Below are positions 1-64,000 of a stretch of 64,000 nucleotides of DNA, piece after piece. The translations under genes and the position numbers were made by a program. The stretch lies in the IMG/VR virus record IMGVR_UViG_3300020438_000001, positions 1-64,000 of that record, one strand, 5' to 3'. Each line of letters opens with the position of its first letter. Position 1 is the stretch's first letter. The notes under the pieces were generated by a model. It ran no database searches. It saw only the letters and a list, made by a program, of their open reading frames with translations, and was not told the origin of the DNA. The stretch is from a virus.

Positions 1-705
1 TCAGGTCAAGAGTTAGGAATTATAGCTTCGGGGTCTAAAGACCCTGTATGGATGAAAGCACGTAAAGAGGAGGCAGACCTCCACAGTATATGTGCTGACA
101 TGGTATTTAAAGATAAATGGCGTCAAGCTGACGCTGATGAGAAGAAAAAGCTTAGAACTATGATTAAGACTATTAACTTTGGTCTTGCTTATGGTATGAG
201 TAAATTCAAATTATCAGATACTCTACAAATATCAGTCGATGAAGCTGAAGCATTAATTAAACAGTATTTTACAGAGTTTCCTAAAATTGGAGGCTTTTTA
301 AATATACTAGGTGATTATGGTAAGCAACATGGACATATCAGAACATTTAAACCTTATAGAAGGATTAGATGGTTTGAGAACTGGCGCAATAACATGAGTC
401 CTAAGAAAGATTTTAAGGAACTTGGTGCTATTGAGCGTGCAAGTAAAAATACACCAATACAAGGTACGGGAGCTGATATGATTAAACTAGCAATGGTTAA
501 GATAAGAGATCATATCAATGAAACTCAGTTTCCTGCACACATAGTTACACAAGTTCACGATGAAATAGGCGTGGAAGTGCGTGATGATGTAGCGGAAGAG
601 TGGGCAAGTATACAATGTAAACTAATGAGAGAAGCAGGTGAAACCATTATACCTGATTTTCCAATGGGTGTAGATTATACAATAACAAAAGAATGGAGTA
701 AATAA
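1..705 (+). CDS. Family A DNA polymerase, C-terminal part (5' end lies upstream of the window)
   Basis: Frame 1 is open from nt 1 (SGQELGIIASGSKDPVW precedes the first Met at 52). Contains KTINFGLAYGMS (Pol I motif B, NFGxxYG) and VTQVHDEIGVEV (motif C, QVHDE). Confidence 0.9.
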   Translation, partial: SGQELGIIASGSKDPVWMKARKEEADLHSICADMVFKDKWRQADADEKKKLRTMIKTINFGLAYGMSKFKLSDTLQISVDEAEALIKQYFTEFPKIGGFLNILGDYGKQHGHIRTFKPYRRIRWFENWRNNMSPKKDFKELGAIERASKNTPIQGTGADMIKLAMVKIRDHINETQFPAHIVTQVHDEIGVEVRDDVAEEWASIQCKLMREAGETIIPDFPMGVDYTITKEWSK

Positions 706-715
706 ACTATTAAAG

Positions 716-1924
716 ATGAAAGCTAACGATGTTAAAGACAAAGTCCAACGGGATGGTCTAAACAAGTGGTGGTCTCGCTTTAAAGGTAAAGGGACCCTCC
801 AATATGCTACAGGTGTAGGTAAAACTAGATGTGGTGTATTAGCGGCTGCTTTAATAGCTAAACGAGTAGGTATGGATTGTAAAATCTTAGTCTTAACTCC
901 AACACAAACTATTAGAGACAGGTCGTGGAAAGAAGAATTTAAAAAATGGGATGAAGAGTTATTATTTGAATCATGTGTAAAAACTGTATGTATACAGACA
1001 GCATATAAATATGTTGGACAACATTATGATTTAGTAATAGCTGATGAGATACATAATTATATATCTCCTGAATATTTTAACTTCTTTGCAAACAACCATA
1101 GTCCAAGAGTATTAGGACTAAGTGCTTATATAGATCCGGTTAAACTTAGATTACTAACCGCTGTAGCACCCATCTGTGCAAGGGTGAGTACTGCAGAGGC
1201 TAGTGAGTTAGGATTAATCAGTGAATATAAGATTTACAACGTACCACTAAAATTATCAGGAGCTGAAAAGAAATCATATACTCATGCAAACAACAACTTT
1301 AATCGGTTGTTTACTTTGTTTGATAAAGATTTAAAGCTTATGTATGCATGCATGAAACCAGCTACATACAATAAGTTCCTGCAACAGAAGGGTATGACCA
1401 TTGATGATGAGAATAAAACATTTCCTTATCAATGTAACGCTGCAATGGCTAAACGTAAGAAGTTATTATATAATGCTTCTGCTAAAGTTAGTGCAGTTCA
1501 ACAACTATGTGATATGTATCCTAAACGGAAAACAATCATTTTTTCTCAAACAATAGATTTTGCTGACAAAGTTACAGAAGAGTTAGGTGATACTTGTGTG
1601 AGTTTTCATAGTAAGATTGGTAAGAAAGCAAGAACTGCTAACTTAGACAAACTTATAGATAACAGAACTAAAGTAACACGGATCTCTACTGCTAAAGCTT
1701 TGAACGAGGGCATGAATGTCCCGGATATTTCAATGGCTATTATAGCCAGTGGAACCAGTAAAGTTAAAGACTTAATTCAACGAATCGGTAGAACCGTTAG
1801 ATGGGAAGAAGGTAAGCAGGCGCTTATTTTTCATCTATATATTGAAGGTAGTCAAGAAGAGAAGTGGGTGAATTCCGCGCAAGATGGTCATAGTGTTGAG
1901 TTAATGAGACTGGAGCAAAGCTGA
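716..1924 (+). CDS. Superfamily 2 DEAD/DEAH-box helicase
   Basis: Walker A ATGVGKTR, DEAH-like box VIADEIHNY, motif V STAKALNEGMNVPD and motif VI QRIGRTVR, all in the canonical order. Confidence 0.85.
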   Translation: MKANDVKDKVQRDGLNKWWSRFKGKGTLQYATGVGKTRCGVLAAALIAKRVGMDCKILVLTPTQTIRDRSWKEEFKKWDEELLFESCVKTVCIQTAYKYVGQHYDLVIADEIHNYISPEYFNFFANNHSPRVLGLSAYIDPVKLRLLTAVAPICARVSTAEASELGLISEYKIYNVPLKLSGAEKKSYTHANNNFNRLFTLFDKDLKLMYACMKPATYNKFLQQKGMTIDDENKTFPYQCNAAMAKRKKLLYNASAKVSAVQQLCDMYPKRKTIIFSQTIDFADKVTEELGDTCVSFHSKIGKKARTANLDKLIDNRTKVTRISTAKALNEGMNVPDISMAIIASGTSKVKDLIQRIGRTVRWEEGKQALIFHLYIEGSQEEKWVNSAQDGHSVELMRLEQS

Positions 1925-1950
1925 ACGTATTAAATTTCAGATAACATTGC

Positions 1951-2094
1951 AGCGCTGAATTGCTCCAGTGCTCATTATATAAGATATTTGCAACCAGTTC
2001 AGTTGCAGAGCGGGGACACATAAAATTGTGCGCTATAGTGTCCAGAGCAGTCTCGTAGCAAGTTAGTGGTTTTTCATGCTACGCAGGCAGTCTC
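1951..2094. other. Structured GC-enriched intergenic island: four consecutive hairpins plus an 8-nt direct repeat
   Basis: Hairpin stems: AGCGCTG/CAGTGCT (1951-1972, one G-T pair), TTTGCAAC/GTTGCAGA (1987-2009), GGACAC/GTGTCC (2014-2043) and CGTAGCA/TGCTACG (2054-2083). GCAGTCTC occurs at 2047-2054 and 2087-2094, flanking the last hairpin. This is the only gap over 100 nt between + strand genes. Confidence 0.6.
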
Positions 2095-2127
2095 CTTTAA
2101 CTTAATTATTAACCTAAATCAAATGCT

Positions 2128-2364
2128 ATGTCATACGATAACTGGAAACTCATGTCACCTGACGATGAGGGACCCTATTTAGTAAGTCCATGCTGTGGGG
2201 CAGAATACACAGAAAAAGATTTTATCACAGAGATGGGAGAAAAATATTATTGTAATGAATGTGATCATTTGTTTAAATATCCTGAAGAAGATTATGAAGT
2301 AGCTGCGCGTAGAGCGGAAGATGCTGCAGAAGATCGGATGGATGAAGAACGACTTGGAATATGA
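2128..2364 (+). CDS. Small acidic zinc-ribbon protein (hypothetical)
   Basis: 78-aa ORF with two Cys pairs (SPCCGAEY and YCNECDHLF) and an acidic C-terminus. Its stop overlaps the next start. Confidence 0.65.
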   Translation: MSYDNWKLMSPDDEGPYLVSPCCGAEYTEKDFITEMGEKYYCNECDHLFKYPEEDYEVAARRAEDAAEDRMDEERLGI

Positions 2365-2816
2365 AGACAATACTAGAAGCAAAACAATATCTAAGAGATA
2401 ACTTTAAAACCGGAGCTACGTGCCCGTGTTGTAATAAATATGTAAAAGCATATAAACGTAAATTAAATTCAGGTATAGCTCGAGCATTGATTATTATGTA
2501 TAAACTTGGAGCAGTTAACAAGAAATATATACATGTACAAAATGAATTTGCTAAACTTAAACTAAGAGCAACAACTATGGATTATGCATATGCAGAAAAA
2601 TGGTCGTTAATTGAAGACGGTGATGAATTAGGTACTTGGACTTTAACAGATAAAGGTGTTGATTTTGTTAACAATAGAACTGTTTTACCTGATTATTGTT
2701 TAGTATATAATGGTAATGTTTATGGCTGGAGTAAAAAGCTAATAAATATTGATACTGCTTTAACTATTAAATATGATTATGATGAAATGATGGATATAGG
2801 AATATTCCCACTATGA
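2361..2816 (+). CDS. Hypothetical protein with an N-terminal CPCC motif (possible DNA-binding protein)
   Basis: 151-aa ORF with 4-nt overlaps to both neighbours. Contains the motif TGATCPCCNKYVKAYKRKL. Confidence 0.65.
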   Translation: MKTILEAKQYLRDNFKTGATCPCCNKYVKAYKRKLNSGIARALIIMYKLGAVNKKYIHVQNEFAKLKLRATTMDYAYAEKWSLIEDGDELGTWTLTDKGVDFVNNRTVLPDYCLVYNGNVYGWSKKLINIDTALTIKYDYDEMMDIGIFPL

Positions 2817-3670
2817 AAGTAAAGAAAGTTAAGCGAAAGTCTATGATAATAAGACCTTCGGGAAGATCAACAGATTTTATTAGCCCTTCATTTGGTTATG
2901 GTTGTTTATATAACTGTTCTTATTGTTATATGAAACGTCATCAACCTGAAGGATTATCTATTGCTGTAAATGAGCATGATATATTAACTGCTGTTAACAA
3001 TCATGCATTCTTTACACCAGTAGAAAAACCTAATCAAACTCATCCTACTCTGACTAGTTATGATATTAGTTGTAACGAAGATTTTGCTCTTCATGCTAAA
3101 CATCATAACTGGAAAAGAATATTTGAGTTCTTCAGAGATCATCCTGTGGCTATGGGTAGCTTTGCTACTAAATATGTAAACCCTATGTTGTTAGAGTTTA
3201 ATCCTCTAAACAAAATACGGATTAGATTTAGTTTAATGCCACAGCATATGTCTGACTTACACGAACCTCATACTACTAAAATAATTGATAGAATAAAAGC
3301 TATTAATACATTTATAGATGCGGGGTACGATGTGCATGTTAATTTTAGTCCAGTTATATTATATAAAAACTGGAAACAAGATTATACAGATTTATTCAAT
3401 ATGCTTAATGATTATGTAGAACATAAAGATTGCGTCCTTGCGGAAGTTATCTTTCTAACTCATAATGAATCTAAGCATATAAAGAATATGGAGAATCATC
3501 CTGAGACTGAGAAACATCTATGGGTACCTAAATTACAAGAAGCTAAAACTTCACAGTATGGTGGTACAAACTATAGATATAAATTAGGACTTAAGAGAAA
3601 TTATATTAACCAATTTGTAGAACTCCACAATAGTATAGTACCGTGGAATACAATTAGATACATATTTTAA
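2813..3670 (+). CDS. Radical SAM enzyme, spore-photoproduct-lyase (SPL) family
   Basis: CxxxCxxC cluster GCLYNCSYCY near the N-terminus. Also collinear SPL-like motifs: SFATKYVNPMLL, IRIRFSLMP, HEPHTTKIIDRIKAINTFIDAGYDVHVNFSPVI and the C-terminal IRYIF. Compared by memory with B. subtilis SplB. Confidence 0.7.
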   Translation: MKVKKVKRKSMIIRPSGRSTDFISPSFGYGCLYNCSYCYMKRHQPEGLSIAVNEHDILTAVNNHAFFTPVEKPNQTHPTLTSYDISCNEDFALHAKHHNWKRIFEFFRDHPVAMGSFATKYVNPMLLEFNPLNKIRIRFSLMPQHMSDLHEPHTTKIIDRIKAINTFIDAGYDVHVNFSPVILYKNWKQDYTDLFNMLNDYVEHKDCVLAEVIFLTHNESKHIKNMENHPETEKHLWVPKLQEAKTSQYGGTNYRYKLGLKRNYINQFVELHNSIVPWNTIRYIF

Positions 3671-3672
3671 TT

Positions 3673-3867
3673 ATGGCATATAAAGAAGATTCATATGAAA
3701 AAGCTTTGAGAATATACGGCTCACAAGCTGAAAAACAAGTCATTGAAGATGTATTCTTTGATGATGATGGGTATGGTTATGTAACGACGCAAGTCATTGG
3801 TAATCATACAATTACAACGTATAAAAAGAAGAAAAAACCCGAGAAAAAAGTAGTCTATAAGCTATAA
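3673..3867 (+). CDS. Hypothetical small protein with a Lys-rich C-terminus
   Basis: 64-aa ORF, tightly packed on the same strand. No recognisable motif. Confidence 0.5.
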   Translation: MAYKEDSYEKALRIYGSQAEKQVIEDVFFDDDGYGYVTTQVIGNHTITTYKKKKKPEKKVVYKL

Positions 3868-3873
3868 TTTTCT

Positions 3874-3881
3874 TATATTTG
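3874..3881 (+). promoter_or_regulatory. Candidate Bacteroidota-type -7 promoter box (TAnnTTTG)
   Basis: TATATTTG lies 21 nt upstream of the ATG at 3903. The TTG 'start' at 3879 in the ORF track falls inside this box. Confidence 0.35.
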
Positions 3882-3902
3882 TTAACTTTTAAAAGCCTGC
3901 CT

Positions 3903-4490
3903 ATGAATGTAGAAATTAACGTTCCTGGACTCATAAATAATAAATTAACCGCATCTCAGTATGTTATGCTAGTTTTATTATTTGAAGATAACACGGAACT
4001 ATTTGTAAATTACGTAAATCTGTATGGATTTGCACAAAAGGAAATACAAGGCTTAGTAGATCAAGGATATATATTATCTTGTGACCCTGAGAATCCTTTA
4101 ACTTGTATAACAATAGCAAGAGATAAAGTAAGAGAACTCATAGGTATAGAGGAGTCTTACTTTACTGAGCTATTTAATACGTACCCATTAAAAGTATCTA
4201 ATGGTAGTTCGTTAAGAGTATTGCGCCCGTCTAGTTTATCTGCAAAAGCAGCTGTTGTTTGTAAAGAAAAGTATGATAGATTTGTTAAAGGTAATCTTAT
4301 TAAACATAAACATGTTTTAGATTGTCTTAATAAAGAATTACAAATAAGAAAACGAGGTGGTAATATGCAATATATGCATGCATTGGAAACTTATATAAAT
4401 AAGAATGCCTGGGATGCATATGAAGGCTTGTTAGATACACACACAACTATCAAACAAGCAGAATCTAAGTACGGACAAGATTTAATTTAA
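3903..4490 (+). CDS. Hypothetical protein (a helicase-loader role is only a positional guess)
   Basis: The ORF track starts at TTG 3879. The in-frame ATG at 3903 (MNVEINVPG...) is the more plausible start. Lies immediately upstream of the DnaB-like helicase. Confidence 0.6.
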   Translation: MNVEINVPGLINNKLTASQYVMLVLLFEDNTELFVNYVNLYGFAQKEIQGLVDQGYILSCDPENPLTCITIARDKVRELIGIEESYFTELFNTYPLKVSNGSSLRVLRPSSLSAKAAVVCKEKYDRFVKGNLIKHKHVLDCLNKELQIRKRGGNMQYMHALETYINKNAWDAYEGLLDTHTTIKQAESKYGQDLI

Positions 4491-4493
4491 ATT

Positions 4494-5471
4494 ATGGAAA
4501 ATAAGAAAATAAGTCTATACTATAAAAGTATAGCAAAAGCAACACATGATGCTGTTCAATATATCGATCAGCGTCGTCAAGGACTTATAAAGTCTTTAAG
4601 AACTCCATGGTCTAAGTATAATCATGTGAGTATGGACGGAATAGAGTGGAACACTATACATACTATAGCGGGTATGTCTGGTAGTGGTAAAACTGCTATT
4701 ATAAATCAATTAGAAACAGAATTATTTAAATTAAATCCTGATGAAAACTTTGCTGTACTTTCATTTAACTTCGAGATGTTAGCGCGTCAGTTAGTTAGTA
4801 GAAAGCTATCAAATGAGTTAAACATGACCACAAGACAATTACATAGTGGTATTGATGGATTTAGTTTATATGATAATGAATTCTATAAAGTTTTAGCTGC
4901 TCAAAAAGAGTTTAATAAATTACCTATTTACTATGTAGAAATGCCTGGTACTGTGGAAATGATTAAAAATACTATTGAGAAGTTTATAAGTGAGGACTTT
5001 AATAAAGATAGAGGTATAATGATTATGTTAGATCATACTATATTAGTCCGTGGTAAGCAAGGTGAGATGGAACGTTTAGTTCTTGTCGAGCTTATGATTA
5101 TGGCTAATGCATTAAAGAAGCAACATAAAATCTCATTTGTATTCTTAAGTCAGTTAAATAGAGAAATCGAATCTGCTGATAGAGTAACAGAACCATCTCA
5201 ACAATTTCCTAAGAAAAAAGATCTTTTTGGTGGTGATTCTGTGTTTATGTTTTCGGATTTAGTGATGGTCTCTATGAACCCTGAGCAGTTAGGTATGGAT
5301 ACATATGGAGCTAAAGCGTGGCCTACAGCTGGTGCTTTATTCTGGCACTTTATTAAAGTAAGAGAAGGTCAGCCTTGTATTGCTAAAATGAAAAATGAAC
5401 TTAAGTATAACCGTGTAATTGATTTCCCAAAAGAAGTTAATTACCAATTAAAAATAGAAGATGGCAAATAA
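4494..5471 (+). CDS. DnaB-family replicative helicase (RecA-like C-terminal domain only)
   Basis: Walker A GMSGSGKTA, Walker B-like IMIMLDHT and the DnaB H4 motif FLSQLNRE. At 325 aa it lacks the DnaB N-terminal domain. Confidence 0.75.
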   Translation: MENKKISLYYKSIAKATHDAVQYIDQRRQGLIKSLRTPWSKYNHVSMDGIEWNTIHTIAGMSGSGKTAIINQLETELFKLNPDENFAVLSFNFEMLARQLVSRKLSNELNMTTRQLHSGIDGFSLYDNEFYKVLAAQKEFNKLPIYYVEMPGTVEMIKNTIEKFISEDFNKDRGIMIMLDHTILVRGKQGEMERLVLVELMIMANALKKQHKISFVFLSQLNREIESADRVTEPSQQFPKKKDLFGGDSVFMFSDLVMVSMNPEQLGMDTYGAKAWPTAGALFWHFIKVREGQPCIAKMKNELKYNRVIDFPKEVNYQLKIEDGK

Positions 5472-5871
5472 AATATATAATACGACGACATCAACCTATG
5501 ATTTAAAACTTGAGACAGAGTTTCCTGAACCGGATGCATATGAAACATCTGTTACGGAACTGTTAGATCTAGCTAGAAGTATAGAAGAGGCTAAAAGGCC
5601 TGGATATACTTTAGATAGTCCTGATGTATTAGCTAACTTTAAAAAAGCAGGTGAAATGACTGGATGTACTCCTATGCAAGCATGGGGAGCGTACTTCTAT
5701 AAGCATGTAGCAGCTATTTTAAGTTATGCTAAAGATGAGGATATAGAACAAGCAGAACCATTGTCAGGTAGATTTGCAGATGCAATAAACTATCTTAAGT
5801 TAGGCTATCATATGGTAAAAGAAAGTAAAATAGAACAAGAAATTAATAACCAACAAAAATTACCTTTTTAA
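5461..5871 (+). CDS. Hypothetical protein ending in ...KLPF
   Basis: 136-aa ORF with an 11-nt overlap upstream. The C-terminal KLPF resembles the SSB tail tip. Confidence 0.6.
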   Translation: MANKIYNTTTSTYDLKLETEFPEPDAYETSVTELLDLARSIEEAKRPGYTLDSPDVLANFKKAGEMTGCTPMQAWGAYFYKHVAAILSYAKDEDIEQAEPLSGRFADAINYLKLGYHMVKESKIEQEINNQQKLPF

Positions 5872-5872
5872 T

Positions 5873-6544
5873 ATGGCAAATTTAGTAATTATTTGTGGAA
5901 AGTCTGGATCAGGCAAGTCCACAAGCGGGAGCAATCTCGACCCAAAATCAACCTTATGGTTAAACTGTGACCAAAAATCACTACCTATTAAAGGATGGAA
6001 AAAGAACTATAGTAAAGAAAATAAAAACTATGCGACTGCTTCTAGCCTTGTAGATATTGTAAATACGTTAAAAGTTATACCAGAAAAGGCCAAGCACATT
6101 AAAACTATTGTGATAGATACCATTAATCGCGTTATGACCGATAAAGTAATGGGAGAACGTCACATTAAAGGTTTTGAAAAATGGGCTAGTTTATCAGGTG
6201 GTATATATGACATTTTCACAGTCATAAACCAAACTATACCTGATGATGTTGATGTATTTGTATTAGCACATTCCGATGAGGGATATACTGATATGGGTGC
6301 TCAATATCGAAAAGTGATGACAGCTGGAAAACAGTTAGACAAGATAGTTTTAGAATCTATGTCGAGTGTGGTTTTGTTTACCCACATTGAATCAGATGGT
6401 AAAGGTAAGAATGAATATTTCTTCCAAACACAAACAGATGGTGTGTCGACGGCAAAGTCACCTGCTGGGATGTTTGAAGATTACCAAATCCCAAATGATT
6501 TACAAATGGTGAAGGACACCATGGACAAGTATTATAATGAGTAA
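5873..6544 (+). CDS. Sak4-like / AAA_24-type RecA-fold ATPase (recombination)
   Basis: N-terminal Walker A ICGKSGSGKSTSG and a Walker B-like strand VFVLAHSDE. Its size and its position next to the SSB-like gene also fit. Confidence 0.6.
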   Translation: MANLVIICGKSGSGKSTSGSNLDPKSTLWLNCDQKSLPIKGWKKNYSKENKNYATASSLVDIVNTLKVIPEKAKHIKTIVIDTINRVMTDKVMGERHIKGFEKWASLSGGIYDIFTVINQTIPDDVDVFVLAHSDEGYTDMGAQYRKVMTAGKQLDKIVLESMSSVVLFTHIESDGKGKNEYFFQTQTDGVSTAKSPAGMFEDYQIPNDLQMVKDTMDKYYNE

Positions 6545-6556
6545 TTAATTAATTAA
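6540..6556 (+). repeat. 17-nt AGTAATTAATTAATTAA motif, copy 1 (identical copy at 10671-10687)
   Basis: Exact 17-mer shared by two gene ends. It puts stops in several frames and sits 14-15 nt upstream of the next start. Confidence 0.8.
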
Positions 6557-6570
6557 AAAAATCGAAAATT

Positions 6571-7149
6571 ATGAGTATGTATCAAATTAACCAGAAGGTT
6601 AAATCGGAAGGGTCGTCAACCAAAGTATTTCCATTAGGAATTAGTGAAAATGCTGAAATGACAAATGTAAGTATGGAAACTGCTTCTAACGGAAATAGTT
6701 TCTTAAAGTTTTCTTTCACAGCACCAGACGGTTCTGCATTAAGTCATTTAGAATGGCCTATCGATGTAAACAATGAAGGGTGGGAAAAGAAAGCACAGTC
6801 TCAAATGAAAAGAGTTAAGCATATTATGACTAAATTCTTAACAGAAGACAAGGCTGTTGTAAATGCACAAGACTTTGAAGGCTTTTGCCAGCAAGTAATT
6901 GCATTACTAGGAAATACATATGTAGGTAAGAAATTAAGAGTTAAGACTGTTTACAGTTACAACAATTATGTTTCTATTCCTAAGTATGTTCCATTCTTAG
7001 AAGATATGAGTGTTGAGAAAACTAAGCTTAATATCACAAACTTTGATAAAATGGAAAAGGATGAAGCTGAAAATCCTTCTTCTTTAACATCTACTGCGCC
7101 ATCTAATGGTGCTGTAACGGAGCCTGCTAGTTCTGATTTACCTTTCTAG
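6571..7149 (+). CDS. Single-stranded DNA-binding protein (non-canonical) with an SSB-type C-terminal tip
   Basis: The C-terminus ...ASSDLPF matches the acidic D-[IL]-P-F tip of bacterial SSB. It is preceded by a Ser/Thr/Pro-rich linker and followed by a terminator. The genomic context is recombination/replication. Confidence 0.55.
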   Translation: MSMYQINQKVKSEGSSTKVFPLGISENAEMTNVSMETASNGNSFLKFSFTAPDGSALSHLEWPIDVNNEGWEKKAQSQMKRVKHIMTKFLTEDKAVVNAQDFEGFCQQVIALLGNTYVGKKLRVKTVYSYNNYVSIPKYVPFLEDMSVEKTKLNITNFDKMEKDEAENPSSLTSTAPSNGAVTEPASSDLPF

Positions 7150-7170
7150 GTAAGTTAAACTGTTAGATAT

Positions 7171-7200
7171 AGGGGAGTGTAATGCTCCCCTTATCTATTT
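7171..7200 (+). terminator. Rho-independent terminator candidate
   Basis: AGGGGAG-tgtaatg-CTCCCCT hairpin (7171-7191) followed by the T-rich tract TATCTATTT. Confidence 0.55.
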
Positions 7201-7203
7201 ACA

Positions 7204-8220
7204 ATGGAATCCCCTTACAAGATAACACTTTCTTTAACTAAGGATCATATTTTAGATAAGATTAGCCAATATCAATTATTTAGCTATTATTTAGGATGTG
7301 ACTTTAAGTCTGGAGTTGTAATGAATAGTCCGCTCCGACAAGATGATAAACCAAGTTTTTCCATCTTTACTGATCGTAAAGGTACTCTGAGATTTAAAGA
7401 TTTCGGTAATGGAGATACTGGTGATGCATTTACATTTATTCAAACACTATTTGGATGTGATTTTTATTCTGCGTTAGTTAGAATAAATGAAGATTTCAAA
7501 TTAGACTTAATGTATAATAAGAAAAATGTTACAATAAAGCCGTATGATGGATTTGTTACGGCAATCAAAGAATTAAAGTTTGATGCAAAAAAGACTATAG
7601 GTGTAAAAACTCAGTCTTTAAATTTTATAGATAAACATTACTGGGAACAATATGGTATAACAGAAAAAGTACTTAAATATTATAATGTATTTTCATGTAA
7701 ATGTGTATTTATAGGAGAGAATGTAGTAGGCTATTATAAAAATAATGATCCAATATATGGATATTTATTCTATAAAGATAGTGTATATACATGGAAAATT
7801 TACCGTCCATTGTCCCTTACGGGTCATAAATGGATGAGTAACACTAATCGAACTATCTTCCAAGGCTGGGATCAACTGCCTGAACGAGGAGAGTTCATTA
7901 TTATAACGAAGTCACTAAAAGATGTAATGGTTTTAAGAACCCTTGGATTTATTAGTGCTGCGTTGCAGAATGAGATTACTAGTATCAAAGATACTGTAGC
8001 CCGAGAGTTATATGAAAGATTTAATAAAGTATATATATTAAATGATTTCGATTTAACCGGTGTTAAAGGCGCTAATAATTTAAGAAAGAAATATGGATTT
8101 ACTCCTATTTTCTTACAAACTTTTAGTACTAGAAACAATGGCTTTAAAGATATTTCTGATTATAGGAAAGATCATACTGCTGAACAAAGTAAAAACAAAA
8201 TAAATAAATTAATAATATGA
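7204..8220 (+). CDS. Primase-like protein (degenerate zinc-finger region plus Toprim-like domain)
   Basis: NSPLRQDDKPSFSIF...RFKDFGNGDTGDAFTF aligns by eye to the CHC2 primase finger (CPFHxExTPSF...CFGCGxxGD), but with all four ligands replaced. It has a Toprim-like segment IIITKSLKDVMVL...LNDFDLTG (DxD retained). Confidence 0.5.
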   Translation: MESPYKITLSLTKDHILDKISQYQLFSYYLGCDFKSGVVMNSPLRQDDKPSFSIFTDRKGTLRFKDFGNGDTGDAFTFIQTLFGCDFYSALVRINEDFKLDLMYNKKNVTIKPYDGFVTAIKELKFDAKKTIGVKTQSLNFIDKHYWEQYGITEKVLKYYNVFSCKCVFIGENVVGYYKNNDPIYGYLFYKDSVYTWKIYRPLSLTGHKWMSNTNRTIFQGWDQLPERGEFIIITKSLKDVMVLRTLGFISAALQNEITSIKDTVARELYERFNKVYILNDFDLTGVKGANNLRKKYGFTPIFLQTFSTRNNGFKDISDYRKDHTAEQSKNKINKLII

Positions 8221-10679
8221 AATTAGAACGCGAACATGTAGTCGATGAGTTAATCGGCGATGTTAAAACCAATAAATTTAAAATTGGTGAAGATTCGATG
8301 GGTATCATAATAGACTCATTGATTAATCTATATTCTGATCCTATTGGTTCTATTGTTAGAGAGGTAACATCTAATTGTTATGACGCACATCGAGAGAAAG
8401 ATCTTAAGATAGAAAAAGTCATACCGTTAGGGGATGAAGATGATCCTAAATGGTTTCATCCAGCTTCCAAAAAACCACAAATAGAATTTCAGGAAGAGAA
8501 TATATTGTTAGGCGTAGGTAATGCCTTCTTATTCCGTGACTTCGGTGTCGGGTTAAGTAAAAAACGTGTAGAAGAGATTTATACTTTATTTGGTAATTCA
8601 ACCAAAAGAGATAATAATCATCAAATTGGTGGTTTCGGTATTGGTGCTAAATCACCTTTCTCGTACACTGACACTTTTTATATAATAAGTAACCATAACG
8701 GTAAAAAGTTTAGTTATATGTTATATAGAGGTAATGATGCATTTCACATGGATCTTCTTAAAGAAGGAGAAACAACTGAATTGAATTCTACTGAAGTGAT
8801 TATACCCTTAGATGATGTTATGTCTTATAGAGACATTAAGAGATTTACAAAAGCAATTAACAATCAATTAATGTACTTTACAGGCTTAGAATTTATCAAT
8901 ATATCAGAAGGGACTGGTAGAGAGGTGCAACTAGCAGCTCTAGACTATGAAGATGATGATATAGCTATTGAATTAAAGCAACAACATGATAGTGATTTAA
9001 ATGATATTCATTTAATGGTTGGTAGAGTTCGTTATCCTCTTAATACGTCACAAATTGAGAGTCAGGTTTTATGGGAGTCTGAAAGAATTCCTTGTGCTAT
9101 TAAATTTAATGTAGGTGAATTAGATTTAGTTCCCAGTAGAGAAGCAATTCGATACACGGATAAAACTAAAAATGCTATAAAAGACAAGGTTTTAAAGATA
9201 CAGAGAAACTTAAAAGCTGATTGTGAACATGAATTATCAACTTCTGATAATATGATTACCTGGTTAAAACAGGCTTCTGCGTTAAAAGCTAATGCAGGAT
9301 ATTCATATAGAAGAGATTATGGTTCTATTTTCGCTGTAAAGTCTTATATGGCAAAACTTAGTAATAAAAATCTAGAATGTACATTACATGATGTTAAGCT
9401 TTCTGGCTCATTATTAAATGATGATCATAGAAACCATTGTCTATTTACAGGTTTTACTGTAAATAAAGTAACAAGACAGTCTAATGGTAATTATGTAGGT
9501 GGTTATAAACTTAGTAAAACTAGCCCAAACATACAGGATTTTATAGATCTTCCTATTTTATTTCAACAACAGATAGATACTACAGATACTGAATCGGAAG
9601 AAACTCGTAAAGTGTTTTTAAAGAGTAAGGATCTATATCTAACAAGTAAAGAAGATTTTTCTAGAGGTTTTATACAAATTAGAAGACTTCATGCTTTAAC
9701 TAAAAAAGAAATTACTAAAGCTAGTAATTTATTTCAAGTTGAACATCGTGAAGACGAAACAATTTTACAGGACTTTGAAGGTATGTCGACATTATTTAGT
9801 CATGTTCAAATGATAGATTATGATAATATTGATATGTCTGAAGCTACTGATTTTGATGAAGAAACTGTAGGTAACTATGAGTCAGAAGCGCAGAGACGTA
9901 AAAGATTGGGTAAAGCTTTTATGAGACGTGTTTACTTTAAAGATAGATGGGGTAAACGTGATAAAATTGCATTTAGTAATAGTGAATATTTTATTTCTGA
10001 TTTAGAAGAATATGTTAAGAATGGTGGTATATGTATATGGGGTAATTCAGCAGACGAAAGTCTATTGAAAAACGTCGCCGCTGTATGTGCGCAGGCAAAA
10101 CTGTATCCAGATATGTCTGGTTATGGAAAAAGCTCTTTAGATATAGAAAGCTTTCCTGTTGTAATACTTAAGGTAGCTGCTACTCTTAATAAAAAACTAA
10201 CTAATCTTATAAATATTAAAGACCTATTCAAAATGAAACATAGAATTCTAGTTAACTGGCATACAGCTAAACTAACCAGAGAGTCTACAGATGATTTATA
10301 TTTCTTTTCATGCTTTGAAAAACTTAATGCTGACTTATACTACAAGTGGAAAAAGTTAAAAGAAAATCATGAAAATAACTATGAACATTTTCAATATTTA
10401 AATGGACAAGATCAGAATGAAATGGTTAAAATTTGTGTTGAGCATGATTGTACTAATCATTCAATGATGCAAGACATGGCAGAGTTAAAATTATATGCTA
10501 AAGATTTAGATTTACTTAAGCATTTAGAATTTGCTCAAAATGATGCCACATCTGAATCATCTATTCCTAATAAAGAAGTGTTTTTAGCTGTTAGAGAATA
10601 TCTTAGATTTAAAGGTAAAGCTGTTGTGAAATTCAAAAAACAAAAAAAGAAAGAGGTGGAAGAGCCTCAAAGTAATTAA
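8217..10679 (+). CDS. rIIA: rIIA-like GHKL (Bergerat-fold) ATPase
   Basis: N box VREVTSNCYDAH, G1 box FRDFGVGLS and G2 box GGFGIGAKSPFS. At 820 aa and followed by an rIIB-like gene, it resembles T4 rIIA-rIIB. Confidence 0.55.
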   Translation: MKLEREHVVDELIGDVKTNKFKIGEDSMGIIIDSLINLYSDPIGSIVREVTSNCYDAHREKDLKIEKVIPLGDEDDPKWFHPASKKPQIEFQEENILLGVGNAFLFRDFGVGLSKKRVEEIYTLFGNSTKRDNNHQIGGFGIGAKSPFSYTDTFYIISNHNGKKFSYMLYRGNDAFHMDLLKEGETTELNSTEVIIPLDDVMSYRDIKRFTKAINNQLMYFTGLEFINISEGTGREVQLAALDYEDDDIAIELKQQHDSDLNDIHLMVGRVRYPLNTSQIESQVLWESERIPCAIKFNVGELDLVPSREAIRYTDKTKNAIKDKVLKIQRNLKADCEHELSTSDNMITWLKQASALKANAGYSYRRDYGSIFAVKSYMAKLSNKNLECTLHDVKLSGSLLNDDHRNHCLFTGFTVNKVTRQSNGNYVGGYKLSKTSPNIQDFIDLPILFQQQIDTTDTESEETRKVFLKSKDLYLTSKEDFSRGFIQIRRLHALTKKEITKASNLFQVEHREDETILQDFEGMSTLFSHVQMIDYDNIDMSEATDFDEETVGNYESEAQRRKRLGKAFMRRVYFKDRWGKRDKIAFSNSEYFISDLEEYVKNGGICIWGNSADESLLKNVAAVCAQAKLYPDMSGYGKSSLDIESFPVVILKVAATLNKKLTNLINIKDLFKMKHRILVNWHTAKLTRESTDDLYFFSCFEKLNADLYYKWKKLKENHENNYEHFQYLNGQDQNEMVKICVEHDCTNHSMMQDMAELKLYAKDLDLLKHLEFAQNDATSESSIPNKEVFLAVREYLRFKGKAVVKFKKQKKKEVEEPQSN

Positions 10680-10687
10680 TTAATTAA
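10671..10687 (+). repeat. 17-nt AGTAATTAATTAATTAA motif, copy 2
   Basis: Identical to 6540-6556. Confidence 0.8.
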
Positions 10688-10695
10688 TATATTTG
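10688..10695 (+). promoter_or_regulatory. Candidate TAnnTTTG -7 box
   Basis: TATATTTG ends 5 nt before the ATG at 10701. No clear -33 TTG partner was seen. Confidence 0.25.
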
Positions 10696-10700
10696 CAAAT

Positions 10701-11711
10701 ATGACAAATTCGTATTTAGTCTGTAAAATCGGTAAAGATGATGTTCAAGTTATTATCGATGGACTACCAAAAAGTATCTCTAAACAATTTAAAGAAGCTG
10801 ATCAAGTAATAGCGCTTGCTAGAAGCTTTAATGTATCAAGAGATCAAGATGAACGTAACGCTATACTGGAGAAAGTGAAAACCTTACTTACTCCTGCAAA
10901 TCGCATTCAGCACCAAACTGATGGTCGTTTTGAGTTTGATGGAGGGAACAAAATGTATCTTAGAGGTACAACTGATCCTATTCCTAACTTCCTTGCGAAG
11001 AAACTTATGAAATGGCTTGAAGAAGGAGTGCCGTTAGACGGTTTGGTAAATTTCTGGAAGCATCTATTGTTAAATCCTGATAAGACTGTTAGAAAGCAGT
11101 TATATGGTTTCTTAGAGCATAATGGACATCCCATTACAGATAAAGGTTATTTCTTAGCTTATAAAGCTTGTAAAGTTAAAAGTACTTATGACACTGAAAC
11201 CGGTGAGGAAAAGGTTCAGTTTAAGTATGACGCTGATACAGGTGAACAAGAGCAGAAATATACACAATCATTAACTTTTGCTCCATATCATAGTGGTGCG
11301 CACGGCATGGTAATTAAATGCGGTACGCCTATCACAATGCCGAGAGAAGATTGTGATTCAAATCCTGAACGTACTTGTTCTGCTGGCCTACATGTAGGTT
11401 CAATGGAATATGTTCATGACTTTGGATACAATGATGGTGTAATCTTAGAAGTTCTTGTAAGTCCGCGTAATGTTGTAGCAGTTCCGACTGATTACAATAA
11501 TACAAAGATGAGAACATGTGAGTATTTCCCTATTGCTATTAGTAATGGTGAAAACGAAAACATTTTCTTAGAATCTGACTATACTGCATTTGATCACAAA
11601 CAAATGAAAGTAGATTTACAAGAATATGAATCTGCCAAAAAGCAACAAATTAGTGATTTAGAAACTGAGTTAGCTCAGAATTCTGAAATCGCTGAAAGCT
11701 TGATGGCGTAA
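10701..11711 (+). CDS. rIIB: rIIB-like protein
   Basis: Follows the rIIA-like gene. The C-terminal motifs TCSAGLHVGS and PRNVVAVPTDYNNTKMRTCEY match my recollection of T4 rIIB (CSRGLHV..., DYNxxKMRTC). The size (336 aa) is also similar. Confidence 0.5.
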   Translation: MTNSYLVCKIGKDDVQVIIDGLPKSISKQFKEADQVIALARSFNVSRDQDERNAILEKVKTLLTPANRIQHQTDGRFEFDGGNKMYLRGTTDPIPNFLAKKLMKWLEEGVPLDGLVNFWKHLLLNPDKTVRKQLYGFLEHNGHPITDKGYFLAYKACKVKSTYDTETGEEKVQFKYDADTGEQEQKYTQSLTFAPYHSGAHGMVIKCGTPITMPREDCDSNPERTCSAGLHVGSMEYVHDFGYNDGVILEVLVSPRNVVAVPTDYNNTKMRTCEYFPIAISNGENENIFLESDYTAFDHKQMKVDLQEYESAKKQQISDLETELAQNSEIAESLMA

Positions 11712-11743
11712 TTATAATTAGTAAGAACGGGCCTCTTTGGCTT

Positions 11744-11763
11744 CCTCCATTGTGCCTTGGAGG
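11744..11763 (+). terminator. GC-rich hairpin; possible terminator or attenuator
   Basis: CCTCCA-ttgtgcct-TGGAGG, followed by a C/T-rich stretch rather than a pure T tract. The TTG start at 11757 in the ORF track lies inside the stem. Confidence 0.35.
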
Positions 11764-11789
11764 CTCGTCTCCTTACGCTTAATTCGCTT

Positions 11790-12287
11790 ATGAAACAATT
11801 AAAAATAGAAATTCCAAATTTTATTACACATGTTGCGAAAACGAACACAAAATATGTGAAAATAAACGGACAGAGATTATACACCGGTATGAATCATCAT
11901 TTAAGAGCTTTGATTGTAAGAAGAATGCATAGATATATCCAACAATGGATTCCAAACGGATTAGATATTCGAAAAATGGGACCATTAAAGATAAAGTTAG
12001 AATTGCATACTGTTATAAATCATGGAGACATTAGGATGTATAAAGGAGACTTGAGATGGCGTCCACCTAAAAAAGGATACACCCCTAAATGGGATGTAGA
12101 TAATTTATGGATATGGATAAAAAGCTTCCAAGACACTATAGTTGAAATGGGTTTAATAGACGACGATAATTGTGCTACGATACCACAAACAGGAGAGATA
12201 GAGTTTATTCCTGTTCCTACTATAGATGATAGAAAATTAGTATTTATTATAACACCTTATAAAAGGAAAAAAACGAAGAAAAAATGA
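11790..12287 (+). CDS. rusA: RusA-family Holliday junction resolvase
   Basis: DVDNLWIWIKSFQDTIVEMGLIDDDN matches the RusA catalytic D-x-DN...K...D...DD pattern. The start is moved from TTG 11757 to the in-frame ATG at 11790. Confidence 0.65.
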   Translation: MKQLKIEIPNFITHVAKTNTKYVKINGQRLYTGMNHHLRALIVRRMHRYIQQWIPNGLDIRKMGPLKIKLELHTVINHGDIRMYKGDLRWRPPKKGYTPKWDVDNLWIWIKSFQDTIVEMGLIDDDNCATIPQTGEIEFIPVPTIDDRKLVFIITPYKRKKTKKK

Positions 12288-13315
12288 AAATAGATCATTT
12301 AAGTCACTCTTCCCTTAGCGCTTTAAAAGTAAGCCCACAATATTTTATAAAATATAAAAACAAAGAACTAAACAAATCTAGTAAAGGATTTGAATTAGGA
12401 TCTGCTATTCACTGCTATATATTAGAACATGATAAGTTCGATAGTAGATATGTGGTAGCAGACATACCAGTTATTGGTGGTATGATGGGAACTTTTATTG
12501 AGACTATGGTTGAAAATGAGGCTTTTGTTGCATCTACATTATATGACAGTACAGAAGACACACCTTCTGAATTTGTTATACATAGTGTAGACGAATTGTA
12601 TGAGACTTGCTACTCAAAAGCAGGTTTTAAAACACCACTAGCTGGTGTCATAAAAAAGCTAGAAAAAGAAGAAAATAAAAATTACTTAGAGTTCTTAAGA
12701 AAATCTAAAGGCAAAGAAGTTTTATCGTCAGAAGATTATGTAATAATAGAACAATGCGCTGCTAGTGTCGCGGGACATGCTGTAGCAAGTAATATTTGTA
12801 ATACCTCAGAGTTAAATAATGCTGAGGCTGAGAAGGAACTTTCTTGGACTTATAAGGATTATCCTTATTTAATTAAATCCATTATTGATAATTTAATACT
12901 TAACAAAGAAAATAAGTTAATTACAATAGTAGATCTTAAAACCACCGCTAAATCTGTATATAACTTTATGGGAGCTTATAGTTCTTATGGATATTATAGA
13001 CAGATGGCAATTTATAAAGAAGCTGTTAATTGGTATCTTAGTGAATTGGGTGAAGATCCGCTAGAATATGATATAAAGTCATATATTGTAGTTGTTCAAA
13101 CGACTGGACTTTGTGAGTGTGTGGTATATGAACCAGATAGCTTCGATTTATCTATAGCCATTGATGAATTCGAAAATTTGCTAGAAAGGTTTAAATGGCA
13201 TCAAGACCACAACCGTTGGGATTACCCAATGGAGTATTATAGTAATAATGGTGTAATTAAAATCAAATTGTCAGATGATAAAATCTCTCGAATCAGAGAA
13301 AATTTTGAAGACTAA
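12284..13315 (+). CDS. RecB/Cas4-family PD-(D/E)XK exonuclease
   Basis: GSAIHCYILE (motif I), ITIVDLKTT (D-x-K motif) and RQMAIYKEA (QxxxY). Confidence 0.7.
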   Translation: MKIDHLSHSSLSALKVSPQYFIKYKNKELNKSSKGFELGSAIHCYILEHDKFDSRYVVADIPVIGGMMGTFIETMVENEAFVASTLYDSTEDTPSEFVIHSVDELYETCYSKAGFKTPLAGVIKKLEKEENKNYLEFLRKSKGKEVLSSEDYVIIEQCAASVAGHAVASNICNTSELNNAEAEKELSWTYKDYPYLIKSIIDNLILNKENKLITIVDLKTTAKSVYNFMGAYSSYGYYRQMAIYKEAVNWYLSELGEDPLEYDIKSYIVVVQTTGLCECVVYEPDSFDLSIAIDEFENLLERFKWHQDHNRWDYPMEYYSNNGVIKIKLSDDKISRIRENFED

Positions 13316-13859
13316 ATCTTATGATTTTTTATTACCTTTAACAGGTTATTCTAGTATAGATTTAAATCCTTATTTAGTAAATGTATATCTTGGCGATACA
13401 AGTTTACTAGATTGGGATTTAAATTCTCCTGATATTTTTGTATTAACAAAATATAATGGGAATATGCGATATTATAATCTAGAGAAGCAAATAGAGAAAC
13501 ATGAAGATTTTAAAACCTCCTATTCTTTATTTAGAGGTAGATACATAATGTTTGTATTTACTATAAATAAGGAATTTAAGAAAGATTATGAACGATTCTT
13601 ACGAGGTAAATATTCAGAATTTTCTCACCCCGCTAAAATTCGATTAATGAAAGATCGTAGTATTAAAAGTGCCATTCCGTTTGTCCTCGATAAAGGACAG
13701 TCACTGCGTACGTACTGGGAAGAAAAACTAGACGCGCAGCTACCAGACAATTCAGAAGTATGGCCTATTGTAAATTACAATCAAGAGTTATTTGATAGGG
13801 TTAAGTTTAAGAAACAGATGGGAATAAACACAGATTTACCGGCTAATTTAGTCCGGTAA
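13275..13859 (+). CDS. Hypothetical protein
   Basis: 194-aa ORF and the last gene of the + arm. The 41-nt overlap with the upstream gene makes the start uncertain. Confidence 0.5.
   Translation: MIKSLESEKILKTKSYDFLLPLTGYSSIDLNPYLVNVYLGDTSLLDWDLNSPDIFVLTKYNGNMRYYNLEKQIEKHEDFKTSYSLFRGRYIMFVFTINKEFKKDYERFLRGKYSEFSHPAKIRLMKDRSIKSAIPFVLDKGQSLRTYWEEKLDAQLPDNSEVWPIVNYNQELFDRVKFKKQMGINTDLPANLVR
13836..13859. terminator. Hairpin at the convergence point of the two arms (possible bidirectional terminator)
   Basis: TTACCGG-ctaatttagt-CCGGTAA. It overlaps the 3' ends of both convergent ORFs, which themselves overlap by 12 nt. Confidence 0.4.
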
Positions 13860-14210
13860 GTCTGTCTCATCGTCCATAGGTATCTTATAAGTAAACTTTC
13901 CTTGTTTTTTTTTATTCTCACTGCTTAACTGTATTTCCCTCTCTTTACAGATCTTAAGGACATTACATTTTTCGTACTCCTCTGTTTCTATATAGTAGTC
14001 TATAAGGACATCAAAAATAGTTAGACTATCAAAATCAGTTAAGAGCCAGAATAGCTTTTCAGGAAAAATATCAAAATCGTAATTATTTATAACTAATGTA
14101 TACGTATTTTCCATGGACTGTCTCTTAATAGATTCTTTTTGTTTATCTGTTAATAAATCCAAGTCAGAGTCTTCTGGATCATAAAAAAAATTCTCTAAAT
14201 TATCAGGCAT
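13848..14210 (-). CDS. Hypothetical acidic protein
   Basis: 120-aa ORF directly downstream of the 5520-aa gene. Very acidic (many D/E). Confidence 0.55.
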   Translation of the reverse strand: MPDNLENFFYDPEDSDLDLLTDKQKESIKRQSMENTYTLVINNYDFDIFPEKLFWLLTDFDSLTIFDVLIDYYIETEEYEKCNVLKICKEREIQLSSENKKKQGKFTYKIPMDDETDLPD

Positions 14211-14217
14211 TATTTAT

Positions 14218-17200
14218 CTATTTTAAATCAAACCAGCTAAGCTTATCTTCAGGTTTCGTGTACCATTCCTTACCTGGTAAGATGTTATGGAATCGTTTTA
14301 ATATTTTTGGATCATCTTTCTTATACCTTCCTGCATCTCTTTTATATCTTTCGTAGTCTCCTCCAGTCATTAATGATGATCCGTCACTCATTAACTGACT
14401 AATAAATTTCCAATATGCTTCAATAGTAGTCATGTTTGCTGCAGGTGTTCTTAATATCTCAAAGAATGATGAGGTAGTATAGAAGCCCATTTCAGCTTGT
14501 ACTCTTTTAACGTTGTAGAGCATCTGCCAATCAAGCGCGGTCATATTTGCCGATCCGTCTTCGTCGTCTGGGTCATATCCAAATCCTAGTGAACTTCCTA
14601 ATAGTGTTAGCATAAAGTATCCTACACTTTCACCTAAAGCTCTTCTAATATTCTGTTGCTCAAACTCTTCTAATTTTTTCCACTGCTGTGGTAGAGTTTG
14701 GAATCGCATAGCCATCACTTCTTTCTTTATTCTATTCATAAACTTAAGCGCCGTAACATAATTACCTTCAGTAAATGATTGTAGTCTTTCATTATATTCA
14801 GGCCCTCTAAACTTAGAGTCTTTATTATAAAATAATTTCTCTGCGCCTTGGAATCTACGAAGCATTCCTGGACGTAACCACTTACGGAACTGCATTGCCC
14901 ATCTACCCACTGCATATTGTTGTAAAGCATTTCTGTCTTTAGTATTATATATACCATGGATACGTTGATAAGCCGCAGCTGCTCTTTCAGCAAATAATAT
15001 TCTATCTGTATCACTAAACTGCTCTGCCACTTCAGAATCTAATTCAAGACGACCATCTACTACTGAATATGCATCATATAAATTTACTTCACCTTTAGAT
15101 GTTTTAAATTTAGTATTCAACATCTGAGCAACAGCCATTTGGCTTTGTATTGCATGCTCTCCTAATGACATCATAAAGAATAATGCTGAAGCATTAGTTC
15201 TTAAGCCTAGTTTTCTATGCTCTAATCTATTTCCATATTCATCAAAATGTTGTTGGAAATCAAATAATTCATTTATCATTCCTAATTTCGAACTAGGTTG
15301 TCTAGACATTACATCTTTAGTTAACCCTCCAATACTTGCTGCATAAATCCCAGTAGCTTTTAAGTAATTTCCTACACCGTAGTGCTGATTAGCATACCCT
15401 TCAATAAAACTCATCATTTCACCGAACGTTGCATTAGATAAACCGGCGTGTTTATTCAGTGCCAAGACACGGAAACTTCCTGCCTGTAAGAATGCATCTA
15501 GAGATTGTGCTATATCTATCTCTTTACCCATAATAGTTACTGCTCCCATATCTTTTTTACGTTTACCGTATACTTGCATATCAAAGTAGTCACTTAATCT
15601 AGCATAAGCTCTTGAGTCTTCTCCGGCTACAGTAATATCTTTTCCTATCTGATCTTTCTTAGCTATACCAGATGATAGCTTAGTAACTCTTCTTGTTTTT
15701 ATTAGCTCTTTACCTACTTCAAGTACATCAAGTATCTCTGACATTTCTTTAAAGTTGTTTGCCATAGTAAAGAACATTTTTAAACCAGAACCTAGATCAT
15801 ATGATAAGTCTTCTGGACTTAATTGTCCTTCTTGATTACCAATAGCTCGTGAATAATGTACAGGTACAAAATCTAATGGGTTACCCGCAGCATCTACATA
15901 CTCTCCATAAGAAACATTATCTTCATGTTTTGTAAATGTTTCAGTCCACATTTCTTTAGCTGCATCCTTTAACCTTGTAGGGAACTTTCCTTTTTTCTCT
16001 AAAACTTTCTCCGCAGCTGTAGCTCTTAATGATGGTAATTGAGCTCCTTTTCTATATTGAGTTGGTAAGAGTTTTTGAGCATACATGTAATTTTCTACAT
16101 AGAATTCATAAAACACCCTTCTCGGATCTTCCTTACTCATGTTTGCTATATCTTTAAACTTCTGACTCTGATAATCTTTTGCTTGATTTTCTCTGTAAAA
16201 CTCTTGCCATTCTTCTTTGCTATTACTAAAGTTTTCACTATCCATAAACTCTTGCTTTAACTCTCTCCATCTAACTTCTTGCGCTGTAACAACGTTTCCT
16301 GTATAATTTCCATCAGTGTCTTGTTCTAACATAAAGTCATAAACTTCTCTGTTATTATATAAGTTTACACCATTATCAAACTGATACTTTTCAAGATCCT
16401 TCATAATTTTCATAAGACTTTTCGTAGTCTTAGTACCATACATTAATTCCTGAGTGGCCTGATTTACTTTACCTCTTTGTAATACAATAAGTTTATCCAT
16501 TGTAGCTAGCTCAGTTTGCGTTGAATCTCCTAAAGAGTCTAACCATCTAGCCATAAATGTTATATCTCGACCTGCAGTTAATAATTCTGCTTCTAATTTC
16601 TCTACAGTTACATTAGGATTAGTACTTAATTTAGCTAAAGCTTCTGCTATTAAAGGTCTTCCAAGGGCTTTATACTCTTCATATACTAAATTTTTCTTTG
16701 CAATAGCAGGCATTACATATTTCTCGATCATATTTTCGAAACCAGACTCTACTAACATAGGAGCCATCAATGTAATTTCTTCTAGACTATCATAAGATTT
16801 TACAAACTGATATATTTGATTTAAATTCTTTGGAGTAACTGCATTGTTTCTTACTAGCTCTTTTAATCTACCATGTGCAGCATTTATATCTCTTATTGCA
16901 CGTTTAGTAAATGTAATCAATCCTTCCTTTTCCCCTATTTCATCTAATTCATTATATAACTCTTGTAATTTATCTGAATATTCTTTATTATTAGATTTTT
17001 TATAGAAATCAATCTTTCTTAATATTTGATTTTTAGCGTTTTCAAATACACGGGCTACTGCGTCTTGTTCTTTTTCTATCTTTTTATTTGCCGCATCAAA
17101 CTCAGGGGATATATAACTAATAGCGCTTTTAATTACTTTCTTGCTAATAGGTTTCATATTGTTTAACTTATTTATCACCGGAGTGTTAGAAGTTGCAAGC

Positions 17201-20200
17201 CCAATATTATCAAATGTTATATTTCCATCTATATCCATAGTTACATCTGCTTCTAATGGTACTATATTTATTTCATCTATTGTAATTCCTTTTTCTTCTA
17301 TTATATGTTTATAGAAAGAGAGTTGTAATCTATATTTATTAAGTAAAGTATTAGGTATAGATGCAAGAGCTCCTTTAAATGCAGGTAAAGATTGTTCTAT
17401 ATTTCCAAATTTACCTCTCATTTTTGTTTTAAAGTCATGTATAATTTTTCTACCAGTAGGAGTAATCTCAATAATATCTACTGAACCTGCTAATAGATCT
17501 GATTTATCTGCTACTTTAACTTCTGAGTATAATGTACTTCCATCATTTATCTTAGCTTCTACCCATGCTTTTAAATTAGGTAACGCTTTTTTAAATGCTC
17601 CTCGGTGCTCTTCAGGAACCGCAGCTAAAGCAACTTCATCTGTTTGTTGTTGTACAAGCTGTTCCATTACGTTATGCAAACCAGTTCCCATGTCATCTCT
17701 TAAGAAATCCCACAACTTCTGTACTTTATTTGCCGTGTTAAACACATTACCTTCTTTTCTATTATTAGCTGCTACTTTCTCTGCCATTTCTTGTTGATTA
17801 AATGGATCCTGGAATATCTCAAGTAATCTACTTACTCTGTTCATTTTTACACCGTCTTGAACATAATAGTTATCCTGCTCAGTAGGCGCCATAATCATGT
17901 TACTTTCCCCAATAAGCTGATTCATAGCATCTTTTTGTGAGTAGTTTTTTAAATAAGGTATTTTAGAAGCAGCTAATGCCGTACCTCTTTTAAGTAACTG
18001 CGCTGCTAATCCTGTAATGTTCTGAGTTTGTAATGCATAGTATTTATTTATACCGATGTTTTCTATGCTAAGTCCTCCCGGATTTACACCAGATGTTATT
18101 GCTACTGCTGCAGGTCCTAATACTTCAGATAATTGTGCAGATAAATCATTAGCAGCTGTATTGCCTCCTCTAAAGAAACGTTTAATAGATTCCCATAAGT
18201 TTCTAAGTGTATTCATTAATCCAGATCCACGTACAAACTCAGGTTCTATTCCTAACTCTTGTCCTACAATATATCTACTAAGAACTTTCCCGGCGGCTTC
18301 TTTAATGAACTGCTCGTCTGTAGTATACACTCCCTCATATTCTTTTAGTACATCTTGATAAAGTTTTGTTTGGCTAACTAAATCAAATAGCCTCGTCTTA
18401 AGCGGGCTCTGATCCATCATCTCTATGTAGAAATGGCCTGCTTCTTCTGGTAATGTATACCTATCTCTGCTATTTTGTATTTGTACAACTTTATTTGCCA
18501 TGTCTGCAACACCTATAGCATCAAGGCCTAATTTTTCTTTAAGATTATCATATTTTTCTACTGGTATATTAAAGTGTTCTAATAACCAAGTTTCTAATCT
18601 AGCATCTAAATCTGCTAATATACTTTCTTTAACCACTGGAGATAGTTGCGGCATAATATCATTAATACTTGAAGTACTTCCAGGGTTCTCTTCTTCTGTA
18701 ATATCAGTAATTGTAGGATTAAGTTGTTTCGATGGAGCTGGGTTAAGTACTTTATTTCTTGGATGTACACTCTCTAACATTAAAGTCTCTCCTGCCATTT
18801 CTACATATTTAAACCTTTCACCTAAAGGTTGTATCTCTTCATATATAGCTCCTGTTTTAGAATCTCTTACATGCTTATATAATCTAAACTTTCCTTCATT
18901 AAAAGATTTAAAGTATGATACATATTCATCTACTAGAGGATCCACTGAAGGAACTACTAGATTATTATTAGCATCTTCATGTACAAAGTATTCATTTTGA
19001 GTCATATTTAATGACTTTCTCATATTATCACTAGTTGATAAATTTTTACTGTCTACAGTTTTTAATAAATTACGGTCTGTAAACATGTTTCTTATAATCT
19101 GTTCCGCGGCACCTTCATCAAAATAATTAGCATACCCCATACCTCTTTCTTCTTTTCTAAAGAAGTCTGTTAGTCCTGAAGCACTCCAGTATGACATAGG
19201 TACTAAATCTACAAATGAGTTAGGTCCTAACATAAATCCTGATGTAAGTACAGAGTATCGAACTAAGTCTTGAGCTAAGTTTCTTACTTCTGCTCTTGGG
19301 TCCATAAGTAATTCAGCCCATCTATCTGTTATTTTATTCTTTTGGGCTGGGCTTAATTTTGTTGTATTATTAAATGCTATAGTTTGTAAAAATTGAGCTC
19401 TTCCAGTATTCTCTGCAGAGTTATATAACATACCTAAGAATGGATCATTCTGTAGATTGTACTTCTTTTTGATTCTAATTACATCATTAAGAAGAGATGT
19501 AGGTTTGTTAAACAACTTCTTCTGCAATGCATCTCTTTTATTATATAATAAATCTCCAAATGGTGATGTACGTTTAGTTAATGAATAAAATAATCCAAAA
19601 CTATTTATCACATCAGACAAGTCTGGCGTCATTATACCATCTCTTTGCCCTGTTAATTGTGCAATATTTGTTTTTAATAAGCTAAACCCGGGCCCATTGA
19701 ATGGTACAAACTGTCCTGTAAATTGTTCAGCTGCTTTTATTCCATAATTTATGTATGCATCTATCCTATCAGTAGAGTTTCCAATATTAATAGCTGAAGA
19801 TTCACTGTTTAAATATGTTACAGTATTATTAAACTGTTCTAAAAAGCTAAGCCTACTAAAGTTTTTCAGTGTTTCTGGACTCACAATCATGTTAAACTTC
19901 GATAAATCTCTACCCGCTTGTAAGTATCTTAACATGTCATATAGAATCTGTGTCTGTCTTTTAGCTAATTCTTTATCTGCTAACGTTCCTCCTAAATCCT
20001 TTTTCAAAGAAGCTGCGCTAGGTGTATGTATTGTTTGCTCTCTAAGTAATTCAAATGTATCCAACATCTCATACTTCTTAGCTATATCTTTTGCAATAGC
20101 ATAGTCTGTCTTTTCTTCTTGTAAATTTCTTTCTGCAAAAAATTCTCTTAGTATAGGCTGATTAATAAAATCTAACGCTACACCTTCATTACTAAATCCT

Positions 20201-23200
20201 ATTCTATTTAATAAAGATACAACTCCATTATTATAAACAGTTACTCCGGCTCTACCAATTCTTTGATACTTAGCATTATCTAATGCTTCGTTTTGGTTTT
20301 CAGAAATATAACTTGATATAAATTGTCCATTAAATCCTAGTACTCTACTTAAATTTGTGTGTGACCTCGACCCCTCAGCCTGAATATTAACAGCAAAATC
20401 ATCTTTTAATTTTACATCCATGTCTTGTGCTACTGCGTGACCTGTAGAATGTAATGAAAATAATCCAATCAGTAAAGCCGCATCTTTGTTAATCTTTTCT
20501 AAGTACATGTCAGCAGCTGTAGAGTTGATATTAAGATCAGATAAGTTAGGTACAATTCCTAATTTCTCATACTCTGCTAGTTTTAATGTATATGTATTAC
20601 TATCTAGTGGATCCATTAACTCCTTAACGTGATGCTTAGATGTAATAATAGATTGTCTTATATCGAACAATGCATTTGTTAATGCTTTATCAGATACTCC
20701 AGTAAAATCTTTTTTCGTTTCATATATATCTGCATTAAATGCACTAATCTTTGTTTTAGCTTTAGATATTTCTGGGAACATAAGATACATTTTATCAATA
20801 TCAAAGTCACTACCCATCATTGTAGTTATTTCAGCCGGTAATATAATTACACCTCCCATGTTTTCTGGTAAAACTTTAGTAATCTTAAGAGATAACATAG
20901 AGTTTTTACCCTGTGTAGGAATACGGTAGCCCATAATCTCAAATAATTGCTGGTCTACATTAGAGTCTACAGTATCTCCTGGCTTTAATCCAAGCTTAGC
21001 TGCTAACTCATAAGGTAATGCTACTTCAGCATACACTCCTCCATTAGCATGTTGTCGTATTTCAAGTTGAGAATCTAGTTCGTATCCAAATTCAGCTACC
21101 TGAACCACACTCATACCATTAAATCTTTGCTTAAGAACTCTATTCTTAAATAGGGATAGTAAAATACTTTCAAACCTTTTTGCAAATGGCGGGAAAGATA
21201 GTGGCGCTTCAAATCCATAAGCGTTAACATCGTCTACTAGCTTTTCTATTTTCATAGCTAAGTAATAGTTGTCTGGTAAATCTCTTTCTTCTAGGCTATT
21301 AATAGCTACATCTTTAACTTTTAATAAGAAATCTAATTGAGCTTTATTTCTAGTTTCTAGGTCTGTTGATTGTATAGCCTGCTGATAAGAATCCCATCCA
21401 AGTTCATTGGTTAATGCATCATGAGACCTTTTTATACGCTCTGCATATATTTCATTATATAGATCTTTTATTTGCTTACCATTATACTTACCTCCAAATA
21501 CATTATAATTATAACTATCTAAAATATTTGATAGTATTAGTTTTGCCATCTGTGTTCCGTCTAATGGTGCTTTTGTTTTTGTTTCTATTACTTGAGGAGA
21601 TCTTAAATTTTTAGTTTCTAATATCTCTACATTTAATCCTTCTAGATTAGAAATATTTTCTATACCTGATGCTCCTACTTTAAGGGCAGACTCAAAGTTT
21701 GCCATATCAATAGGTTGTAACCCTTTATATTTACCGACTGCTTCCATACGTTGTCTTAGATTATTTAAGGATACTTGTTCTTCAGTACCTTTAAACATTT
21801 CAGTAAACTCTCTTATTAAAGGAATCGTCGAATGCTTTATTTGTTCAAACGTTATAGTTTGATTGCCCTGAGAATCTGTTATAAGTCTTTCTCCAAAGTA
21901 ATATGTCTTTCTAGGATTTAATAATAATTTTTTAGATGCTGGGTCTCCCATTAATCCTTTTACCCAATATTTATTATACGCATCAGTATGCTCATCAGTC
22001 CAGGTTCCATCTGACTCCATTAAATTTTTATGGAATTCTAAAGTAGTAAACCCTTGTGCATCAGTCTTGTTAATTTTTGTATATGCATTAGCAATTCTTT
22101 TTGCTTCCTTTGTTTCTGTGCCTGCATTTTCTAATATTTTTTGGAACCTTGCTGTATCACCATCTTTAAATATATCTTCTAAAATAGTGTGAGTGAATTT
22201 AGGCTTAAGTCCATACTGCTTCTGCTCATTCCATACCGGCTCAAGTCCAGGAGTAATTGATTGATAAGCTCTTTTTCCTGCTTCTATAATTGGATTACCT
22301 GTGTCATCAGTTTTATAGTATGCTAAATCAGGACCAAATGTAGTTTGCATATAAGTTTTATATACTAAATCATTAACCGCAAATCTAGTTATAGCTGTAG
22401 TTATATCATTGTTTATTATATCTCCACGTAATGCAGACATAGGCAAAGACTCATTAGTTATAGAAGATCCAGTTACATTAATTGCTCCTGCTTCTGCAAA
22501 TGCTGTTATAGTTTGCTGAACATTATCTTGTAAGTACTTTAATAACCCTTCTTTTAATCCAACTCTAAGCTCTTCAATCTGAGCCATACTAGAAGCATTA
22601 ACACCTTTTCTTATAAGCCCTCCTTGATTAAATATTTTATACTTAGGGTCATTTAGTTGTGGGAATTGTATAAATCTAGTTCCATTACCTTGTTGGTCTC
22701 CTGGTTTATTTTTATAGTGTACATTCTGTCTTTGTTCTGATAATGCAATAGGATTAAATCCTGATAATTGATCATTAGTCTTAGCTATTCTAGCCATTTC
22801 ACCAAGGGCTGCAGGCATTAATAGTTCAACTCCAGTTTCATACCAACCATCTAGTCCAGTCTTACCGGATTTCCATAAACCTAATGCAGCATTTTCAGGC
22901 CCTATCTTTGGTAAGCTTAAGAATTTCCATTGTGTTTTATCTCCTTTAGTACCTGTATTAAATTCTCCATACTTAAATCCATTATTATAGAACATTGCAA
23001 ATCTAGATATTGCAGATAGTTTCTGATTCATAGTATCATATGCATTAGATCTACTAGCTGCATTCTTTTCTTTAACAACATCAAATGTACTTAAGGCAAA
23101 ATTAGCTCTTACTTCAGGATTATTAAATAATAAATCTAAGATTAAATGTCTGTATTTTTCTGTAGGACTATAGAACACATCATTATATCTCGATAAAATA

Positions 23201-26200
23201 GCAGCTTCATAAGTTTCTTCCGAGCTTAGTTCTAATGTAGTCTTAGAATCATATGTATTTAAATTAATTGCATAGATAGGTTTTTTGTTACCGCTCATAA
23301 ATGATGCGATGTAATTGTCTATAGTATAATCTACAGCAAGTTCTGCTAGATTTTTAAGCGCTGCAGACTCCATATTACCAGCCATATATGGGCTTATCCC
23401 ACTTTCTAATGCTCTTAGTATTCCGGCTCCGAATGAATTAGTACCTCTCATGTACTGTTCTAGGTCTATTGCTCTTACCGTTTCATCATTATAAATACCT
23501 TCCCATACTACATTATCGAATTTAATACCTACCATATCTAGGGTATCCTTCATGATTCTTAAGTACTGCCCTTTATGTTCTTGGTTTGTAAGATCTCCCT
23601 GGTTTTTTAATAAAGGTAATAGTTTATCATAAGATTGTCTTATTTTTTCTACTTCAGTTAAATCTATTAAATCATTTTCTCCATTTTCTTCTTGGAATAC
23701 TGGACTTTCTAATCTATTAGAATTCCATATATTAATAATTTGATTCTTTAATCCATTTCTATTTGTAAGGATTGTTCTAGTTTCTCCGTTCTCATCTAGT
23801 AATAGAGTTTTAAACTGGATATTTTGTTTATTGAAATGCGCAACAAATTTATTCTGCCATTGTGGAGATGATGCTGCGTATACTGTTAATACTTCACTAG
23901 CCATAGGGTGGCCTTTTTCTGCTAGCTTTTCTAATCTATTTAATACATTACCGCCAGGTGTATTAGCTAACGCTACAGACAGATATGCATACACCTCATC
24001 AAATGGTAAATATCTATTAGACCCTAAAAACTTTCCTTTTTCGGATTTAATAAAACCTAATTCAATTTTAATATCTTTAGATAATGTAGGCTTAGTTGAG
24101 CTATGATAATAATTAACTCCATGTATACGCTCTTTACTTTGCTCTTCATTTAAAGCTACTTGTTCATCTAAAGATACATCATCATTAGCTTCAATCTCAG
24201 TAGTTGTTTCTTCTACAAACGGAACAGTCTCTGTATCAATTTTACCATCTCGCTTTATTTTATACTTTATACCAAATTGATTGTCTAATGCTTTAACTGC
24301 TAAGCTTTCAAACCCGGGGCTAACTAAATTATCTAAATCATCTGTTCTATCTTTCCAGTTATTTTCTTGGGCTACTAACATAAAGTTATTACCTATTTTT
24401 CTAAGTGTCTCATTCTCAGATTGTTGTAATCTTTCTCCTGTTTCTATAAAACCTTGTTGTAACTTAGAGTAAGTAGATTTCATAAGTTTAGGGTCTTTCA
24501 TTACCTCTAACCACTTATCTCCATACTCTTCTTGTAATTTATTTTTTAGATTATAGTTCATAACCCCTACAATTTCATCAACTTGTTCTACTGTAAATCC
24601 AGTTTTCTCACGGAGTAAAGGTGCTTGTACTTGAGACTGTAATGCTGCATCTTCTTGAGGTAATATAAAATCTCTGTTAGTAATATCTCTAAACAAAGTT
24701 TCTATTGCAGAACTCATTCCTAACATATTCTTTATGTAATAAAGTAGTTCTTTAAAGAATTTTTTAATTGTAGAACCTAATCCTGACTCGTCTTCTGTAA
24801 GCCTATAGTTCATAAACTCTTCAGCTAAACGAGTTTCAATATCCGCTTCTTGTCCGTATTTATTTATAGCCTCCATCTCTATAGAAGTTTTTTCTTCAGG
24901 TGTTAGATGTAGATCATATATACGACGGAAAGCTTCCCAATACATAGTTCCTGTAGGAGCATTCTCTGCAACAGTAACCATGCCTCTATGATAATAACCA
25001 AAAGCTTGTCTACCATCTTTTAATGTTATATATTTTAATCTGTTTAGAACAGTAAGACCCTCTTCTCCAAATCTAGATAGAAACCACTGCTTTTCTATAT
25101 CGCTTATTAAATCAACAGCTCCTTCTAAATCTTCATATTTTCTAAACTTTATATCTATATCTTCATCAAGTTTATTTGGATCAATCTCTTCTATTGTATC
25201 AGTTGTAGTATCAGTAATCTCTGTACTACTTTCGTCTCCAAACACATCAGTAACTCTTTGTACTTCAGGCTCGTCTACAAGTATATCAACATTTTGACCT
25301 AACACTTCTCGAGCTTCTTCTTGCTCTGCTTCTATAATAATTTCCGGTGTACCTATAACTTCTACACCTTCATTTATAAAGTCTGGCATTTGATTTTTAA
25401 CTGGAGTTCCTTCTTCTATATATATCTTAGCATGATGAAACTTCTGAGAACTTCCTCCTGGAACATCAGTTGTAACAATACCCATTTCAGATAAATAAGT
25501 ATTATAATCTTTAAAAGATTCATTTTGTAGTGGACTAAAATATTCTTGCTTAGAATTAATTAAATGTTTTTGAACATTAAATACTTTTGTTGCTAAGTAA
25601 TCTCTAATGATTGTTGGGATCTGACCGAACTGAGAAATGTCTTCGCTTCTTCTAAGCTCATGAGATATTACATTTCCTTGAGAATCATATTCTTTAAATA
25701 AGAAAGGCTTACCATCCATAGCATCTTGGAAATTATTTCTCATCTTATCTCCAAGACCCTCCATATTATACTGTATACCAATTACTCTATTTGTTCCTGG
25801 AATAGGTATTTTAACTACTAGATTATCCATAGCTAATATACGTTTACTATTGGCCTGTTTAAATGTTTGATCTTGTCTAGCTCCTACTGGAGTATATACA
25901 ATTTTATTTACTAACTCTCTTTTCTCTTTAGGAGCTACTCCTTGCATTTTAATAATCTCTATTACTTTATCTATAGCTTTTTCTGTAAGTAATGAAGTCT
26001 CTGCTCTTACTGGAACCATTTGTCCGTTAGCAGACTCTAACGCTATATAGACTCTTCCTTGCTCAATATAAGATGTAGGAGAAACACTTACATCACTGTT
26101 ATTATATCTAACAGTTTGATCTTGCCCTACACCTATAATCATGTCACCGCTAATAGGACGTTGTATAGATTTACCATCTTTTTTAATATTAATTACATAC

Positions 26201-29200
26201 CCAGAAGTCTTTCCTGCTATCGTAGCTGTAACATCTTTAGTTCCCATTGCAGCAATCCTTGTTCTAAATGCACGGCTTTGTGCAGTTTTTTTACTTAGAA
26301 CAGATAAAACTTTACTCGGGTCAGATGCTAATCTTACAGTAACTACCACATCGCCTGATTGGCTAGATGGATAGTATTTATATTCTGGTTCAATTCGTAA
26401 GATGACTTTTGTACCTACTCCTAAATCTGGACTATTTAATAGTTTAAAATCAAATAAATCTTTTTCTTTTACGGCATCAGGAACTACTATTAATACTTGT
26501 TGCTCTCCTTTAACTTGTTTCTTTTGGTAATCCCATCCTTGCCAAGGTGCCATTTTACTTTCTTCTACTATTCTTCCTCCTTCGTAAATAGGTTTATCGT
26601 TTACTAATAATGGCGGATTATAATATACAAGTTGTACTCTATCATTACTTTCATCTTCTAATTGCTGCAACTCAGTTGGAGTAAGTTCTGTAATATCTTT
26701 AAAATAAAAACCTCCTTTCTTTCCCGGTGCAGTCCACATTGGTATAAGCATACCATCTTTATCTTTAGCCTGAGTAAATTTACCATTAGGCCCTACTACA
26801 CTTATTACTTGTGGTTGAAAGAATTCAAGGTAAGCTTTTTGTAAAGCAGGTTGAGTCTGTGTAGTAGCTCCAGGTACAGTAACTATAGATCCCTCTTCTT
26901 CTTTGACTGTTTTTCCTGATTGCGGATCCTCAGTAGCTTCGATAATAGCATTTTGCTCTTCGATAGCAGAGACCGCATCTGGGTTTTCGACTGTTGGTAT
27001 TTCTCCTTCATTAGTTATTTCTTCGATTTGACCCTGATTAACTTCTATTGATTCTCCGAGGACATCAATAAGCTCTCCTTGTTCTGTTATTTCTAACTTT
27101 GATTGGGAGGCGTTTGGCCCGGCTTCGCTCGTTCTATTTTCTGCATTGAGTTCAGCGGTAATCCTTTCCTCAGTTTTCGCAGGGTCTTCACTCTGCTCCA
27201 CTTGTCCTTCGCTAAAAGCGTTTTCTGTAAGTCTAGGGGCAGCAGCCGGTTTAGTTGAGTTAGCTTCATTGTATTTATTTTTAATATTATTAATTGTTTC
27301 TTGTATAGCATTTGATAACTGTATATTAGCTTGTCTTCTTACAGCTACAGACTCCGTCCCTTCTACAAGGGCTCCATCAATATCTTTAACAACTAAAGAG
27401 CCATCAAACAGATCTGTCTCATAAGTGACTATATATTCGTTACCGTTTTGTTCTATTATTAAGAAATCATTATTAACTAGATTTCTAAACGCAGTTCTTT
27501 TAACCGCTTCTAAGGTTTCAATAACATCTGCAATCTCATAAGTAACCAAAGGATTTGTAAATGTAACTTTTTTACCATTCCATTTAGTTAATGTAACTGA
27601 TACAACACTACCACTTGCGTCATATTCAATAGCATCTACTGGATTATCTGATAGATTATTAAAGTATTCATTATTAATGTTGAATGTTTTACCATCTGCA
27701 TTTATTTCTATGCCTAGTAAATCATCTCTTCTAAGTAACATATCTAGAGACCCTAATGTAGGCCCCTGTGTAAATTGCCCTAAAGCATTTCTATATCTTG
27801 AATCATGAGCTGATGGACTTTCATCTACAATATATTCTGTAAGAGTAGTTCCATCTCGGAATATTAGTTCATTTGTTTCAGCATCTCTATAAATAGATCC
27901 AACTTTATTCCCCCAAACAACTCCTACAGTTTGTATTACTTCATCAAACAATTCAGAGATAGGCATGTTAATACTCTCAGCATCACCATAAAGATAAGCA
28001 GTACTTCTTCCTTGAGTCTCTCTCCACTCCTGTTCCATCTTAGCACGCTTTGCCGCATCTCTTCTGCTAAGTTTTGGATTAAAAAGTTCTTTCTTAAGCT
28101 CTTCTATTTTACGGCCTATCTCATCATTAATCTCTTTTCTAGCTTGCTCTGCTAAGTTTTTTAAATTAGTTTTATTTTCTTCATAGGATTTTTGAATTGA
28201 TTGTTCTTCTTTAGCGTTTCTAAAAGCCTCTATAAATTCATTATAAAATTCTTGTATTTTTATATTGTCTGGATACTGAGCAAAAAATTCTGTAACTTGC
28301 TCTTCAGTCATTTCAGGATTCTTTTTTACAGCCTCCTTAAAATCCTCTATAATACCATTGTTTTCAGCTTCTTCTTTAATACGTTCTTTACCTACTACTG
28401 CTATATCGCCTAATGCTTCTGCTTCTGAACTATTAGAATAATAAGGATTCTCCTCTTTTAATAAATCTTGTAATCTATTCCAAGCTGCATCTCTATTCCA
28501 AGTAAATAATTGCTTTTTATTTTGCAGTGTAACAAGACTACCTTTATCAACTTTACTTAAGAAGTCATTCTCTGCTCTTAGGTCTTTATCTTCATATGTC
28601 TCTTCAGAAGCTTTCTTTAATACATTTTCTTCTGTTTCATTTCTAGCAATTAGATCCTGTAAGTTATTTATATATTGATTAAAGTTTTCTGCTAATGCTT
28701 TAGACTTTTCTTTCTCTTCTTTTGTTGCGGTTGTATCGTTTGCTACATCTTCTGCTCTTTCTTTTGCAAGCTCAAATTTACTAAGCTGATCTTGTAATGA
28801 TCTTTTCTTTAATTGCAGTTCATGTCTTTGTTTTGTATTAGGCCCAATATTATATTGCTCAACATTATAAATATCATCATTAATATTTTGTTCTATCTGT
28901 TGATCTATTTCTTTAATGAGCTTATCATACATAGTAACACTCATATCTAACTCTGTAAGAGCTCCCGCAACACCTGCTCCCCATTTAGAACTTGTTGCTC
29001 TATTTCTATAATTATTAAATTTCTTTTCAGTAGTTCTTAAGATGTTTATTAAATCTGCTTTTCTTGTAGCTAATTCAGACTCAGATTGTCCTGTTTCTTT
29101 TAGCATATCAGTAAATGCGGGATCATTCATCATCTCTTCTAGCTGATCCATATTTCCGGCTTGTGCTGAATTAAGCGCTAGCTGTAATGCCATAAGCTCA

Positions 29201-30780
29201 TCTTGCTCTCTTGCTCCTTGTACGTCACCATTTTCTATAGCCTTTCTTCTTTTTTCTAAAGATTTTTGTATAAGATCGGCTCTTCCTCCTATCTCTTTCA
29301 GTCTAGCCTGATCTAAAGCTGCTTGAGCTTTTCTATTTTTTATTGTTGCTACACCACTAAAAATACCCCCTCCTATAGTACCCATTGTAGTAGCCGCCCA
29401 AAAATCTCCTCTAGATGCATAATCATTCATACGATTAACCCAGCTTGACCCAGACATAAACTCTCTGTTTTCATAGCCAGTATTACCCATCATTATATCT
29501 CCAAGGCGTATACCTTCTTGCATACTCATAAAGTTAATCTGCTCTTCTATACCTTCTGAGTAAGCCCATAATGCTGGAGGTATAACAGGTTTAATATAAT
29601 TGTAAGCTTTGCCTATTCTTGTCTTAGGAACTTTAGGCGCTTTAAGTGTAGCATTTTGAGCTTTTTGTACTTTAGTTGAATGTCTACCAAATATGTTTGC
29701 TCCTGGACGAGTACTAAATTTCATTGGACCAAACCATAATCCTGCTTGAAGTATATCAAATCCAACATTACTCCAGTTTAGACTATAAGAATTAGATGCA
29801 GCCTGTCCTGCAACATGATTTGCTATTTTATCTTTTGCATAAGGATCGCCAGCTTTAATACCTAACTCTTTTAAAATAGCTTCACCATTTGAAGAGTTTA
29901 TAAAATTATCAAAATTCTTAGGATCTTGTAAGTAGTCCAAATTCTTTTGGAATGAATGATCCCATGTTTCTCCAGCCTCTCTAAAGTTTTCCATATGCCT
30001 CATAGAAATACCCATAGCCATAGAGTTTCTTACGAAGTTAGTAGCTCTACCAGCAGTCAATGCTCCTTGTAGTTTACGTGAAGCATTTGCTACCATCGCA
30101 CTTCTAGAACCTTTACCCGCTCCTGCTAAATATCTCATCCCTCTACCCATATAAGCAGCTCCTCTAGCTGCAACCATACCCGGAATAAGTAAGGATAGTG
30201 TAGATGCAACAGACACTCCATTTGATGCCCACCATCCTGAATCATAAGGGTCCCATCCTCTACCTGGATTTTCCTGGTATATAGGTGTAAACTCTTTTGT
30301 AGCTTCTCTTATATCTCCACCTAAATCAGTTAACCAATTTTGAAAGTCACTTTCCCAAGGCATTTTACCCATAAACATACCACCAATAGCATCTCCTAAT
30401 GCGCCAAAACCTTCTAATGTTCCACCTCCAACCTCACCTATAATAGCTTGATTTAAAAATCCTCCAAGCTGTTGCATACCTGATTGTTCGCTGGCTCTTC
30501 TACTATTTATATTATGTATATTTTCTATATCCCAATTAACATCAGGCATAGCATTATAGTCCGCCTCAAATACAGTAGGTGTTTGAAACCTTTGATTTGA
30601 GTTTGCTTGCGTATATCTAATAACATCTAATGAGTTTTCAATATCTAAAGGATACTGTACAGCATCTTCATTGCTTGGTAATTGTGGACCGCTTTCATCT
30701 TGTGGTAAAGCAGTAATTGGATTTAATGTAGTATTCATCTTTGCTATATCCAAAGATGAGCCTTTTTTAGGTTCTCCCAT
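14218..30780 (-). CDS. Giant (5520 aa) putative virion-delivered polyvalent protein containing a beta-prime-like RNAP barrel and a RecB-like nuclease
   Basis: Uninterrupted 16.5-kb ORF. It has a Gly-rich hydrophobic N-terminal region, a long charged helical region, acidic linkers, the RNAP DPBB motifs (aa 3211-3337) and PD-(D/E)XK motifs (aa 4303-4495). Confidence 0.85.
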   Translation of the reverse strand: MGEPKKGSSLDIAKMNTTLNPITALPQDESGPQLPSNEDAVQYPLDIENSLDVIRYTQANSNQRFQTPTVFEADYNAMPDVNWDIENIHNINSRRASEQSGMQQLGGFLNQAIIGEVGGGTLEGFGALGDAIGGMFMGKMPWESDFQNWLTDLGGDIREATKEFTPIYQENPGRGWDPYDSGWWASNGVSVASTLSLLIPGMVAARGAAYMGRGMRYLAGAGKGSRSAMVANASRKLQGALTAGRATNFVRNSMAMGISMRHMENFREAGETWDHSFQKNLDYLQDPKNFDNFINSSNGEAILKELGIKAGDPYAKDKIANHVAGQAASNSYSLNWSNVGFDILQAGLWFGPMKFSTRPGANIFGRHSTKVQKAQNATLKAPKVPKTRIGKAYNYIKPVIPPALWAYSEGIEEQINFMSMQEGIRLGDIMMGNTGYENREFMSGSSWVNRMNDYASRGDFWAATTMGTIGGGIFSGVATIKNRKAQAALDQARLKEIGGRADLIQKSLEKRRKAIENGDVQGAREQDELMALQLALNSAQAGNMDQLEEMMNDPAFTDMLKETGQSESELATRKADLINILRTTEKKFNNYRNRATSSKWGAGVAGALTELDMSVTMYDKLIKEIDQQIEQNINDDIYNVEQYNIGPNTKQRHELQLKKRSLQDQLSKFELAKERAEDVANDTTATKEEKEKSKALAENFNQYINNLQDLIARNETEENVLKKASEETYEDKDLRAENDFLSKVDKGSLVTLQNKKQLFTWNRDAAWNRLQDLLKEENPYYSNSSEAEALGDIAVVGKERIKEEAENNGIIEDFKEAVKKNPEMTEEQVTEFFAQYPDNIKIQEFYNEFIEAFRNAKEEQSIQKSYEENKTNLKNLAEQARKEINDEIGRKIEELKKELFNPKLSRRDAAKRAKMEQEWRETQGRSTAYLYGDAESINMPISELFDEVIQTVGVVWGNKVGSIYRDAETNELIFRDGTTLTEYIVDESPSAHDSRYRNALGQFTQGPTLGSLDMLLRRDDLLGIEINADGKTFNINNEYFNNLSDNPVDAIEYDASGSVVSVTLTKWNGKKVTFTNPLVTYEIADVIETLEAVKRTAFRNLVNNDFLIIEQNGNEYIVTYETDLFDGSLVVKDIDGALVEGTESVAVRRQANIQLSNAIQETINNIKNKYNEANSTKPAAAPRLTENAFSEGQVEQSEDPAKTEERITAELNAENRTSEAGPNASQSKLEITEQGELIDVLGESIEVNQGQIEEITNEGEIPTVENPDAVSAIEEQNAIIEATEDPQSGKTVKEEEGSIVTVPGATTQTQPALQKAYLEFFQPQVISVVGPNGKFTQAKDKDGMLIPMWTAPGKKGGFYFKDITELTPTELQQLEDESNDRVQLVYYNPPLLVNDKPIYEGGRIVEESKMAPWQGWDYQKKQVKGEQQVLIVVPDAVKEKDLFDFKLLNSPDLGVGTKVILRIEPEYKYYPSSQSGDVVVTVRLASDPSKVLSVLSKKTAQSRAFRTRIAAMGTKDVTATIAGKTSGYVINIKKDGKSIQRPISGDMIIGVGQDQTVRYNNSDVSVSPTSYIEQGRVYIALESANGQMVPVRAETSLLTEKAIDKVIEIIKMQGVAPKEKRELVNKIVYTPVGARQDQTFKQANSKRILAMDNLVVKIPIPGTNRVIGIQYNMEGLGDKMRNNFQDAMDGKPFLFKEYDSQGNVISHELRRSEDISQFGQIPTIIRDYLATKVFNVQKHLINSKQEYFSPLQNESFKDYNTYLSEMGIVTTDVPGGSSQKFHHAKIYIEEGTPVKNQMPDFINEGVEVIGTPEIIIEAEQEEAREVLGQNVDILVDEPEVQRVTDVFGDESSTEITDTTTDTIEEIDPNKLDEDIDIKFRKYEDLEGAVDLISDIEKQWFLSRFGEEGLTVLNRLKYITLKDGRQAFGYYHRGMVTVAENAPTGTMYWEAFRRIYDLHLTPEEKTSIEMEAINKYGQEADIETRLAEEFMNYRLTEDESGLGSTIKKFFKELLYYIKNMLGMSSAIETLFRDITNRDFILPQEDAALQSQVQAPLLREKTGFTVEQVDEIVGVMNYNLKNKLQEEYGDKWLEVMKDPKLMKSTYSKLQQGFIETGERLQQSENETLRKIGNNFMLVAQENNWKDRTDDLDNLVSPGFESLAVKALDNQFGIKYKIKRDGKIDTETVPFVEETTTEIEANDDVSLDEQVALNEEQSKERIHGVNYYHSSTKPTLSKDIKIELGFIKSEKGKFLGSNRYLPFDEVYAYLSVALANTPGGNVLNRLEKLAEKGHPMASEVLTVYAASSPQWQNKFVAHFNKQNIQFKTLLLDENGETRTILTNRNGLKNQIINIWNSNRLESPVFQEENGENDLIDLTEVEKIRQSYDKLLPLLKNQGDLTNQEHKGQYLRIMKDTLDMVGIKFDNVVWEGIYNDETVRAIDLEQYMRGTNSFGAGILRALESGISPYMAGNMESAALKNLAELAVDYTIDNYIASFMSGNKKPIYAINLNTYDSKTTLELSSEETYEAAILSRYNDVFYSPTEKYRHLILDLLFNNPEVRANFALSTFDVVKEKNAASRSNAYDTMNQKLSAISRFAMFYNNGFKYGEFNTGTKGDKTQWKFLSLPKIGPENAALGLWKSGKTGLDGWYETGVELLMPAALGEMARIAKTNDQLSGFNPIALSEQRQNVHYKNKPGDQQGNGTRFIQFPQLNDPKYKIFNQGGLIRKGVNASSMAQIEELRVGLKEGLLKYLQDNVQQTITAFAEAGAINVTGSSITNESLPMSALRGDIINNDITTAITRFAVNDLVYKTYMQTTFGPDLAYYKTDDTGNPIIEAGKRAYQSITPGLEPVWNEQKQYGLKPKFTHTILEDIFKDGDTARFQKILENAGTETKEAKRIANAYTKINKTDAQGFTTLEFHKNLMESDGTWTDEHTDAYNKYWVKGLMGDPASKKLLLNPRKTYYFGERLITDSQGNQTITFEQIKHSTIPLIREFTEMFKGTEEQVSLNNLRQRMEAVGKYKGLQPIDMANFESALKVGASGIENISNLEGLNVEILETKNLRSPQVIETKTKAPLDGTQMAKLILSNILDSYNYNVFGGKYNGKQIKDLYNEIYAERIKRSHDALTNELGWDSYQQAIQSTDLETRNKAQLDFLLKVKDVAINSLEERDLPDNYYLAMKIEKLVDDVNAYGFEAPLSFPPFAKRFESILLSLFKNRVLKQRFNGMSVVQVAEFGYELDSQLEIRQHANGGVYAEVALPYELAAKLGLKPGDTVDSNVDQQLFEIMGYRIPTQGKNSMLSLKITKVLPENMGGVIILPAEITTMMGSDFDIDKMYLMFPEISKAKTKISAFNADIYETKKDFTGVSDKALTNALFDIRQSIITSKHHVKELMDPLDSNTYTLKLAEYEKLGIVPNLSDLNINSTAADMYLEKINKDAALLIGLFSLHSTGHAVAQDMDVKLKDDFAVNIQAEGSRSHTNLSRVLGFNGQFISSYISENQNEALDNAKYQRIGRAGVTVYNNGVVSLLNRIGFSNEGVALDFINQPILREFFAERNLQEEKTDYAIAKDIAKKYEMLDTFELLREQTIHTPSAASLKKDLGGTLADKELAKRQTQILYDMLRYLQAGRDLSKFNMIVSPETLKNFSRLSFLEQFNNTVTYLNSESSAINIGNSTDRIDAYINYGIKAAEQFTGQFVPFNGPGFSLLKTNIAQLTGQRDGIMTPDLSDVINSFGLFYSLTKRTSPFGDLLYNKRDALQKKLFNKPTSLLNDVIRIKKKYNLQNDPFLGMLYNSAENTGRAQFLQTIAFNNTTKLSPAQKNKITDRWAELLMDPRAEVRNLAQDLVRYSVLTSGFMLGPNSFVDLVPMSYWSASGLTDFFRKEERGMGYANYFDEGAAEQIIRNMFTDRNLLKTVDSKNLSTSDNMRKSLNMTQNEYFVHEDANNNLVVPSVDPLVDEYVSYFKSFNEGKFRLYKHVRDSKTGAIYEEIQPLGERFKYVEMAGETLMLESVHPRNKVLNPAPSKQLNPTITDITEEENPGSTSSINDIMPQLSPVVKESILADLDARLETWLLEHFNIPVEKYDNLKEKLGLDAIGVADMANKVVQIQNSRDRYTLPEEAGHFYIEMMDQSPLKTRLFDLVSQTKLYQDVLKEYEGVYTTDEQFIKEAAGKVLSRYIVGQELGIEPEFVRGSGLMNTLRNLWESIKRFFRGGNTAANDLSAQLSEVLGPAAVAITSGVNPGGLSIENIGINKYYALQTQNITGLAAQLLKRGTALAASKIPYLKNYSQKDAMNQLIGESNMIMAPTEQDNYYVQDGVKMNRVSRLLEIFQDPFNQQEMAEKVAANNRKEGNVFNTANKVQKLWDFLRDDMGTGLHNVMEQLVQQQTDEVALAAVPEEHRGAFKKALPNLKAWVEAKINDGSTLYSEVKVADKSDLLAGSVDIIEITPTGRKIIHDFKTKMRGKFGNIEQSLPAFKGALASIPNTLLNKYRLQLSFYKHIIEEKGITIDEINIVPLEADVTMDIDGNITFDNIGLATSNTPVINKLNNMKPISKKVIKSAISYISPEFDAANKKIEKEQDAVARVFENAKNQILRKIDFYKKSNNKEYSDKLQELYNELDEIGEKEGLITFTKRAIRDINAAHGRLKELVRNNAVTPKNLNQIYQFVKSYDSLEEITLMAPMLVESGFENMIEKYVMPAIAKKNLVYEEYKALGRPLIAEALAKLSTNPNVTVEKLEAELLTAGRDITFMARWLDSLGDSTQTELATMDKLIVLQRGKVNQATQELMYGTKTTKSLMKIMKDLEKYQFDNGVNLYNNREVYDFMLEQDTDGNYTGNVVTAQEVRWRELKQEFMDSENFSNSKEEWQEFYRENQAKDYQSQKFKDIANMSKEDPRRVFYEFYVENYMYAQKLLPTQYRKGAQLPSLRATAAEKVLEKKGKFPTRLKDAAKEMWTETFTKHEDNVSYGEYVDAAGNPLDFVPVHYSRAIGNQEGQLSPEDLSYDLGSGLKMFFTMANNFKEMSEILDVLEVGKELIKTRRVTKLSSGIAKKDQIGKDITVAGEDSRAYARLSDYFDMQVYGKRKKDMGAVTIMGKEIDIAQSLDAFLQAGSFRVLALNKHAGLSNATFGEMMSFIEGYANQHYGVGNYLKATGIYAASIGGLTKDVMSRQPSSKLGMINELFDFQQHFDEYGNRLEHRKLGLRTNASALFFMMSLGEHAIQSQMAVAQMLNTKFKTSKGEVNLYDAYSVVDGRLELDSEVAEQFSDTDRILFAERAAAAYQRIHGIYNTKDRNALQQYAVGRWAMQFRKWLRPGMLRRFQGAEKLFYNKDSKFRGPEYNERLQSFTEGNYVTALKFMNRIKKEVMAMRFQTLPQQWKKLEEFEQQNIRRALGESVGYFMLTLLGSSLGFGYDPDDEDGSANMTALDWQMLYNVKRVQAEMGFYTTSSFFEILRTPAANMTTIEAYWKFISQLMSDGSSLMTGGDYERYKRDAGRYKKDDPKILKRFHNILPGKEWYTKPEDKLSWFDLK
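17290..17875 (-). other. RecB-family PD-(D/E)XK nuclease domain inside the 5520-aa ORF (aa about 4303-4495)
   Basis: MGTGLHNVMEQL, AGSVDIIEI (Asp 4435, nt 17476-17478), IIHDFKTK (D-x-K at aa 4449-4451, nt 17428-17436) and RLQLSFYKH (QxxxY). Confidence 0.7.
20770..21150 (-). other. Beta-prime-type double-psi beta-barrel (RNAP catalytic) segment inside the 5520-aa ORF (aa 3211-3337)
   Basis: FKNRVLKQRFNGMSVVQV, then VALPYELAAKLGL, then YRIPTQGKNSML, then MMGSDFDIDKMYLMFPE. These are collinear with E. coli beta-prime GKRVDYSGRSVI, GLPKKMALELF, NRAPTLHRLG and NADFDGDQMAVHVPL. DFDID is encoded at nt 20794-20808. Confidence 0.75.
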
Positions 30781-30808
30781 TTAAACTAATTTTAGTTTAT
30801 TAATATGT

Positions 30809-33800
30809 TTACCATGACGGATAAACCGCTGGCGTTTCTGTTCTAAATTCTCCTGCTGACCAATGCCACCATTCTTCATCGAATTGTCTTATTGGTTGTA
30901 AGTCTTCACCTCTAATACCAGTATTACGTGGCGAAGATAGTGAATTATATACAGACGTTAATTGGTTCTTTAAGAAATTTTCAAATAGTAACGAACCATT
31001 AGATTTTAATTCTGATATTCTTACACCTCTTTGAGTTCCGGTTTTACCTTCACCTGTATTTTTTGTTCCTATAGTAGTAACTGAATTAGATCCTACGGAC
31101 GCAATATTCTCTGATGTAGTTAATATTAAGTCATAGTCACCTTTAGTTTGGCTAAGATCGATAGCTTGACCCATAACATGGAATCCTCCTACATTCGGAT
31201 TTGCTATAGGATCGCCTTTTCTGCCTCCATCTACCCAAGCAGTATATTTATTCAACTGTTCTTGATAAGTTCTGTTAGAATTATTAATAGGAATAGCTGC
31301 GCCATTATACATACCGTTTCCATTTACCCAATTTAGTGTAATGTCTCCACTTACTATTGCAGCCTGTACTGTAGTCTCTGTTCCATCAGAAAGAATTACC
31401 GGAGTATCTTTATACTCTTCTCCTAATTTATCAGCAACCATCTCAAGTGTGTCTCTTGACTTACTACTATAATCCAGTTCAGCAGTCATTACTTGATTTG
31501 CAAACTTAATATTTGTTCCTAATAATCCATGATTAGTCGTACCAAATAACATGTTCTTTTCTATTCTGTCTCCTGAATAAGATGTTTGTCCGGGGCTTAA
31601 TTTAGTTGAATATGGCATTCCGGTTATATCTATTTCTCTAGCTTCTGAAGTCTCAGTAACTGGAGCGTTTTGTACAGCTATAGGATAGTTTCCTGTAGGC
31701 TTGTTCTCTGACATATGGTTCTTCCAGAACTCTAATGAACCAGAGAATTGAGGAGAATTTAATGCAATTAATTGCGATAACTGACTAGCTTCTATATCTG
31801 TTGGGAATAGTTCCTGTCCAGTAGTGTATTCATAAGATCCGTCTGGATTTATAGCTGCTACTAAACCTGCTTGCGGTCTAAATAAAAACTCACTATTAAC
31901 TATAGGAGTTCCTTCAGGAGTTTGGTTAAAGTAATACATACCTAACATTCTTCCATCACCGTCTCTATACATACTTGGAGCAACGTTTCCATTAATTGTT
32001 GCCGCTGATTGTATATCCATTTGAGCTGCAAAATTATTATTAAATACCATCTTCTCTGTAGGAGTAGTTGCTCTTGTATACTTTAAACCCTCCTCATCAT
32101 AATCTTCAGTTAAACTTAACCAAGACTGTTTTAATTCAGTAGGAGCATCAAAGTATAATGTCATTGTTGTATTTTCAGCGTCAGCACCATCTGTTGGTAT
32201 ACTAATCATACCTTTATAGTTACCTGTACTTGGATCAGGTACAGTAGTCCAAACAATAGGTAATTCATCATCTATAATATATTCTTCTACTACCTCATCT
32301 TTAATTATCTCATTCTCCATTAATGTATTAAGACTTACTTCTTGGCCTTCACTATTAGTAAATAAGAAGTCATCTTTAATAAAATTAGACTGCATTGCTT
32401 TAGTTACATCTGCATCTAGGCTCTTACTTAAAGTTGTATTCCAAGTAGGTAGCTTAGCGCTTCTACCTCCATACCATCCCTCCGTACCAAAGTTTTCTAC
32501 ATTCGACTTCATAGCATTAAATAGATCTCCTTCCGGATTATTAAGATATGATATAAATCCTTCGCTATAATCATATCCTAGATGTTGTGTAGTTAAAGAC
32601 TTTTGGCCATCCCAATCTCCCATATTTACAGGAAATCCTTTGTCATCAAACTCAACAAGATTATATCCTCTATTAGTATATCTTGGTGATCCTATTTGAA
32701 CTGTTTTCTTTTGACCGTTTCCATCAACATACTCAATTAAATCAGGGAATCCAGGAGGTCCTCCTATTCTTCTCATCTGCATACCATTTGCAGTTTCTTG
32801 TATTAGATTCTTCTGTGAGAATGCAGCTGCCTCATATTGATATTTAGCTCTTGCTATTTCATCTTGTTTAGCTCGATGCATTTCCTCATCCATAGTTCCC
32901 TGCTCTTTCAATAACTCATATTCATTTAATGTTGCTTCATAAGTTTTCTTTCTATCAACAACTAATGAATTAAAGTCTTGTATAGGCTGTCCTCCAGTCT
33001 GTATTGGAGTACTAGGATCATCTACTTTATGAGGTTTAGCATATGACACTACCGGTGTACTTCCTACTATTACAGGAACCCAGTCTGTCTTAGGAGCTCT
33101 TCCTTTATTTTTATTCTTTTCTAGCACCGACTGATCCCAGGTTAAGCTATCAAATACATCTGACATTAGGAATTTCTCACCCATAGCTCCTACATAATTT
33201 GTTTTAGCAAGGTCATAAGCACTTCCAGTTAAACCATTATCATCATTTAATGATGATATAGCCTCATTTCTTTGAGCTAGTCTAGAATTAATAGCTTCTT
33301 GTTGGTCTTCATTAGGGTTATTTCCATACATCCCTCGTATATCCTCTTCACTACCAAACATATTATCTATAGCATTAGTAGCTGCTCCTAATACCATTTC
33401 GTCATCCATTCTATATTTAACAACATAATCTAATTCATTCTTGAATCCATCACTTAAGTATTGTTTATTTTGATGGGCTGCTTGATATAATTTAGATAAC
33501 GTTATACTCTTCTGCTCTTTAGTAACTTTAGCTCCAGTTCGTGCATTTTCTTGAATAATTTTATCTATATCTGGTTTAACATATTTAAAGATATTTTCAT
33601 TAGCTTCTGCTAACTCGTCTACTTTTGGATGTAATCCAGTATATTTAAATGGTTTTAATCTACCCTCAGTTCCATAAATACCTCTAGAATCGTCAGTAAG
33701 ATTCCATGATAAGTCTTCATTTTGACCATCTGTACCAGTTCTGTACCACCCTTGCCAGTTACCTTCAGTAGCTAATACAGGATTAAAATCATCATCATAA

Positions 33801-34204
33801 TCACCGGTTTCTTTAGCTTTAGCAATTTTTTTCTGCAACCTTTCAGTCTCCTTAGTAGAAGATTTAATAATACCTAAGTTGCCTTGTAATATTTCTAGCT
33901 CAGTTCTATTCTTGATTTTCTTTAATACTGGTGTCATATCAGCATATCTACCTTCATGTTTATCGTATAGATCACTAAGCTCAGTTGTTAATCCCTGTCT
34001 GTACTGAGTTAAATATTCCGCATGCTCAGGACTAGACGCCTTAATCTTTAAGATCTCATCATCCAATGACTCGGCTAATGCCTCTGCATCATTATGTTCT
34101 TTTTGTTTAGTAGCATAAGCTAAAGACATCTCCTTAAACGGGAGAGGTACATGGGTATTTATTAGTGGCTGTTCAGCCGGTTTCATGAATCTATTTACTG
34201 CCAT
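30809..34204 (-). CDS. Large (1131 aa) virion/ejection protein with a C-terminal LAS-type (M15/VanY-like) peptidoglycan peptidase
   Basis: GGFHVMGQAIDLS matches HxxGxAxD (His1009, Asp1016) and DEEWWHWS (His1114) matches the ExxH-type second motif of LAS metallopeptidases. The N-terminal two thirds have no recognisable motif. Confidence 0.75.
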   Translation of the reverse strand: MAVNRFMKPAEQPLINTHVPLPFKEMSLAYATKQKEHNDAEALAESLDDEILKIKASSPEHAEYLTQYRQGLTTELSDLYDKHEGRYADMTPVLKKIKNRTELEILQGNLGIIKSSTKETERLQKKIAKAKETGDYDDDFNPVLATEGNWQGWYRTGTDGQNEDLSWNLTDDSRGIYGTEGRLKPFKYTGLHPKVDELAEANENIFKYVKPDIDKIIQENARTGAKVTKEQKSITLSKLYQAAHQNKQYLSDGFKNELDYVVKYRMDDEMVLGAATNAIDNMFGSEEDIRGMYGNNPNEDQQEAINSRLAQRNEAISSLNDDNGLTGSAYDLAKTNYVGAMGEKFLMSDVFDSLTWDQSVLEKNKNKGRAPKTDWVPVIVGSTPVVSYAKPHKVDDPSTPIQTGGQPIQDFNSLVVDRKKTYEATLNEYELLKEQGTMDEEMHRAKQDEIARAKYQYEAAAFSQKNLIQETANGMQMRRIGGPPGFPDLIEYVDGNGQKKTVQIGSPRYTNRGYNLVEFDDKGFPVNMGDWDGQKSLTTQHLGYDYSEGFISYLNNPEGDLFNAMKSNVENFGTEGWYGGRSAKLPTWNTTLSKSLDADVTKAMQSNFIKDDFLFTNSEGQEVSLNTLMENEIIKDEVVEEYIIDDELPIVWTTVPDPSTGNYKGMISIPTDGADAENTTMTLYFDAPTELKQSWLSLTEDYDEEGLKYTRATTPTEKMVFNNNFAAQMDIQSAATINGNVAPSMYRDGDGRMLGMYYFNQTPEGTPIVNSEFLFRPQAGLVAAINPDGSYEYTTGQELFPTDIEASQLSQLIALNSPQFSGSLEFWKNHMSENKPTGNYPIAVQNAPVTETSEAREIDITGMPYSTKLSPGQTSYSGDRIEKNMLFGTTNHGLLGTNIKFANQVMTAELDYSSKSRDTLEMVADKLGEEYKDTPVILSDGTETTVQAAIVSGDITLNWVNGNGMYNGAAIPINNSNRTYQEQLNKYTAWVDGGRKGDPIANPNVGGFHVMGQAIDLSQTKGDYDLILTTSENIASVGSNSVTTIGTKNTGEGKTGTQRGVRISELKSNGSLLFENFLKNQLTSVYNSLSSPRNTGIRGEDLQPIRQFDEEWWHWSAGEFRTETPAVYPSW
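30812..31327 (-). other. LAS/M15 zinc peptidase domain (aa about 960-1131 of the 1131-aa ORF)
   Basis: H-x6-D at nt 31157-31180 and WHW at nt 30860-30868. Confidence 0.65.
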
Positions 34205-34215
34205 TTTTTATTTTT

Positions 34216-37200
34216 TTATTTAGCTGCCTTAAAGTAATTCTTTAGCTGTTCTTCTAATTCTGGGTGAGCTTTGATTAAAGCTTCTAAATCAATTCCTCCA
34301 GTTTCAGTTTTATATTTCTGTACATCTGGATATATATCATCTAACAAACCTTTTAATTGCTCATCTCTATTTATCATTCCTTCCATTTGTTGTCTTAACT
34401 GATTTGCTCCAGATAAACCTTCCCACCCTTTAGCTGTAAAGGCTTCTACTGCTGCTTTGTTTTGAGAGTTAATACCTGTTCTTCTAATTCTTTCAGCTCT
34501 ATCATTCTCTCCAGCTTTATTTAAATAGTCTGCTAATACCATTACATTAGCTTGGTTAGACTCTGCGGCAGCTTCATATGCAGCAGCGTCAGCGTCTTGT
34601 TTAAATATCTGCCCTCGAAGTAATGTATTCATAGCATTTGCGCTACTACCATCTGACATATCACTAGCTAAATATTTAAGATTATTAAACGTTTCTTCGT
34701 TTGTTGTTAGTTCTTGACTAATATCTTTTTTAGTAAGGCCTCTTAATAATTGTTCAACTTCTTCATCATTTCGATTAGCTTGGAATTCCTCTACTTCTGG
34801 AGACTCATTTCCTTTAGCAAAATTATACATAGTAGGAGCTAGATTTAACATAGTATTTCCTATATCTCCTAATATCTTTTTATTCTTCATATAATTTTGT
34901 TGCTCTTCTATTAATGCTGCTGCCTTGTCTTCAGGAGTCATTTCTTTCTTTTCTGCTTCTACTTCTAAATTAGCTGCATCTATTTTAGCTTTCTTCATCT
35001 TTTCTTTTTCTGTCAGTGTAGCAGCTAATTCTGGATCAGTACCTTTTGCTATTAAATCATTATAAAAAGTTTTAAAGTATTTTCTTGCACTCATATTCGA
35101 CTCTGCGCCAAAGTTTTCTGACCAATCACCAGACAGTCCGCTATTATACATAGTCCATGCAGCTTTATCTTGTTGTAACTTAAGCTTACCTTCATCAGTC
35201 ATTGATGTTGATGAGGTTGTTGTACCATCTTCATTTTCTACTTCAGTAGTTGTTAGGTAATTTTTTCTTTTAGGTTTTCCATCTAAACCTGTAGCGTCTT
35301 TTATATGAGCACTTCTCTTCGTTTCGTAATCACTGAGTATAGCAGATCTTAAATTTTTAGGATTTAAATAAGTTTCGTCATTAAATGTTACACCTTCTTC
35401 ATTAAAGTTTTCTGTTAATACATTTAATAAATCTCTATTATTAGGAGTATAATTTCTACCTAAATCAAATGTCGTCTCTTCTACTTCTCCAAATAATCCA
35501 GACTCTGTTAAATCAGAAGCATAAGTATTAAAATTAAATGGATCAAATTCATCATGAGAACCTCCATGGTTGTAATGAGGTAATCCATATTTAGCTCCTA
35601 TAAGTTGTTGATCTTCAGGGCTTAACTGAGACATATCAATATTACCCATTGGATTATCTTGCTCCATAGGCATATCAGGTTGTTGTTGTTGTAGCGCCTG
35701 CTCTGCTAACATCTGCTCAGTTAAGTCGGGAAAGTTTTGCATTAGTGTTTCTTGATCCGCTCCACTATTAACCATTTCCATAAACTTACCTTTTCTCGCA
35801 GTTTCTTGTTCTTGTTTTAAATCAGATAGTTTTTGTGTCCAAGCTTGAATCATAGACTCAGCGGTAGACTTTGTTATATCATCCCCTTCTTTTGAAGCTT
35901 CTGTATACTTCTCTATATTCTTTGCAATCTTTTCAGCGGCATCAGAAAAACTAATATTACCCCACTTCTCTGATTTTAATTCATTAGAGAATACATATTG
36001 GTCTCCTTCTCCCTCTACGACTTCACCCCCATTATCATGACTAGATCCTTCTAGTTTAGAAACCATTTCATTAGCTCCTAAAGATTCCATATTACCAGTC
36101 GTACTAGGTTGATTACCAGGCTCATGCATAATAACTTCACCGCCTTCAGCTTCATACTGTGCTGGTGCTTGTCCTCCTTGAGCCATAGCTTGTTCTCCAG
36201 CCATTCCAGTTGATTGCATTAAAGCCGTTGTTCCATAAGGGCTTCTTACTCCCATTGCTTCAGATCTCATATTAGGTAAAGCCATTCCAGGTCCTAAAGT
36301 CATAGCTCCTCCACCACCAAAAGCCATTTTAGTTTTATTTCGTAAATCCATTCCTGACTCTATTTCTGTAGGTCCGGTCATCATATCTTTCATACTATCC
36401 ATTCTCCCACCCATGTTAGCTTTAGGTAATCCTTTATAAGCTACAGGTAAATCTTTCATGTTACCTCCATAGTTAGCTAGAGCGTCTCCAGCTGGTATCT
36501 CTATCGGCATTACAGAGTCTCCTACTTCTCCAGCACCTCCACCCATACCTCCTGCAAGTTTACCCATTTCACCCGCAGCATATTTACTAACACCAGAGGC
36601 TGCAGTTTGTATCATTCTAGGTGCTAGATAATTTCCAAAGGTTGGCTTTACTTGAGTAAAACCAACTAATGAGTTTAATGCGTCTGTACGTGTCGATAGA
36701 TTTAAAGTTCCTTTATTTGCATTCGGGTCTGTAATAACATCTAGTGTTCCAGCTGCTTCTGAACCGTCTCTTCTGTTATCTATATATTGGTCTTGTTCTC
36801 CTTTGAATCCCCAAAGATCTGCTAAAAAATCTAAGCCTGAACCTAAACCTGGAAGTACGTAATCTAAGTTTTGTAGTAGATTACTATCTCCTATAGTTTG
36901 CCCAGCTTTAGTTCCCATATTTTCATTTCTATCATTTACTCCACTATAATCAGATCTGTTACCCCCACCTGCATAAGTATGTCCACCTTTATTATACATA
37001 GGTAAAACTTCTCCGCCATTACCATATTGAATTTTCTTTCCTCCATACATTGCAAATCCATTCTGCATATTTTTATAAGCTTCTGGGCTTATAGTGCTAT
37101 TCTTTTTAGATCTAGAAGTACCTGCTTTTTTTCTAGCATTCATATTAGCATAAAGACCACCACCATGTTTCATTTCAGGTCCTCCAATCATTTGCATACT

Positions 37201-37533
37201 AAGGCCTAAGTCTCTATTACTTTTATCTATATTCCCAAAACCATCTACTTCTCCTGAGAATAATGGCATTTCATTTCCTGGAAACTTAATATCGGATAAG
37301 AATAAACTTTTAAGTTGTTCTGGGTTACCAGAAGATTGCATAACATCTGATCGTTTAGCGTTCTTTGCAAACCACGCTTTAAATGTAGGGTCACTTATTG
37401 TATCTTGAGTATTATCTTTAGATGGGTCTCCTCCATTCTCATATCGTCTATATGCAGGAAGATTCGAAGAATTTGATCCTCCGAATTTCATCCAGTACGA
37501 GTTGCTTGCTTTCTTCTTTTTTTTATTTGCCAT
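34216..37533 (-). CDS. Large (1105 aa) Gly/Met-rich putative internal virion (ejection) protein
   Basis: Poly-Lys N-terminus (MANKKKKKAS). Repeated GGEV motifs (YGNGGEVLPM, EAEGGEVIMHE, HDNGGEVVEGE). A Gly/Met-rich low-complexity core and a charged helical C-terminal third. Confidence 0.7.
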   Translation of the reverse strand: MANKKKKKASNSYWMKFGGSNSSNLPAYRRYENGGDPSKDNTQDTISDPTFKAWFAKNAKRSDVMQSSGNPEQLKSLFLSDIKFPGNEMPLFSGEVDGFGNIDKSNRDLGLSMQMIGGPEMKHGGGLYANMNARKKAGTSRSKKNSTISPEAYKNMQNGFAMYGGKKIQYGNGGEVLPMYNKGGHTYAGGGNRSDYSGVNDRNENMGTKAGQTIGDSNLLQNLDYVLPGLGSGLDFLADLWGFKGEQDQYIDNRRDGSEAAGTLDVITDPNANKGTLNLSTRTDALNSLVGFTQVKPTFGNYLAPRMIQTAASGVSKYAAGEMGKLAGGMGGGAGEVGDSVMPIEIPAGDALANYGGNMKDLPVAYKGLPKANMGGRMDSMKDMMTGPTEIESGMDLRNKTKMAFGGGGAMTLGPGMALPNMRSEAMGVRSPYGTTALMQSTGMAGEQAMAQGGQAPAQYEAEGGEVIMHEPGNQPSTTGNMESLGANEMVSKLEGSSHDNGGEVVEGEGDQYVFSNELKSEKWGNISFSDAAEKIAKNIEKYTEASKEGDDITKSTAESMIQAWTQKLSDLKQEQETARKGKFMEMVNSGADQETLMQNFPDLTEQMLAEQALQQQQPDMPMEQDNPMGNIDMSQLSPEDQQLIGAKYGLPHYNHGGSHDEFDPFNFNTYASDLTESGLFGEVEETTFDLGRNYTPNNRDLLNVLTENFNEEGVTFNDETYLNPKNLRSAILSDYETKRSAHIKDATGLDGKPKRKNYLTTTEVENEDGTTTSSTSMTDEGKLKLQQDKAAWTMYNSGLSGDWSENFGAESNMSARKYFKTFYNDLIAKGTDPELAATLTEKEKMKKAKIDAANLEVEAEKKEMTPEDKAAALIEEQQNYMKNKKILGDIGNTMLNLAPTMYNFAKGNESPEVEEFQANRNDEEVEQLLRGLTKKDISQELTTNEETFNNLKYLASDMSDGSSANAMNTLLRGQIFKQDADAAAYEAAAESNQANVMVLADYLNKAGENDRAERIRRTGINSQNKAAVEAFTAKGWEGLSGANQLRQQMEGMINRDEQLKGLLDDIYPDVQKYKTETGGIDLEALIKAHPELEEQLKNYFKAAK

Positions 37534-37554
37534 TAGCGTCTATTCTAAAACCTA

Positions 37555-37585
37555 CAAAACTATTAAAAATATTTTATATATACAA
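37555..37585 (-). promoter_or_regulatory. Candidate Bacteroidota-type promoter (-33 TTG, 20-nt spacer, -7 TAGTTTTG)
   Basis: On the minus strand, TTG (37585-37583) is followed by 20 nt and then TAGTTTTG (37562-37555). The box ends 21 nt upstream of the ATG at 37533. It lies in the only 54-nt gap inside the giant-gene run. Confidence 0.35.
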
Positions 37586-37587
37586 CT

Positions 37588-40500
37588 TTATCTGAAAGAT
37601 TGTCTAAAAAATGTTTTAAAGTAATGTAGAATAAATTTTATATTTCTTGTATCTCCAAAGTCTGAATCAAAATTATTATAAATTAAGTCAACGAAAAGAT
37701 ACTTATCTCTCATTCTATCTTTAAATCTTCGTGTAGGATCATAATTGTAAACATTAAATATATCTGCATCTACTAAATTTTCATCCATTACGTTTCTTGG
37801 AATAGTCATTTGCCATTCTCTTTCTTTTTTTCTTATATTATCTCCTGGAACTAATGTAACATAATCAGACATTTGATAGTCTGTATAAAATCTTATTGTA
37901 TCAAAAGTGTCGTTACTTACATCAATAAGGTCTACAGTATTAGCATGGTTCCGTCCTATTCTTGGCATCATATCACCAGTTTGCCCTAGGCCTCCTTGCT
38001 GCGGCTCTTTTACCCATAAGCTCTCCATGTGGAAAGATATATTATCAAATGTTTTAGTTATAGGAGATTGCATATTAGAAATTAATGTTACCTTACTCTG
38101 GAAGATATTATTATAAAATTCTCCATATCTACCTACATTATGTAAATACATTTGATCACGGGTAAACTCTGTACTACCTTTTACACAATCATCTTCTGCA
38201 TTACCTGTAATAAAGAATGAACCACTATTAATATATATAGTAGGATTAAAATCATATAGAGATGTGTACCCACCAATCAATTCGCTATATCCTACTGTAA
38301 ATGATTTCTTTTCAACAGGACAACCTATCGTTATAGTTTGTGGATCAGTTAATGTTGTTAACACATTCCAATCATTACCAAAAGGATTTAAATTCCAGTT
38401 TTGAGGTATGAATATCATTACATCTCCTAATTGAAAATTATTTGGATTTGGGTTAGGTAATGGAAAATTAGGACATCCAAACCTTGAAATTATTATTCCA
38501 CGGTACGGCCCATAGTTTTCAATTATTATATTATCTAAAATTGGCCAATATTGTGGATCAGTACCAAAAGGATATTCATTACAACTTCTATTCATGCATT
38601 CACTGCACCCTTGGTTTTGTTCATATACCCCAAGAACAATACTACCTGGATTTGGATCGTAAGATCTAATAGGTAAAGTTTCTTTTTTATTATATCCTTT
38701 ATCATGGAATGTGTATAAAACTTCATTATTTTGTGAATCGTATGTACAAGTAACTCCCTCATTTAATATTGGGTTATCTCTTTTCATAATAGATCCAGAA
38801 AGATTATCTAAGAAATAAGAATGCATTCCTGTTATATCGGATAAAGGAGCTGTTCCTTCTGATCCATATCTAAATGCTTTTCTTTGTTTTATATCAAAAA
38901 AGTAAATATTAGAATCACTATTAGTTACTGCCCATTGTTGAGAAGCTCCATATCTTGTAGATATATATTGATAGTCTTGTATAAATGCACCTGCTCCTGA
39001 ACTTACTGTTCCTAACTGTAAAGCTGATCCATCTGAGGCTTGTACAACTGCAGTAGGATTTACTGCTAATGATCCAAAACCTACATCTTGGAAAAAATAC
39101 ATTGTATCATGTAATCTAGATAACTTGTTTATAGGGCCATATACTCCTTCTACATCTTTGTAATTATTATTTAAAAATGTAGCCCATGAATCAGCAGGCT
39201 CCCCATTAATTTTTGTTTCTGAATAATAAACTCGAGTATCAAACTCATCTCCTAAAGAAACATTAAATGGTTTAGGGAAATATGTTCTAATATCATTCTC
39301 ACATGTGTACCCTCCATTTAATTTATATTCATCATGTAGTCCTGTACCATTGTTAGGATAAGCATTAGATCCAGCCCCTTTGTTTGAAAAATGATAACCC
39401 ATTCTCCACATAATATTTTTATGATGTACCTCAGCTGGAAACATAACATTTCTTTGCATTCCATATTCTGCATCATCTGGTAAGTCTGTAAATCCAGCGG
39501 CATCTAAACTATCATAATTATCAAAATCAGTCTGACCCCAATTCTTTTCCATTAAAGTCAGATCGTATATCTGAGTAGTTGTATCTCCTCCCCATACATC
39601 ATGTACTAAAGGTAATCCAAGCGGAGTAGCATTAAGCCCTGAAGTTATAAGAGGCATAAAGTGTCCTGTAGACATGTAAGAGCTATTAGCTCTTGTAGAA
39701 TAAGTATTACCCCCATAAGGAGTTATATACCTTTCATAACTCATTGTTGCTTGAAAAGGTACAGCTTGATATTGTATAGGACTCGAACCAGCTGGCCATG
39801 ATCCGCAACCTTGTGTTAAACTTGATCCCATAAGATAGTGACTACTTATAAAATCTGTTTTTAAATTTAACAAAAACCCTTCACTACCAATACTACGAGG
39901 TCTCGAAGCTGGCCATGTAATCATACCCGCACCAGAACTATAACTAATAACATCATCTTGACTTCCTGGATTTGTAACATTAACAAAATCATACCCCATT
40001 GTAGGAACTGATGTTCCATCTATTCTTCCTCCATCAGAAACCCATGTACCCCAACTAATTTGTACTCTATCATTTAGTGGGTCTTGAGAATAAGCATTAG
40101 CAGGCATACCATTAAAATAAGAATAAAGTGCAGCATTTGCACCAGATCCAGGGATTCCCCCAATCTGTGTTACAGGATAATAATACTTATAATAATGATT
40201 TGCATACGTTCTCCAAATTGCCCCTGCTCCATTCATAGTTGAATTTAATCCCATAGTAGAATTAACCATAGGAAGAAAGATACTTTCTGTTTTAATATAA
40301 TCACCATCGGCAAGTGGAGTGTCTACACCTAGTCCTCCAGAATAATTAAGAGGGCTAGTTGGATCACTGTTCTGCCATCCTAATGGACCATATAATAATA
40401 CTTCTCTTTTTTGTGATTGGCATACTCTTGATCCAGACTGATACGAAGTTCCCCAGTATGGATAAAAATCACAGCAATCATCATTAGTTGCTCCTCCTCT

Positions 40501-43095
40501 ATTTAATAAACCTCCACCTCCACATGTTGCACCCCATACTGTAACTGCTGGAATTAGTACTGAACCATTATTACCAACTCCCCAATAGTTACTAACAGCT
40601 CCTGCTATACCATCCCAGTCGTTTTGAACCATTCGTAACCTATCAACATTCCTAACAAACCCCGTACCAAAACGAGACATATCTTTAATTGTTCTTTCTG
40701 ATCTTACAATAGAGTATCCTGTAATACCTAATGCAGCCACATTTATTCCAGATGTAGCCGGATCTAAATTAACAGTAAATTCAATACCAATATTATTAGT
40801 AGCTATTGTGCCTACCCACGGCATATTATTAGTACCATAATAACTAAAAGTAGGAGATCCAAATCCTGGTTGCCAATCTTCAATTTTAAAAAACCCAAAA
40901 GGAGTACCCGAACCAGAGCTATAAGAATAAGGAAACTTAATGTCACCAATCCAGTTAACAAAACTAGCCTGTCCTTTATTATTATAAAATACAATACCAA
41001 ATCTATAAGTCTCTCCTCTAGCATAACCCCCATATAAACTCCATTTATAAGGAGACTTATAATTATTAAATGTATTATTCATGGGATAATTTTGAACTGG
41101 TATACCTAAATTATCTATAGTATTAATACGTACTCCACCTGTAGCAAAACATCCTGATTGTGGTTGCGGATTATATCCTGTACAGCTTCCAATATTACTA
41201 TATAACCAATTACCAGCAATATCCGCAGAAACCCAATCACCATATTCAGTTATTTCATCTTGTAAGTGTTGATCTCTTATAAACTTATAGCTAATGTTTA
41301 CTCCTGTTCCACCTAAAACTTGACCATTACTTTGAAACATATACTGATCATTAGTTATCCAATTTGGGTTAGTTCCAGGATTCTCATCATTATAAAGGTT
41401 TATACAATCATGTTGTTCTGGAACTTCATCTACAGGAATAAAAGGGGCAACTGGATTAATTAAGTTAGTACCATCTAGTTGAACAGGTGCATCAGAACTA
41501 GAATCTAATATACATGTTTGTGGAGCAATAGGATTAGTAAAACCAGTAAATCTATATGCTCTAGCATCATACTCAACATTAAACGAAGTATTAGTTATAT
41601 TACCAAAAAATAATTTATTATCTTTTGATTCTAATGTTTTAACCCTTTCAAATGTTGTACCAATACCAGTTAAAAAATCTTCCATAGTTATTGGTATCCT
41701 ATCTTCTGATCCTGAAAGCGTTACCTCTAATACAGGTAATCCATTTGTTAATTGCGCAAATGAATATACAATAGCATTTGCTGGTATAGCATCTTTTCTA
41801 TAAACAGCTGCTAATTCTAAAAGCTCGTATGTTGTATCTAATCCATTTAATGTCCATGTTATAGCTTTTGATGTAACCTCTCCAGTTAGTGTATCTGGGT
41901 CTATACCACTTCCTTCTATTGTACAAAATGGGTTTTGATCATCACTTGCATATATAGGAACTAAATTAGAAAGAGGAGACCAATCTGTTACTAAACCTTC
42001 TGAATTTTTATATCTATAAGACAGTTGATATACTCCTGATTCTAGAGATCCTCCAATAGTTATTCTTGTTAGTATAGGAATCTGTAATCCTGTTTTAGGA
42101 GCTAAATCTAAAAATGCACAAGGCGTTGCCATCGCATCTGGATTAGCTACATTTAGTTTTCTAGGGGGATTAAAATTATCTGTCCAGTATATACCTTGAA
42201 TGTCTTTTTTCTCATACCTACCAATAGCTTCTATTGGATGTTGTTTACTAAAGTTTATACAAGCTTTTGCAGCATAAATACATTCTAAATAGATTTGATA
42301 CCCATTAAGATTTTGTATAGCGGTGTCTACATGAAGCTTCCAAATTTGTCCATTATCTCCAATAGCTGCTAAAGAATCTTCAGTAACATCGCCACTACCT
42401 GGATCCCAGTTTGTGGTGAATAAATATATATTATCTCTTAATGTTGTATATCCTATTATATCAAGATCACATTGTGGAAAAGCTAATGAATCTGTAAATG
42501 TATATCCACCGGTCATACTAACATTACTTACCTGATTTATAACAGGACTACCCTGTACAATAGGGCCTCCTAAATTTAATTCGGGGTCTACTAAATCTGG
42601 TTTTCCCCAGATAACAATTCTTTTAGAAGATTCATCAAAGACCCATAAAAATCCTGGCAGTCTATCTCTCAAATTACTAGGTGTAAAAGGAACACCATTT
42701 AAGAACCAAGGAGAACCTGCCGCATCTTTTAATTTTTCTGCTAATGTATTTATAGGATTACCCCCAGTACCACTAATAGTTATAGTCCATGTATCTACTC
42801 CTGCAGGCATCTGCACTACAATAGTAACAGTTGATACCCAAGGAACACCTGCTAATAAGGCAGCTGGATCTAAAGTAAATTCAAATACTGATGGGCTACA
42901 TGGTATTTTAAAAGCGAAATCATTTCCCTCTATATTAACTAATGCTGCTCCTTCCATCTCTGAACTAGCAACTACTCTAACATTCTTCGCATCATAATAC
43001 TGATCCGGTGAAAGAGCATACTTTGATATATCTTTGTTCATACCTTTTATAAAGGTATTTAAACTAATAGGGGGTTGGTTTCCTTGTTCTGCCAT
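37588..43095 (-). CDS. Large (1835 aa) virion structural protein (tail/nozzle-type; function not resolved)
   Basis: Uninterrupted ORF rich in Gly, Asn, Tyr and Trp, typical of beta-rich tail proteins. Its start overlaps the upstream stop by 1 nt (TAATG). Confidence 0.7.
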   Translation of the reverse strand: MAEQGNQPPISLNTFIKGMNKDISKYALSPDQYYDAKNVRVVASSEMEGAALVNIEGNDFAFKIPCSPSVFEFTLDPAALLAGVPWVSTVTIVVQMPAGVDTWTITISGTGGNPINTLAEKLKDAAGSPWFLNGVPFTPSNLRDRLPGFLWVFDESSKRIVIWGKPDLVDPELNLGGPIVQGSPVINQVSNVSMTGGYTFTDSLAFPQCDLDIIGYTTLRDNIYLFTTNWDPGSGDVTEDSLAAIGDNGQIWKLHVDTAIQNLNGYQIYLECIYAAKACINFSKQHPIEAIGRYEKKDIQGIYWTDNFNPPRKLNVANPDAMATPCAFLDLAPKTGLQIPILTRITIGGSLESGVYQLSYRYKNSEGLVTDWSPLSNLVPIYASDDQNPFCTIEGSGIDPDTLTGEVTSKAITWTLNGLDTTYELLELAAVYRKDAIPANAIVYSFAQLTNGLPVLEVTLSGSEDRIPITMEDFLTGIGTTFERVKTLESKDNKLFFGNITNTSFNVEYDARAYRFTGFTNPIAPQTCILDSSSDAPVQLDGTNLINPVAPFIPVDEVPEQHDCINLYNDENPGTNPNWITNDQYMFQSNGQVLGGTGVNISYKFIRDQHLQDEITEYGDWVSADIAGNWLYSNIGSCTGYNPQPQSGCFATGGVRINTIDNLGIPVQNYPMNNTFNNYKSPYKWSLYGGYARGETYRFGIVFYNNKGQASFVNWIGDIKFPYSYSSGSGTPFGFFKIEDWQPGFGSPTFSYYGTNNMPWVGTIATNNIGIEFTVNLDPATSGINVAALGITGYSIVRSERTIKDMSRFGTGFVRNVDRLRMVQNDWDGIAGAVSNYWGVGNNGSVLIPAVTVWGATCGGGGLLNRGGATNDDCCDFYPYWGTSYQSGSRVCQSQKREVLLYGPLGWQNSDPTSPLNYSGGLGVDTPLADGDYIKTESIFLPMVNSTMGLNSTMNGAGAIWRTYANHYYKYYYPVTQIGGIPGSGANAALYSYFNGMPANAYSQDPLNDRVQISWGTWVSDGGRIDGTSVPTMGYDFVNVTNPGSQDDVISYSSGAGMITWPASRPRSIGSEGFLLNLKTDFISSHYLMGSSLTQGCGSWPAGSSPIQYQAVPFQATMSYERYITPYGGNTYSTRANSSYMSTGHFMPLITSGLNATPLGLPLVHDVWGGDTTTQIYDLTLMEKNWGQTDFDNYDSLDAAGFTDLPDDAEYGMQRNVMFPAEVHHKNIMWRMGYHFSNKGAGSNAYPNNGTGLHDEYKLNGGYTCENDIRTYFPKPFNVSLGDEFDTRVYYSETKINGEPADSWATFLNNNYKDVEGVYGPINKLSRLHDTMYFFQDVGFGSLAVNPTAVVQASDGSALQLGTVSSGAGAFIQDYQYISTRYGASQQWAVTNSDSNIYFFDIKQRKAFRYGSEGTAPLSDITGMHSYFLDNLSGSIMKRDNPILNEGVTCTYDSQNNEVLYTFHDKGYNKKETLPIRSYDPNPGSIVLGVYEQNQGCSECMNRSCNEYPFGTDPQYWPILDNIIIENYGPYRGIIISRFGCPNFPLPNPNPNNFQLGDVMIFIPQNWNLNPFGNDWNVLTTLTDPQTITIGCPVEKKSFTVGYSELIGGYTSLYDFNPTIYINSGSFFITGNAEDDCVKGSTEFTRDQMYLHNVGRYGEFYNNIFQSKVTLISNMQSPITKTFDNISFHMESLWVKEPQQGGLGQTGDMMPRIGRNHANTVDLIDVSNDTFDTIRFYTDYQMSDYVTLVPGDNIRKKEREWQMTIPRNVMDENLVDADIFNVYNYDPTRRFKDRMRDKYLFVDLIYNNFDSDFGDTRNIKFILHYFKTFFRQSFR

Positions 43096-43850
43096 TATCC
43101 GATTAATCTTCTTTCTGAATTACCTAAATCTGTATAAAAAGTCTGATGTGCTGTTTGAGAAGGTTTTAGTTTAAGCCATTGTAATCTAATGTTATCCATC
43201 ATATCTAAGTTAGGCATATTAGCTGCACCTCTAGCTTGTTTAACATACCACTCCCAATCTCTCTGACTATCTCTGTAATGTGCTTCCGGGGATGCTCCTT
43301 TTCTCCAGTTAATTCTATCAAGCATCATAGTGATATAAGATTTAATAGCTCTTTTATAACTAACATGATCTGGTATCATTGGGAAACCTTCATGATCTAC
43401 TTTGATTCCTCTAAATGCTAATAAGATACATCCGGACTTAAAAGATGTAATAATAAAATTATCATTCATGTAATAACAATCTCCTCCTCCACCCAAGCTT
43501 CCTCCCATCTGCGGAAAGTTATCTTTATCTACTTCTTTACCATCAATAACATTTGTAGCTGTACTTGTAGGAGATGTAGAGATTGCACCAAAAGTACCAG
43601 TACATTGATGTAAAGGATGCCCCTTATATGAAACAGAGTCAGATAAATGTAGGTTGCAAGGAAGTGGGGCTCTGTGATCTTTAACACAAATTTCAGCTAC
43701 TAGCTCTTCATATTGCAAGCCTGCTCCAATAAGCTCTAAAGCTTCTCCTCCCCATTCTATTACATCCCAAATATCTAACTCTTCATAGATAGCGTTATCT
43801 CTATATACTCCTTCTATTATTTCATTTATTGATATAAATTTGTAAATCAT
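43095..43850 (-). CDS. Hypothetical virion-module protein
   Basis: 251-aa ORF, translationally coupled to the 1835-aa gene. Confidence 0.65.
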   Translation of the reverse strand: MIYKFISINEIIEGVYRDNAIYEELDIWDVIEWGGEALELIGAGLQYEELVAEICVKDHRAPLPCNLHLSDSVSYKGHPLHQCTGTFGAISTSPTSTATNVIDGKEVDKDNFPQMGGSLGGGGDCYYMNDNFIITSFKSGCILLAFRGIKVDHEGFPMIPDHVSYKRAIKSYITMMLDRINWRKGASPEAHYRDSQRDWEWYVKQARGAANMPNLDMMDNIRLQWLKLKPSQTAHQTFYTDLGNSERRLIG

Positions 43851-43859
43851 TAGCGTTAT

Positions 43860-44336
43860 TTATTCATAGTAATCAACTTTCTTTTCTTTTAATAACGAGG
43901 CTAATCGTCTCTTATTAGTTCTCGTTGCTTGGAAACTGTACACACTTTTGTTTTTAACTATTGCATTTTTCTTAGACCATAACCATCTGTAATTAAATCC
44001 ATCAGTATGATCATTTAAATGATATATTACTTTTTTATGTTTATTAGTTTCTTTCCAATTTATTTTTAATTTATTCTTATTTACAGAATAATTCATTTCT
44101 TTTTTTAAAATTCTTAAACTCCCTAATCTATAAGGAATTTTAAACTCTTTAGCTTTTAGAAGTATGTCATTGATAACTAGTTTATTAAACTCTTCACATA
44201 TACTTCTATATTTTTTATAACCAACCTTATAAAAATCATCATACTCTTTATAAGCTTGAACTAATGTACAACTAGTTGCCGGCTTGTTGTCTAGTAGGTC
44301 CTGGCAATCTGTCTCCATTTGCATTATTTGTTTCAT
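43860..44336 (-). CDS. Hypothetical basic (Lys-rich) protein
   Basis: 158-aa ORF that overlaps the upstream gene by 65 nt, so the start is uncertain. Its composition differs from the neighbouring structural genes. Confidence 0.5.
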   Translation of the reverse strand: MKQIMQMETDCQDLLDNKPATSCTLVQAYKEYDDFYKVGYKKYRSICEEFNKLVINDILLKAKEFKIPYRLGSLRILKKEMNYSVNKNKLKINWKETNKHKKVIYHLNDHTDGFNYRWLWSKKNAIVKNKSVYSFQATRTNKRRLASLLKEKKVDYYE

Positions 44337-44997
44337 CTCCTGGTGTTGATAATATTATATTAATTCTTTTTTGTAAAATTTGATTAGTTACTGAATTCGC
44401 CATAGATAATGAAATCGGAAAAGGGAATTCCCAGTCATACTCGCAAGCTGAAATAATTGGATTTTTTGCGCTCGTACAGTAGTTCATCTTCCATACTTCA
44501 GTAGGATCTTCGAATACTCCTGTTACCTTGACTGCTTCAATCAACATATCGCAACTTATGTATAAGTAACCATTCTTAAGATACCATCTCGCATTTGAAC
44601 TTGTGTATTTGTTATATTTGTTCCACTTGCGTCTTGTATCAGTAGTCTCTGAGAATGCTCTCGCACCATCTAAAGACTCAACAGCTAATATACTATCTCT
44701 ATTATTTCTTTGCACTGTAGTCGGGATTGGGCTAATAGACTTAAGGACATGTACCCCCATGTCTACCTCACAGCATTCAGAAGCGTCTACTGGCTCTAAA
44801 TACACGCAGTTTAGATATTCCGTGCATGAGGCCGGTACTCGAACTTTTCTACTCATCATTTGTGTGAGTAGCATTGATCTTTCCTGCATGACCCAAAATG
44901 CACATTGTCTGAAACTAACATCTGCATCGTCAGAGCTTTCTCCTCCGTATGCGATATTAATTATATCATAAACTATCTTATTTAAATTTATTGCCAT
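44272..44997 (-). CDS. Hypothetical virion-module protein
   Basis: 241-aa ORF in the operon context. Confidence 0.65.
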   Translation of the reverse strand: MAINLNKIVYDIINIAYGGESSDDADVSFRQCAFWVMQERSMLLTQMMSRKVRVPASCTEYLNCVYLEPVDASECCEVDMGVHVLKSISPIPTTVQRNNRDSILAVESLDGARAFSETTDTRRKWNKYNKYTSSNARWYLKNGYLYISCDMLIEAVKVTGVFEDPTEVWKMNYCTSAKNPIISACEYDWEFPFPISLSMANSVTNQILQKRINIILSTPGDETNNANGDRLPGPTRQQAGN

Positions 44998-45001
44998 TCG
45001 C

Positions 45002-46144
45002 TTAAATATTTACCTGTAAATAACCTTCACATCCCTTTTCCTTATTCCATATATATGCTTGAGCACATCTCGATGCGGAATAACCCATCAGTTTGTGCCA
45101 AGAATCGTTAGCGCATATTGAAGGAATAAATCTTACTTTAATTCCTCTATACTCGTTAACCATTTCTTTATGAAGATGTCCACAATGAACTTCTCTAAAT
45201 GTAGTTCGTGCAAACATCATCGGCTGCTCTGTAGCCATTATAAGTGGCATATTCGCAGCTTTCTCTTTATCTCCATGAGTAAACATAATCATGTTAGTTC
45301 CATATTCATAATACTTTCTTCCTTCTGTATTATTGTCTACACTAACATTATCATCTTTCATATACCACGCAGATAAAACTTCACCTGCATAGAACATACG
45401 CTCATGATCATGATTCCCCTGAATAACAACAACATCTACTGGAGCATACTGACTTAAATAATTTATAGCTTTTATCATTAGTTTCGTATACCCAACAAAA
45501 GATTGCTGCCAATCCATTGTATCATCTTGAGGAGTTCCCTTTGTTGTAGCTCTACTAGCACCTTCAGAATTCATTCCGTCGTTACCTATAGGCAGTAAGA
45601 ATCTTTCTATATTTAATCCTTTTGCTCGCTGATGTAACTCTTGAATTGAATTCATATAATTAACTTCAGCCTGCTCTGGACTAATACCCGTTCTCTTACC
45701 ATAATGAATATCCGGTAAAGATATTTCATATACAACAGGGTTTTCCTTTCTTATATCATACGACTTTTTTAATGTCGTAGGAGATATAGATTTTAAACTT
45801 TCAAAGAACTCATCTTTAACTTCTCTTATAGCTTGGTCTCCCTCTTTAGTCACTATTGAATAACGAGTTTCACCTTGCATTGTTTGCCATATCTTCACAG
45901 ACTTGACATTGGATCGGTCCCATCCTTGCGCTGTTAGTAGGGCATCAAAATCAGAATCATTAATATTTATATTATCATTAACTTCTTCTTCTTCCCTTTC
46001 CCATTTAAATCCTCCAGCACTTTTACGCTGACCTTTTAATACTCTACAGATACTTCCTTTATCAATATCTGTTTTATCTGACGCCTCTGTTATGCTCTGG
46101 TAACGTCCCACCAGTTGACCTTCGTACGTGATCTGTAATATCAT
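45002..46144 (-). CDS. Calcineurin-like metallophosphoesterase with an N-terminal NUMOD1-like helix-turn-helix
   Basis: MPP motifs in order: LPDIHYG (DxH), PIGNDGM (GD/GND), IQGNHDHE (GNHD/E), FTHGDK and HCGHLH (GHxH). The N-terminus YQSITEASDKTDIDKGSICRVLKGQRKSAGGFKWE resembles the HTH modules of phage homing endonucleases. Confidence 0.8.
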   Translation of the reverse strand: MILQITYEGQLVGRYQSITEASDKTDIDKGSICRVLKGQRKSAGGFKWEREEEEVNDNININDSDFDALLTAQGWDRSNVKSVKIWQTMQGETRYSIVTKEGDQAIREVKDEFFESLKSISPTTLKKSYDIRKENPVVYEISLPDIHYGKRTGISPEQAEVNYMNSIQELHQRAKGLNIERFLLPIGNDGMNSEGASRATTKGTPQDDTMDWQQSFVGYTKLMIKAINYLSQYAPVDVVVIQGNHDHERMFYAGEVLSAWYMKDDNVSVDNNTEGRKYYEYGTNMIMFTHGDKEKAANMPLIMATEQPMMFARTTFREVHCGHLHKEMVNEYRGIKVRFIPSICANDSWHKLMGYSASRCAQAYIWNKEKGCEGYLQVNI

Positions 46145-46157
46145 AATTCATTAATTT

Positions 46158-46505
46158 TTATTTTTTCTCACAAGCAGGACAATCCCAACCTTCTACTTTA
46201 GAAGCTAAACATGCACACAACTGTACAAACTTTGCATTCAAAGCTGCAATCTCAACTTCCTGTACATTGTTCTTTTCTAAGTTAGATACAATAGCTGTAG
46301 CATTAGTTGAAATAGTTGTTTTGTTAGTTTGAACTTGAGCTTCTAAACTCTCTAAATCAAAGTCTAATTCAAAGTTTGCTTCAATAGTAGTTAATAGTTC
46401 ATTCCAATCCCAGCTAGCATTTCTACCTGGATTAAAACCAGATTTTACGATTCTTTGCCCGCTTGCTTGCTTTACTCTAAATTTATCTAAAGGTCTTTTT
46501 GCCAT
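46158..46505 (-). CDS. Hypothetical protein (helical, C-terminal CxxC)
   Basis: 115-aa ORF whose C-terminus reads WDCPACEKK. Confidence 0.55.
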   Translation of the reverse strand: MAKRPLDKFRVKQASGQRIVKSGFNPGRNASWDWNELLTTIEANFELDFDLESLEAQVQTNKTTISTNATAIVSNLEKNNVQEVEIAALNAKFVQLCACLASKVEGWDCPACEKK

Positions 46506-47062
46506 TATTTTTTTATTTTAAAATTATACATTACTCCTATATTATGTGTCTTGTCTAGAACCCCATACCTATAAGAATAAGAGGTGCCTCTTTTATCTGT
46601 TAAGCCAAGCATAGGAGAAAAATTGAATTTATCAGTATTCCCTCCTACCTCAAGACCTAAATTCAAACTAAAACTAGACGGTTGTCTAATAGTAGTTTGA
46701 TTAGTATTAATAATTACTGTATCAGTTTGTATAATATACTGAGGAAACCTCGGAGTATAATTTATTTTCTGATCAAGCAACTTACCATTAACTGATGTCC
46801 AAACTGATCCTGTTAGCAAACTATCAGAGAAATCATTTAAGTACTCGCTAGTACTATCATTGATTACTACTGGAGTGTTTATTTTTATATACAACTTATG
46901 AACAACAGTATCAATAAATTTTATTGTATCAATAAATGTTATTCTAGTAGTATCAGTTTCAGTTATTACAATATCATCAGTATTAGTTCTACATCCTTCT
47001 GAATTAATAATATATAGAAAAAGCCCTATTAAAACTATTATCCATATGTTATTCTTATTCAT
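46505..47062 (-). CDS. Hypothetical membrane-anchored or secreted protein
   Basis: The start is moved to the ATG at 47062 (MNKNNIWIIVLIGLFLYIINSEGC...), which overlaps the upstream TGA by 1 nt. It has an N-terminal hydrophobic segment. Confidence 0.55.
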   Translation of the reverse strand: MNKNNIWIIVLIGLFLYIINSEGCRTNTDDIVITETDTTRITFIDTIKFIDTVVHKLYIKINTPVVINDSTSEYLNDFSDSLLTGSVWTSVNGKLLDQKINYTPRFPQYIIQTDTVIINTNQTTIRQPSSFSLNLGLEVGGNTDKFNFSPMLGLTDKRGTSYSYRYGVLDKTHNIGVMYNFKIKK

Positions 47063-47277
47063 CAGTTCCAAAATATTAACTTGGTTAACACTCCCGCAAG
47101 TGCTACCCAAATTGACCATAAGACTTTTGTAGTTGATTTACGAAAAGACGTATTCTTATTTACTCTTGCTGTAACTCCTACATCTGGATCTAAAAGTTTC
47201 GTTTTAATAAATCTAACATCTTCTTTTATATCTGCGAGTTTCTCGTCGAGCTCTAAGTTTGTTATACGTCTTCCCAT
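47062..47277 (-). CDS. Hypothetical small protein with a C-terminal transmembrane segment
   Basis: 71-aa ORF whose C-terminus VLWSIWVALAGVLTKLIFW is hydrophobic. Confidence 0.5.
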   Translation of the reverse strand: MGRRITNLELDEKLADIKEDVRFIKTKLLDPDVGVTARVNKNTSFRKSTTKVLWSIWVALAGVLTKLIFWN

Positions 47278-47288
47278 TACTTCATAGT

Positions 47289-47705
47289 TTATTCAATTAT
47301 TAAAAGTCCCATTAGAGGTTTCATGATATTTGCATCCATTCCATAATCTTTTAAATCTTCAAGTTTAATTGGAATTAAATCAAATGTAACTTCTTCTTCT
47401 AAAACTGCGCTCCATCTTTCATTAGCTGTCTCAAGATTATCACCAAAATCAATTTGGTTTTGTTCGCTTCTAATAGCATTTCCATGCTCGTCTTTAGTAG
47501 CAAGATCTTCAACTAACTGTTTATGTGCTTCATTAGTTTGGAAAACTAAAGTAGCAATATTATCTAAATTTTGAGAGATAGTATGCCATACTCTTGTTTC
47601 TTTACTATTGATGTATGCAAGCCCTTGACTTACAGTTAACAGTTCTTTTTTCTTCATTGTTTTACTTAGTGAAGAAGTTTTCATCTCTTTTACTTTTGTA
47701 CTCAT
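47289..47705 (-). CDS. Hypothetical protein
   Basis: 138-aa ORF in the operon context. Confidence 0.6.
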   Translation of the reverse strand: MSTKVKEMKTSSLSKTMKKKELLTVSQGLAYINSKETRVWHTISQNLDNIATLVFQTNEAHKQLVEDLATKDEHGNAIRSEQNQIDFGDNLETANERWSAVLEEEVTFDLIPIKLEDLKDYGMDANIMKPLMGLLIIE

Positions 47706-47737
47706 GTTATTGTTTTTAAATTAATACTAATTACCTA

Positions 47738-48055
47738 TTACATACTAGGTGTTAATACGATATATAATTGACCTGGTACTGCTGCTACTCCTAAATCACC
47801 AGCTGTTGAGATGCTTTTATATTCAGCTTCTCCTGCTGCTGGTTTTATAATAACAACTAAATCACCTACCTTAAGACTTCCAAAGTCTGTAGTTTGTGAT
47901 ACTGCAGTAGCAATAATTAAATCGCGTAACCCTATATTATTCATTTCTGTTATCTTCTTGTTCATATCTTTAGTAGTTGTGTATCTTTGGAAAAAAGACG
48001 CACCTAAAGATTTTACTTTAGCATATAACGAAATATCTGTTTTTTGTACTCCCAT
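47738..48055 (-). CDS. Hypothetical protein
   Basis: 105-aa ORF in the operon context. Confidence 0.6.
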   Translation of the reverse strand: MGVQKTDISLYAKVKSLGASFFQRYTTTKDMNKKITEMNNIGLRDLIIATAVSQTTDFGSLKVGDLVVIIKPAAGEAEYKSISTAGDLGVAAVPGQLYIVLTPSM

Positions 48056-48210
48056 TATCTTGTATTTTTTATTTTATTAATAATTCTTTTTACTTTATTT
48101 TCTAACTTCATATACTCTTTCCCTTCTTCATACCCCATATTTCTAGTTAGGTCCCAATAGTATTTGGATTTATTTTTAAACATTCTGCAAATATATGAAA
48201 AATAATTCAT
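48055..48210 (-). CDS. Hypothetical small basic protein (doubtful)
   Basis: The ORF track gives 48055-48240. The internal ATG at 48210 overlaps the stop of the 3677-aa gene by 1 nt (TAATG), which would give 51 aa. Confidence 0.35.
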   Translation of the reverse strand: MNYFSYICRMFKNKSKYYWDLTRNMGYEEGKEYMKLENKVKRIINKIKNTR

Positions 48211-51200
48211 TACACACAGTCGGATAAATATTCTTTCCATAATTCAAATAATCTATTAGCGTCCATCTGATCAATAGGAATGTCTGGTATATAAAAGTCC
48301 ATACCATAATTACTTAATGATCCTCCTTTGTATCCTGTTGTATGAGTAGGATCTCCTCCTCCCGACGCTCCCATATACATATTTGGAATTGTTGGGTCTG
48401 TTACACAATAAGCCTGCATTCCAAAAGCTGCTGGCACATCATAATAATCTGAACAACTTACATGTCCTGTTAAATTTACTGTTCCGGGTTTACCTCCAAT
48501 AGCTTGATAGATATGATAGAACATATCTCTAATAGAGTCACTGAATTGTGGAGACGGTACATTGTCTGATCCTAAATATAACATTACTCTATTTGTAGCT
48601 TCATTAAGTTGAGCAGCTCCTACATTTACATTACCATTAAGATCAATACCATATCTATAAGCATCCATATAATTATCATAATGTAATTTCCAAGTTGTTG
48701 TTAAATTACCTCCTGCGTCTAATCCATAATTATTCCAATCCGTAGCAGGCACTCCATTATCTAATGGATTACCACACGTACCTATTGGATTAGTAAATAC
48801 ATTATTTGTAACTACACCATTATTATTTGCTGTGTAATAACCAATAGTAGCTTCATCACATATAATCATTGTAATAGCACTTCTATCTCCACCTTCAAAT
48901 TCATGATAAGGATCACTAAATCCTTCATAGCCTGTTGCGTCTTGCCAAGGATTAAGTTGCGTAAACCCATCAGTTGCATAACTACCTGGTAATATTAGTA
49001 TATCTTTAACTAGACTATCCATAGTTATAAGGTAATTACCACAAGCTAGTGGCGCACCTCCCACACCATTAATTATTGTTGATTGGAATGGAATTTTATT
49101 AGCATTAGGTAATGTACTTCCAGTAAATGGATTTGGCATAGGTCCGTTAGCTCCTGCATTACCAGTTATCGGATATGTAGCCCAAGCTAACCAATCTTCA
49201 TATGGAGTACCACTACTTGAAGGAACTGTTTGTCCTGTTCCATTATAGTTAGTACAACTATGAGATACATTAGGACCAGGTATTATATATAAATGTCCTC
49301 CATATTGCGGATACTCTGCTTTTAATTGATTAAATGCTGGAATAACTACATTAGTTTTAAACTGAGATATTTTTGTTAATTTATCAAATGCGTTTCCACT
49401 GAATGTTGAAGACATATCAAATATTACATAGAGATTTGAATTACCAAAACAATCATCACATATTACTTCATTCGCCTCTAAACCAAATGGAGGATTACAA
49501 TCATCACACATGTCTGCAACCTTTTCCATTAATATTTGCATATCAGGATCTTCAATGCAGTTCACACAATCTCCTTCATATACTCCTCCGTCAGGATCAT
49601 AACTAGCACAGTTTATAGCACAATCTGCTAGTGAGCTATACTGTCCCGTTCCACCTATTACTGTAACACATCCAGCTGTAGGATCACAATCCCATGTAGT
49701 TAAGGCTCCTGTACAGAATGGATTTAGAACACAACCATTACAAGCTGCACATGCTGCTAAACCTCCGTTACCATTATTCCATGTTCCAGATCCATCTCCT
49801 GGGTCTATACATGTACTTACACCTGATGCATCAATTATACAATTCCACGATTCAACATAACATGGTTGAGTATTACTTGCTATTGCAGCATTACAATCAA
49901 CAAGAGATGCAAAAAGTCCAGAACCATTTCCAGGGTCTTGGCACGTAAGTGTTGTTGAGCCTGGCGTAAATTGTCCACAATCAAATGAAACAGGTGTATT
50001 AACACAACAGTTTGCTCCTCCGTTTGGATTATTTACAGCAGTCTGGCAATCAGTTAAAGTTGCAAAAGCTCCTGATGATCCTTGAGCTGGTACACAATTA
50101 CAAGATGTATCACAATCCCAAGAGGTTGAAGGGCAACAATCTACTCCTGTATTAGGATTTATATTAGCTAAACATTGTGCTTCACTTGGCCATCCTGCTG
50201 CCGGACCTAACTGACAATCACATGGGCCCACACACGACCATTGCTGACCTCCATTACTACAAGTTGCACATGATGCATAAGTAGTATCTACTGTAACTAT
50301 TATACATGTTAGTGGATCACAGTTTTGGCTTATATCAATATAATAACATTCTGTAGTACCATTAACTTGTACAATCTCTCCTGCTAAAAATGCATTATCT
50401 ATATCTACATTTGGACATACATTATCTATTATATCATTAGGGTCAGTACAATTTATAAGTTTATAGCAATCTAAAGGATTACCACTATCACAATCAAGGC
50501 AATCAACATATACATTATTTATTGTTACAGTTCCTGCTGGTACACACGCAGCTCCTGGAGTTGAAGAACATGGTCCACATACTCCTGGTAAATAACATGT
50601 TGAATCATCTAAACCTGGAACAGTTACTGGACCTACTAAATCTACAACTGATCCTACAACACCTGATAAATCATTTGTTACTGTTATACATGATGTACTT
50701 GATATACAATCACACCTAGAACTAGCAATAGCAAAAGATACACCTGGACCTACAATTCCGTAATGAGCATTTATAAGTGTATTAGTACCAAAGTATGGTG
50801 TACCAGGATTTGTAACTCCGGCTACTCCTAACAGTATAAGATTATCTAATAAGTCAGACCATGTAGCAAAACCAGCAGACATTCCTGCAGGAGGAGTCGT
50901 TGTACCCGGCATATAAACAGCAATAGTTCCGTTATTAGGAAATGGAGCATAGAACTCTCTATAATGTCCTCCTCCTGGAGCTGGACAGAAATCTGTACCA
51001 TTTGGCTGAATATTATTACCATATTTATGACCAACCATTACTGTATTATTCAAACCATTAGCAGGAATAGAAATAAATTGCAGAGCGTCTCCTGCGCCCC
51101 CACTTGTTCCTACCATAATTTCTGTAAGAGCAGAACAACTATCACTGCTAGGAGTACTTCCAGCACATGGGCATAATTCATAGCATAATTGATTAACTGC

Positions 51201-54200
51201 ACAACAATCTGTACAATCTAAATGATCTTGTGTTACTACTACTGCCACTGCTCCCGTTGGTGGGCATGGTTGTGGTGTACAGTCTATTTCATAACATGCT
51301 CCTGGATATAAATCTATTTCTACAACAGTACCATTACCTACAGTTCCATTACAGTACCCACTTAAATCTGTCGTCGTAACCACTGTTTGTGGTACTCCTA
51401 GTATTGTATTACATGCACATAAGTTAAGAGTATAACATTGATTAGCTTGAGTTGTACAGTCTAAACAATCTGCACCTTGTGTTGAACTAACTGGTACAAC
51501 AGGTGTTGTATCTACATAGCCACTTGGTAATGAAGGTAGATATTGTACATCCCAACATCTTAATCCTGCTGGAGTACCATCATCCCAATCCATTATTCCT
51601 GGTGCAACAGGAGTTAAATTTGGAAAGTCTGTAGAATGATATACTAAAGGAGTACATCCTGTTAAACAGTATTCATCCTCACATGCATAATTTGCACTTG
51701 GATTTCCATAAATACCACAAAAAGCTCTTTGCTCATATATACCACTTGCTCCTGCAAGACCTGTTGGGAATACTGATGAGAACTGAGCTGTTGTAGCCCA
51801 CGGTCCCATTAAAGCATCTGAATTAGCAGTTCCACATACTACATTTCCACAGGTAGAATTACCTGCTCCTTGATAACAAGGACATCCACAAGGAGCTCCT
51901 GTTAACGCAGTACATAATGCTTGATCCCAAAATATATCATGACCTAATCCAAATGCATGCCCAAGCTCGTGAGTTACAACTAATTGTAAATCAAAACTAT
52001 CAGCAACTACTGGATCTGGAACACCCATACCTTTTCTCCAATCCTCATTGGCATCAATCATCATAAAGCTATTCCAACTAGTATTTCTTACTCCGGCTCC
52101 TCCATTACCTGGAACCATATTTGGGTCTGGGCTATAAGCATAAGCAAGAACGCCTAACTTACTTCCTAAACTAGAACAACTAGTATTACATGGCCCATAA
52201 CCAAATCTAAAATCTCCTATATTACTAACTCCATTCATATCTGTATAAGTACCATTAGCTTGAGCGGTTGCTATTCCTATTGCTGGTGTTATACCTGCTG
52301 CAGCACTTTCTACGCCTACATCTGTAAAGGTTACTGTAAGGTCCGCTCCATAACCACAAGTTGTATTAAATCTACCTTCAATTACTTCTTTCATTTTTTG
52401 GAAACATCCTGCAATTTCAGCTTTAAACTGAGCAATATCTATTGTATATGTTTTTGCATAAACTGCACATCCCGGAGTTCTTCCGTTTGGATTTGCTGTT
52501 GTTGGACCTTGTTCAAAACTTAAAGTAACTCCTGCCCCACTTTGTCCTGGAACTTGTGTGCCTGGTGCACAGAAACTATAAGTAAAATCTAATTGTTGTG
52601 CTACACCTGGTACTAATTGAGTTCCTAAATTCTGAACTGCATCTACTAAGCATTGCATTCTTTGAGGTCCTGGAGCTTGACATGTAGGAGACCAAGACTT
52701 ACCGTTAGCAACCATTGCTGCTGGTTGATTAGCCGGATCTGATATATCGCATAAATTAGTTACAGCTCCCCCTCCTGTGCAATCACATTCTGTAATTTCA
52801 AATCCATCTTGTCCTCCTGGGCTACCAACACAATTTGCATCTGAACAATCTGGATAATTATTAGTTATTAGAATTGCTTGTATATTAGCTGGATCACAGT
52901 CACAAGGTCCCCATAAATATGTAGGGAATTTTGTTCCCATTACTCTACCTCCTATATTATAGATAGTAGCACTCATACCAAGTGGGCCCATTCCTCCATT
53001 ACCATCTATTTGGCTTGCAATATTTGCTCCAATAGGATCTTCTGGATCTGCAATAACTCCAATACATGCACTTATATTTCCTGCAGGTCCAGGAGCAGTA
53101 CCTACTTTTCCTGGATATAGATCGTCAGTATTTACATTTTGCATAGCGAAACCAATCATACCATTAGGCATTAAAGCTATATCACCTATACTCGGTCCAT
53201 CTTCACCTGGCCAGTATGGATATTTCCATCCATTTACTTGTGTATCATCTGGAGCTCCTCTTGTAGTCCAATTATCATAAACTGGGTCAGGAAGTAAATC
53301 TGACCAACTATCAACGGTCATTCTTTTAATTGTACCTGCTGATTGTAAAGAACTTGGTACAGCATCATTTGCCCAATACACATGTGTTGAGTTTTGTGTA
53401 ATAGCAATCTGACCAGCGCTATCACCCCAGTTTCCACCAGAGCCTCCAAATTGTCCAGTACCTATAGCTCCTAGCATTTGATAAACACCATTCCAAGCTC
53501 CTCCATTCCAAGCATTTGTCTGTGTTAAAACAGGATCTCCTGGTCCTGTCATTGTTCCATTAGACATATTTAGTGACCAAGCTACAACCATACAACCATC
53601 ATTAGCTCCGGCTGTATTATCTACCCAGATACCACAATGAGCAAATACTTTATTATTAGGACCTACTAACATTTCTCCTGAACACTGTTGCTTTAATGTG
53701 AATGTTTGAAGACCGTTATTTAGTGCAAAATCTAAAGCTGTAAACTCTACTCCCCAAACTCCGTTTACAATAGGAATACCGAATACAGCTTGATTCACAT
53801 AATCAAATGAACTACTCATTTTCTTTCTAAAGTAAAAATAGAAATTACCTGTATTATCTGTGTTTGTTACACACATATGTTCAGTAGAAATTCCATTTGC
53901 AATAAGTACTGTATTTTTAGTTGCTGATACTACTCGTCCTTTACCGCCATTGAGAGTCATATCTACAATAGACCAATATATTGGACCATCCTTAACTGTA
54001 TTACATACAACATACCATTGATGGTATAATCCACCTGTACTTCCTCCGTCTGTTTTAGGGAAATATAATGCTCCCTGTTGTGGGAATACTCTACCTTCAT
54101 AACCTCCAGTTCCAAGAGGGTCTCCTCCTGATAGTCCTGCTGCAGCTCCTGTATCATCAAGCATAAGAGTATGCGTTGAATCATATATTAAATGTCCATC

Positions 54201-57200
54201 TGTATAGAACATTATATCACCTTTAGCATAAGCAGTACCATTAATAGTAGCATTCTGGTTAGAACAACAAGTTGCTCCTCCCATTGTACTATAATCAGTA
54301 GCACCAACACTGTTATAATCAGCCATTAATGATGCCCCTGAAAGATTTGGAAGCGGCATTCCAGTACTATAATCTATTCCTAATTGATCTCCAAAGAACA
54401 TCTGTGTTCCATGTAGAGAGTTTCCGCTTGGACATATTTGATAACAAAGAGGACTTCCAATTAAAGTAACAGCGTCTGTACCCACAATAGCTGCATCTCC
54501 TGGAGATATAGTTATATCTGGACCTGCTCCCGGTACACATGTAACTAATAAGTCACAATCAGTTGGGCATGGGTTTGGAGTAGTTGGACAATCCGCACAA
54601 TTAGTTCCTATAGGCGAACCTATAGTTGTTGAGTTTAATACTGTTACATCTATATTTGGAAGTGCTTGTGAACAATCTAATCCTCCCGGTTGTGATACCG
54701 TCCAACATCCTGGGTAAACAATACCATTTACTGTTACCTCTGCTTCAATTACTTGTCCTATATCTCCCGCTACTACACCTGATCCTAATCCTACAATCTG
54801 AGTTGTTATATAACCTTGTCCGCAACAGTGTGTTAATGCAAAACAAGTACCACTAGAATTACAAGTTGTACAATCAGCATATGTAGTAACAATAGCTCCT
54901 GTAGGATATGCTATTGCGCTTGGACCTCCAATAGAAATAGCTTTCCAACAACCTGCCTGAGCGACCCCTCCTAATGTAACATCATGGGCATCAGCTGTTC
55001 CTAAGAAAGGAATAAACGCTAAACTAGTTGCATAATCTACTAGCAGATTAGCTCCAGTGTCACAATGTTCTAATATAATATGAAAATTACATTCACCACA
55101 ATTTGTAGGTGTACTAGCTATAGTTACAGCTACTTGAGGAACATTACAACTAGGATCTATCGCAACTTCTCTACAGAAGTTTTCTCCAGATAACTGGACA
55201 GTCTGTCCTACCAAACCTGGAATTAAAGGAGATAGTATAGCTGTTGTATATATTACATCAGTTGGATCACCACATTTTGTTAGTTTATAACAAACTATAG
55301 GTGTTGTACAAGCAGTACAATCATTAAAAGGTCCGGCAGCTACAGTAAAAGGAGCTGGACTAACACAAGCTATACTATTATCTACCGTCCAACATTCTCC
55401 TGCAGCGTCTTCTACTACACTACCTACATAGGCAGTTAAATTAGATTGGCTATAAACTACTGCACCTGAAGTACAATTAGTTAGAACAAAACAACAATTT
55501 GCAGTAGAAACATTACTAAGACAATCAGCACAATCTGTATATTGAACAATAGCAGGATTTACATTATCTGGTGATTGTAACCACTTTTCACATAAATCAT
55601 TTACAGTCATTCCGTTTGGATGTTGATTCCAAACAGTTGTATTAGTAATAGGATTTAATAAAGTTATTTGATTTACCTCAGCTGTTCCACTTGAATTTAA
55701 TTCTCTTAATTTTAATGTATAAGTAGTAGTAGGACCTACATCAGCTAAAGCAGATATTACAAATAATCTAGTTGTAGAACCTCCCGCTCTTACTGACTCA
55801 ATACCACAAGTAAACTCTCCAGCTGTATAAGCACATATTACTTCTAAGTCTGCTACTAAAACAGCAGCTCCAGTAGCATCATCAATAGTCATTAAATCAT
55901 TTAAACCTCCTGAATTAGTACTATCTCCTATTAACCAATAATCTCCTGAGTTAAAATCAACCGATATATCATGTCCTACAGAGATACCACCATTTTGATT
56001 AGCCGCTCCTGCAAGAGTTATACTTGTTAAAGTTTGAACATATTTAGCAAAATAAGCTACACCTGCAAACTGATAAGCAACAACAAGATGTCCTGTAGCA
56101 GTATAATCATAATCAGCACATGTCCATTCTACAAAACCAGTATTGAATGTTACTGGAGGACTTTCATATCCGTTTATTGCAGAGAACCAAATGTTATTAT
56201 TTGTTTGAGTTACAGTAAGATTATTATGTTTATCAAAAGCAATATCATTTAAATTACCTTGACTATATACTACACCTGAATTAGCTGTAAGTGCTGGAAT
56301 AGATGTTGTATTATTATTCCAGTTATCTATTTCTATAACATTATTATTACCACCATCCATAGCAATATTAAACGACATAAGTATTTGCTGATTAGGAGTA
56401 AAGGCAACAGAGCATTCTGGAGTACTTCCATTAGAACTAACAGAATAATACCCTCCATTTACTACAGCATCTGTAGTTACTGCTGGTAAATTTAATGGTC
56501 CTTGCGCATAACCGTTAGAACCTATAGCACAGCATGGTAAGAAACCAGCACAATCATTATCGACATCATCTAGACAATTTCTACAGCTACTGTATGTAGA
56601 AGCTAAAGCAGAATATATATCACAAGAAGTAAGATTTGTATGATATGTTTTTGTTCCTGGAGGAACACAGCTAAAACATCCTGCTATATTTAGATTATCC
56701 CATGTCCATATTATTGTATTACCACCTGAACCAGCATTACAATAATTTTCAACTTGAGTATAGTTAACGTCACCACTTGATAGTTTTAAAGGGAATTGGC
56801 TCCAATTACGATAAGAACTATCAAATGCCGTTCCTTGAGATTCTTCCGGCCACTGAAAAGCTCCTGGAGTAGTATTATTATTTCCTATAAGAGTAGTTGC
56901 TCCAGTACCCTGATCTATTTCATAAGTTTTTTGTGAGCCTGCTGCACCACATGTACCTCTTAAAGTATAACCATTTACACCCGCACCGGTATATTGTAAG
57001 AATATATCGTTATAATCAAATGGGGCTGAATTAGCTAATAATGTATATGTAGCTCCATTTATATCATATGCAACAATTCTTGGACCTATTGCAATATACA
57101 TATACCCATTTGTTCCTGCAACCGCTGGATCTATATCTCCAGGTAAAGCACCCGCAATAGAAACTGGTGTCATGCCTGTAAGGGCACTTCCTGAGAAAGT

Positions 57201-59243
57201 AGCAAGATCTATTTCTATTCCTGGTGAATAGTTAGTTACTGTATTAGTACTAGTATTTATTAAACCAAAACTATATTTTTCATTTACCCCTGGCGCTTTA
57301 CCTAAGAACCAATGATATTTACAAAGATGAGTTACATCAATTTCAGTACTACCTACAGGCACAAGTCCCACAGTATTTGTAATTGCAGTATAACTGTCGT
57401 AAGTTGCATTAGCTGCAATATTAGTTGAAGTTGATACTGTGTTGTAATCAGGGTGAAATACTTGATAAGCTAATGTATTTGATGTAGGAGAATCCCATAT
57501 GTATGCCATTGCTGTATACATGTTGAAAGATATTCCTCTAACATTAGTAACTTGTAAGCCAGTAATTAAGTTCATACGAACTTCAGATACCCTTACATCA
57601 GTTTTCCATAATTGTTTATTATTATCTACGGTGTATGTACCTACAGAATCACATCTATCAACCAATATAAATGGTGTAGAAGCGACGCCAGTACATATGT
57701 GTTGCGCTGGGGCACCGTATCTTATCATAGTAGCTCCTGGTGTAGGAGTACCTTCAAAATCAAAAGTTGCTGTTTGAGGAGCACTAGCACCATTAATTAC
57801 TCCTATATTGAGTGTAGAAGGTCCAGATGTAGGATCTCCATAAATTTCCCAGTAATCAGTTGACCAAGCTACAGCAGCTGGTACAACTGCTAAGTTCATT
57901 ATATCTATTTGTTGTGGACACAAGAATAAAATACGATCATTGACGTGATCCATCCACATACCTGCAATTATTCTTGATGGACCATTTTGTCCATTCCATA
58001 TATTAGCCCCAGCTCCATCTTCTATATGTCCATAATTAACCGGAGATGCATTAGTCATAATATTTGCAGCGTCTACTACTACATACCTCATCTTTAATTC
58101 ACCTGCAGGAACTGAACTTCCATCAAACCAACCATGATAAATTGTAGCATTATCATAAGTAGAGTCTGGAGAAAAACAACTATGCATACTAAAATATCTA
58201 CTTGGAGTTCCAGGTATTTGTGGCCATGCAATAGGCCCTCTATCTAGTTGTGGGACTGCCGCAAGAGCAGCACCAAAAGCAGAAGCATCCAATATGGTAC
58301 CAGTACTAGCATCTAGATTAAAAACTTGTATAGCAGCCACATCATTAGGCATACCTGGATCACCTACATACTCTTGTATAATAGTAGCAAATTTAAATTT
58401 ATTATGTCCAGCACTAGTAAGATCCATATCTGCTTTAGTAATACTAAATACACCCATCCTACCAGCATCATTATTTGCAGTAATTGCTCCTATTACTGTA
58501 GTTACTGGACTTCCAGTAACTGATGTACCACCATATAGTTCAGGAGCTCCCATAGAACTAATAGTTGAAAATCTATAAACACTGTACTTATTGTTAGCAG
58601 TTACACCGCCCCAATTATTATTTTTAATAAGAAGTCCAGCAGCGTCCTTACCATCTACAGTACAGCAAAATGAAACCATACGTCCATCACATATCGAATC
58701 TTGTAACTCACCGGTTAATGGCCCGAATGATTGGCTAATATTTAAATGGTTGAAAAATTTACCTAAACCACCATTACCATTCATATCAATAACACCAGCT
58801 CTAATACCATTATACATACCATTAAAGAAAGCCCAATATATTGCTCCTGTTGAATTACCTGCACCACTAGCAATACCGCCAGTTACAGAAGCAGATAAGG
58901 TGTCAGAAACTTTTATAAATGTAACTGCTTGAGGGGCAGCTCTATGAGCTCCGGTTTTATTATTTGAAGTAGTAGCTTCAGCACCTAACATAAGGCCTCC
59001 GGTAGAGTCCCATATTTGATAACCGTCTGAATAGAATAGTATATCTCCATCAGCATATACAGTTGTTGATCCTCCTGTTCCATATGTTACATTTGTGTCA
59101 GCTACTATGGTGCAACTACTATAAGGAGCATCAGCAAACCCAATAGTTCCTGGAACAAAATCCATTGCTACTGGGGTTTGAGTTGTATCTACTTTAACAC
59201 TTCTTCCTGTGAATTGTTTTTCAAAATTATCTGCTGTACTCAT
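48210..59243 (-). CDS. Giant (3677 aa) Cys-rich multidomain fibre/adhesin-like virion protein with an embedded metzincin protease domain
   Basis: Uninterrupted 11-kb ORF. Its repeat families, metzincin motif and internal duplication are listed as separate features and findings. Confidence 0.85.
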   Translation of the reverse strand: MSTADNFEKQFTGRSVKVDTTQTPVAMDFVPGTIGFADAPYSSCTIVADTNVTYGTGGSTTVYADGDILFYSDGYQIWDSTGGLMLGAEATTSNNKTGAHRAAPQAVTFIKVSDTLSASVTGGIASGAGNSTGAIYWAFFNGMYNGIRAGVIDMNGNGGLGKFFNHLNISQSFGPLTGELQDSICDGRMVSFCCTVDGKDAAGLLIKNNNWGGVTANNKYSVYRFSTISSMGAPELYGGTSVTGSPVTTVIGAITANNDAGRMGVFSITKADMDLTSAGHNKFKFATIIQEYVGDPGMPNDVAAIQVFNLDASTGTILDASAFGAALAAVPQLDRGPIAWPQIPGTPSRYFSMHSCFSPDSTYDNATIYHGWFDGSSVPAGELKMRYVVVDAANIMTNASPVNYGHIEDGAGANIWNGQNGPSRIIAGMWMDHVNDRILFLCPQQIDIMNLAVVPAAVAWSTDYWEIYGDPTSGPSTLNIGVINGASAPQTATFDFEGTPTPGATMIRYGAPAQHICTGVASTPFILVDRCDSVGTYTVDNNKQLWKTDVRVSEVRMNLITGLQVTNVRGISFNMYTAMAYIWDSPTSNTLAYQVFHPDYNTVSTSTNIAANATYDSYTAITNTVGLVPVGSTEIDVTHLCKYHWFLGKAPGVNEKYSFGLINTSTNTVTNYSPGIEIDLATFSGSALTGMTPVSIAGALPGDIDPAVAGTNGYMYIAIGPRIVAYDINGATYTLLANSAPFDYNDIFLQYTGAGVNGYTLRGTCGAAGSQKTYEIDQGTGATTLIGNNNTTPGAFQWPEESQGTAFDSSYRNWSQFPLKLSSGDVNYTQVENYCNAGSGGNTIIWTWDNLNIAGCFSCVPPGTKTYHTNLTSCDIYSALASTYSSCRNCLDDVDNDCAGFLPCCAIGSNGYAQGPLNLPAVTTDAVVNGGYYSVSSNGSTPECSVAFTPNQQILMSFNIAMDGGNNNVIEIDNWNNNTTSIPALTANSGVVYSQGNLNDIAFDKHNNLTVTQTNNNIWFSAINGYESPPVTFNTGFVEWTCADYDYTATGHLVVAYQFAGVAYFAKYVQTLTSITLAGAANQNGGISVGHDISVDFNSGDYWLIGDSTNSGGLNDLMTIDDATGAAVLVADLEVICAYTAGEFTCGIESVRAGGSTTRLFVISALADVGPTTTYTLKLRELNSSGTAEVNQITLLNPITNTTVWNQHPNGMTVNDLCEKWLQSPDNVNPAIVQYTDCADCLSNVSTANCCFVLTNCTSGAVVYSQSNLTAYVGSVVEDAAGECWTVDNSIACVSPAPFTVAAGPFNDCTACTTPIVCYKLTKCGDPTDVIYTTAILSPLIPGLVGQTVQLSGENFCREVAIDPSCNVPQVAVTIASTPTNCGECNFHIILEHCDTGANLLVDYATSLAFIPFLGTADAHDVTLGGVAQAGCWKAISIGGPSAIAYPTGAIVTTYADCTTCNSSGTCFALTHCCGQGYITTQIVGLGSGVVAGDIGQVIEAEVTVNGIVYPGCWTVSQPGGLDCSQALPNIDVTVLNSTTIGSPIGTNCADCPTTPNPCPTDCDLLVTCVPGAGPDITISPGDAAIVGTDAVTLIGSPLCYQICPSGNSLHGTQMFFGDQLGIDYSTGMPLPNLSGASLMADYNSVGATDYSTMGGATCCSNQNATINGTAYAKGDIMFYTDGHLIYDSTHTLMLDDTGAAAGLSGGDPLGTGGYEGRVFPQQGALYFPKTDGGSTGGLYHQWYVVCNTVKDGPIYWSIVDMTLNGGKGRVVSATKNTVLIANGISTEHMCVTNTDNTGNFYFYFRKKMSSSFDYVNQAVFGIPIVNGVWGVEFTALDFALNNGLQTFTLKQQCSGEMLVGPNNKVFAHCGIWVDNTAGANDGCMVVAWSLNMSNGTMTGPGDPVLTQTNAWNGGAWNGVYQMLGAIGTGQFGGSGGNWGDSAGQIAITQNSTHVYWANDAVPSSLQSAGTIKRMTVDSWSDLLPDPVYDNWTTRGAPDDTQVNGWKYPYWPGEDGPSIGDIALMPNGMIGFAMQNVNTDDLYPGKVGTAPGPAGNISACIGVIADPEDPIGANIASQIDGNGGMGPLGMSATIYNIGGRVMGTKFPTYLWGPCDCDPANIQAILITNNYPDCSDANCVGSPGGQDGFEITECDCTGGGAVTNLCDISDPANQPAAMVANGKSWSPTCQAPGPQRMQCLVDAVQNLGTQLVPGVAQQLDFTYSFCAPGTQVPGQSGAGVTLSFEQGPTTANPNGRTPGCAVYAKTYTIDIAQFKAEIAGCFQKMKEVIEGRFNTTCGYGADLTVTFTDVGVESAAAGITPAIGIATAQANGTYTDMNGVSNIGDFRFGYGPCNTSCSSLGSKLGVLAYAYSPDPNMVPGNGGAGVRNTSWNSFMMIDANEDWRKGMGVPDPVVADSFDLQLVVTHELGHAFGLGHDIFWDQALCTALTGAPCGCPCYQGAGNSTCGNVVCGTANSDALMGPWATTAQFSSVFPTGLAGASGIYEQRAFCGIYGNPSANYACEDEYCLTGCTPLVYHSTDFPNLTPVAPGIMDWDDGTPAGLRCWDVQYLPSLPSGYVDTTPVVPVSSTQGADCLDCTTQANQCYTLNLCACNTILGVPQTVVTTTDLSGYCNGTVGNGTVVEIDLYPGACYEIDCTPQPCPPTGAVAVVVTQDHLDCTDCCAVNQLCYELCPCAGSTPSSDSCSALTEIMVGTSGGAGDALQFISIPANGLNNTVMVGHKYGNNIQPNGTDFCPAPGGGHYREFYAPFPNNGTIAVYMPGTTTPPAGMSAGFATWSDLLDNLILLGVAGVTNPGTPYFGTNTLINAHYGIVGPGVSFAIASSRCDCISSTSCITVTNDLSGVVGSVVDLVGPVTVPGLDDSTCYLPGVCGPCSSTPGAACVPAGTVTINNVYVDCLDCDSGNPLDCYKLINCTDPNDIIDNVCPNVDIDNAFLAGEIVQVNGTTECYYIDISQNCDPLTCIIVTVDTTYASCATCSNGGQQWSCVGPCDCQLGPAAGWPSEAQCLANINPNTGVDCCPSTSWDCDTSCNCVPAQGSSGAFATLTDCQTAVNNPNGGANCCVNTPVSFDCGQFTPGSTTLTCQDPGNGSGLFASLVDCNAAIASNTQPCYVESWNCIIDASGVSTCIDPGDGSGTWNNGNGGLAACAACNGCVLNPFCTGALTTWDCDPTAGCVTVIGGTGQYSSLADCAINCASYDPDGGVYEGDCVNCIEDPDMQILMEKVADMCDDCNPPFGLEANEVICDDCFGNSNLYVIFDMSSTFSGNAFDKLTKISQFKTNVVIPAFNQLKAEYPQYGGHLYIIPGPNVSHSCTNYNGTGQTVPSSSGTPYEDWLAWATYPITGNAGANGPMPNPFTGSTLPNANKIPFQSTIINGVGGAPLACGNYLITMDSLVKDILILPGSYATDGFTQLNPWQDATGYEGFSDPYHEFEGGDRSAITMIICDEATIGYYTANNNGVVTNNVFTNPIGTCGNPLDNGVPATDWNNYGLDAGGNLTTTWKLHYDNYMDAYRYGIDLNGNVNVGAAQLNEATNRVMLYLGSDNVPSPQFSDSIRDMFYHIYQAIGGKPGTVNLTGHVSCSDYYDVPAAFGMQAYCVTDPTIPNMYMGASGGGDPTHTTGYKGGSLSNYGMDFYIPDIPIDQMDANRLFELWKEYLSDCV
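49602..50240 (-). repeat. Five tandem ~40-aa W-x-C / SL-x-DC Cys repeats (aa about 3002-3214)
   Basis: The five repeats begin WSCVGPCDC..., SWDCDTSCNCVPAQGSSGAFATLTDCQTAV, SFDCGQF...GNGSGLFASLVDCNAAI, SWNCIIDASGVSTC... and TWDCDPTAGCVTVIGGTGQYSSLADCAINC. Confidence 0.75.
50255..51690 (-). repeat. Second array of ~65-80-aa C[YF]xLxxC...C[WY]x[VI]...CxxC modules (aa about 2520-2995)
   Basis: Module starts: EYCLTGC, QCYTLNLC, LCYELCPC and DCYKLINC. Mid motifs: LRCWDVQ, GACYEID, STCYLPG and TECYYID. Module ends: DCLDCT, DCTDCC, DCLDCD and SCATCS. Confidence 0.7.
51793..52256 (-). other. Metzincin (matrixin/M10-like) zinc protease domain (aa about 2330-2484)
   Basis: IGDFRFGYG, GVLAYAYSP, FMMIDANEDW, VVTHELGHAFGLGHD (HExxHxxGxxH, nt 51936-51980) and the Met-turn SDALMGPW. 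Confidence 0.75.
54420..55496 (-). repeat. First array of C[YF]xLxxC...C[WY]x[VI]...CxxC modules (aa about 1250-1608)
   Basis: Module starts: CCFVLTNC, VCYKLTKC, FHIILEHC and TCFALTHC. Mid motifs: GECWTVD, NFCREVA, AGCWKAI and PGCWTVS. Module ends: DCTACT, NCGECN, DCTTCN and NCADCP. Confidence 0.7.
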
Positions 59244-59255
59244 TTATTATATTTT

Positions 59256-59915
59256 TTATCCTGGTTCGTTAAAACATTGAAGTTCTACCCAATGCCCACT
59301 TTCAAAAAATCCAGCTCCCGCTGCATTTGAGTTAAAAGCGGAAATGTAATATTTACCTCTTCCTGTTTGTATTGCTCCTGGGCCTCCTCCCATGAATTTT
59401 ACTATATCTCCTCTATCATATGTAAGAACTGGGTCCCATTCTAAACTTCCTCTAGCTTCCCATGCTACTTTTAAATTACCACAAACACTCCATCCTCCTG
59501 GAGTTATTCCGTATATACCTGACCAACATGGAGCCCAACCATCTATAGCATCAAAACAATTTGAACCTCCAGGTTGTGGAAGAGCGTTTTGCCATCTTAA
59601 GTATAAGAATTCTCCGATATTAGCATTTGGTCTTGGGAATATTTTAACAACTTGTCCTGTAGTATAGGCTGTAGTTTCATCCCAGTATATTTTTCCATCT
59701 GTTACCCACTCATCATAACAGTCACATGGAAGAGGTGCATAACATTCTATCATCTCAATGTATGCACCTAAAAGTTTTAAATTACACATTTCGTCTTTGC
59801 ATAATTTGCCTAGACGCTGTTTATCAGTTACTTCTGCTGCTTTGGTTGCAAAACAGCATTTTAATTTATTTAACCTATATATTAGGTCCTCTTGTGTAAT
59901 TGGTTTAAATCCCAT
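59256..59915 (-). CDS. Cys/Trp-rich protein with two CBM5/12-like (chitin-binding-type) repeats
   Basis: WDETTAYTTGQVVKIF...EFLYLRWQN and WDPVLTYDRGDIVKF...GKYYISAFNSN fit the W..x..Y..GD.V...G..Y pattern. The N-terminal helical region is Cys-rich (KCCFATK...). Confidence 0.5.
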   Translation of the reverse strand: MGFKPITQEDLIYRLNKLKCCFATKAAEVTDKQRLGKLCKDEMCNLKLLGAYIEMIECYAPLPCDCYDEWVTDGKIYWDETTAYTTGQVVKIFPRPNANIGEFLYLRWQNALPQPGGSNCFDAIDGWAPCWSGIYGITPGGWSVCGNLKVAWEARGSLEWDPVLTYDRGDIVKFMGGGPGAIQTGRGKYYISAFNSNAAGAGFFESGHWVELQCFNEPG

Positions 59916-60817
59916 TAATCTTTAATTATATATGCTAAGGTTACAAACTGTGGTAATATATTGAAAGGGACTCCTTGTGGAAAATTAAGACTATCTGCTG
60001 TACCATCTCCTGAATTACCAATCAAAGTAACATTATGAGAGTGAGCTCCACAATTAGTATCTGTATCTCCAGTACAATCATTAGTACCATCAAAAGGTCT
60101 AGCTGTAGTCCATTCAAGAGGGTCACCACCAATTCTATTTCTACTCTGAGGTCTATCTACAGATCCCCACCCTGGTGAACCATCTACTTCAAAAAATCCT
60201 CTCCATCTATGAGCGTGTGCACCACTAGTAGCCATTAGAGCAGTATATGATCCTATATTATGAACGTGTGCAGGTATATTACTTTTAGAAAGTGAAACTG
60301 TAGTGCTACCCCCTGCAGCTAAAATTGCACCAAAGTTTGGATCTCCAGCTCCATAAGACGCTATAAATTTTCCTGATAAATTTGGTACTCCTGGAGCACC
60401 ACCATCACAAAGTGTCCACCCAAGAGGAATAGAACCTAAAGGGCCAGACCACATTACAATTATACCAGAAGGTAAGAGTGCACCTTGCTGAATTACAGAT
60501 TGGATTATATTTCCGGCATTAATAACTTGATTACAAGGCGTAGGTGTAGGACCAGTAGTGACTATTACATCACCCTGTACATTTCCATCAGTACCATCTG
60601 AAATATAAACATCCATAAGGGTACAACCATCTGTACCATCTGCTCCGTTTATACCATCAGTACCATTTACTCCTGGAGGCCCCTGTGGACCTTGGGGACC
60701 CTGGGGGCCCGTATCTCCTACAGGAATATCACATGAGTTTGCTTCTGCACAGGTTGTACAGTCACAAGCACAAGATTGTGGATTAACACATCCATTGTTA
60801 CAATTATTACATGCCAT
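59915..60817 (-). CDS. Tail fibre protein: Cys-knot-like N-terminus, collagen-like triplets, phage tail-collar domain
   Basis: There are 9 Cys in the first 30 aa. G-X-Y triplets span aa 34-64. GIIVMWSGPLGSIPLGWTLCDGG...PNLSGKF matches the tail-collar signature (W/F-x-G...P-x-GW-x-x-CDG...P-[DN]-L-x-G). Confidence 0.75.
   Translation of the reverse strand: MACNNCNNGCVNPQSCACDCTTCAEANSCDIPVGDTGPQGPQGPQGPPGVNGTDGINGADGTDGCTLMDVYISDGTDGNVQGDVIVTTGPTPTPCNQVINAGNIIQSVIQQGALLPSGIIVMWSGPLGSIPLGWTLCDGGAPGVPNLSGKFIASYGAGDPNFGAILAAGGSTTVSLSKSNIPAHVHNIGSYTALMATSGAHAHRWRGFFEVDGSPGWGSVDRPQSRNRIGGDPLEWTTARPFDGTNDCTGDTDTNCGAHSHNVTLIGNSGDGTADSLNFPQGVPFNILPQFVTLAYIIKD
60626..60718 (-). repeat. Collagen-like G-X-Y repeat (10 triplets) forming a local GC-rich island
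   Basis: GDTGPQGPQGPQGPPGVNGTDGINGADGTDG. The DNA reads ggaggcccctgtggaccttggggaccctgggggccc. Confidence 0.9.
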
Positions 60818-60832
60818 TATTTACTCTTTTTT

Positions 60833-61432
60833 TTATGAAGTACAAGACGCGCAAGTACCTCTATAGTTACACAACTTATTTACTTGAACAGCCATCTTTC
60901 CTGCTTTGACGGTACTGCCACATCTATAAGCATATAACATGGCTTTATAAAGAGTATAAGCTTCTAATGCATTTGACTTATCTTCACCACAAGGACAGTC
61001 ATCACACATATCTAAATTTGCTAACATTTTATGGACACAACATTTAATTACACTGGTTGCAAGTGTATATTTTCTTAATGAGACTAATTTTCCCGTAGCG
61101 GTTCCATCATCGTATATAATACGATATTCTATATTATAGACACCCTGTTGTATTGTTTGTCCTGATGATCCACCTAAAAATCCCATATGTATATTAAAGG
61201 TTCCATTAGTAGCATTCGGAAGATCTCCGCCTATATCAGCCATAGAAATAACATATGTATTTCCATCTGGAGCTAAAATAATTATTTCTACATCTATTAC
61301 AGATCCTAAGATAGGATTTGGGTTTCCCCATCCTGTATTATTAGCAGAAGAATATGCACCAGTTGTATCGGTAAATAAAAGACTTTTACTATCACATGCT
61401 TCAGCAACTTTGAAGTTTAACTTTATAGCCAT
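60833..61432 (-). CDS. Hypothetical fibre/baseplate-associated protein with a Cys-rich helical C-terminus
   Basis: 199-aa ORF. Its C-terminus KCCVHKMLANLDMCDDCPCGEDK...LCNYRGTCASCTS resembles the N-terminus of the 219-aa protein. Confidence 0.6.
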   Translation of the reverse strand: MAIKLNFKVAEACDSKSLLFTDTTGAYSSANNTGWGNPNPILGSVIDVEIIILAPDGNTYVISMADIGGDLPNATNGTFNIHMGFLGGSSGQTIQQGVYNIEYRIIYDDGTATGKLVSLRKYTLATSVIKCCVHKMLANLDMCDDCPCGEDKSNALEAYTLYKAMLYAYRCGSTVKAGKMAVQVNKLCNYRGTCASCTS

Positions 61433-61440
61433 TCATATAT

Positions 61441-61484
61441 ACTTTTTTAAATACATAGATACAGAAGGGATTTCTCCCTCCTGT
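61441..61484 (-). terminator. Rho-independent terminator candidate downstream of the capsid gene pair
   Basis: On the minus-strand RNA, ACAGGAGGGA-GAAA-TCCCTTCTGT forms a 10-bp stem with one G-U pair and a GNRA loop, followed by an A/T-rich tail. On the plus strand the same stem has an A-C mismatch, which favours minus-strand function. Confidence 0.5.
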
Positions 61485-61506
61485 ATTATGTAAAATTATT
61501 AAACTG

Positions 61507-61890
61507 TTACGCGTTACCTCTAACGAAAGCTACTGAGATGTAGTGTACACCATTTGCAGCACTAACTGTACCACCAGCAGTTACATGGATTGCTCCAGTA
61601 AAACTACCAGCTACAAGGTTACCCCCACCAGCTTTAACATTACCTGCCGCTATTGCTCCAGTAACCCACTGAGCTGCGCCTCCTACTGCTACTCTTATAG
61701 TACCAGTACCTGCTAAAACCGCACCATTCGTAGAAGAAGTATTTAAATAAACACCTACTACTACTGCGTCAGCTGGAATCATTGCAGTCGATACCATAGC
61801 ACCACCTGCTGTTGATCCGTCATATACTATAGCCACAGATGCTAACTCGATGTTTGCATTCATAGCTCTATTTTCTATTGCATTTGCCAT
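61507..61890 (-). CDS. Ala/Gly/Val-rich small protein, possible capsid decoration protein
   Basis: 127-aa ORF immediately after the putative major capsid gene and before a terminator. The call rests on composition and position only. Confidence 0.4.
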   Translation of the reverse strand: MANAIENRAMNANIELASVAIVYDGSTAGGAMVSTAMIPADAVVVGVYLNTSSTNGAVLAGTGTIRVAVGGAAQWVTGAIAAGNVKAGGGNLVAGSFTGAIHVTAGGTVSAANGVHYISVAFVRGNA

Positions 61891-61924
61891 TATTATATAT
61901 TTTTAAAATTATTGATTTAGTTTA

Positions 61925-62911
61925 TTACAGTGCTACGTTAGCAAAATTACCTGGGCATGAAGCCATCCAAGGATTAATTTCTGCTTCGAAAGCTGCCTGA
62001 TCTCCTGCTGCTACTGGCATAGCTACTAATGTCATCTCTGGACTTAAACCATCTTTGTTAAGATTAGCTGTTGCATGTCTGTCAGAGTGTTGTATAGCAT
62101 ATATGTCATAAGTAGTCGCTGATACAGCATATACAGGGTAAGAAGGTACTGGGAACTTCATTAAGTTGTTCACACCATCATATCCTAAAGCTGCTCTTTC
62201 TAAATCAGAAACGTGAGCGTATGTACCAGATCCGTAACCTGGAAGAGCTACTGATGTAAAAGTAGTAACACCACCATCAGAGAATCCACCGTCCATTACA
62301 GTTTTAAATGATACTTGCTCATAACCATCAATAACTTTGTAAGCTTGAGCTAAAGCTGTAATAGTTACACCATAAGATGTACCTAAACCTAACGCAGCCG
62401 TTGCAGTTACTAATGTACTAGCTACATCATCAGCATTAATTGCTGCAGCAAAAGCCGTTGCAATTTCTAGCTCAGTAGCTGTAGCATCTGAAGTATAGTA
62501 GAAACGTCTTACTAATTGTCTTTCTGAACCTATAACTTTATCATATGTAAATATTAATGATAATCTGTATTCTGTTGAATTTACTAAGTTGATGTTACCT
62601 GCTCCACCTGGAGTAGCTCCTACTTCAACTGACTGTTGTACAGCAGCTGCAAAAGAAGTTCCGCCCCACTTAGTTACTTGTGCTCCTTGGATTTTAGCTG
62701 AGAAACGTGGAGCTACTCTCACACCATTCTCAAATACTCCTTGAACAACATAGCAGTATTCACTATTCGCGATAGTATCACCTGCATTCATGATAGTCAT
62801 GTCGTTTTTTACAACAGCTATCTCCCCATCAGCTAATGTAGCTACAGTTAACGCTGCAGTTCTTGCTACATCTTTTCCGATTAGGATTTTATAATTTTCA
62901 TGTCTTGCCAT
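61925..62911 (-). CDS. Putative major capsid protein
   Basis: 328 aa and rich in Ala, Gly, Thr and Val. It is placed at the head of the structural operon and followed by a small partner gene and a terminator. No diagnostic motif can be read by eye. Confidence 0.5.
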   Translation of the reverse strand: MARHENYKILIGKDVARTAALTVATLADGEIAVVKNDMTIMNAGDTIANSEYCYVVQGVFENGVRVAPRFSAKIQGAQVTKWGGTSFAAAVQQSVEVGATPGGAGNINLVNSTEYRLSLIFTYDKVIGSERQLVRRFYYTSDATATELEIATAFAAAINADDVASTLVTATAALGLGTSYGVTITALAQAYKVIDGYEQVSFKTVMDGGFSDGGVTTFTSVALPGYGSGTYAHVSDLERAALGYDGVNNLMKFPVPSYPVYAVSATTYDIYAIQHSDRHATANLNKDGLSPEMTLVAMPVAAGDQAAFEAEINPWMASCPGNFANVAL

Positions 62912-62945
62912 TACTTTATTATTTTATAATTAATTATTTATTTTA

Positions 62946-63647
62946 CTATTCTTGTGACATTTCTGAAACAATATGAGTCTGGAACCTTGGGCTAGCTATA
63001 TTCTCTAAAGCCATTGTTACAGCGCCCGCCACTATCTCGGCATGCGTGTGTTCGGCTAATTCGCAGGAAACACCTGGTGTATTTAATATATCTAACCTAA
63101 CTGGTTGTCTCACATATCTCAAAAAGTATCGGTTTATTGTAAAATTTCCGTCAGTAAGTAACTCAGCAAATCGACCATGCATTAATCTTAAAACCACATC
63201 CTTAGTAGGCTGGTTAAAAGGATCATCTACAAGTTTATTATAGTCGTCGTGCTGTATAGCATAGACCCCATTTCTCTCATCTACCCAACTGCCATTGCAG
63301 TTTTCATAACGAATTTCGCATTCTTCGTTAATGGCGAACCAATAAATGTCCGTACCCAATGTGCCATCAGGTAATTCAAAAAGAATACCATTAGGTTTAG
63401 TTGGGGTTTGCGTTGCAGATGGAATTAATGTTACCTCTGTTACTACTTTTCTCAAATCATCCGTTCTCTTCTGAGTTAACTCAAAAGTTTCATTTTTCGG
63501 ATCATGTGAATAACGTTGTTTCACAAAACGATCCTGTGACCTATTAAGCCACAAATCGATTTCTTCAGGTTCAAAATTGGGGTAGTTAAGACTATCAGTC
63601 TTATCTAACCCCACTTTGAATTCTATATGCATTTCTGCTAATGTCAT
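62946..63647 (-). CDS. Hypothetical head-module protein
   Basis: 233-aa ORF with a 1-nt overlap to the upstream gene. Confidence 0.6.
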   Translation of the reverse strand: MTLAEMHIEFKVGLDKTDSLNYPNFEPEEIDLWLNRSQDRFVKQRYSHDPKNETFELTQKRTDDLRKVVTEVTLIPSATQTPTKPNGILFELPDGTLGTDIYWFAINEECEIRYENCNGSWVDERNGVYAIQHDDYNKLVDDPFNQPTKDVVLRLMHGRFAELLTDGNFTINRYFLRYVRQPVRLDILNTPGVSCELAEHTHAEIVAGAVTMALENIASPRFQTHIVSEMSQE

Positions 63648-63979
63648 TATTTTTTACTTGCTTTAAGTTTAGACTTTAACGATAATACAATGTCCTGATT
63701 TTTTGGATCTTTTAGGTATAAACACGCAGCCTCTAAGTCGTGGCCTATCGCACTATCACCAAACATATAATGTCCGCCTCTAATACGTAATGCATTTATA
63801 GCTACTAGATCTTCAATTAGTACTCTTATTTTAAAGTCAGGCATAGCCATAGTCTCATTAAATAGTGCTGGATCCTTATCTAAAATATCTGCAAGTGTAT
63901 TTTCAATTAATGTATCAGAAGCATTAGCTGCTTTTTTACCCATTAATTTTAATACATTTCGCATTTCAGCTGAGGTCAT
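63647..63979 (-). CDS. Hypothetical head-module protein
   Basis: 110-aa ORF in the operon context. Confidence 0.55.
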   Translation of the reverse strand: MTSAEMRNVLKLMGKKAANASDTLIENTLADILDKDPALFNETMAMPDFKIRVLIEDLVAINALRIRGGHYMFGDSAIGHDLEAACLYLKDPKNQDIVLSLKSKLKASKK

Positions 63980-64000
63980 ACTATTAAATTGTTTATATGC

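Follow-up and report, generated by a model that had tools for sequence, protein, structure and literature searches.

The window, a 64,000-nt stretch of viral DNA, encodes a giant protein with two tandem arrays of a cysteine module that, judging from profile searches, is a previously uncatalogued domain family and not peculiar to this protein. In the reading that we prefer, to which we assign a probability of about 0.6, a Cys4 beta-domain of about 65 to 90 residues, usually present in about four copies, would form a metal- or disulfide-braced stalk with swappable heads in the tail proteins of aquatic crassviruses. Crassvirales count among the most abundant of all known phages, and their aquatic members are almost all uncultured. 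To our knowledge, only one crassvirus virion has been solved, and its fibers are less well resolved than any other part.

Both arrays lie in a single open reading frame of 3677 aa with 162 cysteines (48210..59243; like all features located below, on the minus strand). The identical protein occurs on 12 independent contigs, from Tara and other sources, so the giant ORF is no assembly artifact. Five orthologs align with it end to end (P0001, P0002, P0014, P0062, and P0063), with P0001 at 63 to 93% identity depending on the region, and module number is kept among them almost without gaps.

Array 1 (54429..55520, aa 1242 to 1605) comprises four full modules and one truncated one. The original prediction, which had placed it at 54420 to 55496 (aa 1250 to 1608 of the giant ORF), gave four to five copies, a fair count. 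All of the strings by which it had recognized the modules were found in the translation: the starts CCFVLTNC, VCYKLTKC, FHIILEHC, and TCFALTHC; the centers GECWTVD, NFCREVA, AGCWKAI, and PGCWTVS; and the ends DCTAC, NCGEC, DCTTC, and NCADC. Module m1 (55308..55520, aa 1242 to 1312) scored 18.8 bits against a leave-one-out profile and had an i-E of 1.9e-16 against an external profile. The corresponding values were 29.0 bits and 9.5e-19 for m2 (55089..55307, aa 1313 to 1385), 17.5 bits and 6.3e-6 for m3 (54861..55088, aa 1386 to 1461), and 15.5 bits and 2.7e-9 for m4 (54588..54860, aa 1462 to 1552), and for each of the four, 0 of 2000 shuffles equaled the real score. Module m3 is a minimal type with the four core cysteines only, and m4 has longer loops. 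The truncated fifth module (54429..54587, aa 1553 to 1605; i-E 0.3 to 0.9) has the start CDLLVTC and the center LCYQI and is without the terminal CxxC; it is kept in the orthologs, with 81% identity and no gaps in P0001. Directly before m1, the string DCADC (55521..55535, aa 1237 to 1241) is present as had been noticed, but the further module that it was thought to close is doubtful, as only the last 18 or so profile positions match (i-E 0.16). It may be the residual end of a module that has decayed. The protein contains 11 motifs of the form [DNST]CxxC, eight of them closing full modules, which bears out the earlier count of at least nine terminal CxxC motifs.

Pairwise scores between modules are weak, yet many reach z > 3, and the pair m2 and b3 (the latter from array 2) reaches z = 12. 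When a profile was built from six modules and scored on the seventh, the seventh received 11 to 29 bits, and no more than 1 of 2000 shuffles of matched composition equaled the real score. Each of the seven modules was recognized in this way, and chance periodicity, which the original prediction had named as its own possible failing, is ruled out by these scores. A profile rebuilt from copies in other proteins matched m1 to m4, b0, b1, and b3 at full length, with i-E values from 1e-18 to 6e-5. There is no DNA-level tandem repeat in the region, which indicates that the module duplication is old; together with the 12 contigs, this also led us to reject a recent DNA duplication or an assembly artifact.

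The rest of the chain repeats the same layout. Head 1 (55536..59243, aa 1 to 1236) has no Pfam or PHROG match. Head 2 (51687..54428, aa 1606 to 2519) contains the metzincin-type zinc protease motif HELGHAFGLGH (51939-51971, aa 2425 to 2435), of the form HExxHxxGxxH, and matches Pfam Peptidase_M10 (PF00413) above the cutoff (27.5 bits vs 24). Residues 61 to 162 of head 1 are homologous to residues 1670 to 1770 of head 2 (BLASTP, 37% identity, E = 4e-8), so that the two heads begin with homologous sequence at an equal offset, and four modules follow each. By its sequence layout, the giant protein joins two "head + four modules" units in tandem in one chain. Array 2 (50259..51686, aa 2520 to 2995) was delimited by profile matches and leave-one-out scores as b0 (aa 2520 to 2596), b1 (aa 2597 to 2680), b2 (aa 2681 to 2918), and b3 (aa 2919 to 2995). 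An insertion of about 153 aa (50685..51143, aa 2701 to 2853) is nested in b2 after the first strand; with the insertion removed and aa 2681 to 2700 joined to 2854 to 2918, b2 matches the full-length profile at 32.0 bits, compared with 18.8 bits for its C-terminal part alone. Array 2 is followed by five copies of a second cysteine repeat of about 45 aa, read in the sequence and unrelated to the module (49578..50249; [WF]-x-C ... G-x-G-x-[FY]-x-[ST]-L-x-[DE]-C), and by a C-terminal region with no family match (48213..49577, aa 3223 to 3677), which is 53 to 78% conserved in four of the five orthologs and 32% in the most divergent one, P0063.

Building a profile from the window modules and searching sequence collections, as the original prediction had proposed, yielded at least 150 protein clusters (defined at 50% identity) at E < 1e-3 in an exhaustive search of 1.84e9 representatives. 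The matches are nearly all full-length, with 1 to 13 copies per protein, mostly three or four and most commonly four; 9 to 13 copies occur in some proteins. A word-indexed protein search found nothing with either array 1 or an alignment of 82 modules, though relatives exist, and its word prefilter probably misses them. In 85 of 150 members, the array is followed by a conserved C-terminal domain, "KPGYNTPxC...RYGISNCC...KWxIKKELIDL," which is absent from the window protein and the other giants; in terms of sequence architecture, the giants are a separate subgroup of the family. A locus search with P0006 alone gave no match, and 136 IMG/VR loci were found through the co-occurring C-terminal domain. 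We fetched 80 of them, and in 78 the same ORF carries three to five modules, mostly four. From its gene contexts, the family defines a large group in the tail gene blocks of marine and freshwater crassviruses. A cellular origin was considered and rejected: 185,579 species genomes gave one match, in a metagenome-assembled genome (MAG) assigned to Chitinophagaceae, where the contig concerned (117.8 kb) is probably a phage that was binned with it.

The claim that the module belongs to no described family held across the libraries searched. Neither Pfam-A, PHROGs, nor NCBIfam returned a match for the module in the window protein or the other carriers, PDB sequences matched neither the module profile nor the whole protein, and Foldseek against the PDB gave nothing significant with models of one and two modules (best E = 3 and 0.77; best TM 0.36). 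No description was found in a non-exhaustive literature search. The 94 relatives from the protein search are unnamed or "hypothetical" with one exception, an uncharacterized protein labeled TIGR02145-family by JGI. The only significant structural match was to UniProt A0A516LFR9, a viral protein in BFVD (E = 4e-5, TM 0.73, 47% identity). This is a homolog of the giant with the same module, uncharacterized and unannotated, and it shows that the family had already been deposited, not described.

AlphaFold2 predicts a five-stranded beta-domain with a helical turn at the CxxC (pLDDT 87 to 90), in line with the small beta-domain that had been suggested. The model of m2 alone has a pLDDT of 87.2 and a pTM of 0.74, and a two-module model shows the same topology twice (pLDDT 90.2, pTM 0.68; 89.4 to 90.3 across five models), with m1 at about 96. 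Modules are typically about 70 residues long, and linkers between copies are about four residues. These models are of monomers; phage fibers are usually trimers. A mean-field direct-coupling analysis of 697 copies, in which strand pairing and cysteine partners were sought, gave no clean ladder.

Ig-like, FN3, and BACON-type domains are small beta-domains of about 60 to 100 residues that stand in tandem on exposed virion proteins, together with catalytic or binding domains of various kinds; one of them, BACON, is known from p-crAssphage itself. The module resembles them in its size, its tandem arrangement, and its place beside variable catalytic or binding domains, but it has an invariant four-cysteine brace, which they are without. 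No Ig-like, FN3, PKD, or BACON match was found with Pfam in the giant (E ≤ 1) or in 69 family members (E ≤ 1e-3), and the antibody domains that Foldseek aligned to the one-module model had TM scores of 0.16 to 0.36 and E ≥ 3. EGF-like and TSR repeats are likewise cysteine-defined tandem stalk modules whose optional cysteine pairs covary, but these are eukaryotic and shorter or differently patterned, whereas the module proteins are made in the bacterial cytoplasm. The sole EGF-type trace was a sub-threshold cEGF fragment in a head domain.

Four Pfam matches identify the window as a crassvirus (CrAss_Ring_1, 5.7e-55; CrAss_Ring_2, 4.3e-37; CrAss_Ring_3_4, 6.6e-22; crAss_MUZ, 9.7e-146). The giant gene lies in a fiber block bounded upstream by tail ring protein 3/4 (62946..63647) and downstream by tail ring protein 2 (44272..44997), so its tandem sets of about four modules fall in the ring 3/4 to ring 2 interval. 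It adjoins a collagen-like tail fiber gene with 13 cysteines (59915..60817), which matches PHROG tail fiber families with E down to 3.5e-14 and Pfam Collagen below the cutoff (21.7 vs 27.2 bits, E = 1.7e-4). Ring or muzzle homologs are present on the same strand in 80 of 80 fetched viral loci; locus L085 has the order Crass_capsid, module protein, Ring_2, Ring_1. The members that carry modules and no C-terminal domain are on contigs of 4 to 7 kb with no usable context. From gene order and the neighboring fiber gene, we infer that the module protein is a tail-appendage component.

It is very unlikely, in our estimate, that this position misleads and that the array belongs to a capsid decoration or another non-tail protein, of the virion or not. 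The tail location is supported by gene order only, and PhiCrAss001 encodes its fiber gp22 outside the ring 3 to ring 2 interval, by gene numbering (PMC10172136). Against this stand the conservation of position and strand across 80 loci and the window, the many tail fiber PHROGs matched by the adjacent gene, and the fact that the PhiCrAss001 interval holds the fiber-docking hub genes gp38 and gp39 (PMC10172136). The window shares with PhiCrAss001 its virus order, its tail gene neighborhood, and the ring and muzzle proteins. It differs in the giant protein, for which no homology to any of 50,697 GenBank phage records was found (no blastn or tblastn match to the region, and no tblastn match to the typical member P0009).

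Within a tail appendage, the architecture favors the stalk over a receptor-binding unit, because the module array stays constant while diversity is concentrated in the N-terminal heads. In 69 members, Pfam domains were found outside the module (Sortilin/BNR in seven, VWA in two, and PA14 in one; E ≤ 1e-3) and none in the module itself. Most likely, about four head-to-tail copies would act as a semi-rigid, four-bead stalk that keeps an exchangeable N-terminal head at a distance from the virion, facing the host surface. Candidate heads would be beta-propeller, VWA, or PA14-like domains and, in the window, a large unknown domain and the metzincin protease.

The modules might themselves bind glycans or other surface features with low affinity and provide multivalent adhesion instead of mere spacing, a role that we consider improbable. 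On the surface proteins of other phages, small beta-domains in tandem, such as Ig-like or BACON domains, often play such a part. The family also has a conserved, surface-like polar and aromatic motif, T-x-D-L-S-x-Y-V-G, in a loop modeled with lower confidence, which could be a ligand site and not a packing surface, and the proteins with 9 to 13 copies would suit multivalency. Yet the modules of the window have this motif in degenerate form, most members and both window arrays are strikingly uniform in having four copies, diversity lies in the heads and not in the modules, and Pfam gave no carbohydrate-binding family match in the giant or the 69 members.

The cysteine pattern speaks to how such a stalk would be braced. 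Four core cysteines, at profile positions 11, 44, 70, and 73, are present in 100%, 97%, 96%, and at least 86% of 697 unique copies, and they are invariant in the seven window modules and in 82 diverse copies. They fall at the end of strand 1, at the start of strand 4, and in the terminal CxxC. As the likeliest form of the brace we propose a structural Zn(Cys)4 site, which could assemble in the host cytoplasm; two disulfides formed after release are nearly as likely, and an optional third cysteine pair would probably be a disulfide. Zinc-ribbon and treble-clef sites have four cysteine ligands, among them a CxxC where a helical turn begins. The module is like them in its CxxC at the helical turn and, in the commonest class of the family, in a second C-x(1-3)-C in a hairpin turn, but the window modules have one CxxC only, with the other invariant cysteines about 33 and 26 residues away on separate strands, so that the two-knuckle arrangement is absent from them. 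Neither sequence nor fold searches matched a zinc ribbon or treble clef.

A metal-free version of the same domain in the same place, whose two disulfides and optional third would form in oxic water once the host has lysed, is a serious contender that we hold at somewhat less than even odds. The optional cysteines, near position 5 and in 49 to 58, are gained and lost together (345 copies with both, 292 with neither, and 60 discordant; odds ratio 117), a pattern that disulfides typically leave. The solved PhiCrAss001 tail is stabilized by disulfide bonds, its fibers being unresolved in the map (PMC10172136). In the window, tail-block proteins contain 4 to 5% cysteine, and the downstream proteins of 5520, 1131, and 1105 aa, presumed to be ejected cargo, contain none in 7756 residues, as expected if virion thiols oxidize; the source sample was surface-ocean Tara material. 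On the other side, the cytoplasm in which these proteins fold is reducing, and a simple pattern scan for thioredoxin-type motifs found no thioredoxin-like CxxC in the window ORFs (64 kb of the 87-kb contig). Modules with five cysteines (216 of 697), the commonest class in other proteins, or seven (59 of 697) leave at least one thiol unpaired within the module. In the five-cysteine class, the extra residue completes a C-x(1-3)-C knuckle immediately ahead of strand 4, and this knuckle, together with the CxxC at the helix start, would resemble zinc-ribbon or treble-clef ligand geometry. The odd number sits awkwardly with a pure Cys4 site and with a pure disulfide scheme alike.

A bolder form of the stalk reading can be drawn from the polarity of the common family, whose conserved end is C-terminal, whereas gp22 of PhiCrAss001 docks by its N-terminus (PMC10172136). 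The module might be a new fold that serves as a zinc-braced, fixed four-unit ruler reversed relative to canonical fibers, with the C-terminal domain or the array proximal to the virion and the N-terminal head an exchangeable host-recognition cassette. We regard this combination as speculative and rather unlikely.

Structural repeats of this kind are familiar, so the module is a moderate surprise, and it would merit a Pfam entry. With a recognizable stalk domain, the proteins of tail appendages could be picked out in metagenomes (at least 150 clusters and 136 IMG/VR loci), and the array would show where the variable head, the part relevant to host recognition, starts. The difference between cysteine-free proteins that are presumably ejected and cysteine-rich outer proteins is sharp and gives rise to a testable idea about redox constraints in virion design. 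If the zinc-braced ruler is true, the family would point directly to the receptor-binding heads of uncultured Crassvirales, so that these could be located and swapped.

The cysteine-rich region described in the original prediction (window positions 54420-55496) corresponds to aa 1250-1608 of a 3677-aa minus-strand ORF (48210..59243) that contains it whole, and every motif string quoted for it was found in the translation. Placing each module boundary at the residue after the terminal CxxC, we delimited four minus-strand modules in the translation, m1 (aa 1242-1312), m2 (aa 1313-1385), m3 (aa 1386-1461), and m4 (aa 1462-1552), followed on the same strand by a truncated fifth copy (aa 1553-1605) that keeps the start and the central C-Y and is without the terminal CxxC. 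A second array, b0 to b3, occupies aa 2520-2995 (minus strand). The DCADC suspected of ending a further upstream module is present at aa 1237, but what precedes it aligns with the profile's tail alone (i-E 0.16), which makes that module a weak candidate.

Identity between modules is low, at 17-33% against m2 as reference. Pairwise scores nevertheless reached z = 12 for m2 against b3 and 3-6 for many other pairs. When a six-module profile was scored against the seventh module, it obtained 11-29 bits, values equalled by 0-1 of 2000 composition-matched shuffles; the possibility that the periodicity is not significant, which the original prediction had named as a refutation, therefore does not apply. 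The region contains no tandem repeat at the DNA level, and the same protein occurs, identical, on 12 independent contigs. Together with the shuffle-tested scores, these observations indicate that the module repeat is real and old, and not an artefact.

A profile built from the seven window modules and scored against 1.84 billion representative proteins recovered a large family, with at least 150 proteins at E < 1e-3 and matches that were nearly all full-length, several per protein. After three rounds of profile rebuilding, we counted 580 copies in 148 proteins, with four copies per protein the commonest number (63 proteins) and three the next (42). Five giant members run collinear with the protein of the window, P0001 being 63-93% identical to it by region and the other four 17-55%; their arrays are conserved almost without gaps. 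The usual architecture (85 of 150 members) places a variable N-terminal region ahead of three or four modules, which are followed by a conserved C-terminal domain of ~80 aa, itself uncatalogued, with the pattern KPGYNTPxC...RYGISNCCPE...KWxIKKELIDL...DPDYxC (e.g. P0004, P0006, and P0007), which the window's protein is missing. Searching IMG/VR with this domain gave 136 viral loci. In the 80 loci fetched (L001-L080) it lies at about 10001-10246, and 78 of them carry three to five modules (usually four) in one ORF with it.

No described family matched the module in Pfam-A, PHROGs, NCBIfam, or PDB sequences, in agreement with its having been called undescribed, so the other refutation named in the original prediction, a match to a described family, does not apply either. 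GenBank phage records likewise gave no match. Peptidase_M10 was the sole Pfam-A match in the giant, and across 69 family members no Pfam family covered the module or the C-terminal domain; their heads, the stretches preceding the arrays, matched Sortilin-Vps10/BNR in seven, VWA in two, and PA14 in one. A word-indexed protein search returned 94 relatives, all unnamed or "hypothetical protein" save one that JGI names as an uncharacterized TIGR02145-family protein. The module is a new domain family, and a moderate surprise, as tandem small beta-domains on phage appendages are a familiar kind.

AlphaFold2 predicted a confident domain for m2 (82-copy alignment; mean pLDDT 87.2, pTM 0.74), with five strands and a helical turn at the CxxC. 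For m1 and m2 together (40-row alignment of adjacent pairs; pLDDT 90.2, all five models 89.4-90.3), the same topology appeared twice, joined by a linker of about four residues. The pTM of 0.68 is high for two small domains and suggests that the modules would hold a defined relative orientation. With Foldseek, neither model had a significant PDB match (best E = 3 and 0.77, with TM no higher than 0.36), and the BFVD search returned only A0A516LFR9, an unnamed giant homolog.

Across 697 unique copies, cysteines occupy profile positions 11, 44, 70, and 73 in 100%, 97%, 96%, and at least 86%, respectively, the apparent exceptions being mostly alignment-end variants such as CxCxC. Two further cysteines, one near the start (positions 2-5) and one in the loop that follows strand 4 (positions 49-58), are both present in 345 copies and both missing in 292, against 60 discordant copies, for an odds ratio of 117 that is uncorrected for relatedness. 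The window's own modules obey this rule, with m3 lacking both, and the covariation points to a probable disulfide. A disulfide brace throughout is a rival for the core four as well, and disulfide bonds do stabilise the tail of the crAss-like phage PhiCrAss001 (PMC10172136). Only the core four are present in 52 copies, 216 have one additional cysteine 1-3 residues before position 44, and in the others an extra pair, or two, is added. For the core, a zinc site is put slightly ahead by the classes with an odd number of cysteines, by the position of the CxxC where a helix starts, and by folding in the cytoplasm.

The giant itself is an internal duplication. Head 1 (aa 1-1236, 55536-59243, minus) and head 2 (aa 1606-2519, 51687-54428, minus) start, at the same offset, with a homologous stretch of ~100 aa (37% identity, E = 4e-8), and four modules follow each; the protein is therefore two fused units of a head plus four modules. 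Head 2 contains the metzincin zinc-protease motif HELGHAFGLGH (aa 2425-2435, 51939-51971, minus), with Peptidase_M10 above the Pfam cut-off. Within a presumed tail appendage protein, it may serve as a protease that the virion carries to act on the surface of the host. Module b2 is interrupted between its first and second strands by a domain-sized insertion of ~153 aa (aa 2701-2853, 50685-51143, minus); without it, b2 matches the profile at full length with 32.0 bits versus 18.8. The insertion matches no family and is 53-55% identical in the orthologs P0001 and P0002 but, at 23-29%, much more divergent in the remaining three giants. After array 2 come five copies of a second, unrelated cysteine repeat of ~45 aa (aa 2999-3222, 49578-50249, minus; starts at aa 3002, 3042, 3087, 3133, and 3184) with the pattern [WF]-x-C ... 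G-x-G-x-[FY]-x-[ST]-L-x-[DE]-C ... C and no Pfam match, and then a conserved C-terminal region (48213-49577, minus). There, IFDMSSTFSG near aa 3270 resembles the VWA MIDAS motif DxSxS; Pfam VWA was undetected in the giant at E <= 1, its two occurrences being heads of other members.

By PHROG and Pfam scans, the window belongs to a crAss-like phage, with replication genes on the plus strand; it comes from an 87-kb Tara Oceans scaffold. The minus-strand order is CrAss_Ring_3_4 (62946-63647), several small cysteine-rich ORFs, a collagen-like tail fibre (59915-60817), the giant, CrAss_Ring_2 (44272-44997), CrAss_Ring_1 (43095-43850), crAss_MUZ (37588-43095), and three very large proteins. In PhiCrAss001, the interval between rings 3 and 2 is where fibre-docking hub proteins are located (PMC10172136). 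The rival that the protein sits off the tail has to be set against this neighbourhood: by iterated profile search, the ring 3/4, ring 2, and muzzle proteins of the window had homologs in 75/80, 72/80, and 68/80 loci, flanking the module gene on the same strand, with at least one in every locus. A freshwater contig of 124.7 kb (L085) likewise has Crass_capsid, the module protein, and then CrAss_Ring_2 and CrAss_Ring_1. Among 185,579 species genomes, the single match was a 117,852-bp contig (L081, JBIPNK010000148.1) of a Lake Mendota Chitinophagaceae MAG; because its size matches that of the crass-like contigs with the family (115-125 kb), this is probably a phage binned with the MAG, and it hints weakly at the host.

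Some neighbouring genes deserve separate mention. Within the tail structural block, a 380-aa gene (45002-46144, minus) that separates the fibre genes from ring 2 matches the DNA-repair exonuclease phrog_704 (2e-58), with weak N-terminal HTH/HNH-like matches, and may be a mobile nuclease; GIY-YIG and LAGLIDADG genes occur in the structural block of the related locus L085. Three proteins encoded downstream of the muzzle, of 5520, 1131, and 1105 aa (14218-30780, 30809-34204, and 34216-37533, all minus), contain zero cysteines in 7756 residues. The first, a single ORF after cargo-like genes, has as its sole family match an exonuclease-like stretch (phrog_298, 8e-15; residues 1365-1585 of its C-terminal 2593 aa). 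Fibre-block proteins (48210-61432) are 4-5% cysteine, with 162 in the giant and 10-13 in each of its three upstream neighbours. This split fits ejected cargo avoiding cross-linkable thiols that outer proteins exploit.

The modules themselves might bind glycans, a rival to be weighed against the constancy of the array joined to diverse heads and its conserved copy number. Given these features, the short linkers, the confidently predicted compact fold with its covalent or metal brace, and the position in the fibre-hub block, we consider it most likely that the array is a semi-rigid stalk on the tail, which would project binding or enzymatic heads away from it.
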